A stretch of 63,992 bases of DNA, filler included. It is 4 parts of 4 records of this genome, joined end to end, with 100 filler letters (N's around TTAATTAATTAA, not from the genome) between each part and the next. Parts side by side here need not be neighbours in the genome. Positions count along the whole stretch, not along the records: positions 1 to 21,045 come from SRR31147125_2077; 3 more parts are not named here. One strand, written 5' to 3'. The notes beneath the pieces were generated by a model. That model did not search any database, was not told the origin of the DNA, and saw only the letters and a list, made by a program, of their open reading frames with translations. Every line of letters begins with the position of its first letter. The first letter of the stretch is position 1. The position numbers and the translations under genes are program-made. This document shows positions 1 to 63,992 of this stretch, piece by piece.

Positions 1-392
1 TTTTTTTATTTCAGGGAGAATGGGATTCTATCCCACCATTTTTGTAAGCCAATCGAACTTTTAATAAATAGTTAATAGGTGGGATAGAATCTCCATCCTA
101 CGAACTTGACCAGATTTCATCTGCTAGGCTGTATCAAAAGTCAAAATTTGAGCAAATTTATTAATATTTTAAGATAACAAGTGAGCACAAGATATTTATA
201 AACAAAACTATAAGCTGTTGATCCCTTTATGGTTCGTCAATGGATTTTTCAGTTAAATATTACTTTTGATTCAGCTTTGTACTTAAATCGGAATATTTAT
301 CCCCATGGACTTTTGAGATTGACTCAGAACATATTTAGGGATATTGAAAATGAATTTCGAGTTTTATGGAATGAAAGGACTGAAGATTCTCA

Positions 393-647
393 TCAATTCA
401 TTCGGGATGGAACGTGGAGGAACCACTTGTCAAAAAGGGGATCGTAGCGGAGAAGAAAAATCTTTCCCTCAGAGGTGTGAACCTTAAAATAATATAGGGC
501 TGGACGGCTTGGATCAAGTCCCCCCTCATACCATCGGTCAATAATTTCCGTTATCTCCCAACGGCGTTCCTGAAACATAAAGGCCACAGGGTGTTCATTG
601 ATCCGATATCCACTGTAGCACTCAACGTTTATCCTTTCGTATACCAT
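393..647 (-). CDS. Small conserved hypothetical protein (CYSGYR..E.P..F...DRWY family)
   Basis: 84-aa ORF resembling a widespread small cytoplasmic protein family; function unknown. Confidence 0.65.
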   Translation of the reverse strand: MVYERINVECYSGYRINEHPVAFMFQERRWEITEIIDRWYEGGLDPSRPALYYFKVHTSEGKIFLLRYDPLFDKWFLHVPSRMN

Positions 648-1245
648 GTTTGTTACATCTCGTTTGGACTTGTGCCGCTAATATAATCGAATATACCAAA
701 ATATCAAATGAAAAAAGCCCGCGCTCGATGTGCAGGCTCGAATACCCTGTTATTTGAACGAATCCCAGATCACCTAATTAAAAGCAGCTTGCTCGTCTCC
801 ATTTACCCCGCTTCTTTTTCTGATCGACCAGGATATTATCCCCAACAGGATTAATAAAAACGGTCTGATCCAATACAAAATTCGAGACTGTGGAGAAAAT
901 CCAGGTTTTCATCTGCGTCCCAAATTGAAATGTGGTGCGAAACTAGCTTGAGAAGCTGTGCTTCGTGTGTTACTCAAATAGAACTTTAATTTACATAATG
1001 TCCACTATCTTTGCCGGACAGTGATATGCAGAACTATCGATGCCTTGTTTAATAATAAAAGTCAAAGCATGGTTTTTCCTGCTAGTTTCGCCCTAATTTG
1101 CATCTTGGGACGGAGAAAATTTAAAGTATTATTCAAACTGGGTGCCAATATAATGGCCATCCCATCTAACCAAAAAAAGTATTAATATGCTCCTCCTCCC
1201 CGCGCCTTAAGCAACAACGAAATCTGCCAGACTAGCACCTGTCTT

Positions 1246-3186
1246 TTATTCCTTTGCCATAGGCAATGAAAAACAGACAACACTCCCTTCACCAGGTTTG
1301 CTTTTGAGGGTCAACGTTCCTGCAACCGCTGCTACTGCACGCTTGCAGGCCGCTAAACCCAATCCCAACCGAACGCGACCCTCTTTTTTGCTAAAACTGA
1401 ATTCAAAAGCGTTTGCGACCTGCTCGGCCGACATGCCGCGACCGCTGTCTGCGATACGTACTTCCGTCCATTGGTCGCGCAGCTCAATCGATATTCGTAT
1501 CTTCCCATGATCCTCTATCGACTCAACAGCGTTTTGAATCACGTTGAGAAATGCGTGACTCAGACGTCCACTGTCGCATAGTACATACGCAGGTTCATCG
1601 GGATAGTGCAATTCAATCTGAATCCTACTGTCCGTTTGCGGTTTGACAAGATTCACGACATTCTCGACGATCTCACGCATATCATGTACCTTGGTATCAG
1701 CGTAGTCGAGCGTAACAAAATGGGCGAGTCCATCGATGACTTCTTCGACTCGTTTGGTGCTCGTTGAAATCACTTCCGCGAGCTCATCACCCAGGTCCAG
1801 CCCCCGTAACACCTTCACCACTGCTGGATCTTCGTTTTCCTTCTGCTGTGAGACGTAATCGCGGCAATTTTGGAAAATCCGCCCTATAGTATCTGCGGTT
1901 GAGCGCAAGGCGCCCATCGGCGTATTGAACTCGTGAAGTAAACCTGCCAGTAGGCGCCCGAGCATCGCCTGCTTTTCTGATTCGATAAGCCGGCTTTGTG
2001 CCATTTTCAGTTCTTCGTGCTGTCGAGCCAATTGCTCGGCATAATCTTTCATCTGCGTCTCCGCTTCCCTGCGCTCGGTGATATCTCGAATGATCCCGGT
2101 GTAATAGCGATCCATATTCACTGTCCAGGTCGACAACGACAGTTCTATCGGAACCTCCTTGCCACTTTTCGTACGTGCAAACAGTTCTACCGTGCTGCCG
2201 ATAACTCGGCTTTCACCACCAGCTGTGACCCGTTGCATACCTTGACGGTGGGGTTCGTGAAAGCGCTCGGGAATGATCAACTCCAGGCGCTGGCCGATCG
2301 TCTCCTCAGAGGTGTACTCTAGTATGCGCGTGGCCGCACTGTTCCAACTAACAATTTTGCCTATGTGATCGGCCGAGATGATCGCGTCGATTGCCGACTC
2401 GGTGACTGACCGAAACTTTTGCTCTGCCTGTTTTCGCTCGCTGATGTCGCGAATGATACCCGTGTAGTAACGCTCGTCGTCCAAAAACCAGGTCGCCAGG
2501 GATAACTCGACCGGGAATTCGCTCCCATTCTTACGTATTGCGGCGAGTTCGACAGTCTTACCAATCACATGACTCGGTCCTCCGGAGCTCACCCTGCGAA
2601 TTCCTTCCTGATGACTCTTGCGAAATCGTTCGGGAATAATCAACTCGATTGGCTTACCTATCACCTCTTCCGCCGTGAATCCAAACAAGGCAGTGGCCGC
2701 ACGGTTCCATGAACGGATGTTGCCCGAGACGTCGCCGGAGATGATCGCATCGATTGCTGATTCCATGACCGACCGGAACTTTGCTTCCGATTCTCGAAGC
2801 GCCATACGCACCTTCGAGACCGTTACCTGGCGCTCGACTCGGGCCAGAACCTCTCGTGCCTCAAATGGCTTGGTGATCAGATCGTCGCCCATCTCAACCC
2901 CTTTGGCCCTGGCCTCGACATCGTCGAGAGCACTCATGAAAATCACTGGAATTTCCAGCGTATCCGTGCCCTGCTTGAGTTTTTCGCAAAGTGTGAAAGG
3001 ATCGATATCCGACAGATGGGCGTCTAGCAGTACGAGGTTCGGCTCCGCAGTAGGGATAGAGGCGAGGGCGTCCTCCCCACGGGCCGCCATATCCACGGCG
3101 TAACCATCATTCTCCAAAAGTTCTCTTAGCATGTCGACGCTGTATGGATTATCGTCGACGATGAAAACATGCCCGCGATTGGACAT
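1246..3186 (-). CDS. Hybrid sensor histidine kinase, REC-PAS-PAS-HisKA-HATPase
   Basis: REC (VFIVDD...LVLLD...KPF), two near-duplicate PAS domains, H-box LLHEFNTP, N-box NVIQNA, G boxes DSGRG/GLGL; AGGAGG RBS before ATG at 3186. Confidence 0.92.
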   Translation of the reverse strand: MSNRGHVFIVDDNPYSVDMLRELLENDGYAVDMAARGEDALASIPTAEPNLVLLDAHLSDIDPFTLCEKLKQGTDTLEIPVIFMSALDDVEARAKGVEMGDDLITKPFEAREVLARVERQVTVSKVRMALRESEAKFRSVMESAIDAIISGDVSGNIRSWNRAATALFGFTAEEVIGKPIELIIPERFRKSHQEGIRRVSSGGPSHVIGKTVELAAIRKNGSEFPVELSLATWFLDDERYYTGIIRDISERKQAEQKFRSVTESAIDAIISADHIGKIVSWNSAATRILEYTSEETIGQRLELIIPERFHEPHRQGMQRVTAGGESRVIGSTVELFARTKSGKEVPIELSLSTWTVNMDRYYTGIIRDITERREAETQMKDYAEQLARQHEELKMAQSRLIESEKQAMLGRLLAGLLHEFNTPMGALRSTADTIGRIFQNCRDYVSQQKENEDPAVVKVLRGLDLGDELAEVISTSTKRVEEVIDGLAHFVTLDYADTKVHDMREIVENVVNLVKPQTDSRIQIELHYPDEPAYVLCDSGRLSHAFLNVIQNAVESIEDHGKIRISIELRDQWTEVRIADSGRGMSAEQVANAFEFSFSKKEGRVRLGLGLAACKRAVAAVAGTLTLKSKPGEGSVVCFSLPMAKE

Positions 3187-3997
3187 TTGCTTACCTCCTA
3201 TGTATGGCTCAATCCAGGGCGGAGCGATCGGAGCAAAACCTCTCTTACCTCTTCCCTGAGAATAATTATCGCAGAGCAATTATTCACGGGACAGATCGGT
3301 TCACGACGCCGTGTACCTTGGAGAGTTGATCCGCGCATATTCAAGCCTCTGCGTCCGACCGTCTCCACACACACCGCAAAACCTCTATATATTGCCAGTG
3401 TTTGGATATTGAAGGGAAGAGACTGACTTTAGTCAAGCAGCGGCATTTGTACGGCTGTTGTGTGGTGATTTGGCGCACCACTATCTTTCGCTGATTATAC
3501 ATCAATCCCACCCAACCTTTACCCACCTGCCAAAATGTGATATTCTAACTCGACATTTTGGCAGGAATTTCACAAAAAAATATCCTAAAAAAAATAATAA
3601 TGCCGCTAATATATTCATCCAGAGACGGGGATCCTGAGAATTTCAACATGAAAGAGAAATATTTAATTGCCCTTGAAAATGCAACAATATGGAATAATCA
3701 ATTATTTCTTTCTGTAAAATGTGTGTATTTGTATCCTGTTCCTCAGGAATAGATTTGGAGGTACACTTTGCATATCATACACAATTCGACAACCTTTTAT
3801 TTTAATCGCTTTACAAACTTTCCGGTTAAGAAACAGGCCTGGTCGAAAGAGCCTCCTGTACCTGAATCGATCGACTTTGGGACAATCAGGTCTCTAATGA
3901 ATCGGATCGCATATTGAACATTACAAAAAGATAACAAACGTGACGATAACGTAAATAAAAGATATTCGCCCACCTATAAAAATTATCTCTTTATTGA

Positions 3998-4581
3998 TTA
4001 AAATTTCTTTTTTAAAGTATCTTTTACAAAGAGATCTTCAAGTCGCTTAGTTAAAGCTATCAATTTGGCGTCGAAATTTTTCGAATCCAGCAAAGAAAAA
4101 ATTGTATGTTCCCTGTAGGATCAATGATTAAATTAGACGCGATGCAAATCTCATCACGAGCCAAATCCGGTAGAACCTCTGGCGGCGCATAACTGGCTGA
4201 GATTTTACCGTCGCTATCCAGCAATATTGGAAAGGAAAGTTTCCGGGCATCTGCCCATCTAGCAGCGAGTTCCTTGCTTTCCTTTACATTAATGATAAGA
4301 ACCTGAACGTTACAAGATTTGTACTTTTGCCACAATGTTTCTAAATGCGGAGCCTCCGCATTGCAGAACGGTCACCAACTGGCTGCAAAATGGATAACAA
4401 CATACATGCCACGCAGATCCGAAAGAGCCAGCGTTTCGCCCTGGAGCGTTGCCAATTCAAACAAAGGAGCTTTTCCAGGATTCGGTTGTTTGTTTTCCTC
4501 TGCAAAACTGTTCATGTGGCCGAGCGCCGAAAGAAGCAGAATCGAGAGAATGTGAAGAAGACGGAAGATTATATTAGCCAT
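3998..4581 (-). CDS. TlpA/AhpC-TSA-family thioredoxin-fold selenoprotein (UxxC)
   Basis: Signal peptide, then APLFELATLQG...VVIHFAASW-UGA(4372-4374)-PFCNAEAPHLE in frame with the 4060-4335 ORF; probable 1-nt homopolymer deletion near 4096-4101 restores ...FFSLLDSKNFDAKL; AGGAG RBS. Confidence 0.85.
4344..4362 (-). promoter_or_regulatory. Candidate SECIS hairpin of the TlpA-like selenoprotein
   Basis: AAUGCGGA-GGC-UCCGCAUU stem-loop; the G-initiated loop starts 17 nt after the UGA. Confidence 0.7.
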
Positions 4582-4684
4582 AATCACACTCCTTATAATT
4601 ATGGTTTTTTTAGAATTAAAGTGAAAATATTTAGGATGTTGCGGTTCATAACCACAATTGTCATTTGATGATATATTCACACTT

Positions 4685-5497
4685 TTACCGTTGGCTTTTT
4701 TTAGCTCGAAAGTTAATTCCAACGGTCCCAAAAGCAGCGGCACTACTCGATTGAGGTGCACCGCTAAAGACATCTGCTCGCCAGGTAATCTCGAAATCGA
4801 CAAAACCAGCAGAGACAACTGCCGCCTGTAACTCTGCTTCCAGCAGAGCGCCGGCAATTCAGCCAGTCCACAATTCGATTTTTCGTTTGGCATCCGCTGA
4901 CACGGGTTTTTGCACCAGAATGTCGCCAATTTGCAGTCTTCCTGTCGGTTTGAGTACTCGTGCCATTTCCAGAAGCGTCGTGGATTTATCAGGGCTTAAA
5001 TTAAGTACGCCATTAGAGATAACCACATCCGCCCAACCATCTTCTACAGGTAAATCTTCCGCGTATCCGAAACGAAAATCCACATTAGTAATACCCGCCT
5101 CGACTCCAGCGTCTCGCGCCTTATCGAGCATCGTGGAAGTCATGTCAATGCCTACAACCCTGCCGTTTGGAGCGACTTTCCTGGCAGCGATCAAGCTATC
5201 AATTCCCGCACCACATCCTACATCAACAACTCGCTCGCCAGGCTTAATCTCTCCAAGACGAAACGGATTGCCTGTCCCGGCAAATGATTCAATAGAAGAT
5301 TCGGGAATTCCTTTTAGCCAATCCTCATCATAATCGAGCAAACGCGCGAGCGGTCTGCCCGTATGAAAATGAAATCCTTTTTGAGGTTCATTCGCGACCG
5401 CGTCATATTCTTCACTAATGGCATCCCGCAGCTCTCCTAACTCCAGGCCGAGCTCCGCGACCCTCTCAGTGATGTCTAATGATATTTGATTACTCAT
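4685..5497 (-). CDS. ArsM-like SAM-dependent methyltransferase, selenoprotein
   Basis: SAM motif VVDVGCGAGID; LWTG-UGA(4859-4861)-IAGALLEAEL aligns with ArsM xCxxGAL; frame stays open for 57 more codons to TAA at 4685. Confidence 0.88.
4831..4849 (-). promoter_or_regulatory. Candidate SECIS hairpin of the methyltransferase
   Basis: CUCUGCU-GGA-AGCAGAG, loop 17 nt after the UGA; a lower stem AUUGCCG/CGGCAGU can also form. Confidence 0.7.
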
Positions 5498-5734
5498 AGC
5501 GTTATCTCCATTCATGTAAAAATATCTGATACTTTGTAATTTATATGTCTAATATCTCGATTTCCTGCTTATCAAAAGCAGACATCCTGAACAAATCTCT
5601 TCACAAAAACATTATTTCCTGACCATTCTTACAATGATCCACATTTAAAGGAAATCTGGCACACTCGCGATTGGTAAAACCGATTTTAATTAAAACAACC
5701 ATTCCGCAGCAAAACGTAGGATTCACTTCTCTCA

Positions 5735-6271
5735 TCAACCTCCTACACTGTAACCTTTTTCGACAATTTTTTCGCCTTGTCGTTCCTTTGTCGTCGGACC
5801 ACCGAAAATCGCATTATAAACAAGTGAAGGGATACAGAAGTCAATTGTGCTGACTAGCAGGCCTACAATTGTAAGCGTTCCGCCCAGGATATAACCCGTA
5901 AACGTTGCACCCGAATGAAACGCCCAGGCTGTAACAATCAACCATACAGTTCCCAGGCCGCACGCGAAACGATTTGGCGCACCGCGCCGGGGCAAAAGAC
6001 GAGTATGGGTCAGGCGGCGAATGCCATAGTTATAGATGAAATCAAACGGGTGAACATGAAAGATAGCGCCCAACGCTGCAATGGGCGCCAACGTCAATAA
6101 TAACTTTGGCGAAGCGAATGCCGTTCCCAGGCCGGCCAGAACTGTGCATAGTGCGAAGGCAAGACGAAGCCATGATCCAACTTCAGCCAATGTGTCGTCA
6201 TCGAGGCCGACGAATCCCTGGACTTCCAGTCGACAACGTCTTGTCGCTGATACAACTTTTTTCATACTCAT
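5735..6271 (-). CDS. DUF4395-family membrane protein
   Basis: Four hydrophobic segments, P.RFACGLG and DFCIPS..Y motifs typical of DUF4395. Confidence 0.75.
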   Translation of the reverse strand: MSMKKVVSATRRCRLEVQGFVGLDDDTLAEVGSWLRLAFALCTVLAGLGTAFASPKLLLTLAPIAALGAIFHVHPFDFIYNYGIRRLTHTRLLPRRGAPNRFACGLGTVWLIVTAWAFHSGATFTGYILGGTLTIVGLLVSTIDFCIPSLVYNAIFGGPTTKERQGEKIVEKGYSVGG

Positions 6272-6786
6272 TCCTTTATAATTACTGCCTTATTTTTTGA
6301 ATTGCTATTATCATATTTAATATCAACTCTGGGTTCTGACAAACGACAAAAGTTGATCATTAATAGAATCAAAATCACATGGATTGAAAGTGAGAATGGT
6401 TGCAGTATAATATCATTCCGGGGGCGGAGATCGGGAGAAAATCTAAAAGGATTGAATGTAAAATTGCCGTTGGCAGTATAACATTGAAGGATAATTAATT
6501 ATTTCATCTTGCAGGAGGAATTTCAGCAACACAAGTCTCTTGCTTTCATCGTTTGTGTTTACATCTGTCAAGCCAGAGACCATCCCGATTATAGTCTGGA
6601 TCGATCCGTCAAGGAAATAAATGGAAACAACTGCCCAGGCAATTCCTGAGCAGCTGTTTTTGCTTATAAGAGGCTTTTCCCGTGATTTACTTTGTACAGG
6701 CAGGATTGGAGAGTACATGAAAGAATTACACAGAGAAAATACCAATCAGGGTAGGATTTTCAGGAAAAAAGAATGAATTGAAAAAA

Positions 6787-6834
6787 TGGCTGTACCAAAA
6801 AATCTGTTCCAAAAAAAACATATGATACAGCCAT
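6787..6834 (-). terminator. Possible terminator hairpin after the porin gene
   Basis: ATGGCTGTA...TACAGCCAT inverted repeat followed by a T-run on the minus strand; loop is long. Confidence 0.4.
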
Positions 6835-6847
6835 ATCATTTTACACT

Positions 6848-8071
6848 CTAAAAAAAGTAATAAGCACCGAGCAGCAATCTCAGGTTATTGACAAATTCAG
6901 CGTCCTCGACTTCACCCTTGCTATTCGTGGTTCCGTAGCTCGCTCCTGTGTATTCGCATTCTACTGCAAACCGGGTTTTACCCGAGTTCCACATGATACG
7001 AGGGGAAACACGATAAATCATATCAATTGAAAGCCCGCGACCCCAGGCATTTATTACATTTTCACTTGCACCCATATTCTTTGTCACACCTGCAAAACAG
7101 CCAAATCCTATCTTTTTACCACCGGAAACATCCGTCCATACGGAATAAACATTCGTTGGGATATATGTTTCTTCACCGGTATTTGTATCAACGGTTTCCG
7201 CGCCATACCCGCCAAGCATCAAATGATCTGTCAGATTTTGGCCGTAAACGCCTTCAACTTTCCATGTGAGTGATGGTAGATTAAACCTGGCATATCCAAG
7301 AAATGAAAGGCTGTTTACCGTTTCAGTTGTTTTATATCCGAGTGGTGTACTAAGACGAGGTGTCAGAGCTTTCCAATCTGCACCAAGTCCAAAGATCGTT
7401 TTTTCATTTTTCATCTGAACCTGCAGGTGCATATTGGGAATGGCCGAATTCCTCAAGTATATAGAGCTACCTCCACCAGGTCCGGTACTGGTAAAATCTC
7501 TCTGAGAGATAGCTGCTGCAATGATATTCAGATGTCCTGTGGAATGCGTTAACCGAACCTGTGGATTTCTTGAAAATGGTTGAAATGGAGCGCCTGTATT
7601 AAAAGAAACTGTTCCCGGGAAACAATCCGTCACAAACATGGGATGCCAGTATTGACCGATTAAAAGTGTATTCTGTTCCCATGTCATGGTTAAAAAGGCG
7701 TGACGCAGCCGAAATCCATTAACATCACTATTAGAATGACCAAAAAATGCGGCTTCGATCAGGCCACCTGTTTTTGCGCCAAATGCATCCGGACCGGTAA
7801 TGGTCCCCTTAAGCCGGGTTTGAATTGCAAGCATATTGAGATTTGCTTTTGCATTAATATCATCACCGTTTGGATCTTTGGATTCACCAACTGGATAGAG
7901 TAAAAAATGGCCTTCCCGTGCTGCCACTGTTTGTCTAGAATCAAACATAAGGTCCGTTTTCACAAAACCGCTAAATTTTATACCAAAATCTTTCTCCGTT
8001 GATTGGCCTGTTACCATACTTGTCAGGCAGATTGATATAAAGAAACAAAACATCACAAACTTTTTCATCAT
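6848..8071 (-). CDS. DcaP-like outer membrane porin
   Basis: Signal peptide, FSGFVKTD, RLRHAF, LLIGQYW, RNPQVR, C-terminal aromatic YYFF. Confidence 0.8.
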   Translation of the reverse strand: MMKKFVMFCFFISICLTSMVTGQSTEKDFGIKFSGFVKTDLMFDSRQTVAAREGHFLLYPVGESKDPNGDDINAKANLNMLAIQTRLKGTITGPDAFGAKTGGLIEAAFFGHSNSDVNGFRLRHAFLTMTWEQNTLLIGQYWHPMFVTDCFPGTVSFNTGAPFQPFSRNPQVRLTHSTGHLNIIAAAISQRDFTSTGPGGGSSIYLRNSAIPNMHLQVQMKNEKTIFGLGADWKALTPRLSTPLGYKTTETVNSLSFLGYARFNLPSLTWKVEGVYGQNLTDHLMLGGYGAETVDTNTGEETYIPTNVYSVWTDVSGGKKIGFGCFAGVTKNMGASENVINAWGRGLSIDMIYRVSPRIMWNSGKTRFAVECEYTGASYGTTNSKGEVEDAEFVNNLRLLLGAYYFF

Positions 8072-8177
8072 ATTATCCTCTCAACGCTAATTCTGCTTAC
8101 CATTAAAAATAAAATGTTATTTTCAGATCACGTCTTGCTAAAAAACCCCTCAAAAATGAGGGGCCCCTAAATGGAAT

Positions 8178-9857
8178 TTACGCATTATGTACTTTTTCAG
8201 CCAGGAATTTTTGAATCTCATCAGGTGTTTTGGATTTACTCAAGAGAGAAACAACGACATTTGCAAAAATAGCTAACGGTGCTCCTAACCAGGCAAAATA
8301 CCATGCATTCAAATAATAATTAATAAATTCTTGTCCGGGTAAACCACCACCGTATTTTCCGACGATGAAATAGACCAGGGCGACAAGAGCTACAGAAGAT
8401 CCGGCTAATAGTCCGGCCCAGGCACCTGTTCTGTTGGATCCTCCCCACCAGATTCCCAAAAGGAATAATGGAAAGATAGTACAACCCGCCAATGAAAAGG
8501 CAATGGCAACCAACTGAGCGATCAAACCCAGTTTCAATAATGCAACGATAGCCACCGATGCAGCCATTAAAATGGTTCCAATGCGAGCCATGAGCATTTG
8601 CGTGTGCTCGGTTGCATTGGGATTAATAGTTTTATAATAGAGATCATGAGAAAACGCAGATGCACCAGCAACCAAAAGGCCGGATACAGTTGAAAACGCG
8701 GCTGAAATAGCCCCTGCAGCAAGCAAACCGACAATAAGTGGAAAAACAGCACCTAATTGAGCCGTATAAACCACAATGGCGTCTTTGGCCAGTGCACCAA
8801 CCTCAGGATTGGATGATAATATTTTACCAAAAACAGAATAGACTGGTGCGCTCCAGTATAGCAGACAAATAAAGAAAAGCCCCCATACAACAGACCAACG
8901 GGCATCACGGGCTTTTGGTACAACGTAAAATCGTTGGATAACATGAGGTAATCCTGCTGTGCCAATCATTAATGAAAAACATATGGCGATCCATTGAAAG
9001 GCAGTTTGACCTGTTGCCGGATCCCACGGCATGGCAAACTCGGGTGCCGGTAAGGTTGCAAATTCGTGCCCCAACGCAGACAATCCTTTGCCCGGTGCCA
9101 AACCATTCACCGTATCTGTTACAACCTGACCGTATCCAATTTGTGGTATAAACCAAAAATAACCAAATTTATAAGCTAATATAAACAGAGGAATCATAAA
9201 AGAAACAATGATGATGACGTACTGAACCTGCATATTCTTGGTAACTCCCAGCATGCCGGAAATAAGAGTATAGGTAAGCACAACAGAGGCACCTATAAGA
9301 ACGGCCCAGGTATAATCAATGCCCATAACCCACTTGAACATAATTCCAATTCCAGCAAACTGTCCAACACAATAAGAAAAGGAAATAAAAATCGCCAGGC
9401 AAGCACCGAATCCGCGCAATCCCTTGGAATAATAGCGATCTCCAATAAAATCTGCTGCGGTATATTTACCGTAGCGCCTGATCTGTCCTGCCATCAGGAT
9501 GAGCAATAAAACGTAACCGCCGGTCCACCCCACGACATAGGATAAACCATGATAACCGGCTCCATACATAATGGCCGCCATACCCAAAAAAGACGCGGCA
9601 CTCATCCAGTTGGATGCAATGGCCATACCAGCACCAACCGGTGAAATCTTTCGGCCAGCAGCCCAATAGGTTGATGTATCTTTTGCACGATTAAAAACGC
9701 CAATCATAACAAATGTAACGAGAATAATAATGAGTAGTATGGCCGGCCCTTCTTTAAAATCACCTTCTAATGTGGTCGCACTTGTGGAATTTGCTAAAAT
9801 CGGTAAGCTTATACACAGAATCAACAAGATGGTTAGTAAACTCGACTTTCGTAACAT
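8178..9857 (-). CDS. actP: Sodium:solute symporter, ActP/cation-acetate type
   Basis: GMAIASNWMSAASFLG, GTAGLPHVIQRFY, AAFSTVSGLL motifs; AGGAG RBS before ATG 9857. Confidence 0.85.
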   Translation of the reverse strand: MLRKSSLLTILLILCISLPILANSTSATTLEGDFKEGPAILLIIILVTFVMIGVFNRAKDTSTYWAAGRKISPVGAGMAIASNWMSAASFLGMAAIMYGAGYHGLSYVVGWTGGYVLLLILMAGQIRRYGKYTAADFIGDRYYSKGLRGFGACLAIFISFSYCVGQFAGIGIMFKWVMGIDYTWAVLIGASVVLTYTLISGMLGVTKNMQVQYVIIIVSFMIPLFILAYKFGYFWFIPQIGYGQVVTDTVNGLAPGKGLSALGHEFATLPAPEFAMPWDPATGQTAFQWIAICFSLMIGTAGLPHVIQRFYVVPKARDARWSVVWGLFFICLLYWSAPVYSVFGKILSSNPEVGALAKDAIVVYTAQLGAVFPLIVGLLAAGAISAAFSTVSGLLVAGASAFSHDLYYKTINPNATEHTQMLMARIGTILMAASVAIVALLKLGLIAQLVAIAFSLAGCTIFPLFLLGIWWGGSNRTGAWAGLLAGSSVALVALVYFIVGKYGGGLPGQEFINYYLNAWYFAWLGAPLAIFANVVVSLLSKSKTPDEIQKFLAEKVHNA

Positions 9858-9885
9858 AGAAATCTCCTTTATAATCAGCGCTTTA

Positions 9886-10590
9886 TTATTCATCAATGTC
9901 ATGTTTTTTATGTAATTTGTCAATTGCAACGGCATAAATGATACATAGTACGACAAACATTATTAATAGGAATTGAGCGGTATACCAGTAATGAAAAGGA
10001 AATCCTAAAAACCGAGAGTCTGTTAAAAAACTGCGATTATGGACAAGGTAAAGCTGCATTATTGGGGGAATTTGTTCTTTCATTTCAGGGCTAAAATCTC
10101 CGTTTTTAACCTTGACCAGTGACGTAGGCAAAAGTTCGTATAAAAGTTTATCAAACCCATCGGTTTGAAGCCCCAAAACCCCATGTAAATCGTTGTCAGC
10201 CAGAAAGCCAACAGGATCCCGGGTAAACATTATTTTTTGTTCTTCTGGCAGGAGATCCAGAATTAATTTGGAGACAGCAATCTTTAAAACATCCTTGTGC
10301 GGTTGTTTGAGCACAATATTTTTTCCCAATACAGATAATGTAATTCTGGACAAGTCCTGTTTGACCTGCGCATCCTGATTCGTTCCATCAACCACACCGG
10401 GCCAGATCTGTTCAAATTTGGCATAATTAGCTTCGGGCACCGGTTTATTTAACAGGATAAGCAAAACCTGAAATCCAAAGACGGCAACAGCCCAAATAAT
10501 CGCGAGTGTGAGAATGAGCTTCATGTTGGCCCTGGCATGCTCTGTGACTGGTCTGAAAAAATTCACCTTCACTTTTGCAGTAGTTTCCAC
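9886..10590 (-). CDS. DUF4212 (SSS small subunit) protein with a large insertion
   Basis: N-terminal TM (LAIIWAVAVFGF) and C-terminal FLGFPFHYWYTAQ motif; directly upstream of the symporter. Confidence 0.75.
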   Translation of the reverse strand: METTAKVKVNFFRPVTEHARANMKLILTLAIIWAVAVFGFQVLLILLNKPVPEANYAKFEQIWPGVVDGTNQDAQVKQDLSRITLSVLGKNIVLKQPHKDVLKIAVSKLILDLLPEEQKIMFTRDPVGFLADNDLHGVLGLQTDGFDKLLYELLPTSLVKVKNGDFSPEMKEQIPPIMQLYLVHNRSFLTDSRFLGFPFHYWYTAQFLLIMFVVLCIIYAVAIDKLHKKHDIDE

Positions 10591-10811
10591 AGTGTCTCTC
10601 CTTGCCTTTTGTGATTAATTAATAATAATTTAACCCCTAAAATGAAGCCAGAATATACATATTGATAATATATTCGTCAAGCACAATCAATGAAAAAATG
10701 AATTATATTCAGTTATTTTTTTCAATTGCTTTTTATTTTTATAATTCCTAACATATCCCAACATGCTCAAGAAGTTCATGTGCATAAAATCATACTGGAG
10801 TTCCGGCCTTG

Positions 10812-11627
10812 ATGAGATCACACAGTTTTGGTTCAAGTATCTTTGACGATCCCGTGGAACAATGTGTAGATAGTGCTTTGGCCCACAATCTGAAACATTT
10901 TGAAATCAATTTAGCTCCCAAACATTCTCATCTGCATACATTCACCAAAACAAGGATCTCACATTTAAAGCACCTCTCTCAAAAACATGGATTATCCTTT
11001 AGTTTCCATCCGTCCTCATCATTAAATATTGGTCACTCTGTCACCTATTTTCGTCATAAAAACATTCGCCATATTGTCAAATGCATTAAAATTGGTGCAC
11101 AACTAGGTATCACCCACATCACATTACATTTGGGCGATTTTGTTGGACATACAATAATGCATTACTTTCGCCAGGAAGCCTTAAAAAAAGTTGTCTCCAG
11201 CCTGAAAACGTTGATTAACATCAGCAGCGAACATCACATCATTCTGGCAATGGAAAATTCCGCAAGACTGCACAATGGATCCGAAACGCAAATGCTGGGC
11301 GATAATATCAATGATTTCAATATAATCTTTAATCACATCGATTCACCATGGCTTGGATTTTGTCTGGATATTGGTCATGCTAATTTGAACGAAGGCGCAT
11401 TAAAATATATCGAGCACTTTTCAGATAAAATTAAATGTGTTCACTTTCATGACAATTACGGGCATCAGGATGAGCATCTGGATATTGGTAATGGAACTGT
11501 AAATTGGGAGGATATAACAAAAGCTCTTAAAAAAGTAGAATGCAAAGGGCCGTTTATATCTGAATGCTTTAAAATCAGACCACACGACGCAACGGCGCTT
11601 TTTTTAAAATATTGGAAAACAGAGTAG
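10812..11627 (+). CDS. Sugar phosphate isomerase/epimerase (AP endonuclease 2 TIM barrel)
   Basis: LAMEN, CLDIGH, VHFHDNYG..DEHL..G.G.V.W motifs. Confidence 0.8.
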   Translation: MRSHSFGSSIFDDPVEQCVDSALAHNLKHFEINLAPKHSHLHTFTKTRISHLKHLSQKHGLSFSFHPSSSLNIGHSVTYFRHKNIRHIVKCIKIGAQLGITHITLHLGDFVGHTIMHYFRQEALKKVVSSLKTLINISSEHHIILAMENSARLHNGSETQMLGDNINDFNIIFNHIDSPWLGFCLDIGHANLNEGALKYIEHFSDKIKCVHFHDNYGHQDEHLDIGNGTVNWEDITKALKKVECKGPFISECFKIRPHDATALFLKYWKTE

Positions 11628-11709
11628 GACAAGCTTGTAAATTTTATCTAAAACAAATTCTCCTCTTCCATCTCCTTGTGCACTGTTAATTCCGGAACGC
11701 CACAATATA

Positions 11710-14603
11710 TTACGCAATACCTGTAAAATCGTAGCTTAATTTCTTTTGAAAATTGCCAATTTGGGAAAATATTTTTTTCAACATATGCTGTTCAATCTGT
11801 GTCAATTTTTTGGGATTGATATAATTATCCGGTTTTATATTATCGTTTAAATCCTGGACCTGATGTTGAAAACGCAACATCATTAAATAATTATAACATT
11901 CCACTATTTCATCACGAGATGCCCGGGTAATGACATTCTCCTCAAAAAGTTTACGTAATCGCTGCAGAGTATTTCGTTCGGAAATGCTATGACGGAGAGA
12001 ATAGATTCGGGCAAAATCGACGATGGGCATTAATGCATATTTTATATCAAAAGCCTCATGATGTTCTCCAGACGACTTTTTAATATTCCCGGTAAAAGTA
12101 ATGGGTGGTTTCACCAGCAATGAATTTTTTGCCAAATGGTTATAAAATCCGGGTTTATCCTGAGAGATCTCTTCTACATAGCGTCTCAATTCTCTAACAA
12201 GGGACAAATCACCATATAGGTAACGAAAGTCAAAAAAGATGCTGATATCTATTAAATCCTGTGGTTCGGCTTCATTGATCCAGTGAGAAAAATGTTTTTT
12301 CCATTCACTCAGACTAACACACCATTTTGGATTTTTCGCCATTACATCACCATTACAATAACGATAACCGGCTTGATCAAGCAAATCATTAACCATTTCC
12401 GCTAATTTTAAAAAATAGTCCTGAACATTCACTTTCGTATCTTCATATACGAGAACATTATCCTGATCTGTGACAAGGGTTTGTTCTTCCCGGCCCTGGC
12501 TACCCAACACCATAAAAGCAAATTTAACCGGGGTTCCCCCAGTTCATCCAAAACAATTCGAATAAACCTGGTTGCAGCAGAATCTCCCACCGAACTGATG
12601 ATCCGGGTCACATTGGGTGCCAGAGCTCCGCTTTCAACAAGATATTTCACCATTTGAGGTAACGTCTTGCATCTTTCAATGAGATCATCCACTGATTCAG
12701 CCCGATTGATTTCCTGAACCAATAAACCGGCTGAATATTGTGAAAGTTGTATTATTTCCTTATCTGAAATAAGATTATTAATATGCCCATGAATGTCAGC
12801 CAAGGGTAAATGTCGTATGAGCTTTTCCTGCATAAGAAGTAAAGCTTCGAAGACAAGAGCATTTTCCGACAAAGAGATCACAGGGGATGTCATAATTTCA
12901 TAAACAGGCCTGGACATTTCCTTTTCATCACAAACGACGCGTCCCCAGAGATCATCTGCTGTAACAATACCAATGGTCTCGCCCGTGTCGGTAACAACGA
13001 GAGCTGCGCTATGGTCATTCAATTTTATTTCCCGCGCTGCACTCTGTATAGGAGTGTTCATGGGTATACGAAGACATTTTCGGGCAAAATGTTTCACCGG
13101 TTGATTGAGGTAAACCAATGATGTCTGTAATTCCACGATGATCTCTTCTCTCGCCTGCTCCGTTTTCTTCAACTCGGAAATATCTTCAATAATACCATCA
13201 ATAAATCTGCCCGATTCATCCTCGCTTTTATTAACAACAGCAGAGACAGAAACAATAGAATTCACACCATCCCGACGTCTTAATTGAATAATACGCTTAT
13301 TAACAAATCCTTCATTCAATAAATTAGAAGTAAAAACAGTGGCTTCATCTTTGTCGCGAAAAAAATCAGTGATCGTTAAATTATCCAGACTTTCCTCGTC
13401 ACATCCCAGAATCTTCTTCCCCGCTCCATTCAATTCAATAAATCGCGGCTTTTTTCCCAACTGAATTCGAAATACGCCGATATTAACATTGTCCGTTAAC
13501 ATCTGGAATTTCTGTTTGCTCTCACCAAGCTCTTCCTTGATTTTATTCAGTCCGCCCATATCCTTGGCGATAACAATATAGCCTTTTTTACCGAAAATAT
13601 GTATCTGAGAGATCGATACAAGAGCGTCAACAAAAGAACTATCTCTGCTCACAAGCCGGGCTTCAAACTGTTCCGGAATCTCCCCGGAATGCAACAGACT
13701 AATAAAATCTGTATATTCTGTATGATCTGATATATCCGGAACGATCAATTCGTCCAGATTCATTTGAACAAACTCGCTTTCCGTAAATCCAAGCATATTT
13801 TGGATGATTTGATTGGCAAAGATAACATGAGAATCCATAATCATCAGCGTACCTTCTGTGGATGCCTCTACCAATGTTTTATATTTTTCCCGTGACTCGG
13901 CAAGTTCCTTTTCCGCTGCCTGTTTTTTCCTTTCAATCTGCAATGTTTGCCGGGCAGTATATGATAAAATCAAAGCGAGGATAATAATAATGGCCATTGA
14001 AATATGGATTAACCTTCTGGTGATTCGGGAAATTTCTGCACCAACATCTTCAACATATATCCCCGTACCAATCACCCACTCCCAGGGTGCAAATCCGCGC
14101 ACATAAGATAATTTGGGCACAATGCGGGTGGAATCGTCCTTCCATTGCCACCAATAATCAACATAACCCGAACCGTTTTCCCGAACTATTTTTACAAATT
14201 CCACAAAAAGCTTTTTCCCATGTGAATCAACAAAATCCGTCAAATCCTGCCCGTTGAGGTCACCACGATAAGGATGAACGATCATGAGAGGCTGCATATC
14301 GGTTATCCAGAAATAATCCTTGTTTTCACTGCCATATCGAAGTGACCGAATACCGAAAATGGCTTTTTCCTGTGCCTCCACCAACTCGAGTTCACCGGTT
14401 TTTACCTTTTCATGATAACTATCCAGTAAATTCCAGGCGGAATTGGTGAGTTCACGGATCATTTCTCGCTTGCGATCCATCAGGTGTTTTTCTGAAGATG
14501 GAATAATGATACAAAAAATGGCAACAATAAAAAGGACAATTGCCAATAAAGTGGGAAGAATTATATTGATAAGAAAGGATCGGACAAATGACGTTTTTGA
14601 CAT
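11710..14603 (-). CDS. Cache-PAS-PAS-CBS-DUF294 nucleotidyltransferase-like sensor (frameshift near 12530)
   Basis: TM-sCache (LRYG...YFWI...HP...GSGYVDYWW...PKLSYV...WVIGTGIY)-TM, two PAS, a CBS pair, then LGSQGREEQTLVTDQDN and FFDFR; adding one C at G-run 12530-12533 joins the two ORFs (ELGEPPVKFAFMVLGS). Confidence 0.85.
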
Positions 14604-14976
14604 AATAGACTCTGTTTTTTGGGTTCCAAACAAAGTTATTTTCACTAAAATATAGGAATTTACAATATTAAAAAACACAAAAAAAATATCAAACTGGCTT
14701 TTTCATGCCTTTCGATTGCTATCTATGTGTTTTTATCTAATTCGTGGTCAAGTTATAACTGTGAACGTCGAAATAGCCGATGCCGCAGTTTAATTATTTT
14801 TGTACATGCAGGTCAGGATATAAAAGAAAAGGCTGGTAAAAACCAACCTTTCCATTTGAAGATTCATATTATGATCTTTTCTTCAGGAATCAATGAAGCA
14901 AATGAAATTAACTAACGTCAGCTTAATGCGAGCGTGAACGAATGTAAAAAAGCAAACCGAGCAAAACCAATTTCCC

Positions 14977-17412
14977 TTACTTTAAAATGATCAGTTTATT
15001 CATATCTACAAAGGCACCTGCTTCCATTATGTAGAAATATATTCCTGACGGTAACTCTTTTGTTTTGTATGGAATTTCATGACTTCCGGCACCATATTCC
15101 TTATCTGTGACAATATCTACTTTACGTCCTAAAATGTTATATAAAGTTATTTTTACTTTTTCTGCTTTTGCCAGGTTGAAACTGATGGTAGTAGATGAGT
15201 TAAAAGGATTGGGATAATTCGGCCTCAAACAATAAAGTCCGGAAAGTTGAGGAGGTTTTTCATCGGTAATATTTGTAATGGATAGATTTATATAAAATAT
15301 CCCCTGATAATTCGTACCTAAATATAACAAATGGTTCACAAGATCCCATTCTGTGGTTTGAATTATACCTGTGCTATATTCAGGATCTATATCGATCCAA
15401 CTTTCATTGTCACCATCCTTGATAAAAAGTCCCCGATCTCTAGTTATGGCGTAAATTCTATCCGGTGCCTGTGAATCAATGACAATTTTTATAAGATGAG
15501 ATAAACTCGTATTGAGTGATTGCCATGTTAGGCCACCGTCGCTGCTCTGATATACATCATTATCACAGGCGGCATAGATCGTAGTTGGGGATCCGGGAGC
15601 AAAGCACAGGTCCCGAACATAATTTCCTGCATCCTGAAGAGCCGTACTAACATTTTCCCAATTCATACCGCCATCTGCACTCCGGAACAATATACCTTTA
15701 TTCTCTGAATTTGTACTTATCTGTCCACCTGCAAATAAAATATTGGAATTCCCCGGAAAGACTGAAAACGTCGATATTGAACAATTTTGCAAAGAGGTTA
15801 TTTGTGTCCGGGTCCAGGTTTCTCCACCATCATGACTTTGACTTATCCCAATGACATTTTTATTTTCAATTTCATAGGATCCAAGAATATATATAATATC
15901 AGGATTATTCTTATCAAAGATTATTTTGCCGGGTGAAAGGCCACTATTCAATTCAAACCAATCGGAACCACCAACTGTGGTTTTATATAACTTGTACCCG
16001 GCACTTCAGCGGCCTCTTTGTATAATATATACAATCTCAGGAGATTGAGGATGAACCTCGATTTCAGGAATGGATAAACATGGATTTAAATTTTGCAAGG
16101 ATATCCAGGACTTGCCTGAATCCATTGATTTATAAAGAACATCTCTTACACTTGCATAAATTATCCTCGGATCAGATGATGTGATACCAATCGCACGAAT
16201 ATCTGCAGTAATGATACCGGAATTAACATAGCTCCATGTTCGACCGGCATTAAGGCTGCGACGAATTCCTTCTGAACCCGCAAAAAACAGGATATTGGGA
16301 TCAAAAGAATCAACTATTAATGCGTTACACGAACTCATTATATCATCCAGAATTATATCCCAATTTACACCACCATCTGTACTTTTAAAAACGCAGCTAT
16401 CATACCCTGCGTAAATAATATTTGAATTCATCGGATCAACGGCAAGCTCATATGCTTTGGCAGTTCCATTATTCTTTAACCAGCTTGAGCCACCATTTTC
16501 GCTTCGGTAAACAGCGTCTCTTGTACCTGCATAAATTTGTTCCGGATTCCGTAAATCTATTGTTAGGCTTGTAAGTTCTCCTGAAATTCCATCCGAAATA
16601 TCGACCCAGGTGCTTCCGCCATCTACGCTCTTACGTAACAAGGTATAAACCCAAACTGATTCATTTTCGAATTTTCTACGCATTCCACCTATATAAACAA
16701 TATTTGTATCTTCAGGACTTGCAGCAAGGCAGGTTACATGATTATATGTACTATCGACGTTAGGAATATCAAAGGAAACCCAGTTTATACCTCCATCACT
16801 ACTTTTTAGTAATCTGGAGCTTGTTATGGTTTCAGTTCGAGTCCGACATTGACCACTCATATAGATCAAATTGCTGTTGTTTGGATGAACGTAAAGCTCA
16901 AGAAAATTACAGAGCAAAGGTAAGGATATAGAGTGCCAGTCATAACCCCCATCAAAACTTTTATAGAATGAACCATGTTGAGAAACAGCGTATAATACGG
17001 AAGAATTAAAAGGATCCATTCTTATTGATGAAATATCATATAGCGGGAATTTTTGCGGCGGAGTTCCAAAAACAATGTTTGATTCGAGTTTTTCCCAGTT
17101 TTCGCCGCCATCCAAACTTTTATAAATCAGCGAAGTGGGGTGAACTAATGCATATAAAACCTGATGATCAGTTTGATCCATAATAAGCGTGCGCACATCG
17201 CCGCCCGCAGGGCCAATCTGATGCCAGGACCAATCATTGTCTTTCATAATAGGTAAATTTTGATGACCGTCTGAAAATGATGACCTTGCACCGGGGCGTG
17301 TCATTATATTTTCATTACTATGAGGTCGAAGGATTATTTGTGATGAGGACGAATTCATCAACACAATAAATAAACAAAATAATACTATTGTTATAAATGT
17401 TACTTTCATCAT
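14977..17412 (-). CDS. Secreted BNR/VPS10-like beta-propeller protein with NYPNPFN C-terminal sorting domain and in-frame UGA (probable Sec)
   Basis: Many S.DGG..W repeats in both ORFs; QRGR-UGA(16006-16008)-SAGYKLYKTTVGGSDW joins ORFs 16006-17412 and 14977-15951 in frame. Confidence 0.75.
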
Positions 17413-17477
17413 ATTAATAATATTTAGTAATAAATGACTGACGCTTAAAATCCAATCTATGTCTTTTATTTGTCAGC

Positions 17478-19112
17478 TTATTTTAAATACAGCATCTTGA
17501 TATATTGTTTATACGCCCCTGCAATCATTTGACAGAAATAGATTCCACTGGAAATATTTTTCCAATCATCATTTTTCGCATCCCACATCACAAAATATTT
17601 GCCTGCGTTCATTTCTTCATTCACTAAATGGCGAATTATTTGACCAACCTGGTTTATTATCAGGACTTTAACTCTTTCTTGCTTTGCTAATTCGAAGGAT
17701 ATGGATGTTTGTGGATTAAAGGGATTGGGAAAATTTTGACAAAGTTTGAATTGAACCGGAAGCTGGCTAAAACCATCAACACCAGTGACAGCAGCAACCG
17801 GGGAGCTGAAATCAGAAGTATTGCCAACCGAATCGGTAGCCGTTGCCGTTACATAATTTGTGGGTGAATGGCCGCCTGTTAGAAATGTAAAATATCCGGA
17901 TTCATTCGACAAAGTGGCTCCCAAAAAGCTTTGTCCCTCATCTTCGTCATCTTCAAATATCTCTATGGTCATGTTGGGCCCGGCTGTACCTGTTACCTGA
18001 GATCCGCTTACAGATTGTATGACCGGCCGTGCCAGCTCCATATTGCCACCCTGATAATTTATTATGCCCATAGCCCCGTTTCCGGAAATGGAATTCCGCG
18101 TCAATGTATTGCTAACCGCCATGTTGCCATTAACACTTATACCATACCACCCATTATATCCTATCACATTGTCCATAATCAGGTTGTGTGTCGCACTGTC
18201 CGAGAATGTCCATATGGTAATCCCGTTGCCAGTGTTTCCAAACGACATATGCCAATCATCATTAGTCCCAATGAAATTATGGGCTATCATATTATAACTG
18301 GATTCCGTAATGTTGACACCGACCTTGTTCCCCATGATCCAGTTGTCATAGACTTCATTATGATGACTTTTGTCACTGATATTCACACCGCCATATCCGC
18401 CAATCAACCCATTCCCAATGGTATCACTTTTTGTACGATTCATTCCGATGATGTTACCAATAATAACATTGTTCGAGCTGCCAAATCCCAGTGTGATACC
18501 AACCCAGGGATTTCCGGATATGACATTGGGGAGTGTGTCCATAGGAACAATGTGATTAGACTTACTACCATCCACGTATATGCCATATATGTTGCCTTTG
18601 GCTTCCATACCTGTGGGATCTGTACCGATGTAACATCCGGTAATATGGCAGTTGATGGCCCCATCCAGATAGATACCCGCCCCTCCAAATTCATTAATGG
18701 TGAGATAATAGATATGTACACCTGAAGATATTATAAATATTCCGTTATTGCCAATCGCAACCGAGCCTTTAAATTCGATCTCAGGTCCGGAGGGATTGGT
18801 ATCTTCCCCGATAAACTCGGACTGGGACATCCCGTTTATGACGAGATTCGAATCCGTTATAACATAATGACTGCTTGCCATTATGGTCCATACGCCCGTG
18901 TTAGCACTATAGCCTGGATCGGCTTTTGGAATTTGAAACAAAATAATATCCGGTTCAGCACTGATGGCGGACTGTTTTATAGCATCACGAAATGAACCCA
19001 GGCCTGTATCCACTGTTGTTGTCACAAAAAGATCAGCCGGGAACAGATTGTTAGGGAAAAGGCAGATTGGCACCATTACCAGCCAAATCCAGTTTAAACG
19101 TCGCAACTTCAT
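17478..19112 (-). CDS. Secreted right-handed beta-helix (NosD/pectin lyase-like) protein with C-terminal sorting domain
   Basis: Signal peptide, GSFRDAI, repeated N.I.GN..G motifs, QNFPNPFN tail. Confidence 0.8.
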   Translation of the reverse strand: MKLRRLNWIWLVMVPICLFPNNLFPADLFVTTTVDTGLGSFRDAIKQSAISAEPDIILFQIPKADPGYSANTGVWTIMASSHYVITDSNLVINGMSQSEFIGEDTNPSGPEIEFKGSVAIGNNGIFIISSGVHIYYLTINEFGGAGIYLDGAINCHITGCYIGTDPTGMEAKGNIYGIYVDGSKSNHIVPMDTLPNVISGNPWVGITLGFGSSNNVIIGNIIGMNRTKSDTIGNGLIGGYGGVNISDKSHHNEVYDNWIMGNKVGVNITESSYNMIAHNFIGTNDDWHMSFGNTGNGITIWTFSDSATHNLIMDNVIGYNGWYGISVNGNMAVSNTLTRNSISGNGAMGIINYQGGNMELARPVIQSVSGSQVTGTAGPNMTIEIFEDDEDEGQSFLGATLSNESGYFTFLTGGHSPTNYVTATATDSVGNTSDFSSPVAAVTGVDGFSQLPVQFKLCQNFPNPFNPQTSISFELAKQERVKVLIINQVGQIIRHLVNEEMNAGKYFVMWDAKNDDWKNISSGIYFCQMIAGAYKQYIKMLYLK

Positions 19113-19332
19113 TATCCCCTCCTTGAATATAATATGTCATAACATGATGCTCACACTCGGGGGTGAGCAAGGAGTTGATTTTTAGCAAAATAGTGACTGA
19201 AAATTGACAACCAGACGATTAAAACCGATAATGCCAGCCATCGTGTGCAGCAAAAACTATGTGGATTTTTTCCCAGGAAATCCTAAAATAAATTCGAAAT
19301 TCATCAAGAAGGTTTGACGTTTTTCATTTGTT

Positions 19333-19896
19333 TTATTTCCTGGGCATTCCCATCAATCCAGGAGTTCTGGCTTTATACTGCCTGTAGGCATTATTATATC
19401 TGTTCAAACAGTGTCTTTCTTCGATCAGTGCTTCCTGATAAAAGCATAATGCCATAATGATACTTAAAGATGTAAATAGCCATGATTTTATGGCAATACC
19501 AGTACCGAGACAAATTAAAAAAGTGGCTAAATACATTGGATGCCGTGAAATCCGATATACTCCTTTTGTAATCACCTGATCTACGGGTGTTGTAATGAAA
19601 TTATGAGTCGCTATTGTTATGAATATCAAGCCGACAAGAAAAACAGAAAGGCCAATATAAAACCAGACAGTACCGAATTGAAGAGGTAAAAAAGCAGAAT
19701 AGACCATGGCTACTAACCTGATAAAATTACCGATGATACTTGCATATCGTTCACGCTTGTTTCGTTTTGCCTCAACAGGAATATGACTCTTTTTCCACAC
19801 CTGCTTGTCTATAAAAGATATAGCTATCATCTGTATTATGAAAACGCTCATAAATATCCATGCATTCCATATTCCTATTTTAAAAGGTGTTGACAT
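19333..19896 (-). CDS. Isoprenylcysteine carboxyl methyltransferase/PEMT-family membrane protein
   Basis: TKGVYRISRHPMY, EE..C...Y...Y..Y motifs. Confidence 0.85.
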   Translation of the reverse strand: MSTPFKIGIWNAWIFMSVFIIQMIAISFIDKQVWKKSHIPVEAKRNKRERYASIIGNFIRLVAMVYSAFLPLQFGTVWFYIGLSVFLVGLIFITIATHNFITTPVDQVITKGVYRISRHPMYLATFLICLGTGIAIKSWLFTSLSIIMALCFYQEALIEERHCLNRYNNAYRQYKARTPGLMGMPRK

Positions 19897-20297
19897 GAAA
19901 GTTATTTTAGTACCTTTCTTATGTTTTGTTGTTTTTTCACATAATCGGGACAGGGTGGCGCTTCATAACGCCGTTCCTACTACATCACCGGTGATACGAA
20001 TCTTATACCAGGATTGTTCAATTCAATCTTTTAGAACGTTATTTCGCATCCTGCTGAATACGAACCATGCCTGGCACACACACCGCATTTCAGCCGCCGT
20101 ACAATGAACTGTCAATTTTAGACCAATTGAAAGTTGACCACTGAATATTTCAAAACCACGGCGCTACTTGCAGTTGGCTGTAAATACAATATTACAATGC
20201 ACATCAAAAAATCTTGCAGAAAATTTAACAAATCTTTCTATGCAATTTATACTTTCTATTGGATGAACAGTAACCATCCCTTGAAAATGACATGAAA

Positions 20298-21045
20298 TTA
20301 GAATCCCATGGTAATATATTTATTGTTTTTAACTGCTTCGCACGGATTTCCTTTGTATAAATAAAACCGCCCCTCATTAATATCAATAAATGCTGTGCCA
20401 AGAGTTTGCCCTAAAATGTCTTCCTGAGGATGACGACAGGGAGAATATGGTTTTCTTTCATGAGAAGATAAAATGGATAACATAGAGTCTGGTTGAATAT
20501 TACTCATTTCAAGTTGATTTAATTTCTCATTAATCACAATGTAACGGGAAAGAGATGAGCTGCTCTTATATTCCTGATCCTGAAATTGGTAATCCTTCAT
20601 TTTTTCAAATAAAAGATGATTTGTGTGGAAATAAATCCCTTTGGGATGCTTTATCTCTGCTCTACCCGGAATAGTTTCAACCGATGCATATCTTTTTTCA
20701 TTAAATCCGGCAAGATGATGGTGATAAGGATAGGCGCGTGGTTCGAATGTGGCGATTTGAATGGCTTCCTTCAAATCTTTTGCTTCTAATATCGCCCGGC
20801 CAATAACATAGCGCGGAAGACCAATTTCTCTCTGCATGCTGCTGATATAGTTTGTGGTTTGGACAATTCCCCGGCTATTTAATGACGGTCCGTTACCGGT
20901 TATAATTCCCGGATAAACCAAAGAAATATAAGAAACACCCGAGGGCGGGATTACTTTTATTGTAAACATGATATCTTTATAGGCAGTATGACCATCTTCG
21001 TTGTGGAATAACCACATGTTTTTATCATTTTTGACGAAAATGCTG
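20298..21045 (-). CDS. C45-family autoproteolytic peptidase/acyltransferase (5' partial)
   Basis: HNED, G.SLNSRGI, HTNH, SS..R and GNPC motifs; frame open to the contig edge. Confidence 0.8.
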
Positions 21046-21145
21046 NNNNNNNNNNNNNNNNNNNNNNNNNNNNNNNNNNNNNNNNNNNNTTAATTAATTA
21101 ANNNNNNNNNNNNNNNNNNNNNNNNNNNNNNNNNNNNNNNNNNNN
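21046..21145. other. Artificial contig spacer
   Basis: N-run with central TTAATTAATTAA; composition changes across it. Confidence 0.98.
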
Positions 21146-21221
21146 TTTTTTATTATTTTAATAAATATGACACATATTTGACACATTTATCCTATATAAT
21201 ATATGCGTAGGAGGTTTTTAT

Positions 21222-22022
21222 ATGAAAAAAGTCATTTTTATATTTTTAATAAGTATTGCAGGATTATTACTAAGTTCATGTAGTAGTGACTATGACATGG
21301 GTTATGATTACGATGATGAAGGAGAAGTGCTAGCAACTTCAGAAAATGGAATACCCGAAAGACAAATTATTTATGAAGTTGATATTTCATTTGATGTTAA
21401 AGATTTAGAAGAAGCTTCAAATGATTTAAAAGATATGCTTGCATCAGATGAATGGTTTGATCAAGAGTCTCTATCAGATACAAGACATGCATATGTCATA
21501 CGTGTAAAAACAGATAGATTAGATGCCTTTATTGAAGATTTAAAAGATGAGTTTGTCCTAAGAAATTATGAGAAAGTTGGGACAGATGTTTCACTTGCAT
21601 ATCAAGATACATCAAATCAAATACTTGCGCTTGAATCACAATTAGAAAGATTGCTTGAACTCTATGATGATGCATCACTTTCTGATATGATACTCATCAA
21701 TCAACAAATATCAGATATCGAAGTGGAACTTCAATCACTTAATCATACCATCAACACATATGATTCACTTATTGAATATAGCCGTGTTGAACTTGATTTT
21801 TATGGCAGTAAAGTCACCTCACAATCACCGTTTTTTAACAGATTAGCCAATGGGTTTTTAAATGGCTTAAATGGACTTATTTTTGTGCTTGACCAATTGG
21901 TTATTGTGATAGCGACTATATTACCTTTTGGACTCGTTCTCGGTGGTATAGGTGGTGCGACATGGTTATATATTAAAAAGAAAAATCGTAATGACAAATC
22001 TAAACATACTAAATCTAAATAA
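21222..22022 (+). CDS. DUF4349-domain lipoprotein
   Basis: Lipobox-like LLSSC, coiled-coil DVSLAYQD...LERLLEL, C-terminal TM. Confidence 0.8.
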   Translation: MKKVIFIFLISIAGLLLSSCSSDYDMGYDYDDEGEVLATSENGIPERQIIYEVDISFDVKDLEEASNDLKDMLASDEWFDQESLSDTRHAYVIRVKTDRLDAFIEDLKDEFVLRNYEKVGTDVSLAYQDTSNQILALESQLERLLELYDDASLSDMILINQQISDIEVELQSLNHTINTYDSLIEYSRVELDFYGSKVTSQSPFFNRLANGFLNGLNGLIFVLDQLVIVIATILPFGLVLGGIGGATWLYIKKKNRNDKSKHTKSK

Positions 22023-22034
22023 ATAAGTTATAGA

Positions 22035-22066
22035 TGACCTAGTTCCACAAGTGACTAGGTCTTTTT
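22035..22066 (+). terminator. Rho-independent terminator
   Basis: GACCTAGT...ACTAGGTC followed by TTTTT. Confidence 0.7.
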
Positions 22067-22140
22067 ATATGATTTTAAAGGATTATTTTGATAACATATG
22101 CATGAATTAGTTTTAATTTCAAAATAATGGAGGATTTAAC

Positions 22141-23460
22141 ATGAATAAAGAAAAACAAATTAGTGTTGTTGGAGGTATATCTATACTCGCTGGCATTATG
22201 ATAGGTTCGGGTATATTTTTCTTAGGGGGTCAAATACTTGGACGTATCCAAGGATCACTTTGGTTATCACTTGCTGCATGGGCGGTTGGAGGTATTATCA
22301 CGCTTTTTTCAGGATTATCATATGCAGAACTAGGATCACTTTTCCCAGAAAATGGTGGATACTATGTTTATTTAAAAGAAGGGTATAATAAAAAAGTAGC
22401 ATTTTTATCTGGTTTTATGAATCTTGTTTTATCATCATCAGGTAGTATTGCATTACTTGCCATATTATTTGGTCAAGTCATGAGTAATATTTTTCCTGAA
22501 CTTGGATCATATATATCTATTGTTGCTATCGCTGCAATCATCTTATTAACCATAATTAATTATTTTGGTATTCAATTAGGTCAAGTTGTACAAATTGTAT
22601 TTATGGCAGCTAAACTCATACCGATTGTGATGATTATTGTGATGGGTATATTTATTGGTAAACAACCGATTGTTTCAACCTCAACACTTTCAAACTTATC
22701 ATTTTTTGAAGGTCTGGTTGCATTTGGATTTGCTGTTGTAGGTACACTTTGGGCATATGAAGGTTGGACAAATCTAAATGCTGTTGCTGGACAAATGAAG
22801 CATGCAAAAAAAGATTTACCAAAAGCCATGAGTATTGCTGTTGTTGGTGTTATGGTGATATATGTATTATTTATATTTTCACTTTATAGATTGGTTCAAT
22901 ATAGTGATTTATTAAGTGCACCTAATGGATGGTTTATTTTTAATGCAGCATATGTTTTATTTGGTGATACTGGACAATTACTAATCATGATATCAGTAGC
23001 GGTTAGTGTATTTGGTGCACTCAATGGTAGTGTATTGGTATTTCCTCGCGTTTATCAAAAGATGGCGAAAGATAAGTTGTTATTTAAAATATTTGCAAAA
23101 GAAGATAAAACATATAAAACGCCAGTATATACGTTACTCTTATCAGCAGCAATGTCTATTCTATTAATTATATTACCCTTTGATGTTGAAGCGTTGTTAA
23201 CTTTTGTCGTGTTTGCGGGATTAATCTTTAATACACTTATATTCATTGCTTTATTTAAATTTCGTAAAACAAAACCAGTTGAAAACTATCCGAGATATCA
23301 AGTTTTTGGTTATCCCTATATACCAGCTATCGCTATTTTTGGTATGTTATTACTATTAATTGCAACACTGATCGAAAGTTTCATACCTTCGATGATTGGT
23401 GTTGGTGTACTTATTGTTGGTTATGTGGTGATTCATTTCACAATAGGTCAATCATCTTAA
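22141..23460 (+). CDS. APC-family amino acid permease
   Basis: GIMIGSGIF, YAELGS.FP..GG.Y.Y, WAYEGW; about 12 TMs. Confidence 0.9.
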   Translation: MNKEKQISVVGGISILAGIMIGSGIFFLGGQILGRIQGSLWLSLAAWAVGGIITLFSGLSYAELGSLFPENGGYYVYLKEGYNKKVAFLSGFMNLVLSSSGSIALLAILFGQVMSNIFPELGSYISIVAIAAIILLTIINYFGIQLGQVVQIVFMAAKLIPIVMIIVMGIFIGKQPIVSTSTLSNLSFFEGLVAFGFAVVGTLWAYEGWTNLNAVAGQMKHAKKDLPKAMSIAVVGVMVIYVLFIFSLYRLVQYSDLLSAPNGWFIFNAAYVLFGDTGQLLIMISVAVSVFGALNGSVLVFPRVYQKMAKDKLLFKIFAKEDKTYKTPVYTLLLSAAMSILLIILPFDVEALLTFVVFAGLIFNTLIFIALFKFRKTKPVENYPRYQVFGYPYIPAIAIFGMLLLLIATLIESFIPSMIGVGVLIVGYVVIHFTIGQSS

Positions 23461-23551
23461 TTTGCAACATTCAATGATTCGTTGTAAAATAAGTGTATAT
23501 GAAAAATCCTCATACAGTTGAGGATTTTTTAATAGATGGGAAACTAAAAAG

Positions 23552-24892
23552 ATGGATATAAAAACATTTAATCAACTAAAAAAATATAGTGATGCAAATG
23601 GTGTTGCATCTGTCATTGATCATCGTATCCATATGTCATTAAATGCATATGGTTTATACGAGGAGCACGTTGATTTTGAAGTTAAAGATATTAATGATCA
23701 AGTGCGTCATGTGATGTCACATCTTTATACAAAAACAAATGAAACAAAACTTGGTAAAAAACTATTTGGTGATATCGCTGATATTAAATATGATCAGCAA
23801 TTAGGCTATTATAAACATTTATATGCTGGCTATGTTAAAGAAGGCAATTATAGAGAAATTGCTACTGCTGGTGGTATGGCAACTTGGTTATTTGCTGAGT
23901 TATTTCGTAAAAAACTAATAGACGGCGTCATTCATGTAAAACAAAATAAAGATAAAGATAGTGATATATTATTTAAATATGATATTTCATATTCAATCGA
24001 TGAAATAAAAGCAGGTGCTAAATCTAAATATTATCCTGTTGAAATGTCAGAAGTCCTAAATATTGTAAAACAAAAACCTGGCAAATACGCAGTGATTGGT
24101 AGCCCTAGTTTTATCATGTCCCTTCGACTTTTATGTGAAGAAGAACTTGTATTTAAATCTCGTATTAAATTTATGATTGGTCTTATCGTTAGGCATCATA
24201 AAAGTGCAAGATTCGCAGAATCTATTGCATGGCAAGTCGGTATTAAACCTGGACATTTAACATACATCGATTTTAGAAAACCAATACTCAATAAACCTGC
24301 TAGCCAATATGCTGTGCAATTAGAAGGATATAAAAATGGTCATTTAGAAAGAATTATTAAACCAATGCACATGTTTATTGATCAAGATTGGGGTGGCTAT
24401 TTTAAAGCAAGAGCTTCCGATTATTTAGATGATGTCTTTAATGAAACTGCTGATATTACTTTGGGTGATGCTTGGTTAGAGCAATATGATAATGACCCAT
24501 TGGGTACCAATGTGGTCATTACTAGAAATGAAACCATTGATAAACTCATCAAACAGGCTTTTAAGGATAATAGAGTATATCTTGAGCAACTTTCATCAAA
24601 ACAAGTAAGAGCAACACAAACATCGCATTATCGTCACACACATGATGAACTATCTTATCGTTTACTTAAATTAAAAAATCAACATCAGTGGTACCCAGTA
24701 AAAAGGGTAGAACCAAATGATCATATTTCTGATTTTAGAAAAAATGTTCAAGATTTTAGAGAAATGATACGAAATGACAGTCATACATACTATTTAAAAG
24801 CAAGACAAAATGGTGATTTTAGTATTTATAGAAATCAAATGATTAAATTACAAAGCGCATATAAAAAGCTATATCAAACAAAAAATAAATGA
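23552..24892 (+). CDS. FrhB/FdhB (coenzyme F420 hydrogenase beta subunit-like) family protein, Cys-depleted
   Basis: TAGGMATW...LIDGVIHV, AKSKYYPV, ADITLGDAW motifs. Confidence 0.75.
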   Translation: MDIKTFNQLKKYSDANGVASVIDHRIHMSLNAYGLYEEHVDFEVKDINDQVRHVMSHLYTKTNETKLGKKLFGDIADIKYDQQLGYYKHLYAGYVKEGNYREIATAGGMATWLFAELFRKKLIDGVIHVKQNKDKDSDILFKYDISYSIDEIKAGAKSKYYPVEMSEVLNIVKQKPGKYAVIGSPSFIMSLRLLCEEELVFKSRIKFMIGLIVRHHKSARFAESIAWQVGIKPGHLTYIDFRKPILNKPASQYAVQLEGYKNGHLERIIKPMHMFIDQDWGGYFKARASDYLDDVFNETADITLGDAWLEQYDNDPLGTNVVITRNETIDKLIKQAFKDNRVYLEQLSSKQVRATQTSHYRHTHDELSYRLLKLKNQHQWYPVKRVEPNDHISDFRKNVQDFREMIRNDSHTYYLKARQNGDFSIYRNQMIKLQSAYKKLYQTKNK

Positions 24893-24951
24893 GTCTTATA
24901 GATCGCATGAATCAGGTGTGATCTATTTTTTTATTTTTTTAATTAAGAGAC

Positions 24952-24980
24952 TTGACAACTTTTTAAAAATTTATTATATT
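24952..24980 (+). promoter_or_regulatory. Sigma70/SigA promoter of groESL
   Basis: TTGACA-17 nt-TATATT. Confidence 0.75.
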
Positions 24981-24984
24981 ATAA

Positions 24985-25011
24985 TTGGCAACCAAGTAAT
25001 AAGAGTGCCAA
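24985..25011 (+). promoter_or_regulatory. CIRCE element (HrcA operator)
   Basis: TTGGCAACC-N9-GAGTGCCAA versus consensus TTAGCACTC-N9-GAGTGCTAA, directly upstream of groES. Confidence 0.85.
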
Positions 25012-25038
25012 TAAATAAATATTCAAGGAGGAGTTTTC

Positions 25039-26940
<1,902 letters not shown>

Positions 26941-26948
26941 TAAAATAG

Positions 26949-26989
26949 AAGGAATAAAGCCAAGATGTTATCTTCTTTATTCCTTTTTT
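26949..26989 (+). terminator. Rho-independent terminator after groEL
   Basis: AAGGAATAAAG...CTTTATTCCTT plus T-run. Confidence 0.7.
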
Positions 26990-27016
26990 ATATGATATAA
27001 TGCATGCAGGTGATGA

Positions 27017-27559
27017 TTGATGATTGTATTAGTAGGCGCAAGCGCAAGTGGAAAAACAGAAATAGCAAAAATACTTTTTAACAAATATGGGTATAAAAAA
27101 TGCATAACAACAACTTCTAGAAGTCCGCGTAAAAACGAAGTAGATCATGTTGACTATCATTTTTTATCAAAAGAGAGATTTCAAGAGTTAATGGATAAAG
27201 ATGCATTTTTAGAAGTTTCAATTTACAACCATCATTATTATGGTTTTCAAAAGAAAGATGTGATGTATAAAGGTGTGGTAGTCCTTGATCCAAATGGAGC
27301 TAATGCCGTGATACGTGCAAACATCAAGGATGTCATGATTGTCTATGTGCATAGTGATAAAGATTTAAGAGAATCTAGAATGATTCAACGTGGAGATTGT
27401 AGGGAAGACATCAAAAAAAGACTAACATCTGATGATGAAACTTTTAAACCATCAAATATTAAGCGTATTGATTTAAGGATAGAAAATCATGAAATCGATA
27501 TTGAGTCTTTGGGGACCTATATTCATCAACAATATATACAAAGTAAAAAAGCATCATGA
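27017..27559 (+). CDS. gmk: Guanylate kinase
   Basis: GASASGKT P-loop, TTTSRSPR..E...DYHF, YYG. Confidence 0.85.
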   Translation: MMIVLVGASASGKTEIAKILFNKYGYKKCITTTSRSPRKNEVDHVDYHFLSKERFQELMDKDAFLEVSIYNHHYYGFQKKDVMYKGVVVLDPNGANAVIRANIKDVMIVYVHSDKDLRESRMIQRGDCREDIKKRLTSDDETFKPSNIKRIDLRIENHEIDIESLGTYIHQQYIQSKKAS

Positions 27560-27617
27560 GCTTCATGATGTTTTTTTTATGTTAAAATCTTACTATAAGT
27601 TGAAATGAGGCGATGTA

Positions 27618-28064
27618 ATGAGATATAAAGTAGATTCAATTGATGCATACATGAAGGCTATTCCAAAAGATAGAGTACGACCTATTAATCAGTTAAGAGA
27701 AGCTATTAAAAATAATTTACCAGAGGGATTTGAAGAGGTCTTACAATATGAAATGATATCATATATTATACCCTTATCAAGATATCCTAAAGGCTATCAT
27801 GTCACACCAAATACACCATTACCGTTTATATCACTTGCATCTCAAAAAGCAACGATTAATTTATATCATAATGGTATTTATGCAAGCCAATCATTACTTA
27901 CTTGGTTCAATGAAACATATAAGGAAATGTTTGGAAAAAAGCCAAATATGGGTAAATCTTGTATTAGATTTAAAGAAGTCAATGAGTTAACCATTGATTT
28001 AATAGCTCAATTGTGTACAAAAATGACTCCTCAGGATTTAATTGATCTATATGAAAATCGATAA
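27618..28064 (+). CDS. DUF1801 (YdhG-like) protein
   Basis: LP.GFEE, YP.GYH, ASQK..I.LY, MGKSCIRF. Confidence 0.85.
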   Translation: MRYKVDSIDAYMKAIPKDRVRPINQLREAIKNNLPEGFEEVLQYEMISYIIPLSRYPKGYHVTPNTPLPFISLASQKATINLYHNGIYASQSLLTWFNETYKEMFGKKPNMGKSCIRFKEVNELTIDLIAQLCTKMTPQDLIDLYENR

Positions 28065-28163
28065 ATATTAAAGTATACAGCGATGTATGCTTTTATTTTA
28101 TGTATTTTTTAACTAGTTTCATGTTAAACTGTTAAAGGAATAAATAGAAAAGAGAAACATTTT

Positions 28164-29369
28164 ATGAAAAAGAATAAAACCATTATTATACTTATTATCT
28201 TATTTTTATTGAATCAGATTGCTGCAAATGTAGGGCATCCTGTTACACCAGCTTTTGTAAAAAGTTTAGGCATCGAAGATTATATGTTTGGTGTGTTTTT
28301 TGCATTCATGGCTGCAGGATTGACTATAGGTGGTCTTATATTTGGCTATTTAGGGGATCGTTACAAAAAGAAATATATGATTATGATTGGATATGTGATA
28401 TATGCGATTGCTCAATTTGGTTTTGGGTATGCAGAAAATCAATATGCAATGATCTTTTTTAGATTCTTAGCTGGACTTGGTGCAGCAGCAACGATTACTT
28501 TATCAACAGCTTTAGTGATTGCACATACAACAGATAAAAATCGTACTAAAATTTTAGGATTTGTTGCAGCAGCAATGACACTTGGTGCATCAATTGGATA
28601 TTATTTAGGTGGTCAATTAGGTGCGAATCAATGGTTCATTGATTTACTTGGGACAAGTGAATTAAAATATATTTTCCTTATCCAAAGTGGACTCAATATC
28701 TTTGTTGGAATTTTAGTTTATTTCTTTTTACAAAATGAGCGTGTTCTTATTCAAAATAACAAAGATAATTTCTTTAAATCCATGCGTACGATTACACAAT
28801 TAAAACCGACATTACTTATATTTTTAGGTTCACTCATGCTATTTACCATGGGTAAAATTAATACTGAAAAATATTTAGATGTATATTTTAATGACTTAGG
28901 ATATTCAAGTGGTGATATTGGTACTTTTGTATTAGTCACAGGGATTGTATCACTATCAGCAAGTATCTTTGTCGTACCATTATTTAACAAAGTTAAAAAT
29001 AAAATTGCTACGATGGCATTGATGCATTTACTTGCAGCGTTCATCATTATTTATGTGTTTAGATCAGAAGTGTTTATGACATCAATTTATAGTGTTTATA
29101 TGATATATATTGTCATACGAACCGTTTATCAGCCCCTTGAGCAATCATATATATCGAATCATGCATCAGATGGTAAATACGCAATGATTATGGGTGTTAG
29201 ACAGTCGTTTTTATCACTTGGTATGATTATTGGTCCACTCTTAGGAGGATTAATATATCAAATATTACCCAGATATTTATTTGATTCATCTGCGATATTA
29301 TTTATATTAAGTGGTGTTTGCTTAGTTGTAGTCATCATGATGATTAAAAAACAACCACAAATTGACTAA
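28164..29369 (+). CDS. MFS transporter (drug:H+ antiporter-like)
   Basis: GYLGDRY.KK motif A, RFLAG, G.IIGPLLGG; 12 TMs. Confidence 0.88.
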   Translation: MKKNKTIIILIILFLLNQIAANVGHPVTPAFVKSLGIEDYMFGVFFAFMAAGLTIGGLIFGYLGDRYKKKYMIMIGYVIYAIAQFGFGYAENQYAMIFFRFLAGLGAAATITLSTALVIAHTTDKNRTKILGFVAAAMTLGASIGYYLGGQLGANQWFIDLLGTSELKYIFLIQSGLNIFVGILVYFFLQNERVLIQNNKDNFFKSMRTITQLKPTLLIFLGSLMLFTMGKINTEKYLDVYFNDLGYSSGDIGTFVLVTGIVSLSASIFVVPLFNKVKNKIATMALMHLLAAFIIIYVFRSEVFMTSIYSVYMIYIVIRTVYQPLEQSYISNHASDGKYAMIMGVRQSFLSLGMIIGPLLGGLIYQILPRYLFDSSAILFILSGVCLVVVIMMIKKQPQID

Positions 29370-29460
29370 AAGTGCGATATAACGCACTTTTTTTATTGAG
29401 TGAGATGTTGTATCACATTAATGATCATGCATATGATATGATATAATAAACATAACATAG

Positions 29461-29480
29461 ATATCATATAAATATGATAT
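29461..29480. promoter_or_regulatory. Palindromic putative operator upstream of gnd
   Basis: Perfect ATATCATAT-AA-ATATGATAT between a TATAAT -10 box and the RBS. Confidence 0.5.
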
Positions 29481-29495
29481 ACAAGGAGGATATAT

Positions 29496-30389
29496 ATGAA
29501 AATCAGATTAATTGGACTTGGAAAAATGGGTGCAAATATCGCACTTAATTTAAAAGATCATGGCCATGAAGTTTATGGGTTTGATTTATCCGAATCAGTA
29601 AGAAATAAATTAAATCGCGAAGGTGTAAAAACTTTTGCTAGTCTAGATAAATGTTTAGAAGATGATGGCGAACGAAAAGTTATTTGGATGTTGGTGCCCA
29701 ATCAATTTGTTGATCAAGTGATCAACGATATGTTGCCACACTTAAATGCTAAAGATATTGTGATTGATGCGGGTAATTCAAACTTTAATCGATCAATGAT
29801 AAGATATCGCACTTTAAAAGATAAAGGTATCGATTTTATTGATGTAGGAACATCAGGTGGTACTTATGGTGCAAGAAATGGCGCATGTCTCATGGCTGGT
29901 GGAGAACGTGAAGTCGTAGAATTTGTTGAACAAGTATTTATTGATGTAGCTGTTAAAGATGGATATGCTTATACAGGAAAACCAGGCTCTGGTCATTTTG
30001 TTAAAATGGTACATAATGGTATTGAATATGGCATGATGCAAGCAATGGCAGAGGGTTTTGATTTGCTTGAAGCATCACCATTTGAGCTTGACTATGTCGA
30101 TATTACAAAAATGTGGAACCATGGATCAATTATTGAATCAAATCTTATGGGTTATATTCATGAAGCATTTAAAAAAGATGAAAAACTTGATGAAATTGCA
30201 GGTCGTGTTGATGATTCAGGTGAAGGTATGTGGACTATTGAAGAAGCATTAAAATATAAGGTTGCAATGCCTGTGATCACACAATCATTATTCTCAAGAT
30301 ATAAATCAAGAGATGAAAGTAAGTTCGCCGAAAAAGTTGTAGCGGCTATGAGAAAGGAATTCGGTGGTCACGCCGTTTATAAGAAAAAA
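29496..30389 (+). CDS. gnd: 6-phosphogluconate dehydrogenase, decarboxylating (short YqeC type); in frame with zwf as assembled
   Basis: IGLGKMG, IDAGNS, DVGTSGG, GHFVKMVHNGIEYG, VDDSGEG, R..FGGH. Confidence 0.92.
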
Positions 30390-31754
30390 ATGAAAGATAT
30401 CGTATTTGTCATATTTGGATCAACAGGAGATTTAACATCAAGAAAATTATTACCTGCGATTTCAAAACTATATCAAAAAAATCAAATCACAAAAAATATT
30501 AAAGTGGTTGCTGTTGGTCGAAGAGATTATGACACGAATCAATACTTAGATTATGTTGTATCCACCGATAATAACAAACTTGATAAATCAATCCTTGAAT
30601 CTTTTGTTACTTATTATAAAATGCAAATCACTGAACCAAGTGATTATAAAGGATTGAAAACGTATCTTGATGAGTTTTCAAACCAAGAGACAAAACAATT
30701 ATTTTATTTAGCGATTGCACCTCAATTTTTTGATGATGTCGCAAAATACTTAAACCAAGTATCACTGATTGAAAAAGGAAATGAACATCATAGATTAATA
30801 TTTGAAAAACCTTTTGGGCATAATTTAGAAAGTGCAAAAAAAATCAATCAGATGTTATGGCAATTCTTTGATGAAAATCAAATATATCGAATTGACCACT
30901 ACTTGGGTAAAGAAATGATTCAAAATATTATGATGCTTCGTTTTGCAAATCGTATTTTTGAAGAAGTATGGTATAACCGCACCATTAAAAATATCAAAAT
31001 AATTGCTAAAGAAACAGATGGTATTTTAGGTCGTGCTGGTTATTATGATGAATCCGGTGCTTTAAAGGATATGGTTCAATCACATTTATTACAAATATTA
31101 AGTTTAATTGCGATGGAACCACCCGTATCATATTTTAGTGATGATGTTAAAAATGAAAAAGTTGAAGTTTTAAAACACCTTAGATTTGATAAAGACAATC
31201 TAATATTTGGTCAATATGATGGTTATAAAGACGAAAAAGGTATTGATCAAACATCAGATACAGAGACATTTGTTTATTTAAAAACGTTTGTAGAAACACC
31301 ACGGTTTAAAGGCGTACCATTTTATTTAATGACTGGTAAAAAACTAGATATTAAAGAATCACTTGTTATTGTTGAGTTTGAAGAAACAACTGAACAAAGA
31401 AAATGGGACTTACCACTTTCAACAAATAAGCTATATATAAAAATTGCACCTGAAGATGGTTTTGGGCTTTCACTAAATAGTAAAGTACCAGGGTTACGTG
31501 ATGATGTAGAATCAGTTGAAATGGAATATTGTATTGCTTGCAAAGCTTTTGGAAATATGACGGAAGCTTATGAAAAACTCTTGTTAGATATTAGTGAAGG
31601 ACATAAAACACTATTTACAAGATGGGATGAAATTGAATTATCATGGCAATTTATTGATGACATTAAAAAACATCAATCAAAACCTGTCATTTATAAAGAT
31701 TTAGATGACTTAAAGTCATTGATTAAACAAGTAGAAGAAGGAATGAAATCATGA
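30390..31754 (+). CDS. zwf: Glucose-6-phosphate 1-dehydrogenase
   Basis: GSTGDL..RKL.P, EKPFG, YRIDHYLGKE, DMVQSHLLQ. Confidence 0.93.
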   Translation: MKDIVFVIFGSTGDLTSRKLLPAISKLYQKNQITKNIKVVAVGRRDYDTNQYLDYVVSTDNNKLDKSILESFVTYYKMQITEPSDYKGLKTYLDEFSNQETKQLFYLAIAPQFFDDVAKYLNQVSLIEKGNEHHRLIFEKPFGHNLESAKKINQMLWQFFDENQIYRIDHYLGKEMIQNIMMLRFANRIFEEVWYNRTIKNIKIIAKETDGILGRAGYYDESGALKDMVQSHLLQILSLIAMEPPVSYFSDDVKNEKVEVLKHLRFDKDNLIFGQYDGYKDEKGIDQTSDTETFVYLKTFVETPRFKGVPFYLMTGKKLDIKESLVIVEFEETTEQRKWDLPLSTNKLYIKIAPEDGFGLSLNSKVPGLRDDVESVEMEYCIACKAFGNMTEAYEKLLLDISEGHKTLFTRWDEIELSWQFIDDIKKHQSKPVIYKDLDDLKSLIKQVEEGMKS

Positions 31755-32374
31755 AATATTATGACGTTACAATGAAAATCAGTCCAAGTATTCAAGTGTA
31801 TAAGAATGATCCAGCAAAAATACCGGTATTTGAAAATGCAAACAATCATGATATAGGAACAACACATGAAACAGTTGTTAAAATGAATGTGCATACTGGG
31901 ACACACTTAGATTTTCCATTACATATGATTAAAAATGGAAAAACTTCTGATACTTATGATTTTAAGAAATACATCAGAGAAGTGAAAGTTTTTGATTTAA
32001 CCCAAGTTAAAGAAGAAATAACTTTAAATGATATTCAAGATTTAGATATTCAAATCAATGATTTTGTATTTTTTAAAACACAAAACAGTTTTGAAGATAC
32101 TTTTAATTTTAAATTTGTATTTGTCAGAGAAGACGCAGCAAAATATTTAAGTGAAATAGGTATTGCTGGTGTTGGTGTTGATGGTTTAGGTATTGAACGT
32201 GATCAAAAAGGTCATCCTACACATTTATATTTAATGCATAAAGATATTGATATTATTGAAGGATTACGTTTAAAAGATATAAATCCTGGGACATATATGA
32301 TGTATGGTCAAGCGATTCCTTTAGAAGGACTTGATGCATGCCCAATGAGTATCGTTTTAGCGAGTGATGATTAG
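31751..32374 (+). CDS. Cyclase-family (kynurenine formamidase-like) metal hydrolase
   Basis: HTGTHLD.P.H, VGVD, IIEGL; ATGA overlap with the zwf stop. Confidence 0.88.
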   Translation: MKYYDVTMKISPSIQVYKNDPAKIPVFENANNHDIGTTHETVVKMNVHTGTHLDFPLHMIKNGKTSDTYDFKKYIREVKVFDLTQVKEEITLNDIQDLDIQINDFVFFKTQNSFEDTFNFKFVFVREDAAKYLSEIGIAGVGVDGLGIERDQKGHPTHLYLMHKDIDIIEGLRLKDINPGTYMMYGQAIPLEGLDACPMSIVLASDD

Positions 32375-32879
32375 AAGAGCAACACTAACTGATTTGGATG
32401 CAATCTGGCAACTTAGATTAAAAACAACTGCATTATTAAAATCAAGAGGTATTGATCAATGGCAATTTGATCAACCAACAAAAAAACGATTTGAATTAGA
32501 CATTTTAAATCAATCGTTTTTTGTGTATACAATCAAAGAACGTATCATAGCAATGATGTATATCCAACATGAAAAAGAAGATACATATCATGAAATTAAT
32601 GGAAATTGGCAGAATGACTTACCCTATTTAACCATACATAGATTAGCTGTTGATACAACTTATTTAAGGCAAGGTATCGCAAAAGAAATGCTTGATTTTG
32701 CTAAATCATATGCATTAAACCATGCTATTCAATCAATACGCATTGATACACATAAGGATAATCATTTTGCGATCAAATTATTCAAAAAGCAAGGGTTCGT
32801 TTATCGCGGTGTTATTGATTTAAATATTCAGTATGGAGATCCTCTGCGTCATGCATATGATATTTTATTAGGAGCATAA
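32364..32879 (+). CDS. GNAT-family N-acetyltransferase
   Basis: IHRLAV....RQGIA, IRIDTH..N..A..LF. Confidence 0.88.
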   Translation: MMIRRATLTDLDAIWQLRLKTTALLKSRGIDQWQFDQPTKKRFELDILNQSFFVYTIKERIIAMMYIQHEKEDTYHEINGNWQNDLPYLTIHRLAVDTTYLRQGIAKEMLDFAKSYALNHAIQSIRIDTHKDNHFAIKLFKKQGFVYRGVIDLNIQYGDPLRHAYDILLGA

Positions 32880-32881
32880 AC

Positions 32882-33814
32882 ATGAAAATATATTTAGATA
32901 CAGCATACATTAAAAAAAGTGAATATGCCTATTTGATTGAATCATATCCAACATATAGTTACACATTCAATGAGGAAGAAGATTGCGATATTTTAATTGG
33001 TTATTTTGGTGAAAAAAAACAAAGTTTTTTTGATCGTTTTAAACAATTGAAATGGATTATATTGATTTCTTCTGGCTATAATCATTTAGAACTTAATTAT
33101 TTAAAGAATCGTGGCATAACTGTGACAAACGCAAAAGGTATTTATGGTATATCTATATCAGAAGATGTTGTTTCAAAAATGTTATATTTTGATAAAAATA
33201 TATATAAGTATCGTCATAATCAAAAAAATCATTTATGGCAAGAAGAAAATCCACATTATGAGATGTATCAACAACAAGCACTGATTCTAGGAACTGGGTC
33301 TATAGGTGTTGAAGTTGCAAAACGTTTAAAAGGTTTTGATATGGAAGTTGTTGGTTATAAGAGAACTCATGAAAAAGTTAAATATTTTGATAAAATTGTA
33401 AGTGATAAGAAAACACTTAATCAGTATTATCAATCATGTGATTACTTAATTATTACATTACCTTCAAATCAACATACCAGACATATGATAAATCGAAATG
33501 TTTTTAATCAATTGAAATCAAGTGTGCTACTTATCAATATTGGTAGAGGAGATATTATCCATCAAGAAGATTTAGTGATTGCGCTTCGTGAAGGCAAATT
33601 AAGGGGTGCAGCACTTGATGTTGTAACACCAGAACCATTACCAAAAGATCATCCTTTATGGGATATGGAGCAAGTTTTAATCACACCACATAGCTCATCA
33701 CTATCCCCTAGATTACAAAGAAGAAGATTAGACATGATTATCGATTTATTCAATCAATATGAACAAGGAAAGAGTTTATATAATATTGTTTTAGAAGGTG
33801 ATTTGGATGCATAA
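32882..33814 (+). CDS. D-isomer-specific 2-hydroxyacid dehydrogenase
   Basis: GTGSIG, INIGRG, ALDV..PEPL, ITPH. Confidence 0.9.
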   Translation: MKIYLDTAYIKKSEYAYLIESYPTYSYTFNEEEDCDILIGYFGEKKQSFFDRFKQLKWIILISSGYNHLELNYLKNRGITVTNAKGIYGISISEDVVSKMLYFDKNIYKYRHNQKNHLWQEENPHYEMYQQQALILGTGSIGVEVAKRLKGFDMEVVGYKRTHEKVKYFDKIVSDKKTLNQYYQSCDYLIITLPSNQHTRHMINRNVFNQLKSSVLLINIGRGDIIHQEDLVIALREGKLRGAALDVVTPEPLPKDHPLWDMEQVLITPHSSSLSPRLQRRRLDMIIDLFNQYEQGKSLYNIVLEGDLDA

Positions 33815-34700
33815 AAAAATGCAAAGCATAGCAATTATTGCAATTTTATATGGTATTGGTGCATTTCTAGCACATGATATCTATACGTTATCACTTGCTG
33901 ATACATTTGTGATGAATTTACTTATTGCAGATATTGCATATACATTATGGATTTTTATATGTAGCCTTATTTTACGTAATGCAAGTTTATATGATCCATA
34001 TTGGAGTGTCATACCCCCGATGTTCTTAATTTTTACGTATATAGAGTTTCCGGAACTTCGTACACTACCACATGTATTGATGATTGCAGCGATAGTATTT
34101 TGGAGTGTTAGACTTACATATAATTGGGCAAAACTATGGACAGGTTTTGAACACATGGATTGGCGTTATGTTAATTTTAAAAAGAAATATCCCAAGTTAT
34201 ATATATTGATTAATCTATTTGGTATTCAGCTGATGCCAACGCTTATGGTATTTGCGCAGATATCAGTTGGTATTGCATTTATGTTTTTAAATGCATCATT
34301 ATCGCTTGGATTTATCATAGGTTTTCTAGTAATTATAACGGCAGTCGTTATTCAATATGCCTCTGATAGTCAAATGCAAGCATTCAAAAAAGAGAATAAA
34401 GATAGAACAAAATGTATTGATAGAGGGTTATGGCAGTATTCAAGACATCCAAACTATTTAGGGGAAATTATGGTTTGGGTAGGTTTATATATGATTTATA
34501 TCAGTGCAGCAAAAACTATCGACTTATATGTGTTAGCACCGATTGCTATGTTTCTATTGTTTTATTATATTAGTATTCCTTTAATGGAACAAAAAATCTT
34601 AGCAACGCGTCCAGCTTATAAATATGATCAAATGCGTATTTCAAAATTATTGATTTTACCGCAAAAGCAAATCAAAGAAGAAGCATTTGACAAATCTTAA
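33807..34700 (+). CDS. DUF1295 (steroid 5-alpha reductase-like) membrane protein
   Basis: YDPYWS, DWRY, GLWQYSRHPNYLGE. Confidence 0.88.
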   Translation: MHKKMQSIAIIAILYGIGAFLAHDIYTLSLADTFVMNLLIADIAYTLWIFICSLILRNASLYDPYWSVIPPMFLIFTYIEFPELRTLPHVLMIAAIVFWSVRLTYNWAKLWTGFEHMDWRYVNFKKKYPKLYILINLFGIQLMPTLMVFAQISVGIAFMFLNASLSLGFIIGFLVIITAVVIQYASDSQMQAFKKENKDRTKCIDRGLWQYSRHPNYLGEIMVWVGLYMIYISAAKTIDLYVLAPIAMFLLFYYISIPLMEQKILATRPAYKYDQMRISKLLILPQKQIKEEAFDKS

Positions 34701-34720
34701 AAAAAGATATAATAATCACA

Positions 34721-34778
34721 GGGAATGAACGTCTCCCTAAGTCTTATGACTTAAACCGCGACAGCTAATGACTTCTAC
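34721..34778 (+). ncRNA. Fluoride riboswitch (crcB motif)
   Basis: GGGAAUGAAC..CUCCC...UAAACCGC...GCUAAUGACUUCUAC matches the fluoride aptamer; TTGACA/TATAAT upstream. Confidence 0.85.
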
Positions 34779-34806
34779 AACATTTTTTGTTGTAGAATTT
34801 TTTTTT
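34773..34806 (+). terminator. Riboswitch expression-platform terminator
   Basis: TTCTACAACA...TGTTGTAGAA plus T-run; the 5' arm overlaps the aptamer 3' end. Confidence 0.8.
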
Positions 34807-34816
34807 GGAGGATATT

Positions 34817-36007
34817 ATGTTATTAAGTTTAGCTATCATTGTTTTTACAAGTTTACTCATGACAGCCATTTTTAAGAAGTTGGGACTACCTGGCATATTA
34901 GGGATGTTATTATCTGGCATGATTTTAGGACCTTATGCCATAGATGTCATTGATGGCAGTATTTTAGGTATTTCAGCAGAACTACGAGAGATTGCATTAA
35001 TAGTCATATTAATAAGAGCAGGATTATCGCTTGATTTAAAAGATTTAAAAAAAGTTGGCCGTCCTGCCATGCTACTATCATTTCTTCCAGCTACGATTGA
35101 AATTATAGCTATCACATTGATAGCACCATTATTATTTGATATATCTTATATATCTGCGATGACCATGGGGACTATTGTGGCTGCGGTGTCACCTGCAGTT
35201 GTTGTACCACGCATGATTCATTTGATTCATCAAGGTTATGGGAAACATAAACAAGTACCACAAATGATATTAGCAGCAGCATCAATTGATGATGTATATG
35301 CGATTATTTTGTTTTATGCAACGATTCAATATCAACAAGGGCAAGATTTAAGTTTTATGACATTTTTAAACATCCCAATTTCGATTATATTAGGAATTAT
35401 ACTCGGTTTAATTGCTGGTTATGGATTAGTATTATTTTTCAAAAATGTACACATACGAGATACAGTAAAAATACTTATTATATTTAGCGTAGGTTTTTTA
35501 TTATTAGCAGTTGAAGATGCATTGCAAGGTACATTAGCTATTAGTGGTTTGTTAGCAGTGATGTCTATGGCAATCATGACAAATAGAATATATATTGAAC
35601 TTGCGAACAGACTTATTGTTAGATTTGAAAAAATTTGGGTTGTTGCAGAAATGTTACTTTTTGTATTAGTCGGTGCACTTGTTGATGTTTCTGTACTTTT
35701 AAATGTTGGACTTAAAGCAATTATTTTAATTATGATTTCTTTAGTTTTTAGAATGTTTGCTGTATACGTATCAACATTGAAAACAAATTTAAATACCAAA
35801 GAAAAACTATATGCAGGATTTTCATATTTACCAAAAGCCACCGTACAAGCTGCAATTGGTGCTATACCTTTATCACTCGGACTTGCACATGGGGAGCTCA
35901 TTTTAATGGTATCAGTTTTAGCAATTGTTATCACAGCACCATTAGGTGCGATTCTCATGGATAAAACCTATAATAAATTTTTAACAACCGATATTGCTAA
36001 ATCATAA
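34817..36007 (+). CDS. Cation:proton antiporter (CPA/NhaP-like)
   Basis: ALIVILIRAGL, AVSPAVVVP, ASIDDV, PKATVQAA. Confidence 0.9.
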   Translation: MLLSLAIIVFTSLLMTAIFKKLGLPGILGMLLSGMILGPYAIDVIDGSILGISAELREIALIVILIRAGLSLDLKDLKKVGRPAMLLSFLPATIEIIAITLIAPLLFDISYISAMTMGTIVAAVSPAVVVPRMIHLIHQGYGKHKQVPQMILAAASIDDVYAIILFYATIQYQQGQDLSFMTFLNIPISIILGIILGLIAGYGLVLFFKNVHIRDTVKILIIFSVGFLLLAVEDALQGTLAISGLLAVMSMAIMTNRIYIELANRLIVRFEKIWVVAEMLLFVLVGALVDVSVLLNVGLKAIILIMISLVFRMFAVYVSTLKTNLNTKEKLYAGFSYLPKATVQAAIGAIPLSLGLAHGELILMVSVLAIVITAPLGAILMDKTYNKFLTTDIAKS

Positions 36008-36108
36008 TCTATATATAAATATATAGCATTTATTAAACATATATTTTGAGTTTTATTGAAATAGTGTTAAAATATGTAAGATATTAAATATTGTTTTCAA
36101 AAGGAGCA

Positions 36109-36531
36109 ATGATGAAAAGAAATAAATTTGTAGTTGTTGGATCTGGCCGTTTAGGCTCTAATATCGCAACAAAAATGTCAGAAAAAGGTGAAGATGTCAT
36201 TATTATTGATGCAACTGATGATTCATTTAGAAAACTGCAAGAAAGTTTTTCTGGTTATCAAGTTGTTGGTGATGCCACTGATTTATCTGTATTAGACAAT
36301 GCTTTTATTAAACAAGCAAAAACTGCAGTGATTGCAACCGATCAAGATAATGTCAATATCTTTTTAGCACATGTTTGTTATTACGTTTATAATGTACCTA
36401 AAATCTTTGTGCGTATTTCTGATACTGACAAAGGTAAGTTACTAAGTGGTACTAACATAAAAGCAATTTATCCATTTAATTTATCATTAGATGCATTCCA
36501 TGACTTAAACGAGAGTGAGGAAGAAGAATGA
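36109..36531 (+). CDS. trkA: TrkA-N (RCK_N) K+ uptake protein
   Basis: VVVGSGRLG, GDATD, ATDQDNVN. Confidence 0.8.
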   Translation: MMKRNKFVVVGSGRLGSNIATKMSEKGEDVIIIDATDDSFRKLQESFSGYQVVGDATDLSVLDNAFIKQAKTAVIATDQDNVNIFLAHVCYYVYNVPKIFVRISDTDKGKLLSGTNIKAIYPFNLSLDAFHDLNESEEEE

Positions 36532-37184
36532 AAATAGTGATTACAGGTGGTAAGCATGAATCAGATTATATTATTAGCATGCTTAAAAAAGAAAATCATC
36601 AATTAATTGTCATTAACGATGATGAAGGATTTGCAGAATATATTAGTAGTCATAATGATATTGATGTTTTTCCTGGAGACCCTTCAAAAGCTTATGTGTT
36701 ACAAGATGCAGAAGCACAAAATGCTGACGTGTTATTAGCTTTATCAGATAATGACACAAACAATTATGTAACTTGTGTTACAGCAAAAAAATTGTTTAAT
36801 ATTAAAAAAACTGTGTCTAAAGTTAAAAATCCTAAAAATGTTGAATTATTTAAAAAACTAGGGATTGATTCTGTCATCTCATCAACATATTTAATTGCAA
36901 AAACAATACTAAATGAGTCATCAATTGAAAACATGATTAAGAATTTTGCGATTGAAGATGAAAAGATTGTCATGCTTGAAGTACCGATTAAAAAAGAATA
37001 TGTGATTGTGAATAAAGAAATTCAAGACATTCATTTTCCAAATAATATGAATATTAGTTGTATTTTTAGAGACCCTCATGTCATTATTCCTCATGGACAA
37101 ACAAAAATTTTAGAAGATGATAATCTAATTATTGTAACAACCCCTGAGGAACAAGATAAACTGATTGAATTTATTCAAAAGAAA
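36528..37184 (+). CDS. trkA: TrkA-family RCK_N/RCK_C protein (3' end at the contig edge)
   Basis: RCK_N followed by RCK_C (IIPHGQTKILEDD). Confidence 0.8.
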
Positions 37185-37284
37185 NNNNNNNNNNNNNNNN
37201 NNNNNNNNNNNNNNNNNNNNNNNNNNNNTTAATTAATTAANNNNNNNNNNNNNNNNNNNNNNNNNNNNNNNNNNNNNNNNNNNN
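37185..37284. other. Artificial contig spacer
   Basis: N-run with TTAATTAATTAA. Confidence 0.98.
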
Positions 37285-37301
37285 AAAAAATCCTGATCCT
37301 G

Positions 37302-38570
37302 TTAAAATATTGTTCCTAATAGCCCTTTAATGCCACTCCCGCACATATACAGGGAAAAAACGAGTATTAAAGCAAGTATAATATTCGTGCCTTTTTTATT
37401 AACATACTCACCCATGACATCCTTTCGATTGCCAAGATAGAAAATACACAAAACAGTAGCCGGTAACAAAAGCGAACCAAACGCCTGAGAGGCAATCATA
37501 ACAATCACGGGTTTTGCATGAAACAAGGGTACAATGAGTCCAAGTAAAGAAATAGCCAGAACAATGATCCGATATTTAGGCAGTGTCATATCTCTACTGG
37601 ATTGGTTATAATCACATAAAAGCCAGGGCAAAAGTATAACATTAGGAAACTGGGAAGAAACTCCGGCAGCCACAATGCCAAACACAAATATGGAGACAGC
37701 AAAGCGTCCGGCAAACGGTTCCAGCAGTTTCACCATCTGTGAAGCCTCTGTCAGCCCAACACCTTTTACATGCAATGTTCCGGCAGCTGCGGCCATAATG
37801 GAACCACTAATGAGAAACATCATTATCGTTGATAAAAGGGCGTCACGTCGTTCAAAGTGCAAATCTTTTATAGTCCAGCCAGCCTCTTTGACCAGGGTCG
37901 TCCGAACAATAAAAAGAACGGAAGCGACTGTTGTACCGACCATGGACGCAATCACCAAAAACGGGCCTTTGCCCATATCAGCCGGTATGCTGGGAATGTT
38001 GGGCACCAAACCTTTTAAAAGCTCACCGGCTGATGGTGCCAACATGATAAAATTTATGAGAAAACTGGCTGCCATAATCGCCACAATCACAGCTAAAGCA
38101 CGTTGAAAAAACTGCGTCGTTCCATTCCAGAAAATGATATAAACAAGGACAATAAAAAACAGGGCAAAAAACAGTGGATTAATCCCTCCGGTAACTATTT
38201 CTTTTGACCATTCATGGCACACGTCCACAGTAATACCCATAACACCAATCACGCTTCCACAGACAACTGTTGTCAAGGCGATCATAAAAAACAGACCTAC
38301 ACCTGGATGAATATGCTTTTTAAACGCATACAGAGCTGTTTCACCTGTTATGAGCGTATAACGACCATAGGTGACGATCATAAAATAAGTGACCAGACAG
38401 GATAGCAGAATGGTCCATAGCAATGACATGCCATAAGTAGCACCTGCCTTTGCCATGGCTGTAACACTGCCAGTACCGATATTATAGCCCAGTAAGAATA
38501 TGCCGGGTAGAAATGATTTTATTATTTTTGATAGCTTCATTTTACTCTTTGTAGGTTGTGAAATGTCCAT
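37302..38570 (-). CDS. Nramp-superfamily transporter
   Basis: PG....YNIGTGSVT....GA.YG..LLW, SMVGTT; about 11 TMs; start uncertain (38540 or 38570). Confidence 0.75.
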   Translation of the reverse strand: MDISQPTKSKMKLSKIIKSFLPGIFLLGYNIGTGSVTAMAKAGATYGMSLLWTILLSCLVTYFMIVTYGRYTLITGETALYAFKKHIHPGVGLFFMIALTTVVCGSVIGVMGITVDVCHEWSKEIVTGGINPLFFALFFIVLVYIIFWNGTTQFFQRALAVIVAIMAASFLINFIMLAPSAGELLKGLVPNIPSIPADMGKGPFLVIASMVGTTVASVLFIVRTTLVKEAGWTIKDLHFERRDALLSTIMMFLISGSIMAAAAGTLHVKGVGLTEASQMVKLLEPFAGRFAVSIFVFGIVAAGVSSQFPNVILLPWLLCDYNQSSRDMTLPKYRIIVLAISLLGLIVPLFHAKPVIVMIASQAFGSLLLPATVLCIFYLGNRKDVMGEYVNKKGTNIILALILVFSLYMCGSGIKGLLGTIF

Positions 38571-38676
38571 TTTATTAATTTTATCTGACACACTAACTTT
38601 TCTAAACATTCTAAGAGCCACATGATCTTTTGAATAGTTCCATTCAACCATTTTATCATGGAACGGATAGTTACAA

Positions 38677-39861
38677 CTATAAAGCTTTTTGCATTTTTTG
38701 TAATACACCGATAGATAAAATAAGAGCTCGTGGTAAATGAAAAGGATCTTTTACCGGCAATGCTACAGTATCTGTTATTTTGTTTCCCTTTCGGTCCAGT
38801 TTCTGTGTCCATTCGCCATATTTTTCAACAGGATAATGACTGAAAGCGTAATCATGCACCCGCTCGTACCAGTCCAGACACCAGTTTTCTCTGGAGATAT
38901 GGTAGGCAAGCAGTAAAACATAAAGCGCTTCCGTATGCGGCCACCAGAGTTTTGTGTCAGCAAATTTCCACCATGGTTTCTTTCCCTCTGCATCGCAGCC
39001 AAGGAAAAGACCGCCATACTCTTTATCCCATCCCAGTTCCAGGTGCCACTTCAGAGTATCAATCGCCTCTTTTATCCCGATATCATCTTTTTCCTTTTGC
39101 AAAATATGAATCATCATCCACATGGATTCAATAACATGACCGGGTACAACAGCGCGTCCCTGTGGAGAATCAATAAGCTTATTATCCAGGGTAACAAATT
39201 CAAACAACATTTGACGTTCCGGACGACGAAAAACCTGCATCACTTCATCGACATGAAACAAGCTGGCATCGATAATATCCTGTGAGTTTACAAAATGTCC
39301 CAACTCGTTAAAAACATTGGCAAATATCATAGAGATGCCGTGTGTTTTCACACCTGCCGGCAATTCATAGGGATCCGTTCGATAAGACCCGGGTTGAGTC
39401 AGCCTGCTTTGCACATTTTCATAGGTAGAAAGTGCCAGATCAAGAATATTTTGTTTTCCTGTGGCTCGGGCAAGTTCAGTAAGTCCTGCGATGGCAAATC
39501 CATCCGCATAAATGCTGGTAGCACCCTGAAGAGGTTTACCATTTTTATCCACACTGAACAGCCACTGTCCTTTTTCATCCCGACCATATTTACTGGCAAA
39601 ATCATATATGTGTAAAGCAATATCGAGCCATTCCTGTCTCGGTTCAATTTTATTGTACATAGCTGAAAAGACCCAAATGGCACGCATCTGTGACCACATG
39701 TATTTGTCATAACTCAATATTTTACCTTCATCGGAGATACAGGTTAAAAGTCCACCGTTTTCCTGATCTATGGCATTTTTTGTCCAAAAGGGTATCGTTC
39801 TTTCCAAAAGTTCCGATCGATATAGAGCCAACAAATCATTCATTTTAAATTTAAATGGCAT
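38677..39861 (-). CDS. AGE-family epimerase (N-acylglucosamine 2-epimerase-like)
   Basis: PFW...D...GG, K..WSQ.R..W, PGHVIESMW, KLWWPHTE, KDPFHLPR. Confidence 0.88.
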   Translation of the reverse strand: MPFKFKMNDLLALYRSELLERTIPFWTKNAIDQENGGLLTCISDEGKILSYDKYMWSQMRAIWVFSAMYNKIEPRQEWLDIALHIYDFASKYGRDEKGQWLFSVDKNGKPLQGATSIYADGFAIAGLTELARATGKQNILDLALSTYENVQSRLTQPGSYRTDPYELPAGVKTHGISMIFANVFNELGHFVNSQDIIDASLFHVDEVMQVFRRPERQMLFEFVTLDNKLIDSPQGRAVVPGHVIESMWMMIHILQKEKDDIGIKEAIDTLKWHLELGWDKEYGGLFLGCDAEGKKPWWKFADTKLWWPHTEALYVLLLAYHISRENWCLDWYERVHDYAFSHYPVEKYGEWTQKLDRKGNKITDTVALPVKDPFHLPRALILSIGVLQKMQKAL

Positions 39862-39929
39862 TGTTTTTCCGTACTATTATAAAGTTAATTTTCACTCTTT
39901 TTTTCCATTCAGCAAAATAATCCTTAAAA

Positions 39930-41214
39930 TCATGGATTATAAAGGAAAAGATGTGAGCGATACTCACTCTCTCCCATATAAATGGTTCCATCGAGACCTG
40001 TGGTCATGCAGTCAAACTGGCAGCCACGGCGGTAGTAAAACGGGCTTCTATCTACCAGTGGAAGACCGAGATTTCTAAAACTTTTATTTTTAGTATCGTA
40101 AACATATAATTGACAGGCAGTGGATGCTTTCCTTTCACCGGCTATCACATATACATCGCCATTAGAATCCACAGTGAGTGCACGCAGTCGTCGTTGCATT
40201 CTCGGTTTGCCAAGATTAAATAGTTGCATACTATCCGGGCAAAAAGAAAAAAGATACCCATCTGATGTACCTCCGTAAATGATACCTTGCTTATCCCTTG
40301 CGAAATAGTCTACTACCGGGTAATCGGACGTAAATTGTACTGGAAAAGTAATGCCGGGAATCGCGAGCCCGGTTGAAACGATCTTTTTTAATTTAGGTTC
40401 ATAATAGACCAGAACACCGTTGGTCCCGGATGTAAAAACACGTCCGGAATCATCACATACCAATGCGCGTGGCAGGCTGCATAATCCGTTCCGGGCCATG
40501 AAATACTACTTTGGAATCTATTGGTCCCAAATCAGTATATTCTTTGTTAGCAATTGTATAGATAAAGAAATGACCATCCGGATAGGTCAATCCATAAATT
40601 TCTGATTTTTCCTGATTAATCGTTAATGCATATATACCGTTGTTTGATACAGGAAGCTCCAGATCCACTGCATCACATTGCCAATCAATCAGCTTGACAT
40701 CACCATTACTTTTCTTTGGATCATAGCGATAAAGATGACCTCCGGGATAATCCTGATAGACCTTTTGGATGTCATGCAAAAGCGTTACATCTATTTCTTC
40801 ACCTTTTTGACTGGATAATTTTACAGGTTTAAGTATATTTTGACCTGTACCTATGTAAACCAAACCATTTTTATCTTCCACTAATGAATGGTGAATTCCC
40901 TGTTGGTTTTGAAATTTACCAAGATGCCGAACTTTGTTAATGGAAGGATCAAAAACAAATAAATAAGCATCTTCACCACTGGTTCCACCATATATCAAAC
41001 CACTCGAGGATGTCAAAAGTGACGTAATCGCAGAGCTGTTTGCCGGGATTCCATTAACATCGGGATACCCAAGAAATCTCATATCAAGACGATGCAACGA
41101 TTTTACATCGGATTTGGCCCAGTCCGCCTGAGAATAAACAACAGGCATCTGACAGAGAAACAAGAACAGGATAATAAAGGCTACTGATAATGTTTTATTT
41201 GTATATTTATTCAT
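39930..41214 (-). CDS. Secreted beta-propeller hypothetical protein (frameshift near 40485)
   Basis: Signal peptide, repeated G.IYGGT/LF.YDP blades; the two ORFs overlap in different frames at HGPER/SLPRAL. Confidence 0.7.
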
Positions 41215-41258
41215 TAAATCTTTTATCCTTAAAATTTTGCAGTTATTGTTTTACCAGA

Positions 41259-42602
41259 CTACTTTTTTGGTTTATACATCAGTAACTTTAATGCTGAAGG
41301 ATATTTCCCGGCAATACGCCCTGTTGCCTTTTGGGGATCATTCTCTTCAACAGCACCACAAAAATAGATTGTTCCATCAGGCCCACAGGAGGCTGCTTCA
41401 CAGCCAAAAACATGGCGACCGTCTATGGTTTGTAAAATGCCGGGATCTTCACGCAGATTCGTTTTTAGATTAAAGGCAATCAGAGAAGCTGTCGGTTTTT
41501 CAGCCTCTTCGCCATAGGTCTCAAAAGCAGCGCCATAATCAAAGTGGCGATTAGAGGGTATAAAATAGATTTTTCGGTCCTTACCGATTGTTAACGCAAG
41601 TGTGGAATATGGAATATCTTTACGTCCGGATGTCAGAAATTGAGAGGGACACATTTTTCCAAGATCTGTCATTTCGCCCTCTTCGCCGACATGCGGATTG
41701 TATCTGAACAGGATAGAACCACTGCCGCATGTGATACCATAAATAACCTTATCCACGGGATCCCATAACACACAACGCCACTCGGTTGTGCGATCAATCA
41801 TTGGATTTTTTAGCTGGGCCGGAAATATCGTTGGATCGTAGGGCATTCTCAGTTTCAAATCCGACAATTTTTCACTTGCCGATTCATATTTCCAGATTCT
41901 GGCTGTCGGGAAACTGCCATACACATTTCCCATATCATCTGCGACGATGCTGCGACAGACATCCCAATTAGCGACATGTCCCAGGTTTTCACAAGTTCCT
42001 TTATTGATATCAAATCGATATAAATAACTGGTAAATCCCAATCCATAAAGAATATTTCGTTTTTTGTCAATCGTCGTACAATAAAGACCAACGCCATCAT
42101 CGATGAGGCCGAGATTTTCCAGTTTATCTTCACGTGGATTGTAACGCGTCAACTGTGCGCCACGCCAGCTGGTAAAATCGATGTTGCGTGGCCCACTGCC
42201 GTTACTCATGGTGACAAAATAAATATTACCCTCACTATCTTCTAATGGCGCATTATGTATCTTGCCGGAAGCACGTATGCCTTTGCCTCTTTCACCGTGA
42301 AATTCTGCCATATCAACTATACAGCGCAATTTATCTGCCGCCGGATCGTATTCATAAAAGTGGGCACTTTCACCTTCCGTGCACAAACCAACGTACACTT
42401 TACCACTTTTGGCTGCATATAACCCACCCCACATAACCGGATCCCGGCCGGGGAAATCCCTGGCCTCTACTTTGCAGATTTTTTCTGTTGTTTGAGACAC
42501 ACCCACGCTACTCATAATGAATAGCATCAAAAGCAGATATGTCCAAAAAAGGAAAAAGTTTAAATTTTGTAATTTTTGTTTCGTCAAGATTTTATTTCCC
42601 AT
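41259..42602 (-). CDS. Secreted beta-propeller hypothetical protein
   Basis: Signal peptide, G.VY.G / YDP blade motifs; similar in style to the neighbouring gene. Confidence 0.7.
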   Translation of the reverse strand: MGNKILTKQKLQNLNFFLFWTYLLLMLFIMSSVGVSQTTEKICKVEARDFPGRDPVMWGGLYAAKSGKVYVGLCTEGESAHFYEYDPAADKLRCIVDMAEFHGERGKGIRASGKIHNAPLEDSEGNIYFVTMSNGSGPRNIDFTSWRGAQLTRYNPREDKLENLGLIDDGVGLYCTTIDKKRNILYGLGFTSYLYRFDINKGTCENLGHVANWDVCRSIVADDMGNVYGSFPTARIWKYESASEKLSDLKLRMPYDPTIFPAQLKNPMIDRTTEWRCVLWDPVDKVIYGITCGSGSILFRYNPHVGEEGEMTDLGKMCPSQFLTSGRKDIPYSTLALTIGKDRKIYFIPSNRHFDYGAAFETYGEEAEKPTASLIAFNLKTNLREDPGILQTIDGRHVFGCEAASCGPDGTIYFCGAVEENDPQKATGRIAGKYPSALKLLMYKPKK

Positions 42603-42739
42603 ATTGTTAATGTTTTTACTGTTATTTAATTATTAATCAGTTTTTGTCCGGTTAAAACCACACAACTGTACTATCTGCAACTTTTAATCTTTGAGTATTT
42701 TTTGTCAATTTCTGATAGCACATTCTTCTTCACAATTAA

Positions 42740-44323
42740 TTATTTGACCAGGATCATTTTCCTTACCTGGCTGAAAGACTCGGTTTGCAATTTATAGAAA
42801 TAAACTCCAGCTGCCAGCGGATTTCCACCTTTATCAAGAGCAGTCCAGTTTAGGGAATAATGTCCAGCTGTTTGTTTCTCGTTAACCAAATCGGTAACAA
42901 CTCGTCCCAACATATCATAGACGAGCAAACGTACTGTAGCTGGTTTTTGCAGCGAATAATGAATCGATGTTGAAGGATTAAAAGGATTAGGATAATTTTG
43001 TGCCAACTTGTATTCAGGATTTTTAGGATGCTCCCAATTACCTACTTTGGTAGATGTGTCATATTGTATCAATACCATAATACCTGGATACTCCACTTCC
43101 ATACCATGGACCATTTGTCCACCCACCAATGGCGTCTGGCCAGTTTTAATAGTATTTTCACCGGTTTTCAGTAAAGAAATATCCTGAATATTAATCCGAT
43201 GCGCGTAATATTGGTAGGTCGGTCCTTCATTATGAAATACTTTGGTATTATTGAGATAGATACCATACATATAACCGGGACTCCAGCTTGCCCAGACAAA
43301 CTGGCAAGCTTTAGCTTTTTGCACATCCCCAGCCACCTGGAATTTTTCAGAAAAATCACGTTTTCGCGTTACCCAGGTTTGTGGTATCCTATAGGGTTCA
43401 CATAGCTCAACGGATAATCCATCTCGTACAAGATTTAAATCTTTTATGGATTCTGAAAATGTAATCATTCCAGTTTCATCACTAATTCTCGCTGCGATTT
43501 CCATTGGCTCATTCTGATCCGGCACCCATTCCGTATTCCAGGTCATATTAAATGGTGGGCTCTCGACAGAGCCAATATGGTGCACAAGTTCACCATGAAA
43601 AAAATGATAATGCCATTGACGATATATACCATCCCCTTCCCAATTAACATCCTTATAATTCCCGATAAAATCCACTCGAGAAATATCTCCATTGGGGCTG
43701 GAAGCATCAACTTTTAATTCAATATCGAGACCGACAGCATCTCCATTTTCCACACTGACGATCTGCCCTGTTGGATGCGGTTTTCGGCTCTGATCATAAT
43801 AAATCCGGATATGCACACCATTAATTAAATTTTGCGGCCAATTCCAGGAGTGATTTGCATTTACACGCATTTTGAATACATTATTTTCCCCTTGCTTAAG
43901 AACACTGAGAGGAACTGGAACGGTGGGATATATATGATGTTGATACAACCATTGCAGAGATGGTATATTTTCAGCTTCAGGAATATTTATCCAGTCGCTG
44001 TTATTTAAATTTATAGCCAGACCATAAGTACCATCGTGACAGAGAATTTTTTCAATATTTACTTCTGCTTTAATGGCATTTTCAAGATCGATATCATGAG
44101 GTAATAATATATCCACAGTTTCCCAATAGCCATTAACAATTTGCGTATTCCAATCAGTTATCCCCTCTCTGCCACCAACACGCAATGCCTGGCCGGCATC
44201 ACCATCTTTTTTAAACCAGCAGTACTCGCGAAAAACATCACCCGGTTGAGGTTGAGCGAAAAGCAAAGAGGTCAATAAAATCGATAAAGTATTAATATAT
44301 GTAATTACTTTTTTGGGATTCAT
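42740..44323 (-). CDS. Secreted protein with NYPNPFN C-terminal sorting domain
   Basis: Signal peptide, Ig-like segment, LAQNYPNPFNPST...RKMILVK tail. Confidence 0.75.
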   Translation of the reverse strand: MNPKKVITYINTLSILLTSLLFAQPQPGDVFREYCWFKKDGDAGQALRVGGREGITDWNTQIVNGYWETVDILLPHDIDLENAIKAEVNIEKILCHDGTYGLAINLNNSDWINIPEAENIPSLQWLYQHHIYPTVPVPLSVLKQGENNVFKMRVNANHSWNWPQNLINGVHIRIYYDQSRKPHPTGQIVSVENGDAVGLDIELKVDASSPNGDISRVDFIGNYKDVNWEGDGIYRQWHYHFFHGELVHHIGSVESPPFNMTWNTEWVPDQNEPMEIAARISDETGMITFSESIKDLNLVRDGLSVELCEPYRIPQTWVTRKRDFSEKFQVAGDVQKAKACQFVWASWSPGYMYGIYLNNTKVFHNEGPTYQYYAHRINIQDISLLKTGENTIKTGQTPLVGGQMVHGMEVEYPGIMVLIQYDTSTKVGNWEHPKNPEYKLAQNYPNPFNPSTSIHYSLQKPATVRLLVYDMLGRVVTDLVNEKQTAGHYSLNWTALDKGGNPLAAGVYFYKLQTESFSQVRKMILVK

Positions 44324-44392
44324 TAGTGTTAATTCTGTTTTGTTTTTCCTATGAGTAACTAAAAAAGAGTATTGTATTATACTAATTAAAAT

Positions 44393-46657
44393 CTATTTAA
44401 TTTCGTTAGTAGAAATTACCAGTTCATCAAGAGTAAACTCTGAAATCGTTACATGGTCAGTTATACCAAGATTTTTATATGTCTTTTTTATTTGTTGATA
44501 GTTTGCTTTATAGTCATCCACTTTGAGACTCTGCTTCATAGCGTTAACCGGATTTGACATTATCAGCTTTTTGGGTGCCATAGCAACAGCCAGATGTGGC
44601 ACATCATAATACTTTAAAATATTCGGCACAAAGATGAATGGAGAATGACAGTAAGAATCAGTTTGAGTTAAAGAATACCACGATCCTAAAAAGTGATTCA
44701 TCACAACAGCCTGTACCGATTGTTGCAGCAGCCCGGCATGTAAGGCTAATAACGCGTCATCACCCTCACCAAAGATGATGATCATTTGAGGATTAACATG
44801 TGGCAGGCTTGCCAAATATTTCACACCTCGAACCACGTCAGCGACTCTCTGGCCAAACAAGGATACGCCTAATTCATAGGCTTCCGCAGTTAAAAATCCA
44901 TCACCATTCTTTTCCCAAAACAGCTGAAATTTGTCGATATGTGGCATTTTTTTCTGATAGGGAAAATCAGTCAATTTTTCCTGATAACCTCTCACATCCA
45001 AAGCCATAACAACCAGATCACTATTCTGGAATTTTCTCAGAGTTTCGATACCATTCACTTTACCACGCTCGTGAAGATACAGTACTGCTGAATATTTTTT
45101 ATTATCTTTAACCGGTTTCATCAGAACAGCAGGTAGCTGAATATTTTCTTCTGTTTTCAGTAAAAGCTTTTCTATCTTTTTATTGCCAACTATTTTTGAG
45201 CTAACCAATCTTACTTCCGGCAGGTATATATTTTCCGGCAACTGACACACTTTTTTTACCTGATGAATTATCTTTTCCCGATATTTTTCAGCTTCTTTTA
45301 CTGATTTAATATTGGGTATGTTTGGTATAATTCGTTTTGCTTTTTCACCATTGATTGAAAATTCCGTCTCGCTATTAAACGCCTGATAAACAGTGGAACC
45401 CGAGACACTTAAATCATGCTGATCATAAAAATGCATCTCTTTTTCGTTCGGATTGAGTTCTTTTTTTCCAAAAAGTTTATCCAGCCACATGTACATGGCT
45501 TCACGAAAATCTCTGTTATAGCCATGGGGATTACCAAGTATTCTCAAATCAACACTATTTCCCACATCGAGTCGCTCATAAAGATCTTTTATAGTGTGGA
45601 AAGCATTCACGGCCTGCATAACTGATGCTTTATCACGAGAGGCATTGAGAATAAGAATACCTTTGGGATTATTTACCAGCAATTGATCCATTCTCTCGAG
45701 GCCAAAGTGTAATGATAATGGCAAATTTTGATCACCATCCGGATTGGAAAACCCGGGACGGAATTCCGTACCACGATAAAACATGGAACAAGCCGGAATC
45801 AGAGCAGAAATCCGCGGATCAACCGCACCCAAAAACCGGGTCGCGTTTCCTCCGCCAGATGCACCTGTAACTGCCAGGCGACTGGAATCCACATCTCCTC
45901 GCTGCAGCAAATAGTCAACCGCACACATAGCATCCCAGGTAAACCAGGCAGCCAGATTTTCACCGGTTAATTTTAACGGGAAATTCAAATAGGCATGCAA
46001 ATTTGTATTCATACCCAGTATAGATTTGTTTTTCTCGAAATCCCAATAAAAACAACGCTCTCCCTGACCTATTGGATCAAATGTGATGACGACATATCCC
46101 CTTCTGGCCAGTCCAATACATCGGGCCTGGATATCCTCAGCTGCTTTGCTCAAAATGGCAGGTTCCCAATGACCAATCAATGAGATAACACCCGGATAAG
46201 GAGGTTGCCAGTTTGCTGTTGGAATATAAACGTTGGCTGGTACAATATATCCTTGCCGACTTTTAAATGTTATTTTCTCGATCAGATAATCTGGTTCCTG
46301 AATTCGATCACAGAGCCTGATATCCAGAGGGGTTTTTGCTGGAAAATCTCCAAAACAATCAATAAAGTGTGTTCTCAGTTCCTCACGATAAAGATTGTAA
46401 TCTTTTATCGTGGTAATCTGATTAAATTTTTCATGTCGTTTTATGTAATTTTGAGTCTCTAATTCTCCGAAATAGTTTGCCAGCATTTGTGGTGGAGAAA
46501 CATTATTGTCTACGTGCTCTAATACAATCAGATCATCCATCTGCAATGTATCAGCTTGACTGGCTTCTGCAATCTGTGGAATATAGAGCGCAACACATGC
46601 TAGTGTAAAAAACATCAATGAAAGCTGAATTTTTTGTATTATTGCATTGACAAACAT
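44393..46657 (-). CDS. Acetylxylan esterase-like tandem alpha/beta hydrolase
   Basis: DPIGQGER, VTGASGGG nucleophile elbow, second degenerate hydrolase domain. Confidence 0.8.
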   Translation of the reverse strand: MFVNAIIQKIQLSLMFFTLACVALYIPQIAEASQADTLQMDDLIVLEHVDNNVSPPQMLANYFGELETQNYIKRHEKFNQITTIKDYNLYREELRTHFIDCFGDFPAKTPLDIRLCDRIQEPDYLIEKITFKSRQGYIVPANVYIPTANWQPPYPGVISLIGHWEPAILSKAAEDIQARCIGLARRGYVVITFDPIGQGERCFYWDFEKNKSILGMNTNLHAYLNFPLKLTGENLAAWFTWDAMCAVDYLLQRGDVDSSRLAVTGASGGGNATRFLGAVDPRISALIPACSMFYRGTEFRPGFSNPDGDQNLPLSLHFGLERMDQLLVNNPKGILILNASRDKASVMQAVNAFHTIKDLYERLDVGNSVDLRILGNPHGYNRDFREAMYMWLDKLFGKKELNPNEKEMHFYDQHDLSVSGSTVYQAFNSETEFSINGEKAKRIIPNIPNIKSVKEAEKYREKIIHQVKKVCQLPENIYLPEVRLVSSKIVGNKKIEKLLLKTEENIQLPAVLMKPVKDNKKYSAVLYLHERGKVNGIETLRKFQNSDLVVMALDVRGYQEKLTDFPYQKKMPHIDKFQLFWEKNGDGFLTAEAYELGVSLFGQRVADVVRGVKYLASLPHVNPQMIIIFGEGDDALLALHAGLLQQSVQAVVMNHFLGSWYSLTQTDSYCHSPFIFVPNILKYYDVPHLAVAMAPKKLIMSNPVNAMKQSLKVDDYKANYQQIKKTYKNLGITDHVTISEFTLDELVISTNEIK

Positions 46658-46790
46658 TTTTATAACTTTTTTATAAATACGGAAAACAAGTGATCTTTTT
46701 TATATGGACTTGATGTCTCTCAAAAGTGTTAAAACTATTAATGGTAAAAATACAGGCCTCACGTTATCATGTCCATGAAGCCTGGTCAAA

Positions 46791-49700
46791 TTATTTTAGC
46801 AATAACATTTTTCGGGATTCTATGCTTTGACCAACCGATAATTGATAAATATAAAGTCCGGAAGCAAGCTTGTTACCATTCCGGTCGGTTGCATCCCATT
46901 GTACACTATGAAAACCGGACCTCATTTCTTCGTTTAATAATTCCTGCACAAGTACGCCATTCACATTATAAATATTTAATTGTACTTTACCGTCATATCC
47001 CGCTGGAATCGAAAAGTTAATCGTCGTTGTTGGATTAAAAGGATTTGGATAATTTTGCTCCAATACAAAAGAATGCGGTATTTTGTCTGTTTGACCGTCT
47101 GTCTCATCAACAGCACTGGGAACAACTTCAATAACCTCATAATTATCCAATACATAAGGTAAATTACTACCACCGGCGGCACTTCGGGTACCTACATAAC
47201 CTTCTGTTAAATCGTCATGTTCAACAGTTACCTCGGCATAACGTCCGGAAATTGGCTGAAACAAATCATCTAATTGCTGCACCGATCCGGTTAAAGTATG
47301 TCCAACCGCTTTCAGCTTAACGATATACCAATCATTAGGTGTGATATCCATTGTTGTGCCATCATCCCATTGATTTTTTTGCACGAGATAGGATCGATTT
47401 CCTGCTTTTTCATAAACAATTTCCAACATATCCCGGCTTGAGCCCGCCCAGATAAAATAGGAATCGGAATTTTCCTGAACGCGAAGCGCTAAAGGACCTT
47501 CCCAGCAGTCACTTGGTCTGTACAATGATCTGAGTTCAACATCCTCGTAAACGCAAGGTATGGCCAGAATAGATGATTTAAATCCGGATCCGCTGCTAGG
47601 TCGCCCATAAGTTCCAATTGTTCTAAACCTCCAAAGTCACCAACTTGCCAGTTTGTAAGACCTTGTAAATTTAATTCCATGGAAAAAGGTGTATATAAGC
47701 CGCTCTCAAAATCGACGACACCATAAAATTTTGAGTCCGCCTGAAAATCCTGACCATTCATGTCAGCAGTGATATCAACAAGACTTTTCGTCATTGGATT
47801 AAAGAAATATCCTTCCAACAAAGGCTGGATCGTTATCTGTGCACCTTCGCGAACCATATCAAATTCATATTTTCCATCAACTCCAGTTGTGTCCGTGGCC
47901 ACCATGTCGCCTGAGAGAGTGACAATAACTCCCTCTAAACCATCATTTCCCTCGAGAATAGTACCTGATACCGAATAATAGGTAATAGGATAACCCACAA
48001 AGTTAATTTCACTCACATCTGAATCAGTGACATCGATCCTGACTTTTTGTGGTTGAAATTGATAAACACCTTCTTCAGGTGTGATGGTATAAGTTCCAGG
48101 AAGGACATCAAAACCAAAATCCCCATTTTGATCTGTAGTGGTGCTCACACTGATATCCTTGTTTTCTAAATGAACATTCAATCCGGATAAGAACTGTCCG
48201 CCTGCAAGAGTAATACGCCCGGAAACGTGACGATATTCAGGAACAAACATTCTAAAATTTAAATCATCAACATTAAAGAAATTACCACAAATATTTTTGT
48301 GCCTGGGTGAAGAAATTTGTCCTTCCAGTACTGGAGTAATCCTGTAATCACCCTCAGGCACATTAAAACTGTAATGCCCGTCAGCATCTGTCATTGTCGT
48401 TGCTTCTTCATCGCCGCTCAACATAATGGTCACATCCGAAAGAGAATTGCCGTTCTCATCTTTAACAAATCCGCCAATACCGGAGCTCTGAGGCACATTG
48501 GGATCAGTAGAAATCATATAGACCTTATTATCAACGATCCATTTGCCACCAGCAGCCATCTCATTTGGATCCAATACAACGTCAGGAATATCTCTGCCAA
48601 ATGCGTAAACCACAGAATGGCTTCCATCGGACGTAAAAGAGATACGATTTGAGATGACTTTATCATTGACGGGAATGGTATAATTGGGATCAACCTGAAC
48701 AGCCTGGTTAGCACCAAGACAGCGTGCATTCATCCCAAAATAAGAGAATGAATTATTATCTGCCTGCACATTGGCATCTTCAGGAGCATACATAACAAAC
48801 GTATTTGGACGGTTCACATCATCATAGACTAACATGATATCTGGTTGTAACAACATCACATGCCGGACAAACCGGATATCATTTCGATAGGCATTTGAAA
48901 CATCGCTGCAACCATAGATAATACCGTTATTATGGTAATAAAAGGTTAATTCGCCTAATTGATAAAATTCCTGCAAATCAAATAATTCTGTTGAATCCCG
49001 AGGCTCAGGATATCCATTATAAATTTGAGAACCAAACTCGCCGGCAAATTCGGAATAAGAGCCAACCGGTTCACTTCCCGGAATCAATAGTGTATTGTGG
49101 TGTTGTGAATCTTTTCCTACCGGACTGCCCGATGTGTAGCCAGCATCGATGGCAATCTGTTTATCTCCGTACGACATGGTGAATGCACCATTATCCATAT
49201 GTCCATGATGACCGAAATAGTCTTTGGTTTCAAATGCAAAATAAACGGCATTTTCACCCCAACCTGAACGCCCGGTAACAAGACCCATGCTAAATTCACT
49301 CTCATTGACGCCTGAGGTATATGTCAGAGGCATATCAGACCACTCACCTGCTGTAACAGTTGGATCATAAAAAACAAGCATGCGCCATATTTCGCCGGAC
49401 GTGATTGTCATTGTTTCCTTGTACAACGTTTCAATATGTTCGGTCCAGCCTTGCAGAATTGGATCATTTGTTAACCGCGCGGCATAAGCAAGGACATTCC
49501 AGTTACGATAATCAAAGCGACCAAGATGACAGTCATCCCATCCAGCCAGAATATGAGCATTATCATGCATCTGCACGATCCAATTGCCGGTGCCTCTAAT
49601 CAATTCCATATTCGGTGTGATCAAATCAATATCAGCAGCTCTTTTCAGGCATTCCATGGCCATCCAGGAATCTGTCATGACCGCTTCAGAATAAGGACCT

Positions 49701-50350
49701 GCACCCTCATACCAGCCACCGTTTGGTCCCATAAGATATTGTGCCGTGATAATATCCTCGAGTTTTCCCATAGCCCAATCAAATAATTCCTGATTCGGCA
49801 AGTATTCCCATATAGTAAGGCATCCCATGATAATACCGGAAGTTACCTGGGTTCCACGGTTATTTAGTGCAGACAGATCCCAGTTTATATAGATATTTTG
49901 AGCCTTTTCCATTTCGATCAGCAGGCTGTTTGCACATTCTTGACGTTCATTTTCTGACATACTATTGAAAGCCTGGTCATAAGCTATCGCAGTTGCTCTT
50001 AAAACGCGTCCCCAATAACTCCAGTTTGTTTCCGAACCATAATTTTTATAATCCTTTAAAGCTGTAACGATACGTGAGACATGTGTTGTATCTCCTGTTA
50101 CAGTGGTATAAATACCGCCACAAGCTGCATCAAAGTAACCTTCGACACTGCTCTCATATTCGTTGGTAGCGTTAACTTCAACGCGTCTCCAAACAGGATG
50201 GGATTTGTATTTGTTAATAAACTCAGATTGTTCTTCCGGGCTCAGTAGTAAACGAGGATGATCACTATTTACGGTTATGTCCTGGCTTTGGACATTTGAA
50301 AAAATCACAATTATAAAAATCGGAACAAGTAAATAAAAAGACCTGCGCAT
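46791..50350 (-). CDS. Heparinase II/III-like polysaccharide lyase with carboxypeptidase-regulatory-like repeats and C-terminal sorting domain (frameshift near 47550)
   Basis: HPRLLL, GGWYEG..Y, RSGW, H.H.DNG.F, HNTLL; three SG.V/T.TD.DG.Y.F repeats; one extra T joins it to ORF 46791-47525 ending QNYPNPFN. Confidence 0.8.
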
Positions 50351-50524
50351 GGCCCATCTCCTTTGTGAATAAAATTCTGCCACTTTTCAAAATACTCATT
50401 TAAAAAGTATTATCAACAGATACAGAGCGGCCTCTCAATTTAACCAAATCCACTAATCGAAACGCACATGAGGATTGAGAGGCCCGGAAAATCAGTCTAT
50501 ATTAAATAACGAACTGGTTCACTT

Positions 50525-51367
50525 TCACGATACAGGTAATTGCTTCATAAACTGAGCAAATACGGGAAAAGCGATTTCAGGTTCTTCAATCTCCGGAATC
50601 CACATCTTTTCCCATTCCAGCGTAAAATAGCCACTATAGTCACTATCTTTTAAAAGAGTATAAATATCTTTTAATGGTATGTCTCCTTTACCCATAAGAC
50701 AAGGCCAATGACCTGCCTGTACACTCTTTTTAATACGTGAATCTTTCCAATGCGTATACCTTATCCATTTTCCAATCGTCAGCCAGGTTTGTTCCGGCTT
50801 TTCACCGATCAATCTGTATGGATGATGCGTATCCCACAAAATACCGACTGATGGAGAATTGGCTCGCTCCATCAGTTTTTTTAAGAGGGAACAATCAAGC
50901 CAGTCGTCATGTGTTTCTATCAACAGGATCACATTATAATCCTCAGCAACTTTGGCCATCTTTTCTAACTCTCTGGCGGCAATTTCAACGGCTTGCTCTT
51001 TCGGCATGTCGTTAAAGTAGCCGGCAAAAATCCTGATATAGCGGGTATTAAAGATGTTACATAACTGACAATAAGATTCTACCTCTTTAAGATTTTTTTC
51101 TGTCTTACCGGGAGACATATCATACGAGATAGACACCGAACTGGAAAAACACGGAACCTCAAGGTTTGCATCCTTGAACAGCCCTAATGTTTCATCAGCT
51201 TGAGTTGAAAATTCCGGTAGATTAAAAATATCCATTTCTCCGAGATAGCCACGAAAATCGACACCATTAAATCCAAATTCCTGCGCTTTGGAAATAATGG
51301 TTGTCATATTCCAATTCGGACATCCAAGTGTTGAAAAGGCAATTTTAAAACGATCTTGCATAAACAA
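50525..51367 (-). CDS. Sugar phosphate isomerase/epimerase (xylose isomerase-like TIM barrel)
   Basis: FSTLGCP.W, IRIF, ETHD, LWDTHH, HWKD, LEWEK.W. Confidence 0.85.
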   Translation of the reverse strand: MFMQDRFKIAFSTLGCPNWNMTTIISKAQEFGFNGVDFRGYLGEMDIFNLPEFSTQADETLGLFKDANLEVPCFSSSVSISYDMSPGKTEKNLKEVESYCQLCNIFNTRYIRIFAGYFNDMPKEQAVEIAARELEKMAKVAEDYNVILLIETHDDWLDCSLLKKLMERANSPSVGILWDTHHPYRLIGEKPEQTWLTIGKWIRYTHWKDSRIKKSVQAGHWPCLMGKGDIPLKDIYTLLKDSDYSGYFTLEWEKMWIPEIEEPEIAFPVFAQFMKQLPVS

Positions 51368-51393
51368 TTACCTGCTATAAATGAAATCAAAGA

Positions 51394-54300
51394 TTAAAAA
51401 TAAAACTTTAAACCAAACCAAATATCTCTTGGCGGATACCACATCATGTATTGGCGCTGCGGCATATATTCATCATCTACGACATCACCAAATTTTTTAT
51501 CGTTTTCAAACAACTGTTCCATATAGCCGACCGTGTAATCTTTCCAGTGTGACACATCATCGAAGGATGAGGTAAGGACATCTTTACGTTTATATTCAAC
51601 CTCGCCACCATCGGCTGCAATTTCGAATGGGTCTGTATATGGATTTTTATTATTAAACAGATTGGTTATGGTACAGGATAATTCCATAGAGATACCATGG
51701 GTCTTTAATTTTTTACTTAATGTGAGGTTGGTCTGACTATAATCTTTTTCCCGATGGTCAAGCACATACCGCAAAGCTTCCACATCATTCGGATTGTAAG
51801 AGTACGGTTCTCCTAATCGCCATTCATAAAAAACATTCATACTCCACTCACCCATTAATTTTGCACCCAACAAATCCGGTCCAGGGCCAAAATTGTATGG
51901 TGTATGCAAATTGATATTTGCTTTGATTCTCCAGTTACCAGGATATTGAAAGGCGGCGCTATAGGGATTACTCACAACACGCAAATAGGTATTATAAGAC
52001 GGATCCATTAAATAAAAGTCAGATTCAGGGTTGTAAAAAGTACTCCAGCCCAGCTCGGATCGCTTTTCAATGTTATAATCAGAATTTATAAAACCGGTAA
52101 TATATTGACCATAATTCTTGCGAAGAGAAACCTCAAATCCTTTAATATCTCGTGAAATGCCATTGTATGGATAATTTTTACTACCACCGGTACGCGGGCG
52201 ATAATTTATCCAGGCAATATCATCGTTTACATCTTTGTAATACCCTGAAATATTAACCACATAATCTGAAAACAGCCGCTGTTCATATCCAACTTCAAAC
52301 TGAATAGTTCTGGGAGGTTTTAACCATGGGTTACCCCAGGCGGCCATTGTGTTCCAGTTATCACGGCCACCTTCAAAAGCATACATGGCACGATACGACG
52401 GTTGTTGATAAAAATGACCGTAATTAAAATAAATTTTACTTTCCGGTCCAATCGGATGTGAAATACCAAACCGTGGGGAAATGGTAAAATGAGTTTCAGG
52501 ATGACTATCCGCTTTATTGCCATAATAGGTCGTTGAATCATCCAATCCATAGGAAGGTGCAAAAACATCCGGATCCGGTAAACTCCAGCCGGAAAATGGA
52601 TCAGATCTGTCATACCAGTCTGAATTCGGCTTAAAGGCGTCAAAACGAACACCAAAGTTCATAATCATGCCTTCATACTCAATCTTGTCCTGTACATAGA
52701 GAGAGCCATATAATTGTCGAATTTTTTCCTTGGGTTTGTTAAAGAGGAACTCTTTACCCGGGCCTTCGTCTTCCGGCCAGTCCTCTTCCAGGTAAAATTC
52801 CGGATATTGTATGCCACCATAAAAATCAAAGGTTGTCGTGTGTTTTAGTTCAAACCCTGCTTTTACTTGATGATGGTCATTCAATTGACTTGTGACATCA
52901 CCGGTTAATCTGTGATTATGCTCCCAGGAATAGTCCACTTCACCTAAATGATGCATTTTATAAACACCCAGAATATCATATCGGTCATCTGCCTGGTCAA
53001 AACCGGAATTCCAATACATGGGTATCTCTGTTAAATCAACAGGACCAATTGTAATGGCTGTCGAATCACTTCTTCGCCATGACCGTGGATCTTTATTGTT
53101 TTTCACCTGGCCGTATTGATATTGTAATTGATAAAATGTCCTACTATTTAATGTATGTGTGAGTTTTGCACTGGCATTAGCTGTATATGTTTTTCGTGGC
53201 GTCATCATGCCATCGTAAGCAAAAATATTAAAATTATTTTTATAGGCATCATACATGGAAAGCATGCTATTACCGGCATCGACACCGGAAGAAGCAAATG
53301 CCCCCATATAACCGCTCGCATTAGTAGATTGCTTTTCTGAATAGTAACCATTAACAACGAATTTGATATTCTGATTGATATCGGTTATTAATTTTAGATG
53401 TGTTGTATTATCAATAACCGCTTGTTCAGCAGCAAAAAAGGGATACATTGAATAATCATAATGATGAGACAACACAAAACCGGTTTTGCTTAAAATAGGA
53501 ATATTACTATTCCATGGAAGAATGGGTCCTGAAAATGTAAAATCCACATTCCAATCCGGATTGTAAGCATAATAATTTAGTGGATGATCAGCTTCCTGCT
53601 GCACTGTTACCAACTCTCCGTTTTCATCTGTAAAATAGCCAGGTTTCCCGTCTATCAACACATTACCATCCCGATCAACAGACCTGTGCTGCCACGCCCA
53701 TACCTCATACGCTTGTCTTGGTGACAATGGTTGTCCATGGAATACATGTGTACTGGACCAATCGTTCCAACCTTCAAAATCTGCTATACCATCCTTATTC
53801 AAGTCTGCTGTGGGTTGTCCATCATTCCACAGAAATCGACCATATTCCCACCAATTATCTGCAGAGTAAACATCTGGCCCAAAATGCTTTCTGCCATCAT
53901 ATTTCCCCATCAAAGGGCTAATATTGGTTTGTAAATTGAAAGAATATTTTTGACCGGGATTCTTGGTCACCACGCTGACAATACCGGAACGGGCATTACC
54001 ATATTCGGCATTAAAACCACCTGCCAATATTTGAACCTGCTCAATTGAAGTCGTGCTTAATCGACTTGAATTTCGCCCTGTACGTTCATCTTTTAACAGT
54101 AATCCATCCAAAAAGTAAGATATTTCCTGAGACGCGCCTCGACGAATAATGATTCCATGTCCCTCATCCTGGATACCAGCTTGTGTTACCAGACTATTAT
54201 CGAGTTTAAAGGCTGCCGGGATTTCATCGATAGAACTACCGGTAATATTGGTTTGTGAGTAGGACACATCTTTACGTACAAGTTCACGGTTGGCAACTAC

Positions 54301-54660
54301 ACTGACTGTTTCTCCCAGATCTAAAACCATGGAACTTAATTCAAAATGCGACTCAATAGTACGATCAATCTGAACCACAACATCCACTATTCGCATTGGT
54401 TGATAACCAATCATTGTAGCCATTAGTGTGTATTTTCCAGGGGGTATATTGAGCATAAAATATTGCCCTTTAATATCTGTAGCAGCCCCCATGCTTGTAC
54501 CCTCTATAATCACATTTACACCGGGTAACGCTTCACCAGTCTCTTTATCCTTTACAACACCGGATATCTTTCCTGTTGTACCGGCATAAATGGGTAATAC
54601 CGTTATTAATAGCAAGAGTATTATCGCTATTATAGAATCGGTTGGAAAATTTTTAAACAT
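51394..54660 (-). CDS. TonB-dependent receptor with N-terminal carboxypeptidase-like domain
   Basis: AGTTGKISG.V.D.ETGE.LPG, plug GGFNAEYGNARSG, SPRFGISHPI, C-terminal F; GGAGGAG RBS before ATG 54660. Confidence 0.92.
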   Translation of the reverse strand: MFKNFPTDSIIAIILLLLITVLPIYAGTTGKISGVVKDKETGEALPGVNVIIEGTSMGAATDIKGQYFMLNIPPGKYTLMATMIGYQPMRIVDVVVQIDRTIESHFELSSMVLDLGETVSVVANRELVRKDVSYSQTNITGSSIDEIPAAFKLDNSLVTQAGIQDEGHGIIIRRGASQEISYFLDGLLLKDERTGRNSSRLSTTSIEQVQILAGGFNAEYGNARSGIVSVVTKNPGQKYSFNLQTNISPLMGKYDGRKHFGPDVYSADNWWEYGRFLWNDGQPTADLNKDGIADFEGWNDWSSTHVFHGQPLSPRQAYEVWAWQHRSVDRDGNVLIDGKPGYFTDENGELVTVQQEADHPLNYYAYNPDWNVDFTFSGPILPWNSNIPILSKTGFVLSHHYDYSMYPFFAAEQAVIDNTTHLKLITDINQNIKFVVNGYYSEKQSTNASGYMGAFASSGVDAGNSMLSMYDAYKNNFNIFAYDGMMTPRKTYTANASAKLTHTLNSRTFYQLQYQYGQVKNNKDPRSWRRSDSTAITIGPVDLTEIPMYWNSGFDQADDRYDILGVYKMHHLGEVDYSWEHNHRLTGDVTSQLNDHHQVKAGFELKHTTTFDFYGGIQYPEFYLEEDWPEDEGPGKEFLFNKPKEKIRQLYGSLYVQDKIEYEGMIMNFGVRFDAFKPNSDWYDRSDPFSGWSLPDPDVFAPSYGLDDSTTYYGNKADSHPETHFTISPRFGISHPIGPESKIYFNYGHFYQQPSYRAMYAFEGGRDNWNTMAAWGNPWLKPPRTIQFEVGYEQRLFSDYVVNISGYYKDVNDDIAWINYRPRTGGSKNYPYNGISRDIKGFEVSLRKNYGQYITGFINSDYNIEKRSELGWSTFYNPESDFYLMDPSYNTYLRVVSNPYSAAFQYPGNWRIKANINLHTPYNFGPGPDLLGAKLMGEWSMNVFYEWRLGEPYSYNPNDVEALRYVLDHREKDYSQTNLTLSKKLKTHGISMELSCTITNLFNNKNPYTDPFEIAADGGEVEYKRKDVLTSSFDDVSHWKDYTVGYMEQLFENDKKFGDVVDDEYMPQRQYMMWYPPRDIWFGLKFYF

Positions 54661-54739
54661 AACTCTCCTCCGTTTGGGAAAATGCCTTGAAATCATCAAC
54701 CACAGAGTTTCGAGACATTGCATCGTCTTGTTAAGTTTT

Positions 54740-55815
54740 TTAATATTTAAAACTGATTGATGTAACATGTACATTATCGAGTGCATAATCAGAAGCTTTG
54801 TAGGCGTAATCAATACTGATTATTTTTGAACTCCAATTCCAATCAAAGCCCGTTCCGAGAGTCAATCCTTCAGAACTATAATTTTGTTTATATCCGGCTC
54901 GTAGAAAAATAAAATTCATTAATCCATACTCAATACCATAATTCATACGTTCAGACCAATCCCGTGGGTGGGTTCGCTCCACATTAACAGTAACAGAATG
55001 ATCCTCAGAGTGATAATTAAGTAAATCCATGATATCACAGGAAATCCCAAACTGAAATGATAATGGCAAATCGTATTTTTCCCGCTCGTATTTTATTTCA
55101 CTTCCAAAATTTTTAAAGGCCATTGCAAAGGACAATCCTCTCCAGCCTGTATCATAAATGGTCCGAAATCAAAAGCAAAAACAGTTTTTTTAGCATCACT
55201 GGCACTCTGGTCCCATTCACCACTTTCATTCAATACAGCTGTTCGTGATTGCACTCCTCCTGAACCAAGCAGATCCTGATGCGCAACTTTAACTTGACCA
55301 CCAATAGCAAATTTATCTGATATTCGGCGCCCATAGCCCAATCCAACAAACATTTCAACCGGGTTCATTTCCCCGATAACATTATACCCATTGGTTTGGC
55401 TGGCATCAATTTCAGTAGCAATTATCGGATCGCCATAGTCATAGTACAACAGACTAAGGCCAAAAACACCCAGGCTGCCACAATCTATGGAAGCAGCTCC
55501 AGCAAGTATTTTCGTATTCAATAAATAACTCATATGACTAAACATGGCCTGTCTTCCTTCAGCATAAGCTATTCCTGCAGGATTGTAAAAAAGAGAACCG
55601 GCATCTCCATTACGAGAATCCGTAGCGTCTCCCATGGCCATGGACCGGGCCCCAGCGCCAAATTTTAAAAATGGCATAGCTGCTTGTCCTACACGCTTAA
55701 AATCATCCAGATCATCTATTAAATCTTGTGTGTATTCCTGTGCTTGCGGCCGTGCTATTGTCTGCCACAACATAATAATCATAAAAACGGCCATTACTGA
55801 TCTTGTTTTTTTCAC
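54740..55815 (-). CDS. PorV/PorQ-family outer membrane beta-barrel (frameshift near 55162)
   Basis: FLKFGAGARSMAMG, FYNPAG; one extra base restores FDFGTIYDTGWRGLSFAMAFKNFG. Confidence 0.82.
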
Positions 55816-55875
55816 CGTTTCACCCTTTCATTTTATCCACTTTTTAGAATATTGACGTATATCAAATCAATGTAT

Positions 55876-57975
55876 CTATCGAATAATAACAAATTTACCT
55901 TTTCCAACAGCACCTGCCACCGAAGCCGGTGCTTTTGCCTCAACAGTGAAAAAATAAATGCCCGAAGCCGGATATTGATGATAATCTGTAATAGATGGAT
56001 TCCACATCTCATCAGCACTTCCACTGGTATGCTCAATCGTTTTAATCAAATCTCCAGTGGAACTAAATACTCGAATTGTACAAACTTCAGGTAAATTTAC
56101 AAATAGGATTTGATTTTGCTCCCGATATCCTCCGGAATAGTTATATCCTGCTGCCTGACCTGCTTTATATTGACCACCGTTTACATTAAATGGATTTGGG
56201 ACAACCAGTATACTATCCAATGTGGCAATACCTTTTCGGAAAGGCAGTACCGGATTTCCGGCTCTGTTATGAGCTTGTGAACTCTCCAGGCCATTTTCGT
56301 CAATGGCCGTAACATAGTAATAGTAGCTAACACCACGGCCTAAATCTTCATGTACAAATTCAAGATCCGTTCCTTCGTATAGCTGTTGATAAACCTGATG
56401 ATGATAGATGCCACCTTCTACACCATAAACACGATATTTTTCCGCGTTTTCAACGGCATCCCAGCGAATGTAATTGTTCTGCGGGCCTGGCTCCACATAA
56501 ATATTTGGAGATTGTGGTGGGTTTGGTACCTGAAAATTATTTTCATAAGCCTTTTTGGCATAACTCATGGAATTAAACAAATTGGCTTTACCCTTTTCAT
56601 AGACTTCCTGACGCGCGGCATCCGCATCATATCCTTCATTACGAACCCGCCAACCTAATTCAATAGCACGAGCTTCATTGATAGATCCGGCACCAAGTGC
56701 AAATACCAGGTGTAATGTATCTTCCCATCCTATTGTAAAAGGGCCAAATCCTAACATACCAGCCTGGCGTGCATTCGCGGCGACATCCATACTGGTTGCA
56801 TCAGGTTGATGATAACCACCAGTTGGATTCTGATCCATTCCTGTCATAAAATCAAAGGCGCCATTAATGGCATCCTGACCAGACTGAATCGGATCGAGCC
56901 ATTCTTCAAATTTTTTCCATCTTGTCGTAACAGGTTGATTTGGATTATCAGAAGTATCCTGGGTGCTGTTGTCTACATGTAAAATGCTAACACCACAGAA
57001 AAAAGGACTGCAGAATTCTCCGGTAGGAAGATCATTTACAGCGTCAGGGCCTCCACGCGGATCGAACTGATCATTACCAGAAATCTCATCAGAATCACCA
57101 TCATAAAAATACATAACTCGCAGGGAATCACCTGGAGAATCACCATAATATTCAACGATTTGATCATCTCGACCATTACCTTCCGCGTAATCATCAAGAG
57201 ACGGATCAAATTCAAGTCCCAATCCAAACCAAAAATCATTCAGGATCTGATTTCTTTTCCAATATTTCGATTTTTTACTGCCGTTTGTTAATCCGTTATT
57301 TATAATTTTCATATCGCAGATAACAAAATCATCATACTCCTGATTGACATATTGATACCACTTTTGATGAACTGTGATGCCAATCGATTCCGTCCACATT
57401 AACTCAAGGCATTCTGCCTGAGTTTGATCTGGATTAACTTCATCCACTTTATCTGTCGTTTTCCAACTACCATCGCTTATTTCAACACCATCTATGGAGA
57501 TTATCGGGGGATTAAAATTGAGAGTTCTAAGAGGGCTCATCAATGGAACATTATATTTACCCATTGGCGGGTATTTACAGCCATTCGCAACGACAAACGT
57601 ATCAAAAGTTTTATTGCTGCGATAAAGGCTACTGGAATAAACCCACTGACTCGGGGATTTCCAGTTCTTTACGCCATACCAGTAAGAGATCATACTTCCG
57701 TGAGAAGGATGTCGCGTTGTACCCAATTTGGATACACCATGATAACCAATATCCTGAGTGCCGCCTGGTGGAATCCAGGCTTCCCACGATGACTGTTCAT
57801 CAACATTCCAGGTTAAATGCCAACCACGAGCGTTGCCATCAAAAGTGCCCCATGGACTAAAAGATGTTACTATTTCTCCAGCAGTCATTGGCCGTGCATC
57901 TTGTAATGACTGAGAAAAAACATTTGCAGCAAGCATTATAAAAATTAATAACAAGCAAAAACCAATTTTCCTCAT
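55876..57975 (-). CDS. Secreted protein with FN3-like domain and variant VVPNPF...IRVFS..GDLIKT C-terminal domain
   Basis: Signal peptide, P.PP...V..W, YYYYVTA.D..GLES, SGIYFF.V...GKFVIIR. Confidence 0.75.
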   Translation of the reverse strand: MRKIGFCLLLIFIMLAANVFSQSLQDARPMTAGEIVTSFSPWGTFDGNARGWHLTWNVDEQSSWEAWIPPGGTQDIGYHGVSKLGTTRHPSHGSMISYWYGVKNWKSPSQWVYSSSLYRSNKTFDTFVVANGCKYPPMGKYNVPLMSPLRTLNFNPPIISIDGVEISDGSWKTTDKVDEVNPDQTQAECLELMWTESIGITVHQKWYQYVNQEYDDFVICDMKIINNGLTNGSKKSKYWKRNQILNDFWFGLGLEFDPSLDDYAEGNGRDDQIVEYYGDSPGDSLRVMYFYDGDSDEISGNDQFDPRGGPDAVNDLPTGEFCSPFFCGVSILHVDNSTQDTSDNPNQPVTTRWKKFEEWLDPIQSGQDAINGAFDFMTGMDQNPTGGYHQPDATSMDVAANARQAGMLGFGPFTIGWEDTLHLVFALGAGSINEARAIELGWRVRNEGYDADAARQEVYEKGKANLFNSMSYAKKAYENNFQVPNPPQSPNIYVEPGPQNNYIRWDAVENAEKYRVYGVEGGIYHHQVYQQLYEGTDLEFVHEDLGRGVSYYYYVTAIDENGLESSQAHNRAGNPVLPFRKGIATLDSILVVPNPFNVNGGQYKAGQAAGYNYSGGYREQNQILFVNLPEVCTIRVFSSTGDLIKTIEHTSGSADEMWNPSITDYHQYPASGIYFFTVEAKAPASVAGAVGKGKFVIIR

Positions 57976-58375
57976 GCTAACCTCCGTATGAGATTTCCAG
58001 CTATTGATATAAAAAATTATTGTGACGATTATTTTAAAAACTTTTGAGATGAATAATTAAATAAAGAAGAAAAATAAAATGACATATCTTTAGGTATGTT
58101 TGTCTGACCTCTCCTCGAGTATACATCTAAAAAGAAGAAACCCTGGACGATCGGAATAGTAGAAAAACAGAAACAATAAAATCGTTTAATTATTATTCCA
58201 CTATTCTAACCTTCCTGATAATAAAACATTAGGCTGAGGAAATCGAGAGATACCATAGAACGTATTCATTAAATTCTGGTCACTTTATTCATTTATTGAG
58301 AAATCGTCACACTAAATCTATACACCGCAGTTCCTATATAGTATAGCACACTCGAAAACAAGCCCACCATGTGAA

Positions 58376-58404
58376 GATAAAGTAGGGACTAGCCCTACTT
58401 TATC
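58376..58404 (-). terminator. Hairpin after the upstream sorting-domain gene
   Basis: GATAAAGTAGGG-actag-CCCTACTTTATC perfect 12-bp stem. Confidence 0.55.
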
Positions 58405-58422
58405 TCCAATGGGCACATGATA

Positions 58423-58795
58423 TTATTTCGAAAGCATCATCTTATTATACAAGCGTACATCTGCTGCCCGGAGTTCGTAGAAATAAATACCGGTACTTAC
58501 AGAATGTCCGGCATTGTTTGTTGCGTCCCAGGTAACATTATAGGTTCCTTGAGCATAGGCCTGATTGTTTATCAGGGTCTTGATCAATTGACCTTGAACA
58601 TTAAAAATCCGAATTGTTACATCTGCATGAGATGCAAGTTGAAATTGAATGTTCGTTGTAGGATTAAAAGGATTGGGGTAATTTTGCATTAATACAAAAC
58701 TTTCAGGTACGACACCCGCAATGCGTTGATCTTCCACATCCGTTCCAATATCAAAATTAGGAACAGTTGGTGCTAAAATGAAATTGTCTGTATTC
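58423..58795 (-). CDS. C-terminal fragment of a secreted NYPNPFN-tail protein
   Basis: LMQNYPNPFNPTT...GIYFY...KMMLSK; frame open to the contig edge. Confidence 0.8.
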
Positions 58796-58895
58796 NNNNN
58801 NNNNNNNNNNNNNNNNNNNNNNNNNNNNNNNNNNNNNNNTTAATTAATTAANNNNNNNNNNNNNNNNNNNNNNNNNNNNNNNNNNNNNNNNNNNN
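58796..58895. other. Artificial contig spacer
   Basis: N-run with TTAATTAATTAA. Confidence 0.98.
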
Positions 58896-59235
58896 AAAAA
58901 TCATATGAATGTTTGGTAATATGATTATATAAGGTTAATAATGAATTTTTATGAAGAATCAAGTGAAATCAAAAGTCAAGTTTACACTTGGTCTGATCGA
59001 TTTATTAGTTTCCTATAATTTCAAAAGAATAAAAAATGCAGTATTCCCAGCCATATAAATAGAATTTTAAAATGGCGGGAAATACTGCATCTGAGATTAA
59101 GTAACTATGTTAAAACATGGGTTTAATCCTACCTAAGATGAAAGAAGGATTATTCTTCCCACATGCAACAATTAACTTCGCTTAATTTAAGGAAAAACAA
59201 TACAAATTTCTAAAAAAATACAGATAGAAATATAG

Positions 59236-60879
59236 TTATTCATTAATTTGAGAAAGTTGTTTACTATATTTTTTATCTTCAACATCAATATGATTAATTA
59301 ACCAGTCTCTTAAAAATTCAATTATTTCAATTGACGGTTTTTCATCATTTTCAACTAAATTTCTTTCAAATTCCTTTATTTTATTTAGGAAAATTTCATG
59401 TTGTTCTTTTTGACGTTTAAGGTTTTCTTTATTATAAGAGTGTTTTTCTAGTAATTGTACCTCTTCAGTAAAATGCTTTTGCGTATAGTCAAACAATTCA
59501 GTCACTACAGCAATTACAGCTTGCTTGTTGTCTTCTGCGTTTAGAACCATATTTCCAATTTTATTTGTTATATTAAATAAAACTTTATGCTGATCATCCA
59601 TTTTATTAATTAAAACACTGTTATCAATAGTCCATTTAACAAACTTTAGTTCTCTGTCAAGAGCCTCAGGAGAATAATTATATTTTTTTGTCAAAAATTT
59701 TAATGCACTTGAGATATTACTTAATTCATTAGCGAAATTAAAACTTTTTAACATTTGATGATGTAAAAAATCTGTAGCTTCCATTTGTTCTTCAACTTTT
59801 GTGAAAATATTGGAACTTCGAGAAGTCAAATCCTCAATCGCCTGTTTAATTTCTTCTAGGGAACCAGTTTGTTCATTTAATTCTAATGAAGTTGTATCAC
59901 TATCAGTATTAACTACCTTAGCACTTTTCATTATTTCATTAATCAATTTCTGAGATTCAGAAATTGATTCCTGTTCTCCTACAATCATTTTTTTAGTCTT
60001 ATCCACATTAAAATTAACTAGTTCTACCTTGTTTATTATATTGTTTAAAATTTCGGCAATCTCATTTGTAGATTCTTGTGAAGTTGCCGCAAGTTTTCTG
60101 ATTTCACTTGCAACAACCGCGAATCCTTTTCCAAATTGTCCGGCTCTGGCGGCCTCAACAGCTGCATTGAATGCTAATAGATTTGTTTGCTCTGAGATAT
60201 TATTTATAAGAGAAAGAATATCATTTATATTTTTAGTGTAATTTTTTAGTTCTCCCGTTTCTTTATTAATAATATTCATATGATCATTAATTTGATTTAT
60301 TTTTTCAATATCTTCAGTAAGGTTATTATAACCCTGTTCAGAATTTTTTAGCGTTTCCTCTGCAGTAAGTTTAGTCGACATCGCTTTTTCATTTACATTT
60401 TGAACAGCCACTACAAGGCTATTTACTGACGCAGAAATTTGCTCAGATGAAGCAACCTGTCCATTGATATCATTTATTATCTCTTTCATTGTGTCCGAAG
60501 CATTCATAATAGTATCGTTTTTTCGAACCTGATCAAGGTCATTTTGTAGTTTAATGCTCATTTCAGCTAAGTTATTAGAAGTAAATGAAATCCTTGAAAT
60601 AGTAGTTTCATTGGAGTAAAGAAGTTTATTTATATTTTCAACAAGTGAATGAAAAAAACCTCCTTTAATAGCAATCCTTTTGTTAAGTGTTTCTTCGTTA
60701 AATTCAATGCTTTCGCACTCTTTGATATTTTTGTATAGAATGAAGACGACTAAATAAAACATCATTAAAATTAAAAGTGAAAATGGTAGTAAAACTAAAT
60801 GCATCTTAAAATAAAACTCTAGCACTAACATAATCACAAATAAAATCCCCGGACATAAAATAAATAAACCTCTTTTCAT
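59236..60879 (-). CDS. Methyl-accepting chemotaxis protein with C-terminal hemerythrin domain
   Basis: [31 protein letters not shown]; hemerythrin DDQH, HFTEE, HI...D. Confidence 0.92.
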
Positions 60880-61106
60880 AGCAACCCCTTCCTTTTTGAA
60901 ACAATAAATTAATTTACATTTCAATTAAAATATACTTCAAAATTTTCTTTTTCCTTTTTTTATAACAAAACACTTATAGACTGTTCTACTACCAACTCCT
61001 TTCTTTAGTAATTTTGTCAATAAATTGTATCATAAAAGTATCAAGTTTCCAAATTTAGCCAAAGGATTTTTTTAGTTTCAAAAAAGAGTTGATTTTTGCA
61101 AAAATA

Positions 61107-61132
61107 TAGTGTATTATTATACTAGAACACTA
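61107..61132. promoter_or_regulatory. YtrA-type operator palindrome
   Basis: TAGTGTATTA-N6-TAGAACACTA just upstream of the GntR gene. Confidence 0.6.
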
Positions 61133-61148
61133 GTTAAGGGGGTTAGTC

Positions 61149-61526
61149 ATGGAATATAATAGTAGTCTCCCAATATATTTTCAGATAATTAATCTGATAA
61201 AGAGACAGTTGGTAAAAGGTGAATTGGGGCTTGGAGATAAGTTGCCATCAACTAGAGATATGGCAAAGAACTTGAAAGTTAATCCAAATACAATAGCAAG
61301 AGTATATAAGGAGTTGGAGATGATGGATATTACATTTACGAAACGTGGAATGGGTACATACATCACAGAGGATACTACTGTAATAGAAGAGATAAAAAGA
61401 GATATGGCAAACGAAATATTAAGTAGCTTCATAGGAGGTATGAAAGATATCGGCTATGACAAAGAGGAAATTTTGAAAATGGTTGTGAACTATAAGGAGG
61501 TAAACGATGCTGTTAAAGACAACTAA
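61149..61526 (+). CDS. GntR-family regulator (YtrA subfamily)
   Basis: PIYFQI, LPSTR.MA..LKVNPNT..R.Y..LE, RGMGT. Confidence 0.92.
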   Translation: MEYNSSLPIYFQIINLIKRQLVKGELGLGDKLPSTRDMAKNLKVNPNTIARVYKELEMMDITFTKRGMGTYITEDTTVIEEIKRDMANEILSSFIGGMKDIGYDKEEILKMVVNYKEVNDAVKDN

Positions 61527-62196
61527 TCTACAAAAAGGTTTTTTCAAAAAGAGAGTTCTGCAAGGTTTTGATATAGAGTTAGAGAAAGGTTATATCTATG
61601 GACTTGCCGGACCTAATGGAAGTGGTAAAACTACATTTATGAAGGTAGTTTGTGGTTTGATGCAGAAAAATGGTGGCGAGATAAGATTCAATGATATATT
61701 ATACAACGCTACCAGTAGATATGATATGGCCTATCAACCTACTGATAGTTACTTTTACAAATGGATGAGGGTAAAAGATACAGTAAAATTTTATGAGGAC
61801 TTCTACCTTGATTTTAATAAAGAGAAAGCATATGGACTTGTTAAGGAGATGAATCTAGATTTAGAACAAAAGGTAAGCTCACTAAGTACTGGACAAGAGG
61901 GGAGATTGAAGGTTCTGCTCGCTCTATCTAGGAACGTTAGTCTCTATATGCTTGACGAGCCTCTGAACGGGATTGATCCAGTTAGTAGAGATAAGATTTT
62001 GGAACTAATATCAGAAGAAATAGATGGTGAAAAGACGATTATTATCTCAAGTCACTTAATCAAAGAGTTTGAAACTATTTTAGATAGAATTATATTTCTG
62101 AAAGATGGAAGAGCACTATTAAACAGAGAGTGTGATGAGCTTCGAATGAAGGAAAATATGTCGATTCACGATTATTACAAAGAGATATATAGTTAA
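61507..62196 (+). CDS. ABC transporter ATP-binding protein
   Basis: GPNGSGKT, LSTGQ, LDEPLNGID, SSH. Confidence 0.93.
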   Translation: MLLKTTNLQKGFFKKRVLQGFDIELEKGYIYGLAGPNGSGKTTFMKVVCGLMQKNGGEIRFNDILYNATSRYDMAYQPTDSYFYKWMRVKDTVKFYEDFYLDFNKEKAYGLVKEMNLDLEQKVSSLSTGQEGRLKVLLALSRNVSLYMLDEPLNGIDPVSRDKILELISEEIDGEKTIIISSHLIKEFETILDRIIFLKDGRALLNRECDELRMKENMSIHDYYKEIYS

Positions 62197-62213
62197 GGAT
62201 TTAGGTGGATATA

Positions 62214-62354
62214 ATGGATAAAATAGAAGGAGAAAACTTATTATCTTTGATGATGCTTACGGAGTTTCTTGTACCGCAATCATTAACATATGAATGCATT
62301 GGTAAGGAAGAAGAAAAAGAAAATGATAAATTGAGGGAGGAAGAAAATGATTAA
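62214..62354 (+). CDS. Putative 46-aa small protein
   Basis: AGGTGG RBS, ORF MDKIEGENLL...EEND whose stop overlaps the next start. Confidence 0.35.
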   Translation: MDKIEGENLLSLMMLTEFLVPQSLTYECIGKEEEKENDKLREEEND

Positions 62355-63120
62355 TTTGATAAAACATGAGTTAAAGTTGAAAAGTAAATTTTCGATAGTA
62401 GCTCTTAGTATATATTTGATAGAACATATGTATGTTGCACTGAAGTTTGCTGATAATCCAAAAGAGGAAATAGTTGGAGCGATAGCTGTAAATACAATGT
62501 TCTCAACACTTATATTGATTGGGGTAACATTTATGCATAGTCTCAGAGATTACAATAATCATTTGAGAGCAAATCCAGGATATATGATGTTTATGGCAAA
62601 TATAAGTAGACGAAGTTTTATTGGCGTAAAGCTCGGAACAATATTTACCGAAACATTTCTAATTGGTTTGCTGGCATTAACATCATTTTTGATACAATTC
62701 TTTGGATTTGGAATACATGAATTGATTAATTCGGCAAGTATTAATATAGAATTATCTCATTTTGATGGGAATTTAGTTGACGGCTTGATTCGTGCGATAC
62801 GTGTTATATTTTTCTTTTCAACAAGTTATCTAAGTATTATATCAATATTCCTATTTGCTATAACTCTAAAAACACTTATATTAAAAGGAAGAAAGTTTGG
62901 GGGAATGTTTGCATTCGTTATTGTTATGTTCATATTTTTTATCAGAGATCTGTTAATTAAAATATTTGGTATAGAATTAATGGGAACTATGGGAAAGGCT
63001 GGAAGACATTTTGGAGAAATATCAAGAATTGGAACTTCAAGGGTAATTTTTCAGATAATATTTACTTTAGTTATCATTACAGGAATTATTTATATAATAG
63101 AGAAAAAGTTAGACATTTAG
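62347..63120 (+). CDS. ABC-2-type permease
   Basis: MINLIKHELK, six TMs, GYMMF...SR..FI..KL. Confidence 0.8.
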   Translation: MINLIKHELKLKSKFSIVALSIYLIEHMYVALKFADNPKEEIVGAIAVNTMFSTLILIGVTFMHSLRDYNNHLRANPGYMMFMANISRRSFIGVKLGTIFTETFLIGLLALTSFLIQFFGFGIHELINSASINIELSHFDGNLVDGLIRAIRVIFFFSTSYLSIISIFLFAITLKTLILKGRKFGGMFAFVIVMFIFFIRDLLIKIFGIELMGTMGKAGRHFGEISRIGTSRVIFQIIFTLVIITGIIYIIEKKLDI

Positions 63121-63153
63121 AGTTAATAACAAAAAATAAGGGAGGGGTTTAAT

Positions 63154-63992
63154 TTGAAAAAGATAATTCTAATTTTAATGATTCTGGTATCAATAGTGAG
63201 TTTTTCGAAAGTGATAAAAGAAAAAGTCTTGATCGATACGCTTGGGCATAAATCGTTAGAGGTTAAAAATAGGAATGGTGAAGTTGAGCTAGAAACATGG
63301 AACGGTGATGATATTGAGCTTGAATATATTATAAGAATCGAAAGAAATTTTGGATTATTTCAAATATATCCAAAGATGAAACCCAGATTAAAAAAATCCG
63401 ATTATGATAAGGTGAGGGTAAATATTTTATCTAATAGCAAAGGTATTATAATAGAGCCTTCAATTCCTGATACTAGAGATGATGTAGAAATAGATTATTT
63501 CATAAAAATACCAAAAGAGTTCACCAATGCGAAGATTACTTTATCAAGCGGAGATGTTACAGTAAAAAATATTTCTGCTGATTTAAATATAAAAAGTAGT
63601 AGTGGTGATATTTTTATAGAGAGTGCAAATAATGTCTTAATTAAAACGTCAAGTGGAGATGTTTCTTACAATGAAATAAAAGGAAATGTAAATATTACAA
63701 CGAGCAGTGGAGATATCGAAGGTAATTTAATCGAGGGAAACTCTAGTATGAAGGTTTCAAGTGGTGATATAGATATTATTACAGTGAAAGGAAATGCTAC
63801 TTTTAGTACATCAAGCGGAAAAGTAGATGTAAAGGAAGTTGGACGAAACCTTAAATCAAGCTCATCAAGTGGAAAACTAGAAGTTGGTGCTGTAATGGGA
63901 AATGCAACAGTAAGTAGTAACAGTGGAAAGATACTAATTAGGTCAATAGAGAAAAAAGGGCAGTTTTCATCAACTAGCGGTGATATTTTAGT
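63154..63992 (+). CDS. DUF4097 beta-strand repeat (adhesin-like) protein, 3' partial
   Basis: Not in the ORF track; GGAGGGG RBS, TTG start, signal peptide MKKIILILMILVSIVSFS, repeated T/SSSGDI motifs. Confidence 0.8.
   Translation, partial: MKKIILILMILVSIVSFSKVIKEKVLIDTLGHKSLEVKNRNGEVELETWNGDDIELEYIIRIERNFGLFQIYPKMKPRLKKSDYDKVRVNILSNSKGIIIEPSIPDTRDDVEIDYFIKIPKEFTNAKITLSSGDVTVKNISADLNIKSSSGDIFIESANNVLIKTSSGDVSYNEIKGNVNITTSSGDIEGNLIEGNSSMKVSSGDIDIITVKGNATFSTSSGKVDVKEVGRNLKSSSSSGKLEVGAVMGNATVSSNSGKILIRSIEKKGQFSSTSGDIL

Follow-up and report, generated by a model that had tools for sequence, protein, structure and literature searches.

A putative selenocysteine-containing methyltransferase from an ArsM-related family with one conserved chalcogen position

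The window, by which we mean the whole 63,992-nt stretch of DNA analyzed, consists of four parts joined with 100 N between each and the next, and its positions 1 to 21,045 derive from SRR31147125_2077. Within this first part lies a coding sequence on the minus strand for a predicted selenoprotein methyltransferase (4685..5497; 270 codons plus TAA), with selenocysteine (Sec) as the putative residue 213. The gene was modeled from an ATG at 5497..5495 to a TAA at 4687..4685. A second candidate start was present (ATG at 5515); a GGAG ribosome-binding motif, recognized by sequence at 5506..5509 on the minus strand, sits 8 nt upstream of ATG 5497, and the tblastn matches of two related loci (L001 and L003) both open at residue 1 of this shorter form. 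The frame reads ...KIELWTG, a TGA at 4861..4859 that is its sole in-frame TGA, and IAGALLEAELQ..., with 57 further codons open before the TAA. An earlier note had described an open frame to 4685 with LWTG-UGA-IAGALL, and this was borne out by the minus-strand reading, as were the three motifs it had listed, FAGTGNP, ISNGVLNL, and GFHFHTGR, all of which were found in the translation. The protein ends in ...FRAKKSQR immediately before the TAA and carries no tail, second Sec, tail Cys, or TusA domain. Pfam matches were to Methyltransf_31, Methyltransf_25, and Methyltransf_11 (105 bits for Methyltransf_31), and the AF2 model had a pLDDT of 91.3. Scans for promoters and terminators returned five promoter-like sites (shuffle mean 6.4) and seven terminator-like sites (shuffle mean 2.4); none of these sites was usable, each of the six terminator-like ones on the minus strand lying either upstream of the cluster or within a listed ORF, in one case that of the methyltransferase.

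Downstream of the methyltransferase is a gene for a TlpA/ResA-like AhpC-TSA/Redoxin protein (4060..4581, minus strand), which we predict to be a second selenoprotein. The product, predicted to be secreted, has a hydrophobic leader at its N terminus and contains a W-U-PF-C motif, with an in-frame TGA at 4374..4372 in the CxxC motif and a hairpin at 4362..4344, the single-sequence fold of which was not significant (z = -1.16). The adjoining position of a second UGA-containing redox gene is indirect support for Sec machinery in the genome. Upstream is a gene for a DUF4395 membrane protein (5735..6271, minus strand; PF14340, 58 bits), and other neighbors in the window include a histidine kinase and a porin-like protein. 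We found no TusA, DsrE, or rhodanese gene among the window's own neighbors and no ars genes in its flanks. When the neighbors were searched by tblastn against 80 related loci, DUF4395 was found in one (L003, where the homolog precedes a second methyltransferase copy), the Trx-like selenoprotein in one (L001, where the TlpA/ResA-like AhpC-TSA homolog comes after the methyltransferase), the kinase weakly in six, and the porin-like protein in none. The exact gene order of the window is kept only in the closest (KSB1) relatives.

Alignments and homolog counts suggest that the in-frame UGA (4859..4861, minus strand) encodes a Sec, U213, homologous to Cys224 of CmArsM. Rather than ending at this codon or lacking both Cys and TGA there, which would have told against the earlier note, most homologs have one or the other: the aligned residue was Cys in 101 of the 120 closest database proteins, and in related genomes TGA was present in 74 of 80 motif hits, the remaining six having TGC. 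These hits come from 78 of the 80 related genome loci, which span at least six phyla and share 62%–81% identity with the window protein over the best tblastn segment. Among the nearest species-level genomes, the subfamily comprised 74 TGA and five TGC forms. Four of the 120 closest proteins have Trp at the UGA position, which we have taken as putative read-through under another code. If the TGA were instead a real stop, the product would be a truncated protein of 212 residues or the gene a pseudogene, with the downstream frame as a relic. Standard gene callers do stop there, a truncation affecting 13 of the 120 closest entries, which end exactly at the UGA position, and Sec machinery was not visible in the 64-kb window, where we found no tRNA and, among the ORFs scanned, no selA, selB, or selD. 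However, the 57 downstream codons are open, conserved (12 invariant residues across 53 homologs), and alignable to full-length Cys homologs, 74 related loci share the TGA together with a covarying hairpin missing from TGC forms, and the next-door redox gene carries a second UGA, so that a real stop appears extremely improbable. Because of the Cys and TGA counts in relatives and a hairpin specific to TGA forms, we interpret the TGA as a true Sec codon and the locus as almost certainly a genuine Sec-decoded gene.

In our reading of the sequences, UGA213 is recoded to Sec by a bacterial SECIS-type hairpin (4831..4849, minus strand) that starts 10 nt past the UGA. This predicted element has an 8-bp stem and a GGA loop (GCUCUGCU-GGA-AGCAGAGU, loop at 4841..4839), and the loop begins 17 nt past the UGA, exactly where a SECIS-like loop had been claimed. 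Folded as a single 75-nt sequence, it fell short of significance (z = -1.10), and an Rfam search of 3500..7000 in evalue mode returned no SECIS family and one unrelated, sub-threshold lncRNA model. We accept the hairpin as real because of the comparison with relatives, not because of single-sequence folding. Across 75 TGA forms (74 from the loci plus the window), all eight stem pairs could form in 66 and seven of eight in the other nine, compared with three to five of eight in the six TGC forms. The distance between hairpin and UGA was fixed in all 75 TGA forms. Pairing in alignment A2 reached 98.4% of 568 cells, versus 32%–52% when the partner was slid, and the covariation score was matched by none of 500 shuffles. 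Compensatory changes were seen at two hairpin pairs, with pair 21-29 occurring as GC (61), UA (6), and CG (3).

The protein was proposed in the earlier note to be an ArsM-like SAM methyltransferase, and Pfam, fold, and profile comparisons all support this assignment. The best fold match in the PDB was CmArsM (4fr0, TMq 0.72), the top fold matches were all ArsM/AS3MT enzymes (CmArsM, CrArsM, and human AS3MT), and hhalign against canonical ArsM gave a probability of 100 and E = 1e-77. The class I SAM-binding Rossmann domain and the ArsM-type N- and C-terminal domains that place a protein with ArsM are all present. The top NCBIfam matches were likewise ArsM-type models, every one scoring under its cut-off, and NF008823 (ArsM) reached 216.0 bits against a curated cut-off of 263. 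Compared with ArsM/AS3MT (4fr0, 5evj, 8xt7; NF008823), the present family shares the fold, domain order, and SAM motifs, keeps xGCxxGAL as GU-IAGAL, and has recognizable FAGxGNP and ISNxVLNL motifs. In contrast, its CC site has become HFH, C72 has become Thr, and C174 has become Gly, and it has a conserved C-terminus of its own (GAPQSSSAAxFGTxGINFRARK).

Alignment to CmArsM and CrArsM equated T75 with C72, G163 with C174, and U213 with C224, in agreement with the earlier claim that the first two Cys are missing and the third is U; T75 and G163 were each conserved in 119 of 120 close homologs. The HFH codons (H43-F44-H45 of GFHFHTGR; 5363..5371, minus strand) align with the N-terminal CC (Cys44-type) site of ArsM, with the caveat that the hhalign comparison of A1 with A3, which puts H43/F44 on the CC columns, is gapped in this stretch and of low confidence. 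Residues F42, H43, F44, H45, T46, and G47 were invariant across 53 sequences, and position 213 was the sole invariant Cys position of the family in the same set. The window protein has a single Cys, C94 of SAM motif I, at a position where Cys is not conserved and the family consensus is Ser. A published criterion for ArsM calls for at least three of four conserved Cys (methods of PMC5552862); here the C224 position alone is retained, as Sec (one of four; C44, C72, and C174 are gone). Because the C72 and C174 equivalents are replaced and C94 is not conserved, the canonical multi-Cys As(III) mechanism is unlikely, as had been suspected, and we found no ars context in relatives. The mechanism is thus very probably something other than that of canonical multi-Cys ArsM. 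Since CC, C72, and C174 are replaced family-wide, each enzyme would have a single chalcogen ligand.

The single-chalcogen methyltransferase is not rare or a one-off, and by sequence it belongs to what we interpret as a large uncharacterized sister family of ArsM. In the top 150 representatives of clusters made at 50% identity, approximately 90 had an x-G-C/U pattern (C or END at 213) versus 53 with C-C-C, and intermediates were nearly absent (one S-C-C and one S-C without a residue aligned at 213). A tail Cys (..EAEWxxALAALxCExP) was found in 48 of 74 Sec forms, one of 101 close Cys forms, and none of the five subfamily TGC loci, a distribution that speaks for a covalent or redox function of Sec. 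Fusions to TusA (PF01206 listed), assigned by length class, accounted for 21 of 101 close Cys forms, and TusA-length forms made up seven of the 80 motif hits in the loci (four of 74 TGA forms and three TGC forms). In a set of 22 long distant representatives, TusA was fused in three and MerC in two. A family spread over at least six phyla with one invariant Cys/Sec next to SAM is a target for sulfide, persulfide, selenide, and arsenical assays.

Sec-containing ArsM-type methyltransferases have been on record since 2008 (PMC2398784, PMC5029168, PMC13188914). The catalogued Sec family "arsenite (S-adenosyl)methyltransferase" is described with the motif UxxG (Zhang & Gladyshev 2008, PMC2398784; PMC5029168, PMC9312934, PMC13188914) and was reported in marine metagenomes; a 2016 survey counted 39 organisms with it (Peng et al., PMC5029168). 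As described, it resembles the window protein in having Sec at the same site (U-I-A-G) of an ArsM-type methyltransferase. Reviews file it under PRK11873/NF008823, whereas the window protein scores below the NF008823 cut-off. The catalogued family may overlap the single-chalcogen class. A second entry, NF047649 ("methyltransferase/UXPK-star double selenoprotein"), is listed in PMC13188914, which cites Haft & Tolstoy 2025. Members are likewise ArsM-like methyltransferases with Sec at UxxG, but the window protein ends in KKSQR, without the tail or second Sec; it scored 211.2 bits against a cut-off of 460 over residues 19–259, lacks the C-terminal U-x-P-K-stop, and falls outside this family. Judging from the motifs, the tail Cys of relatives (..ALxCExP) may be a Cys counterpart of the C-terminal UXPK of NF047649. 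The Haft 2022 preprint mentions neither ArsM nor methyltransferase. The fusion models NF041537 and NF041536 (ArsM-AhpD and ArsM-DUF2284) scored 232.6 and 214 bits against cut-offs of 510 and 575, and their matches cover the methyltransferase part alone, the window protein having 270 aa and no extra domain.

Gene neighborhoods of the relatives were heterogeneous. We note that these comparisons draw on 273 neighbor ORFs of 78 loci that were picked heuristically, many having no Pfam match and some lying on the wrong strand. The neighbors included OsmC (19 of 78 loci), ArsR-HTH+rhodanese (14), DsrE (six, or 13 by BLAST clustering), rhodanese+metallo-beta-lactamase (five), SQR/FCSD-like proteins (two), and TauE (one). 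Persulfide-dioxygenase-like and rhodanese-regulator genes are among these neighbors. Metal-related neighbors were an HMA P-type ATPase in two loci and CusF in one. No ArsB, ACR3, ArsC, ArsA, or ArsD was listed among the 273 ORFs; arsM usually, though not obligatorily, lies with other ars genes such as arsR with arsB/ACR3 and arsC. Two neighbor clusters (4 and 6) were rejected as wrong (antisense) frames of an OsmC gene.

In solved structures, Cys224 of ArsM is an As(III) ligand beside the SAM methyl group. The reaction of the present enzyme is probably not the usual methylation of arsenite. We propose a cytoplasmic, SAM-dependent methyltransferase of the large ArsM/AS3MT sister family, in which Sec213 would take the place of the Cys224 that keeps As(III) close to the SAM methyl. 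The substrate would be a soft, thiophilic atom bound covalently to the selenolate (a thiolate in Cys forms) and possibly steered by His43/His45; it would be methylated by SAM and then released by a thiol. The likeliest substrate class would be sulfane sulfur, persulfide, sulfide, or selenide, with handover by TusA, DsrE, or rhodanese-type carriers leading to methanethiol- or methylselenol-type products. This suggestion is based on the TusA fusions and the DsrE, rhodanese, persulfide-dioxygenase-like, and OsmC neighbors in relatives, together with the lack of ars genes there. Since TusA, DsrE, rhodanese, and the tail Cys are all missing from the window protein and its neighbors, any argument from context has to lean on relatives. 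An S/Se species as the physiological substrate is tentative, and we would not call it probable. The whole explanation, comprising a Sec gene, a single-chalcogen mechanism, and a reactive S/Se substrate class, is our best one, at somewhat less than an even chance, and canonical arsenite handling is less likely than a reactive S/Se substrate. A more specific version is rather unlikely as it stands: a new chalcogen methyltransferase, in which carrier-delivered S/Se on Sec213 would be SAM-methylated as an enzyme-bound Se-S(e) intermediate and freed as methanethiol or methylselenol, with release by the Sec-linked tail Cys in members having one. If this version were true, it would be a new way in which organisms make volatile methylated S/Se, and in metagenomes of Chloroflexota, Gemmatimonadota, Acidobacteriota, and KSB1 many genes called "arsM" would not be arsenic genes. 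Against an S/Se substrate, the closest characterized homologs are all arsenic enzymes, the gene neighborhoods are heterogeneous, and the MerC fusions, HMA ATPases, and CusF of some relatives point to metals.

A possible working analogy for SAM-dependent sulfide/thiol methylation as detoxification is offered by MddH, MddA, and MddM, which are H2S and methanethiol S-methyltransferases (PMC11445057, PMC12904073). Compared by description only, MddH belongs to the UbiE family (COG2226) and MddA is a membrane protein, and in these descriptions no catalytic Cys/Sec or ArsM-like C-terminal domain is reported for either. MddH was rejected as a relative, as its paper calls it UbiE-like and does not mention ArsM (PMC11445057).

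Alternatively, the enzyme could be a non-canonical As (or Sb/Te) methyltransferase, in which the single selenolate and His43/His45 would bind As(III), MAs(III), or a thiol-conjugated arsenical, SAM would methylate it, and external thiols or thioredoxin would carry out the reductive steps. The nearest relatives in sequence and fold are ArsM/AS3MT, U213 is the equivalent of the As(III)-ligating C224, and an invariant HFH occupies the CC site. TtArsM (TTC0109) of Thermus thermophilus HB27 is reported to methylate As(III) using a single Cys plus two His (PMC8649762) and is a precedent, compared by description only, for a His-assisted single-chalcogen site, so Cys loss alone does not exclude arsenic methylation; unlike the window protein, it has no Sec, and the one Cys it has, C77, belongs to the N-terminal half and does not correspond to C224. 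The MerC fusions (2/22), HMA ATPases (two loci), and CusF (one locus) are also consistent with this alternative, as is the label "arsenite methyltransferase" that JGI pipelines give to many full-length homologs. However, one conserved Cys position of four falls short of the published three (PMC5552862), the NF008823 score of 216 is under 263, no ars transport or reduction family was listed among the 273 neighbor ORFs of 78 loci or the window's neighbors, and sulfur-carrier fusions and neighbors are present instead. On balance, we consider arsenic unlikely as the substrate. These homologs retain one of four catalytic Cys positions (none as Cys in Sec forms) and score below the NCBI cut-off, and therefore arsM surveys that include no Cys check could be inflated.

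It is also conceivable, but quite improbable, that Sec213/Cys has a regulatory or redox-switch function, the methylated substrate being an ordinary metabolite with no connection to the chalcogen residue. OsmC (19 loci) and Trx/AhpC-type neighbors suggest an oxidative-stress setting, and the matches to generic methyltransferase Pfam models are good, but the residue is invariant and homologous to the substrate-binding Cys of ArsM, and a catalytic role is favored by the upkeep of costly Sec with a conserved SECIS over at least six phyla.

Alkyl transfer of the MetE, MT2, and farnesyltransferase type is established to use Zn sites with His and Cys ligands. By this precedent, His43, His45, and Sec213 could hold Zn or another metal, at which a small thiol or sulfide would be activated for SAM S-methylation, resembling Zn-thiolate alkyl transferases, with Sec as a permanent ligand and not a covalent carrier. 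The three positions are invariant (C/U at 213), and HFH stands in for a CC site that in ArsM is close to the active site. Given that we found no match to any metal-site model and that the tail Cys is almost confined to Sec forms, where it is easier to reconcile with Se-S redox or exchange chemistry than with Sec as a fixed metal ligand, such a site is very improbable. The near-exclusive pairing of the tail Cys with Sec213 presents a testable case of a Sec/Cys swap reshaping an active site.

The methyltransferase ORF lies on the minus strand, running from an ATG at 5497..5495 to a TAA at 4687..4685; a GGAG precedes this ATG by 8 nt, and 5515 offers an alternative ATG. Within the ORF is an in-frame TGA at 4861..4859, preceded by ...KRKIELWTG; read as selenocysteine (Sec), the frame continues as IAGALLEAELQ... 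for 57 further codons up to the TAA, of which 12 residues are invariant across 53 homologs. A hairpin with an 8-bp stem, GCUCUGCU-GGA-AGCAGAGU, spans 4849..4831 on the same strand and begins 10 nt after the UGA. The strings quoted in the earlier note (GFHFHTGR, FAGTGNP, ISNGVLNL and LWTG-U-IAGALL) were all found in this frame, and the window sequence has the hairpin loop at the spacing it gave, 17 nt past the UGA.

This UGA is very probably a Sec codon. We note that this reading rests on relatives, since the hairpin alone folded no better than shuffled sequences (z = -1.10). A protein search with the read-through methyltransferase gave 120 homologs among the matches listed, with 60–83% identity. 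In their alignment, a check that the earlier note had proposed, the UGA position was Cys in 101 of the 120, and 13 stopped exactly one residue ahead of it, as happens when a gene caller meets a Sec codon. The remaining listed homologs had W (four), R (one) or Y (one), and we take the four W entries as probable read-through under another code.

The DNA of relatives supported this assignment. We considered 80 listed loci in species-representative genomes from KSB1, Chloroflexota/Anaerolineae, Gemmatimonadota, Rubrobacteraceae, Acidobacteriota, Desulfobacterales and other groups. The motif LW.[GN]x[IV]AG occurred 80 times in 78 of these loci and was absent from two (L030 and L078). Its Sec/Cys codon was TGA in 74 occurrences and TGC in six, one of the latter being a canonical ArsM paralog with ISNCV in locus L055. 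The hairpin register was identical in all TGA forms (75 sequences, window included), with 8/8 pairs formed in 66 and 7/8 in nine, versus merely 3–5 of 8 in the six TGC forms. In the alignment of the hairpin region, 98.4% of 568 cells pair, falling to 32–52% when the 3' partner is slid by 1–3 columns. Two pairs vary on both sides (pair 21-29 is GC in 61, UA in six and CG in three), and the observed covariation score was reached by 0 of 500 shuffles. Some of these co-changes join a non-synonymous change in the 3' arm (Ala to Glu) to a synonymous Leu codon in the 5' arm.

Directly downstream on the minus strand, at 4581..4060, is a second selenoprotein gene, encoding a TlpA/ResA-like protein of the AhpC-TSA/Redoxin type whose N terminus forms a hydrophobic leader. 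In this protein the CxxC motif takes the form W-U-PF-C; the TGA lies at 4374..4372, and an 8-bp hairpin (AUGCGGAG-GCU-CUCCGCAU, 4344..4362, minus strand) begins 11 nt after it; the terminal stop is a TGA at 4062..4060, followed at once by TAA. Since a second UGA gene with its own hairpin lies next door, the source organism appears to decode Sec. No tRNA was found in the window, nor were selA, selB or selD found among the window ORFs scanned.

Sequence and structure comparisons placed the protein near, but outside, the arsenite methyltransferases. Pfam returned generic SAM methyltransferase domains only, and the top NCBIfam matches were four ArsM-type models, every one well under cut-off: NF041537, ArsM/AhpD selenoprotein (232.6 versus 510); NF008823, arsenite methyltransferase (216 versus 263); NF041536 (214 versus 575); and NF047649, methyltransferase/UXPK-star double selenoprotein (211 versus 460). 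The closest solved structures by sequence were CrArsM (E = 4.9e-22) and CmArsM (E = 1e-19). An AlphaFold model built from 53 sequences (pLDDT 91.3) had CmArsM 4fr0 (TMq 0.72), CrArsM and human AS3MT as its top PDB matches.

HMMER alignments put T75 on C72, G163 on C174 and U213 on C224 (CmArsM numbering), in line with the residues that the earlier note read at these positions. Profile-profile alignment to 23 canonical ArsMs (probability 100, E = 1e-77) aligned H43/F44, within the invariant GFHFHTGR motif, with the N-terminal 'CC' columns, a Cys44-type site in a gapped region. The protein thus keeps just one of the four catalytic Cys positions, as Sec, with the other three replaced. T75 and G163 were each present in 119 of the 120 close homologs listed, C213 is the sole invariant Cys of the family (53 homologs), and the one Cys of the window protein, C94 in SAM motif I, has Ser as its consensus residue. 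Judging from these alignments, the lost-cysteine pattern is a family trait, not a peculiarity of the window gene. Together with the fold match, the alignments bear out the structural part of the earlier interpretation, an ArsM fold with a lone chalcogen at the C224 position.

We scored the class split on cluster representatives (50% identity), taking the 150 best that an exhaustive HMMER search gave. Among these, 53 had C-C-C at the three positions and about 90 had [T/V/M]-G followed by Cys or an end at the codon; just one or two showed an intermediate S-C pattern. Codon-ended representatives all fell in the [T/V/M]-G class, although a shortened canonical form would not score high enough for this listing. 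By the criterion of at least three of four cysteines, as given in the methods text of PMC5552862, and by the NCBI cut-off, the protein is not an ArsM but a member of a sister family. In L055, a canonical C-C-C ArsM-type paralog (ISNCV, TGC) and the Sec form lie about 4 kb apart (636 and 4940), so the two families coexist there. Within the [T/V/M]-G class, a sub-branch (cluster representatives P0127–P0129, P0133, P0134 and P0147) has an N-terminal DUF2652 fused to the methyltransferase, and most of its entries end at the Sec codon.

In the text available to us, 'Arsenite S-adenosylmethyltransferase (PRK11873)' is a selenoprotein family of the GOS selenoproteome (PMC2398784), a 2016 survey has an arsenite methyltransferase selenoprotein family in 39 organisms (PMC5029168), and two reviews give its motif as UxxG (PMC9312934, PMC13188914), the 2026 one also including NF047649, NF041536 and NF041537 and citing Haft & Tolstoy 2025. 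ArsM-type enzymes with Sec at the C224-type site were thus already known. The Sec methyltransferase described in the earlier note stands, with less novelty than it implied: selenoproteins of this type have already been catalogued, and a lone chalcogen is the defining pattern of a large family. In the parts of the literature available, we found no statement of a Sec/Cys class without the other cysteines, no assigned substrate for it and no tail-Cys pattern, some of which Haft & Tolstoy 2025 may cover. As far as we found, this family, often named ArsM, is functionally uncharacterised.

C-terminal extensions differed between Sec and Cys forms. Like the window protein, 23 of the 74 Sec forms in related loci had none, and 44 (43 by script, plus L002 by eye) carried a short tail (..EAEWxxALAALxC[EA]xP) whose Cys is conserved. 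Four had the Cys tail then a TusA domain, and three a tail without Cys. The tail Cys was thus present in 48 of 74 Sec forms (e.g. L003 5637, L036 5598; counted by sequence, with no phylogenetic weighting), compared with one of the 101 close listed Cys forms (P0019, by eye; script 0), none of five subfamily TGC loci and four of five W/Y read-through entries. As it appears nearly confined to Sec forms, the tail Cys suggests that a Se-S bond links the tail to the active site, and hence a covalent or redox role for Sec213. TusA-length fusions (PF01206 annotated) were found in 21 of the 101 Cys forms; these lack the tail Cys, whereas TusA-fused Sec forms retain it. The wider class has 22 long representatives, of which seven had N-terminal DUF2652, three C-terminal TusA, two C-terminal MerC (P0150, P0167) and one N-terminal DsbA/thioredoxin (P0169).

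We ran Pfam on 273 neighbour ORFs (at most two per side, 78 loci; heuristically chosen, many without a match). OsmC occurred at 19 loci, mostly directly upstream on the same strand (e.g. L036 4378-4971), ArsR-type HTH fused to rhodanese at 14, MFS transporters at 13, and DsrE at six by Pfam and 13 by BLAST clustering. Rhodanese plus metallo-beta-lactamase fusions, which we take to have the layout of persulfide dioxygenase-rhodanese fusions, occurred at five, SQR/FCSD-like flavoproteins and HMA P-type ATPases at two each, and TauE and CusF at one each. ArsB, ACR3, ArsC, ArsA and ArsD did not appear in the Pfam results for these ORFs. In the window, the flanks hold a DUF4395 membrane protein, the secreted TlpA-like selenoprotein, a PAS histidine kinase and a porin-like protein, an order common only to the KSB1 relatives L001 and L003 among related loci. 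In L003, about 4 kb separates two Sec-methyltransferase paralogs (5637 and 9602); an SQR/FCSD-like flavoprotein lies in the interval, and a DUF4395 homolog precedes the second copy.

The analysis shows a gene for a SAM methyltransferase of the ArsM fold, decoded with Sec, in which the one conserved chalcogen residue occupies ArsM's substrate-ligating position. The substrate would be bound covalently to the selenolate of Sec213 and then methylated by SAM. Our leading, tentative candidate for the substrate class is sulfane sulfur, sulfide or selenium analogues, ranked first on the basis of fusions and gene neighbourhoods, where the sulfur carriers TusA, DsrE and rhodanese give the strongest signals; transfer to the window protein is weakened because it lacks tail and TusA and the context is borrowed from relatives. 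Non-canonical methylation of arsenic or another metalloid, assisted by His43/His45, is somewhat unlikely, with the window protein's homology to ArsM and the TtArsM precedent, as described in the available text of PMC8649762, in its favor. A purely regulatory Sec seems improbable, and a His2-Sec metal site activating a thiol slightly more so. That the UGA is a real stop is very improbable given the relatives. Concrete, testable hypotheses follow from the link between Sec and the tail Cys and from the sulfur-trafficking setting.

Type IX secretion sorting tails occur on several proteins, alongside a PorV/PorQ-family gene (14977..15951, 42740..44323, 46791..47525, 55093..55815). The top methyltransferase matches among related loci were KSB1 MAGs, and together these features suggest an FCB-group-like or KSB1-like host. 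On the plus strand, groES (25039..25323) is followed by a seemingly frameshifted groEL (25313..26940): its first ~45 residues are correct from about 25328, the frame is lost near 25460, and 25528 (model position 67) is where the main ORF resumes. Either a sequencing error or a pseudogene could account for this. A ~16-kb block at 20001..36000, containing groESL, zwf-gnd, an amino-acid transporter and MFS genes, has 30–32% G+C, positive GC skew and most listed ORFs on the plus strand, versus 35–46% G+C and negative skew in the contig otherwise; it may be a genomic island or else the product of a chimeric assembly.

Follow-up and report, generated by a model that had tools for sequence, protein, structure and literature searches.

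A probable selenocysteine codon in an exported tandem beta-propeller protein with a GH74-like fold

Introduction

To our knowledge, almost all bacterial selenoproteins described so far are redox enzymes of the cytoplasm or periplasm, in which selenocysteine (Sec) is usually found within a thioredoxin-like motif or bound up with a metal centre. Selenoproteins of the envelope or beyond the cytoplasm that do not have redox folds have been predicted in two main texts: the TonB-dependent receptor of deep-Sep (PMC12013277), and SaoB and SaoC of the SAO system (bioRxiv 10.1101/2022.07.06.499078). The terms "BNR" and "propeller" are absent from both of these main texts, and "secret" is absent from that of the deep-Sep paper. 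Among beta-propellers, the known Asp-box glycosidases are described, in the part of PMC2716378 that we draw on, as all carrying their catalytic and ligand-binding residues in the top-face loop 2-3. Our literature search found no report of a type IX secretion system (T9SS) cargo with selenocysteine.

Here we describe a gene for a predicted secreted tandem Asp-box propeller protein whose frame contains one UGA, which we believe is probably read as Sec. It lies in a 63,992-nucleotide stretch of DNA, analysed as a whole and called the window below, that consists of at least four pieces joined by spacers (N44-TTAATTAATTAA-N44) and is not one contig. A preliminary description of the window had proposed Sec in an exported, non-thioredoxin beta-propeller outside the classical selenoprotein families. 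Conservation of the UGA and of a Cys in divergent orthologs supports the first part of this proposal; for the second, no match was found in the literature searched, where the surveys were covered in their main texts.

Results

Gene layout and predicted product

The read-through frame (Table 1) comprises 811 codons followed by a TAA stop, and holds exactly one in-frame TGA. Two minus-strand ORFs in the same frame, 16006..17412 (468 aa) and 14977..15951 (324 aa), flank the junction, just as the preliminary description had them joined, and the residues around the UGA read ...VYIIQRGR-U-SAGYKLYKTTVGGSDW. That description had also placed a signal peptide only in the first ORF and a sorting tail only in the second, which is where we find a hydrophobic N-terminus (MMKVTFITIVLFCLFIVLM) and the Por_Secre_tail domain, respectively. 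The N-terminus forms a helix at residues 4-20 in the AF2 model, then a low-confidence linker at 20-61. The tail matches Pfam PF18962 with an E value of 1.2e-11 and NCBIfam TIGR04183 at 39.4 bits against a cut-off of 23. Other profile matches are to Pfam Sortilin-Vps10 (PF15902; 7.2e-36, 124 bits), to PSII_BNR (46 bits), and to the NCBIfam "F510_1955 glycosylhydrolase" model, at 170.5 against a cut-off of 175.

The AF2 model of the 811-residue protein has a mean pLDDT of 82.1. Most blades carry an Asp-box motif in loop 3-4. Position 469 is flanked by model strands 461-467 and 473-478. Cys445 immediately precedes inner strand 446-453 of the same blade, and residues 445 and 469 stand opposite each other in the register of strands 446-453 and 461-467 (i+j = 914). 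A product ending at the UGA, with 468 residues, would stop 1.5 blades into the second propeller of the model.

Table 1. Features of the propeller gene and of the neighbouring selenoprotein genes (positions are those of the window)
Feature	Position	Strand	Basis
Read-through CDS, tandem Asp-box beta-propeller protein, predicted secreted	14977..17412	-	Frame, Pfam, AF2, Foldseek
Signal-peptide-like segment, about residues 1-25, MMKVTFITIVLFCLFIVLMNSSSSQ	17338..17412	-	Hydrophobicity and model helix 4-20
First beta-propeller, about residues 63-400, approximate boundaries	16213..17226	-	Model strands, Asp-box repeats, Foldseek to tandem seven-bladed GH74
Second beta-propeller, about residues 400-710, bears Cys445/U469, approximate boundaries	15283..16212	-	Model strands, Foldseek
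Cys445 codon (TGT), 24 residues before the UGA	16078..16080	-	Ortholog alignment, model
In-frame UGA, codon 469, proposed Sec codon; loop 2-3, second blade of C-terminal propeller	16006..16008	-	Translation, orthologs, model
Asp-box (T479-W485) in the blade with the UGA; lies after the UGA and before the first codon that could serve as a restart	15958..15978	-	Ortholog alignment
Candidate SECIS region; alternative extended fold overlaps Asp-box codons	15955..15983	-	Folding, codon conservation
Sorting domain at the C-terminus, type A, for type IX secretion (residues 733-809)	14986..15216	-	Pfam PF18962, NCBIfam TIGR04183
Thioredoxin-fold redoxin selenoprotein, W-U-P-F-C motif (UxxC), UGA 4372-4374	4060..4581	-	Pfam AhpC-TSA 6.6e-25
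ArsM-like methyltransferase selenoprotein, U at codon 230, UGA 4859-4861	4685..5515	-	Pfam Methyltransf_31 3e-30

Conservation of the UGA

TGA occupies the same alignment column in nine loci with DNA, namely the window and eight loci in 7 of 167 genomes of the same phylum (G001, G002, G016, G044, G037, G060 and two copies in G053). These orthologs share 26-34% identity with the window protein, and each stays open to the T9SS tail, the frame after the TGA being intact over 300-340 codons. They were recovered only with P0216, a database protein terminated at the column, as query; the window protein as query found no close ortholog in metagenome contigs or in genome contigs, where its best full-length match was at 22-26%. 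Nine database proteins, known at the protein level, terminate exactly before the UGA column (P0216, P0274, P0287, P0300, P0308, P0321, P0340, P0361 and P0482).

The BNR repeat pattern had earlier been noted to continue over the 18 codons after the TGA. An Asp-box does lie there, and five of its residues (T479, G481, G482, S483 and W485) are invariant across the nine orthologs, so translation should continue beyond the UGA; the alignment shows this stretch to be under selection at the protein level. The same residues count against a broken or split gene, that is, a nonsense pseudogene or two genes divided by a true TGA stop, since they lie between the TGA and any restart codon. Standard gene calling does yield two ORFs here, public gene calls stop at the same position, and none of the five nearest genomes has the gene (search threshold E <= 1e-40), with synteny ending just before it. 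Yet the same column would have to be broken in nine loci of divergent genomes with everything downstream kept intact, and the first restart codon falls at differing positions, 18 codons past the TGA in the window, 27 in L111 and 53 in L165. The second part would moreover have no signal peptide and the first no sorting tail. We therefore regard a broken or split gene as very improbable.

The window does concatenate pieces from an apparently mixed bin, which might raise the suspicion of a sequencing or assembly error behind the TGA of this metagenome-derived piece, but independent assemblies carry the same codon at the same place and an error is scarcely credible. A changed genetic code with TGA as a sense codon was rejected: TGA ends 2 of 10 genes in the first piece (1-21045) as well as the G001 ortholog, and is thus an ordinary stop here.

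The Sec column and the upstream Cys

The preliminary description had mentioned a Cys about 22 residues upstream of the UGA; it exists as Cys445, at a somewhat greater distance (Table 1). This Cys is invariant in 9/9 orthologs and present in 9/9 of the database proteins that end at the column. An HMM of the blade matched 144 homologs at >=50 bits, which can be grouped by the upstream Cys. Among the 18 that have it, nine end at the column, three are read-through Sec forms, three have Cys, one has Trp and two have another residue, while none of the 126 without it ends at the column (6 Cys, 13 Trp and 107 other). One clear Cys ortholog was found, P0251, whose Cys falls exactly on the Sec column when counted from the conserved strand. 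P0278 and P0359 are Cys/Cys too, but with scores of 50-55 bits they may be matched in a different blade. In P0123, P0152, P0223, P0234 and P0309 the column residue and the upstream Cys are jointly lost. Homologs had been proposed as the touchstone for Sec, with TGA or Cys at the position and co-variation with the upstream Cys, and this is the pattern found: TGA in nine loci, Cys in P0251, and an upstream Cys that varies with them.

Trp had been named as a residue that would speak against Sec, and it does occur, encoded by TGG in the ortholog of G059 although that genome has SelB. It is one of ten orthologs, and in a quick tree it is sister to a TGA form; on these grounds the G059 Trp is read as a probable secondary loss.

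The Trp form nevertheless bears on a further reading, in which the UGA is leaky or regulatory: a near-cognate tRNA, most likely that for Trp, would occasionally read it, or it would be bypassed, and the product would be mostly a 468-residue periplasmic fragment beside a small amount of full-length secreted protein, with no selenium involved. Trp-Gly is common at the same column in paralogous blades, the Sec forms having U-Gly, and this together with G059 is what the reading has in its favour at the protein level. Against it, TGG is a single mutation away, yet TGA has been kept in nine loci at 26-34% identity; the UGA never occurs apart from the upstream Cys, a residue missing from 13 of the 14 forms with Trp; P0251 has Cys at the column; and the fragment would end in mid-propeller. 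We consider a leaky stop unlikely, also in the light of the RNA and of the selenium genes discussed next.

Candidate SECIS

The hairpin AACCAC-AGUUG-GUGGUU of the preliminary description was located at 15966-15982, with 29 nt separating the UGA and the loop as it had stated. As a SECIS the window candidate is weak: it is not canonical, and its stability is that of shuffled sequence (z +0.43 over 71 nt and -0.16 over 60 nt, with 81 of 200 shuffles folding as well at 60 nt). All of the TGA loci have hairpins of 6-7 bp with loops 22-35 nt after the UGA, of two types that differ between subgroups; G060 has a second one with its loop about 40 nt after the UGA. For comparison, the three classical Sec genes folded have loops at 18-21 nt. 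When the Asp-box motifs within the gene are ranked, the hairpin comes only fifth in G002 and G016. Weak, non-canonical hairpins are in keeping with a leaky stop.

The conservation of synonymous sites directly after the UGA argues the other way. The window, G001, G002 and G016 share the 17-nt hairpin save for one loop base, and all four have the codons ACC ACA GGT GGT. In subgroup A, identical codons encode 4 of 6 identical-residue columns after the UGA against 18 of 137 in the rest (22 of 143 gene-wide; Fisher p 0.005), and the same test gives p 0.028 in subgroup B2, which supports constraint at the RNA level. In subgroup B the stem has 6 bp and closes a GGUC loop, with a C-G to U-A exchange.

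A single common SECIS for the nine loci was not supported. Over the loci, the consensus from RNAalifold amounts to only 4 bp, with a covariation score that 55 of 500 shuffles also attain. Hairpin 1 is paired in 75.9% of cells and lacks covariation; hairpin 2 is paired in 79.6% and has one covarying pair, a score reached by the same 55 of 500 shuffles. Rfam assigned no SECIS family to the propeller gene. It also missed the elements of the classical Sec genes beside it on the contig piece, and is therefore uninformative here.

Selenium genes

Two clearer Sec genes had been reported on the contig, and both are present in the first piece as selenoprotein genes of classical type: a redoxin and an ArsM-like methyltransferase (Table 1). 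Each has a strong hairpin 18 nt after the UGA, in the redoxin gene of 13 bp with loop GGC (z -1.42), in the ArsM-like gene with loop GGA (z -2.04). The best NCBIfam matches of the latter are arsenite methyltransferase selenoprotein models, all below cut-off.

SelB scores above cut-off in six of the seven genomes with the TGA form (G001, G002, G016, G037, G044 and G060), and in G001, G002 and G016 the ortholog is immediately preceded by a selD that itself contains Sec; both facts weigh against a leaky stop and, with the two classical genes, speak indirectly for Sec-decoding machinery. SelD is present in L111, L165 and L166. The five nearest genomes also have SelB above cut-off. Across the phylum, association with the Sec trait was tried as a test and proved uninformative because 120 of 167 genomes have SelB (the unpublished G159 and G163 included). 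No tRNA gene was found in the window. A tblastn search of the window for an FG-GAP selenoprotein candidate gave matches solely to T9SS tails in other genes.

Type IX secretion

Three other genes of the window (17478-19112, 42740-44323 and 46791-47525) carry the same T9SS tail. A PorV-like ORF lies in another piece of the window (55093-55815; 27.8 bits, just above the cut-off of 27), and a gene of the PorV/PorQ family near a G053 copy scores 76.9 bits against a cut-off of 90.

Discussion

Proposed mechanism

The gene probably encodes one protein of 811 residues in which UGA469 is read as selenocysteine. Taken with its relatives, it most likely represents a previously undescribed exported selenoprotein family with a GH74-like fold and not a broken gene, because the UGA is kept at the same spot beside a partner Cys in those relatives.

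SelB and Sec-tRNA would decode UGA469, perhaps assisted by the short hairpin, which is built largely from the Asp-box codons of the blade itself. The signal peptide would take the protein across the inner membrane, it may fold into a pair of GH74-like Asp-box propellers with seven blades each, and the sorting domain at its C-terminus would direct it out of the cell by the T9SS. Within one blade, where the inner strand starts with Cys445 and loop 2-3 holds Sec469, the two residues would face each other in antiparallel register on the top face. For this reason we propose a selenylsulfide pair, which could serve as a redox-active site or as one that binds soft metals or chalcogens. The Cys445-Sec469 bridge itself we infer from strand register alone in the model.

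A broader proposal is more speculative, and we put it forward tentatively, as possible but on the doubtful side. The protein may be the first representative of a family of selenoenzymes acting outside the cell, with Sec in the catalytic-type loop 2-3 atop a GH74-like propeller, a cross-strand Cys, and T9SS export. Its SECIS would have been recruited from hairpin-prone Asp-box codons, possibly after a TGG-to-TGA change, and in one clade the gene would be grouped as a module with selD and a further secreted selenoprotein (FG-GAP-like, with a G-U-C motif), pointing to selenium-dependent extracellular redox or metal/chalcogen chemistry.

If the Sec reading is true, the use of selenium would be widened in both location and fold, to a secreted GH-like propeller. 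Public gene calls would then have split a propeller selenoprotein family in two, with at least nine database entries ending at the UGA, and the gene would offer a concrete case in which to ask how coding sequence of the ordinary kind can give rise to a SECIS. Experiments have natural controls in the Cys/Sec pair and in the variants with Cys and with Trp.

Comparison with known systems

The best structural matches are GH74 xyloglucanases (2cn3, 5fkq, 4lgn and 1sqj), which share the tandem seven-bladed Asp-box propellers. Foldseek gives E 1.5e-27 with TM scores of 0.59 (query) and 0.65 (target) over 778 aligned columns, nearly the whole protein; the top 20 or more matches are all GH74, at TM 0.56-0.59 by query, and sequence-profile similarity reaches E 3e-30. 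Sequence identity to them is only 15-19%, and sequence alignments are out of register between repeats, for which reason an attempt to map by sequence the GH74 catalytic Asp pair, which sits in the inter-propeller cleft, failed. Sortilin/Vps10 and Ycf48-type BNR propellers resemble the protein in their Pfam matches and in having the Asp-box in loop 3-4, but they are ten-bladed or single seven-bladed, whereas the model here is tandem and closest to GH74. The likeness to T9SS type A cargo lies in the tail, which matches both PF18962 and TIGR04183.

With selenoproteins that have a Sec/Cys pair (UxxC), such as the redoxin of the same piece, the family shares a conserved UGA, a partner Cys, a Cys homolog, losses in some lineages, and SelB in six of the seven genomes with the TGA form. 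It differs from them in its beta-propeller fold, in having Cys and Sec 24 residues apart on neighbouring strands with no UxxC turn, and in a short hairpin whose distance from the UGA exceeds that seen in the contig's classical genes. As the main texts present them, the TonB-dependent receptor and SaoB/SaoC differ from the propeller protein in fold and secretion route, and are like it in that Sec is proposed for an exported non-thioredoxin protein whose public records are cut off at the UGA.

Reading frame of the propeller gene

The reported in-frame TGA in a secreted propeller gene holds. Translating this TGA as U joins two ORFs of the standard listing into one frame with a single U, whose product has a hydrophobic N-terminus, Sortilin-Vps10/BNR repeats throughout and a C-terminal Por_Secre_tail (733-809; Pfam). 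The preliminary description was right about the two in-frame ORFs, the one TGA, the hairpin and the loop distance; the gene is on the minus strand, and its Cys lies 24 residues before U, not 22. The genetic code is standard, because TGA terminates ordinary genes (2/10 in piece 1, 9/41 across the window). The two clearer Sec genes said to share the contig were confirmed as a redoxin and an ArsM-like methyltransferase, both on piece 1 with the propeller gene. Strong hairpins lie downstream of the UGA in both of these classical genes, and the redoxin gene ends in a TGA with a second stop immediately after.

The window comprises at least four concatenated contigs, with three N44-TTAATTAATTAA-N44 spacers (21046-21145, 37185-37284, 58796-58895). 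The bin is probably mixed, since the G6PD/6PGD fusion of piece 2 has 80% identity to Acholeplasmataceae genomes. Piece 1 is assigned to the ortholog-carrying phylum because its transporter is 92-93% identical to genes of three genomes of that phylum (G105, G118, G120). Elsewhere on piece 1, a Cache-PAS-CBS sensor ORF overlaps the next ORF, which begins at DUF294 profile position 53; the pair (11710-14678, minus strand) has the appearance of a single gene interrupted by a frameshift or assembly error near 12429-12513. On low-G+C piece 2, a fluoride riboswitch (36.9 bits, gathering score 34) immediately precedes a Na+/H+ exchanger-family gene.

Coordinates of features in the window and in contig loci (L) of genomes (G)
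Feature	Position	Strand	Remark
Piece 1	1-21045		G+C 41%
Piece 2	21146-37184		G+C 31%
Piece 3	37285-58795		G+C 40%
Piece 4	58896-63992		G+C 30%
Redoxin	4060-4581	-	W-U-P-F-C, UGA 4372-4374; classical selenoprotein
ArsM-like methyltransferase	4685-5515	-	ELWTG-U-IAGAL, UGA 4859-4861; classical selenoprotein
Transporter	8178-9956
ORF following sensor ORF	11710-12513	-
Cache-PAS-CBS sensor ORF	12429-14678	-
Propeller, read-through frame	14977-17412	-	811 residues, U at codon 469
ORF, 324 aa	14977-15951	-	same frame as 468-aa ORF
Hairpin AACCAC-AGUUG-GUGGUU	15966-15982	-	29 nt from UGA to loop
In-frame TGA	16006-16008	-	codon 469
ORF, 468 aa	16006-17412	-
C445 codon	16078-16080	-	TGT
T9SS beta-helix gene	17478-19112
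G6PD/6PGD fusion	29496-31754		piece 2
Fluoride riboswitch	34712-34784	+	RF01734
Na+/H+ exchanger-family gene	34805-36007
selD cluster, L111 (G001)	25-3599		upstream of propeller gene
selD, L165 (G002)	239-1228		upstream of propeller gene
selD, L166 (G016)	488-1489		upstream of propeller gene
FG-GAP/VCBS-like gene, L111	6820-8154
FG-GAP/VCBS-like gene, L112 (G002)	4312-5643		same place in L165
FG-GAP/VCBS-like gene, L166	4494-5969

Conservation of the TGA and co-variation with an upstream Cys

With the window protein as query, the protein database yielded only distant relatives (identity at most 36%) and the genome contigs a best full-length identity of 22-26%; no close relatives were found among metagenome contigs. 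A HMMER scan of representatives found P0216, a database protein of 486 aa with 38% identity across query residues 58-465, whose C-terminal residues align immediately before the window TGA and which keeps a Cys at the C445-equivalent position. Its relatives L111 and L112 each have one read-through frame of about 835 codons that ends in a T9SS tail and has TGA at exactly the column of the window UGA (the Sec column). Searching 167 genomes of the phylum added TGA-containing loci in G016, G044, G037, G060 and G053 (two copies in G053, the second shorter); TGA occupies the Sec column in 9/9 sequences once cut at the aligned column. In a 9-sequence alignment (A1; 26-34% identity to the window protein) C445 is invariant, as are T479, G481, G482, S483 and W485, which lie between the UGA and any restart codon. 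The second G053 copy (L144, contig C477) is missing most of the first propeller and retains the Cys...U pair, a GGUC hairpin and the T9SS tail. The ortholog of G059, which is also P0181, carries TGG (Trp) at the Sec column. Nine database proteins stop exactly before this column (P0216 from the HMMER scan; P0274, P0287, P0300, P0308, P0321, P0340, P0361 and P0482 from profile searches); for these nine the comparison is at protein level.

An HMM of the UGA-bearing blade was aligned to 144 fetched proteins scoring at least 50 bits, 18 with the upstream Cys and 126 without.

State of the Sec column by presence of the upstream Cys (rows are related by descent, and counts are not independent events)
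Sec column	Cys present	Cys absent
Truncated	9/18	0/126
Read-through Sec form from this analysis	3/18	0/126
Cys	3/18 (P0251; weaker P0278, P0359)	6/126
Trp	1/18	13/126
Other residue	2/18	107/126

The expectation that the position would be conserved as TGA or Cys and co-vary with the upstream Cys is supported by TGA in nine loci, Cys in P0251 and truncation only with the upstream Cys. Counting from the conserved strand places the P0251 Cys at the exact Sec position of the truncated relatives. In a quick maximum-likelihood tree (27 rows, midpoint-rooted), Sec forms are present in all three well-supported clades; five proteins that have lost both Cys and Sec (P0123, P0152, P0223, P0234, P0309) are intermixed with them, and G059 (Trp) and G060 (Sec) are sisters (SH-aLRT 99). 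We read this pattern as suggesting an ancestral Cys...Sec pair followed by repeated losses.

RNA downstream of the UGA

The RNA element is the weakest part of the Sec case. The 60 nt after the propeller UGA of the window fold at -11.3 kcal/mol (z -0.16), against z -1.42 for the redoxin, -2.04 for the methyltransferase and -1.13 for selD of G001; these three have stems of 7-13 bp with GGN loops 18-21 nt past the UGA. The propeller hairpins are of two types. Subgroup A (window, G001, G002, G016) shares AACCAC-AG[U/A]UG-GUGGUU; the distance from UGA to loop is 27-30 nt. Subgroup B (G044, G037, G060, both G053 copies) has C[A/G]GG[C/U]G-GGUC-C[G/A]CCUG about 35 nt past the UGA, with one C-G pair replaced by U-A and one A-U pair by G-U. 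G060 has an additional 7-bp hairpin whose loop is 22 nt past the UGA. The GGUC loop may resemble the SECIS loop of E. coli fdhF. The RNAalifold consensus has just 4 bp, with a covariation score matched by 55/500 shuffles, and the blade's Asp-box hairpin ranks 1, 1, 5, 5, 2, 1, 2, 3 and 1 in the nine genes among each gene's 5-15 Asp-box motifs. Rfam gave no SECIS match for the propeller gene, which is uninformative, as the classical elements escape it too.

The clearest RNA signal is at synonymous sites. Identical codons in subgroup A occupy 22/143 identical-residue columns gene-wide and 4/6 in the 18 codons after U (Fisher p 0.005); the same test gave p 0.09 for subgroup B and 0.028 for an alternative set, B2. 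This suggests some RNA-level constraint after the UGA, of which a SECIS would be a candidate.

Sec machinery and gene neighborhood

For Sec insertion itself, SelB scored above the curated cut-off in 120/167 genomes of the phylum (118/165 without the unpublished G159 and G163), including G001, G002, G016, G037, G044, G060, G059 and the five genomes nearest to the window; the best G053 match falls under the cut-off. In G001, G002 and G016 the gene immediately upstream of the propeller gene is selD (TIGR00476, 374-398 bits), and the selD of G001 itself contains Sec. The G001 order is selB (C-terminal part, two genes further upstream than selD), an unknown gene, selD, the propeller gene and a gene for an FG-GAP/VCBS-like T9SS protein. 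This last gene is directly downstream in all three genomes; it has a conserved in-frame TGA in G001 and G002 (SVAYG-U-CMGAYPQIADW) and for G016 the evidence is the same two-ORF split at a TGA. Its product is a candidate second secreted selenoprotein, and no ortholog of it is present in the window.

No propeller ortholog was found in the five nearest genomes at E <= 1e-40, and DNA synteny with nearest genomes (G105, G117, G119, G120; 67-72% identity) breaks off near 14,619, just short of the propeller gene, which is therefore patchily distributed. The neighboring T9SS beta-helix gene was likewise not found in nearest genomes at the thresholds used, and the two genes (14620-19112) may form a lineage-specific insertion.

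Apparent novelty of the proposed selenoprotein family

The main claim of the preliminary description, Sec in an exported beta-propeller, is supported by the TGA conserved in nine loci and the invariant C445. We judge it quite probable that the propeller is a real selenoprotein, of a family without description in the literature and databases searched. The main rival, a conserved UGA read through independently of selenium, we think unlikely. NCBIfam has no matching selenoprotein model. Full-text searches gave only unrelated literature for "selenoprotein" with "type IX secretion", and none among the matches listed combined selenocysteine with BNR, Asp-box, VPS10, GH74 or T9SS. The main text of deep-Sep (PMC12013277) presents nine new families, including a TonB-dependent receptor and no propeller. 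BNR, propeller, sortilin, secret, photosystem and extracellular are absent from the main texts of deep-Sep and BSepDB, though the supplements or BSepDB may list the family. BNR and propeller are also absent from a 2022 review and from Haft's preprint, whose subject includes extracytoplasmic SAO-system selenoproteins (bioRxiv 10.1101/2022.07.06.499078).

Structure and proposed function

An AlphaFold2 model from a 38-row alignment has mean pLDDT 82.1 and pTM 0.72. The strands of the blade run 446-453, 461-467, 473-478, Asp-box and 486-488, placing Cys445 just ahead of the inner strand and U469 within loop 2-3; if the strands pair in plain antiparallel register (453 with 461, and onward from there), 445 would lie opposite 469. 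In its treatment of this loop, a survey of Asp-box propellers puts loop 2-3 on the variable "top" face, and the catalytic and ligand-binding residues of all known Asp-box glycosidases on the top face/loop 2-3 (PMC2716378). From these two points we propose that the second propeller has a functional site at which the Cys/Sec pair may form a selenylsulfide, and which could be redox-active or bind a soft metal or chalcogen. SECIS, Cys-Sec bond and function are what we infer for this protein.

The best Foldseek matches to the model are all GH74 xyloglucanases (E 1.5e-27; TM 0.59 by query, 0.65 by target). Sequence alignments to GH74 chains are out of register and leave the GH74 catalytic residues unmapped, so the protein is not filed as a GH74 enzyme. 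GH74 xyloglucanases are tandem seven-bladed Asp-box propellers and its best structural matches, but share only 15-19% identity with it.
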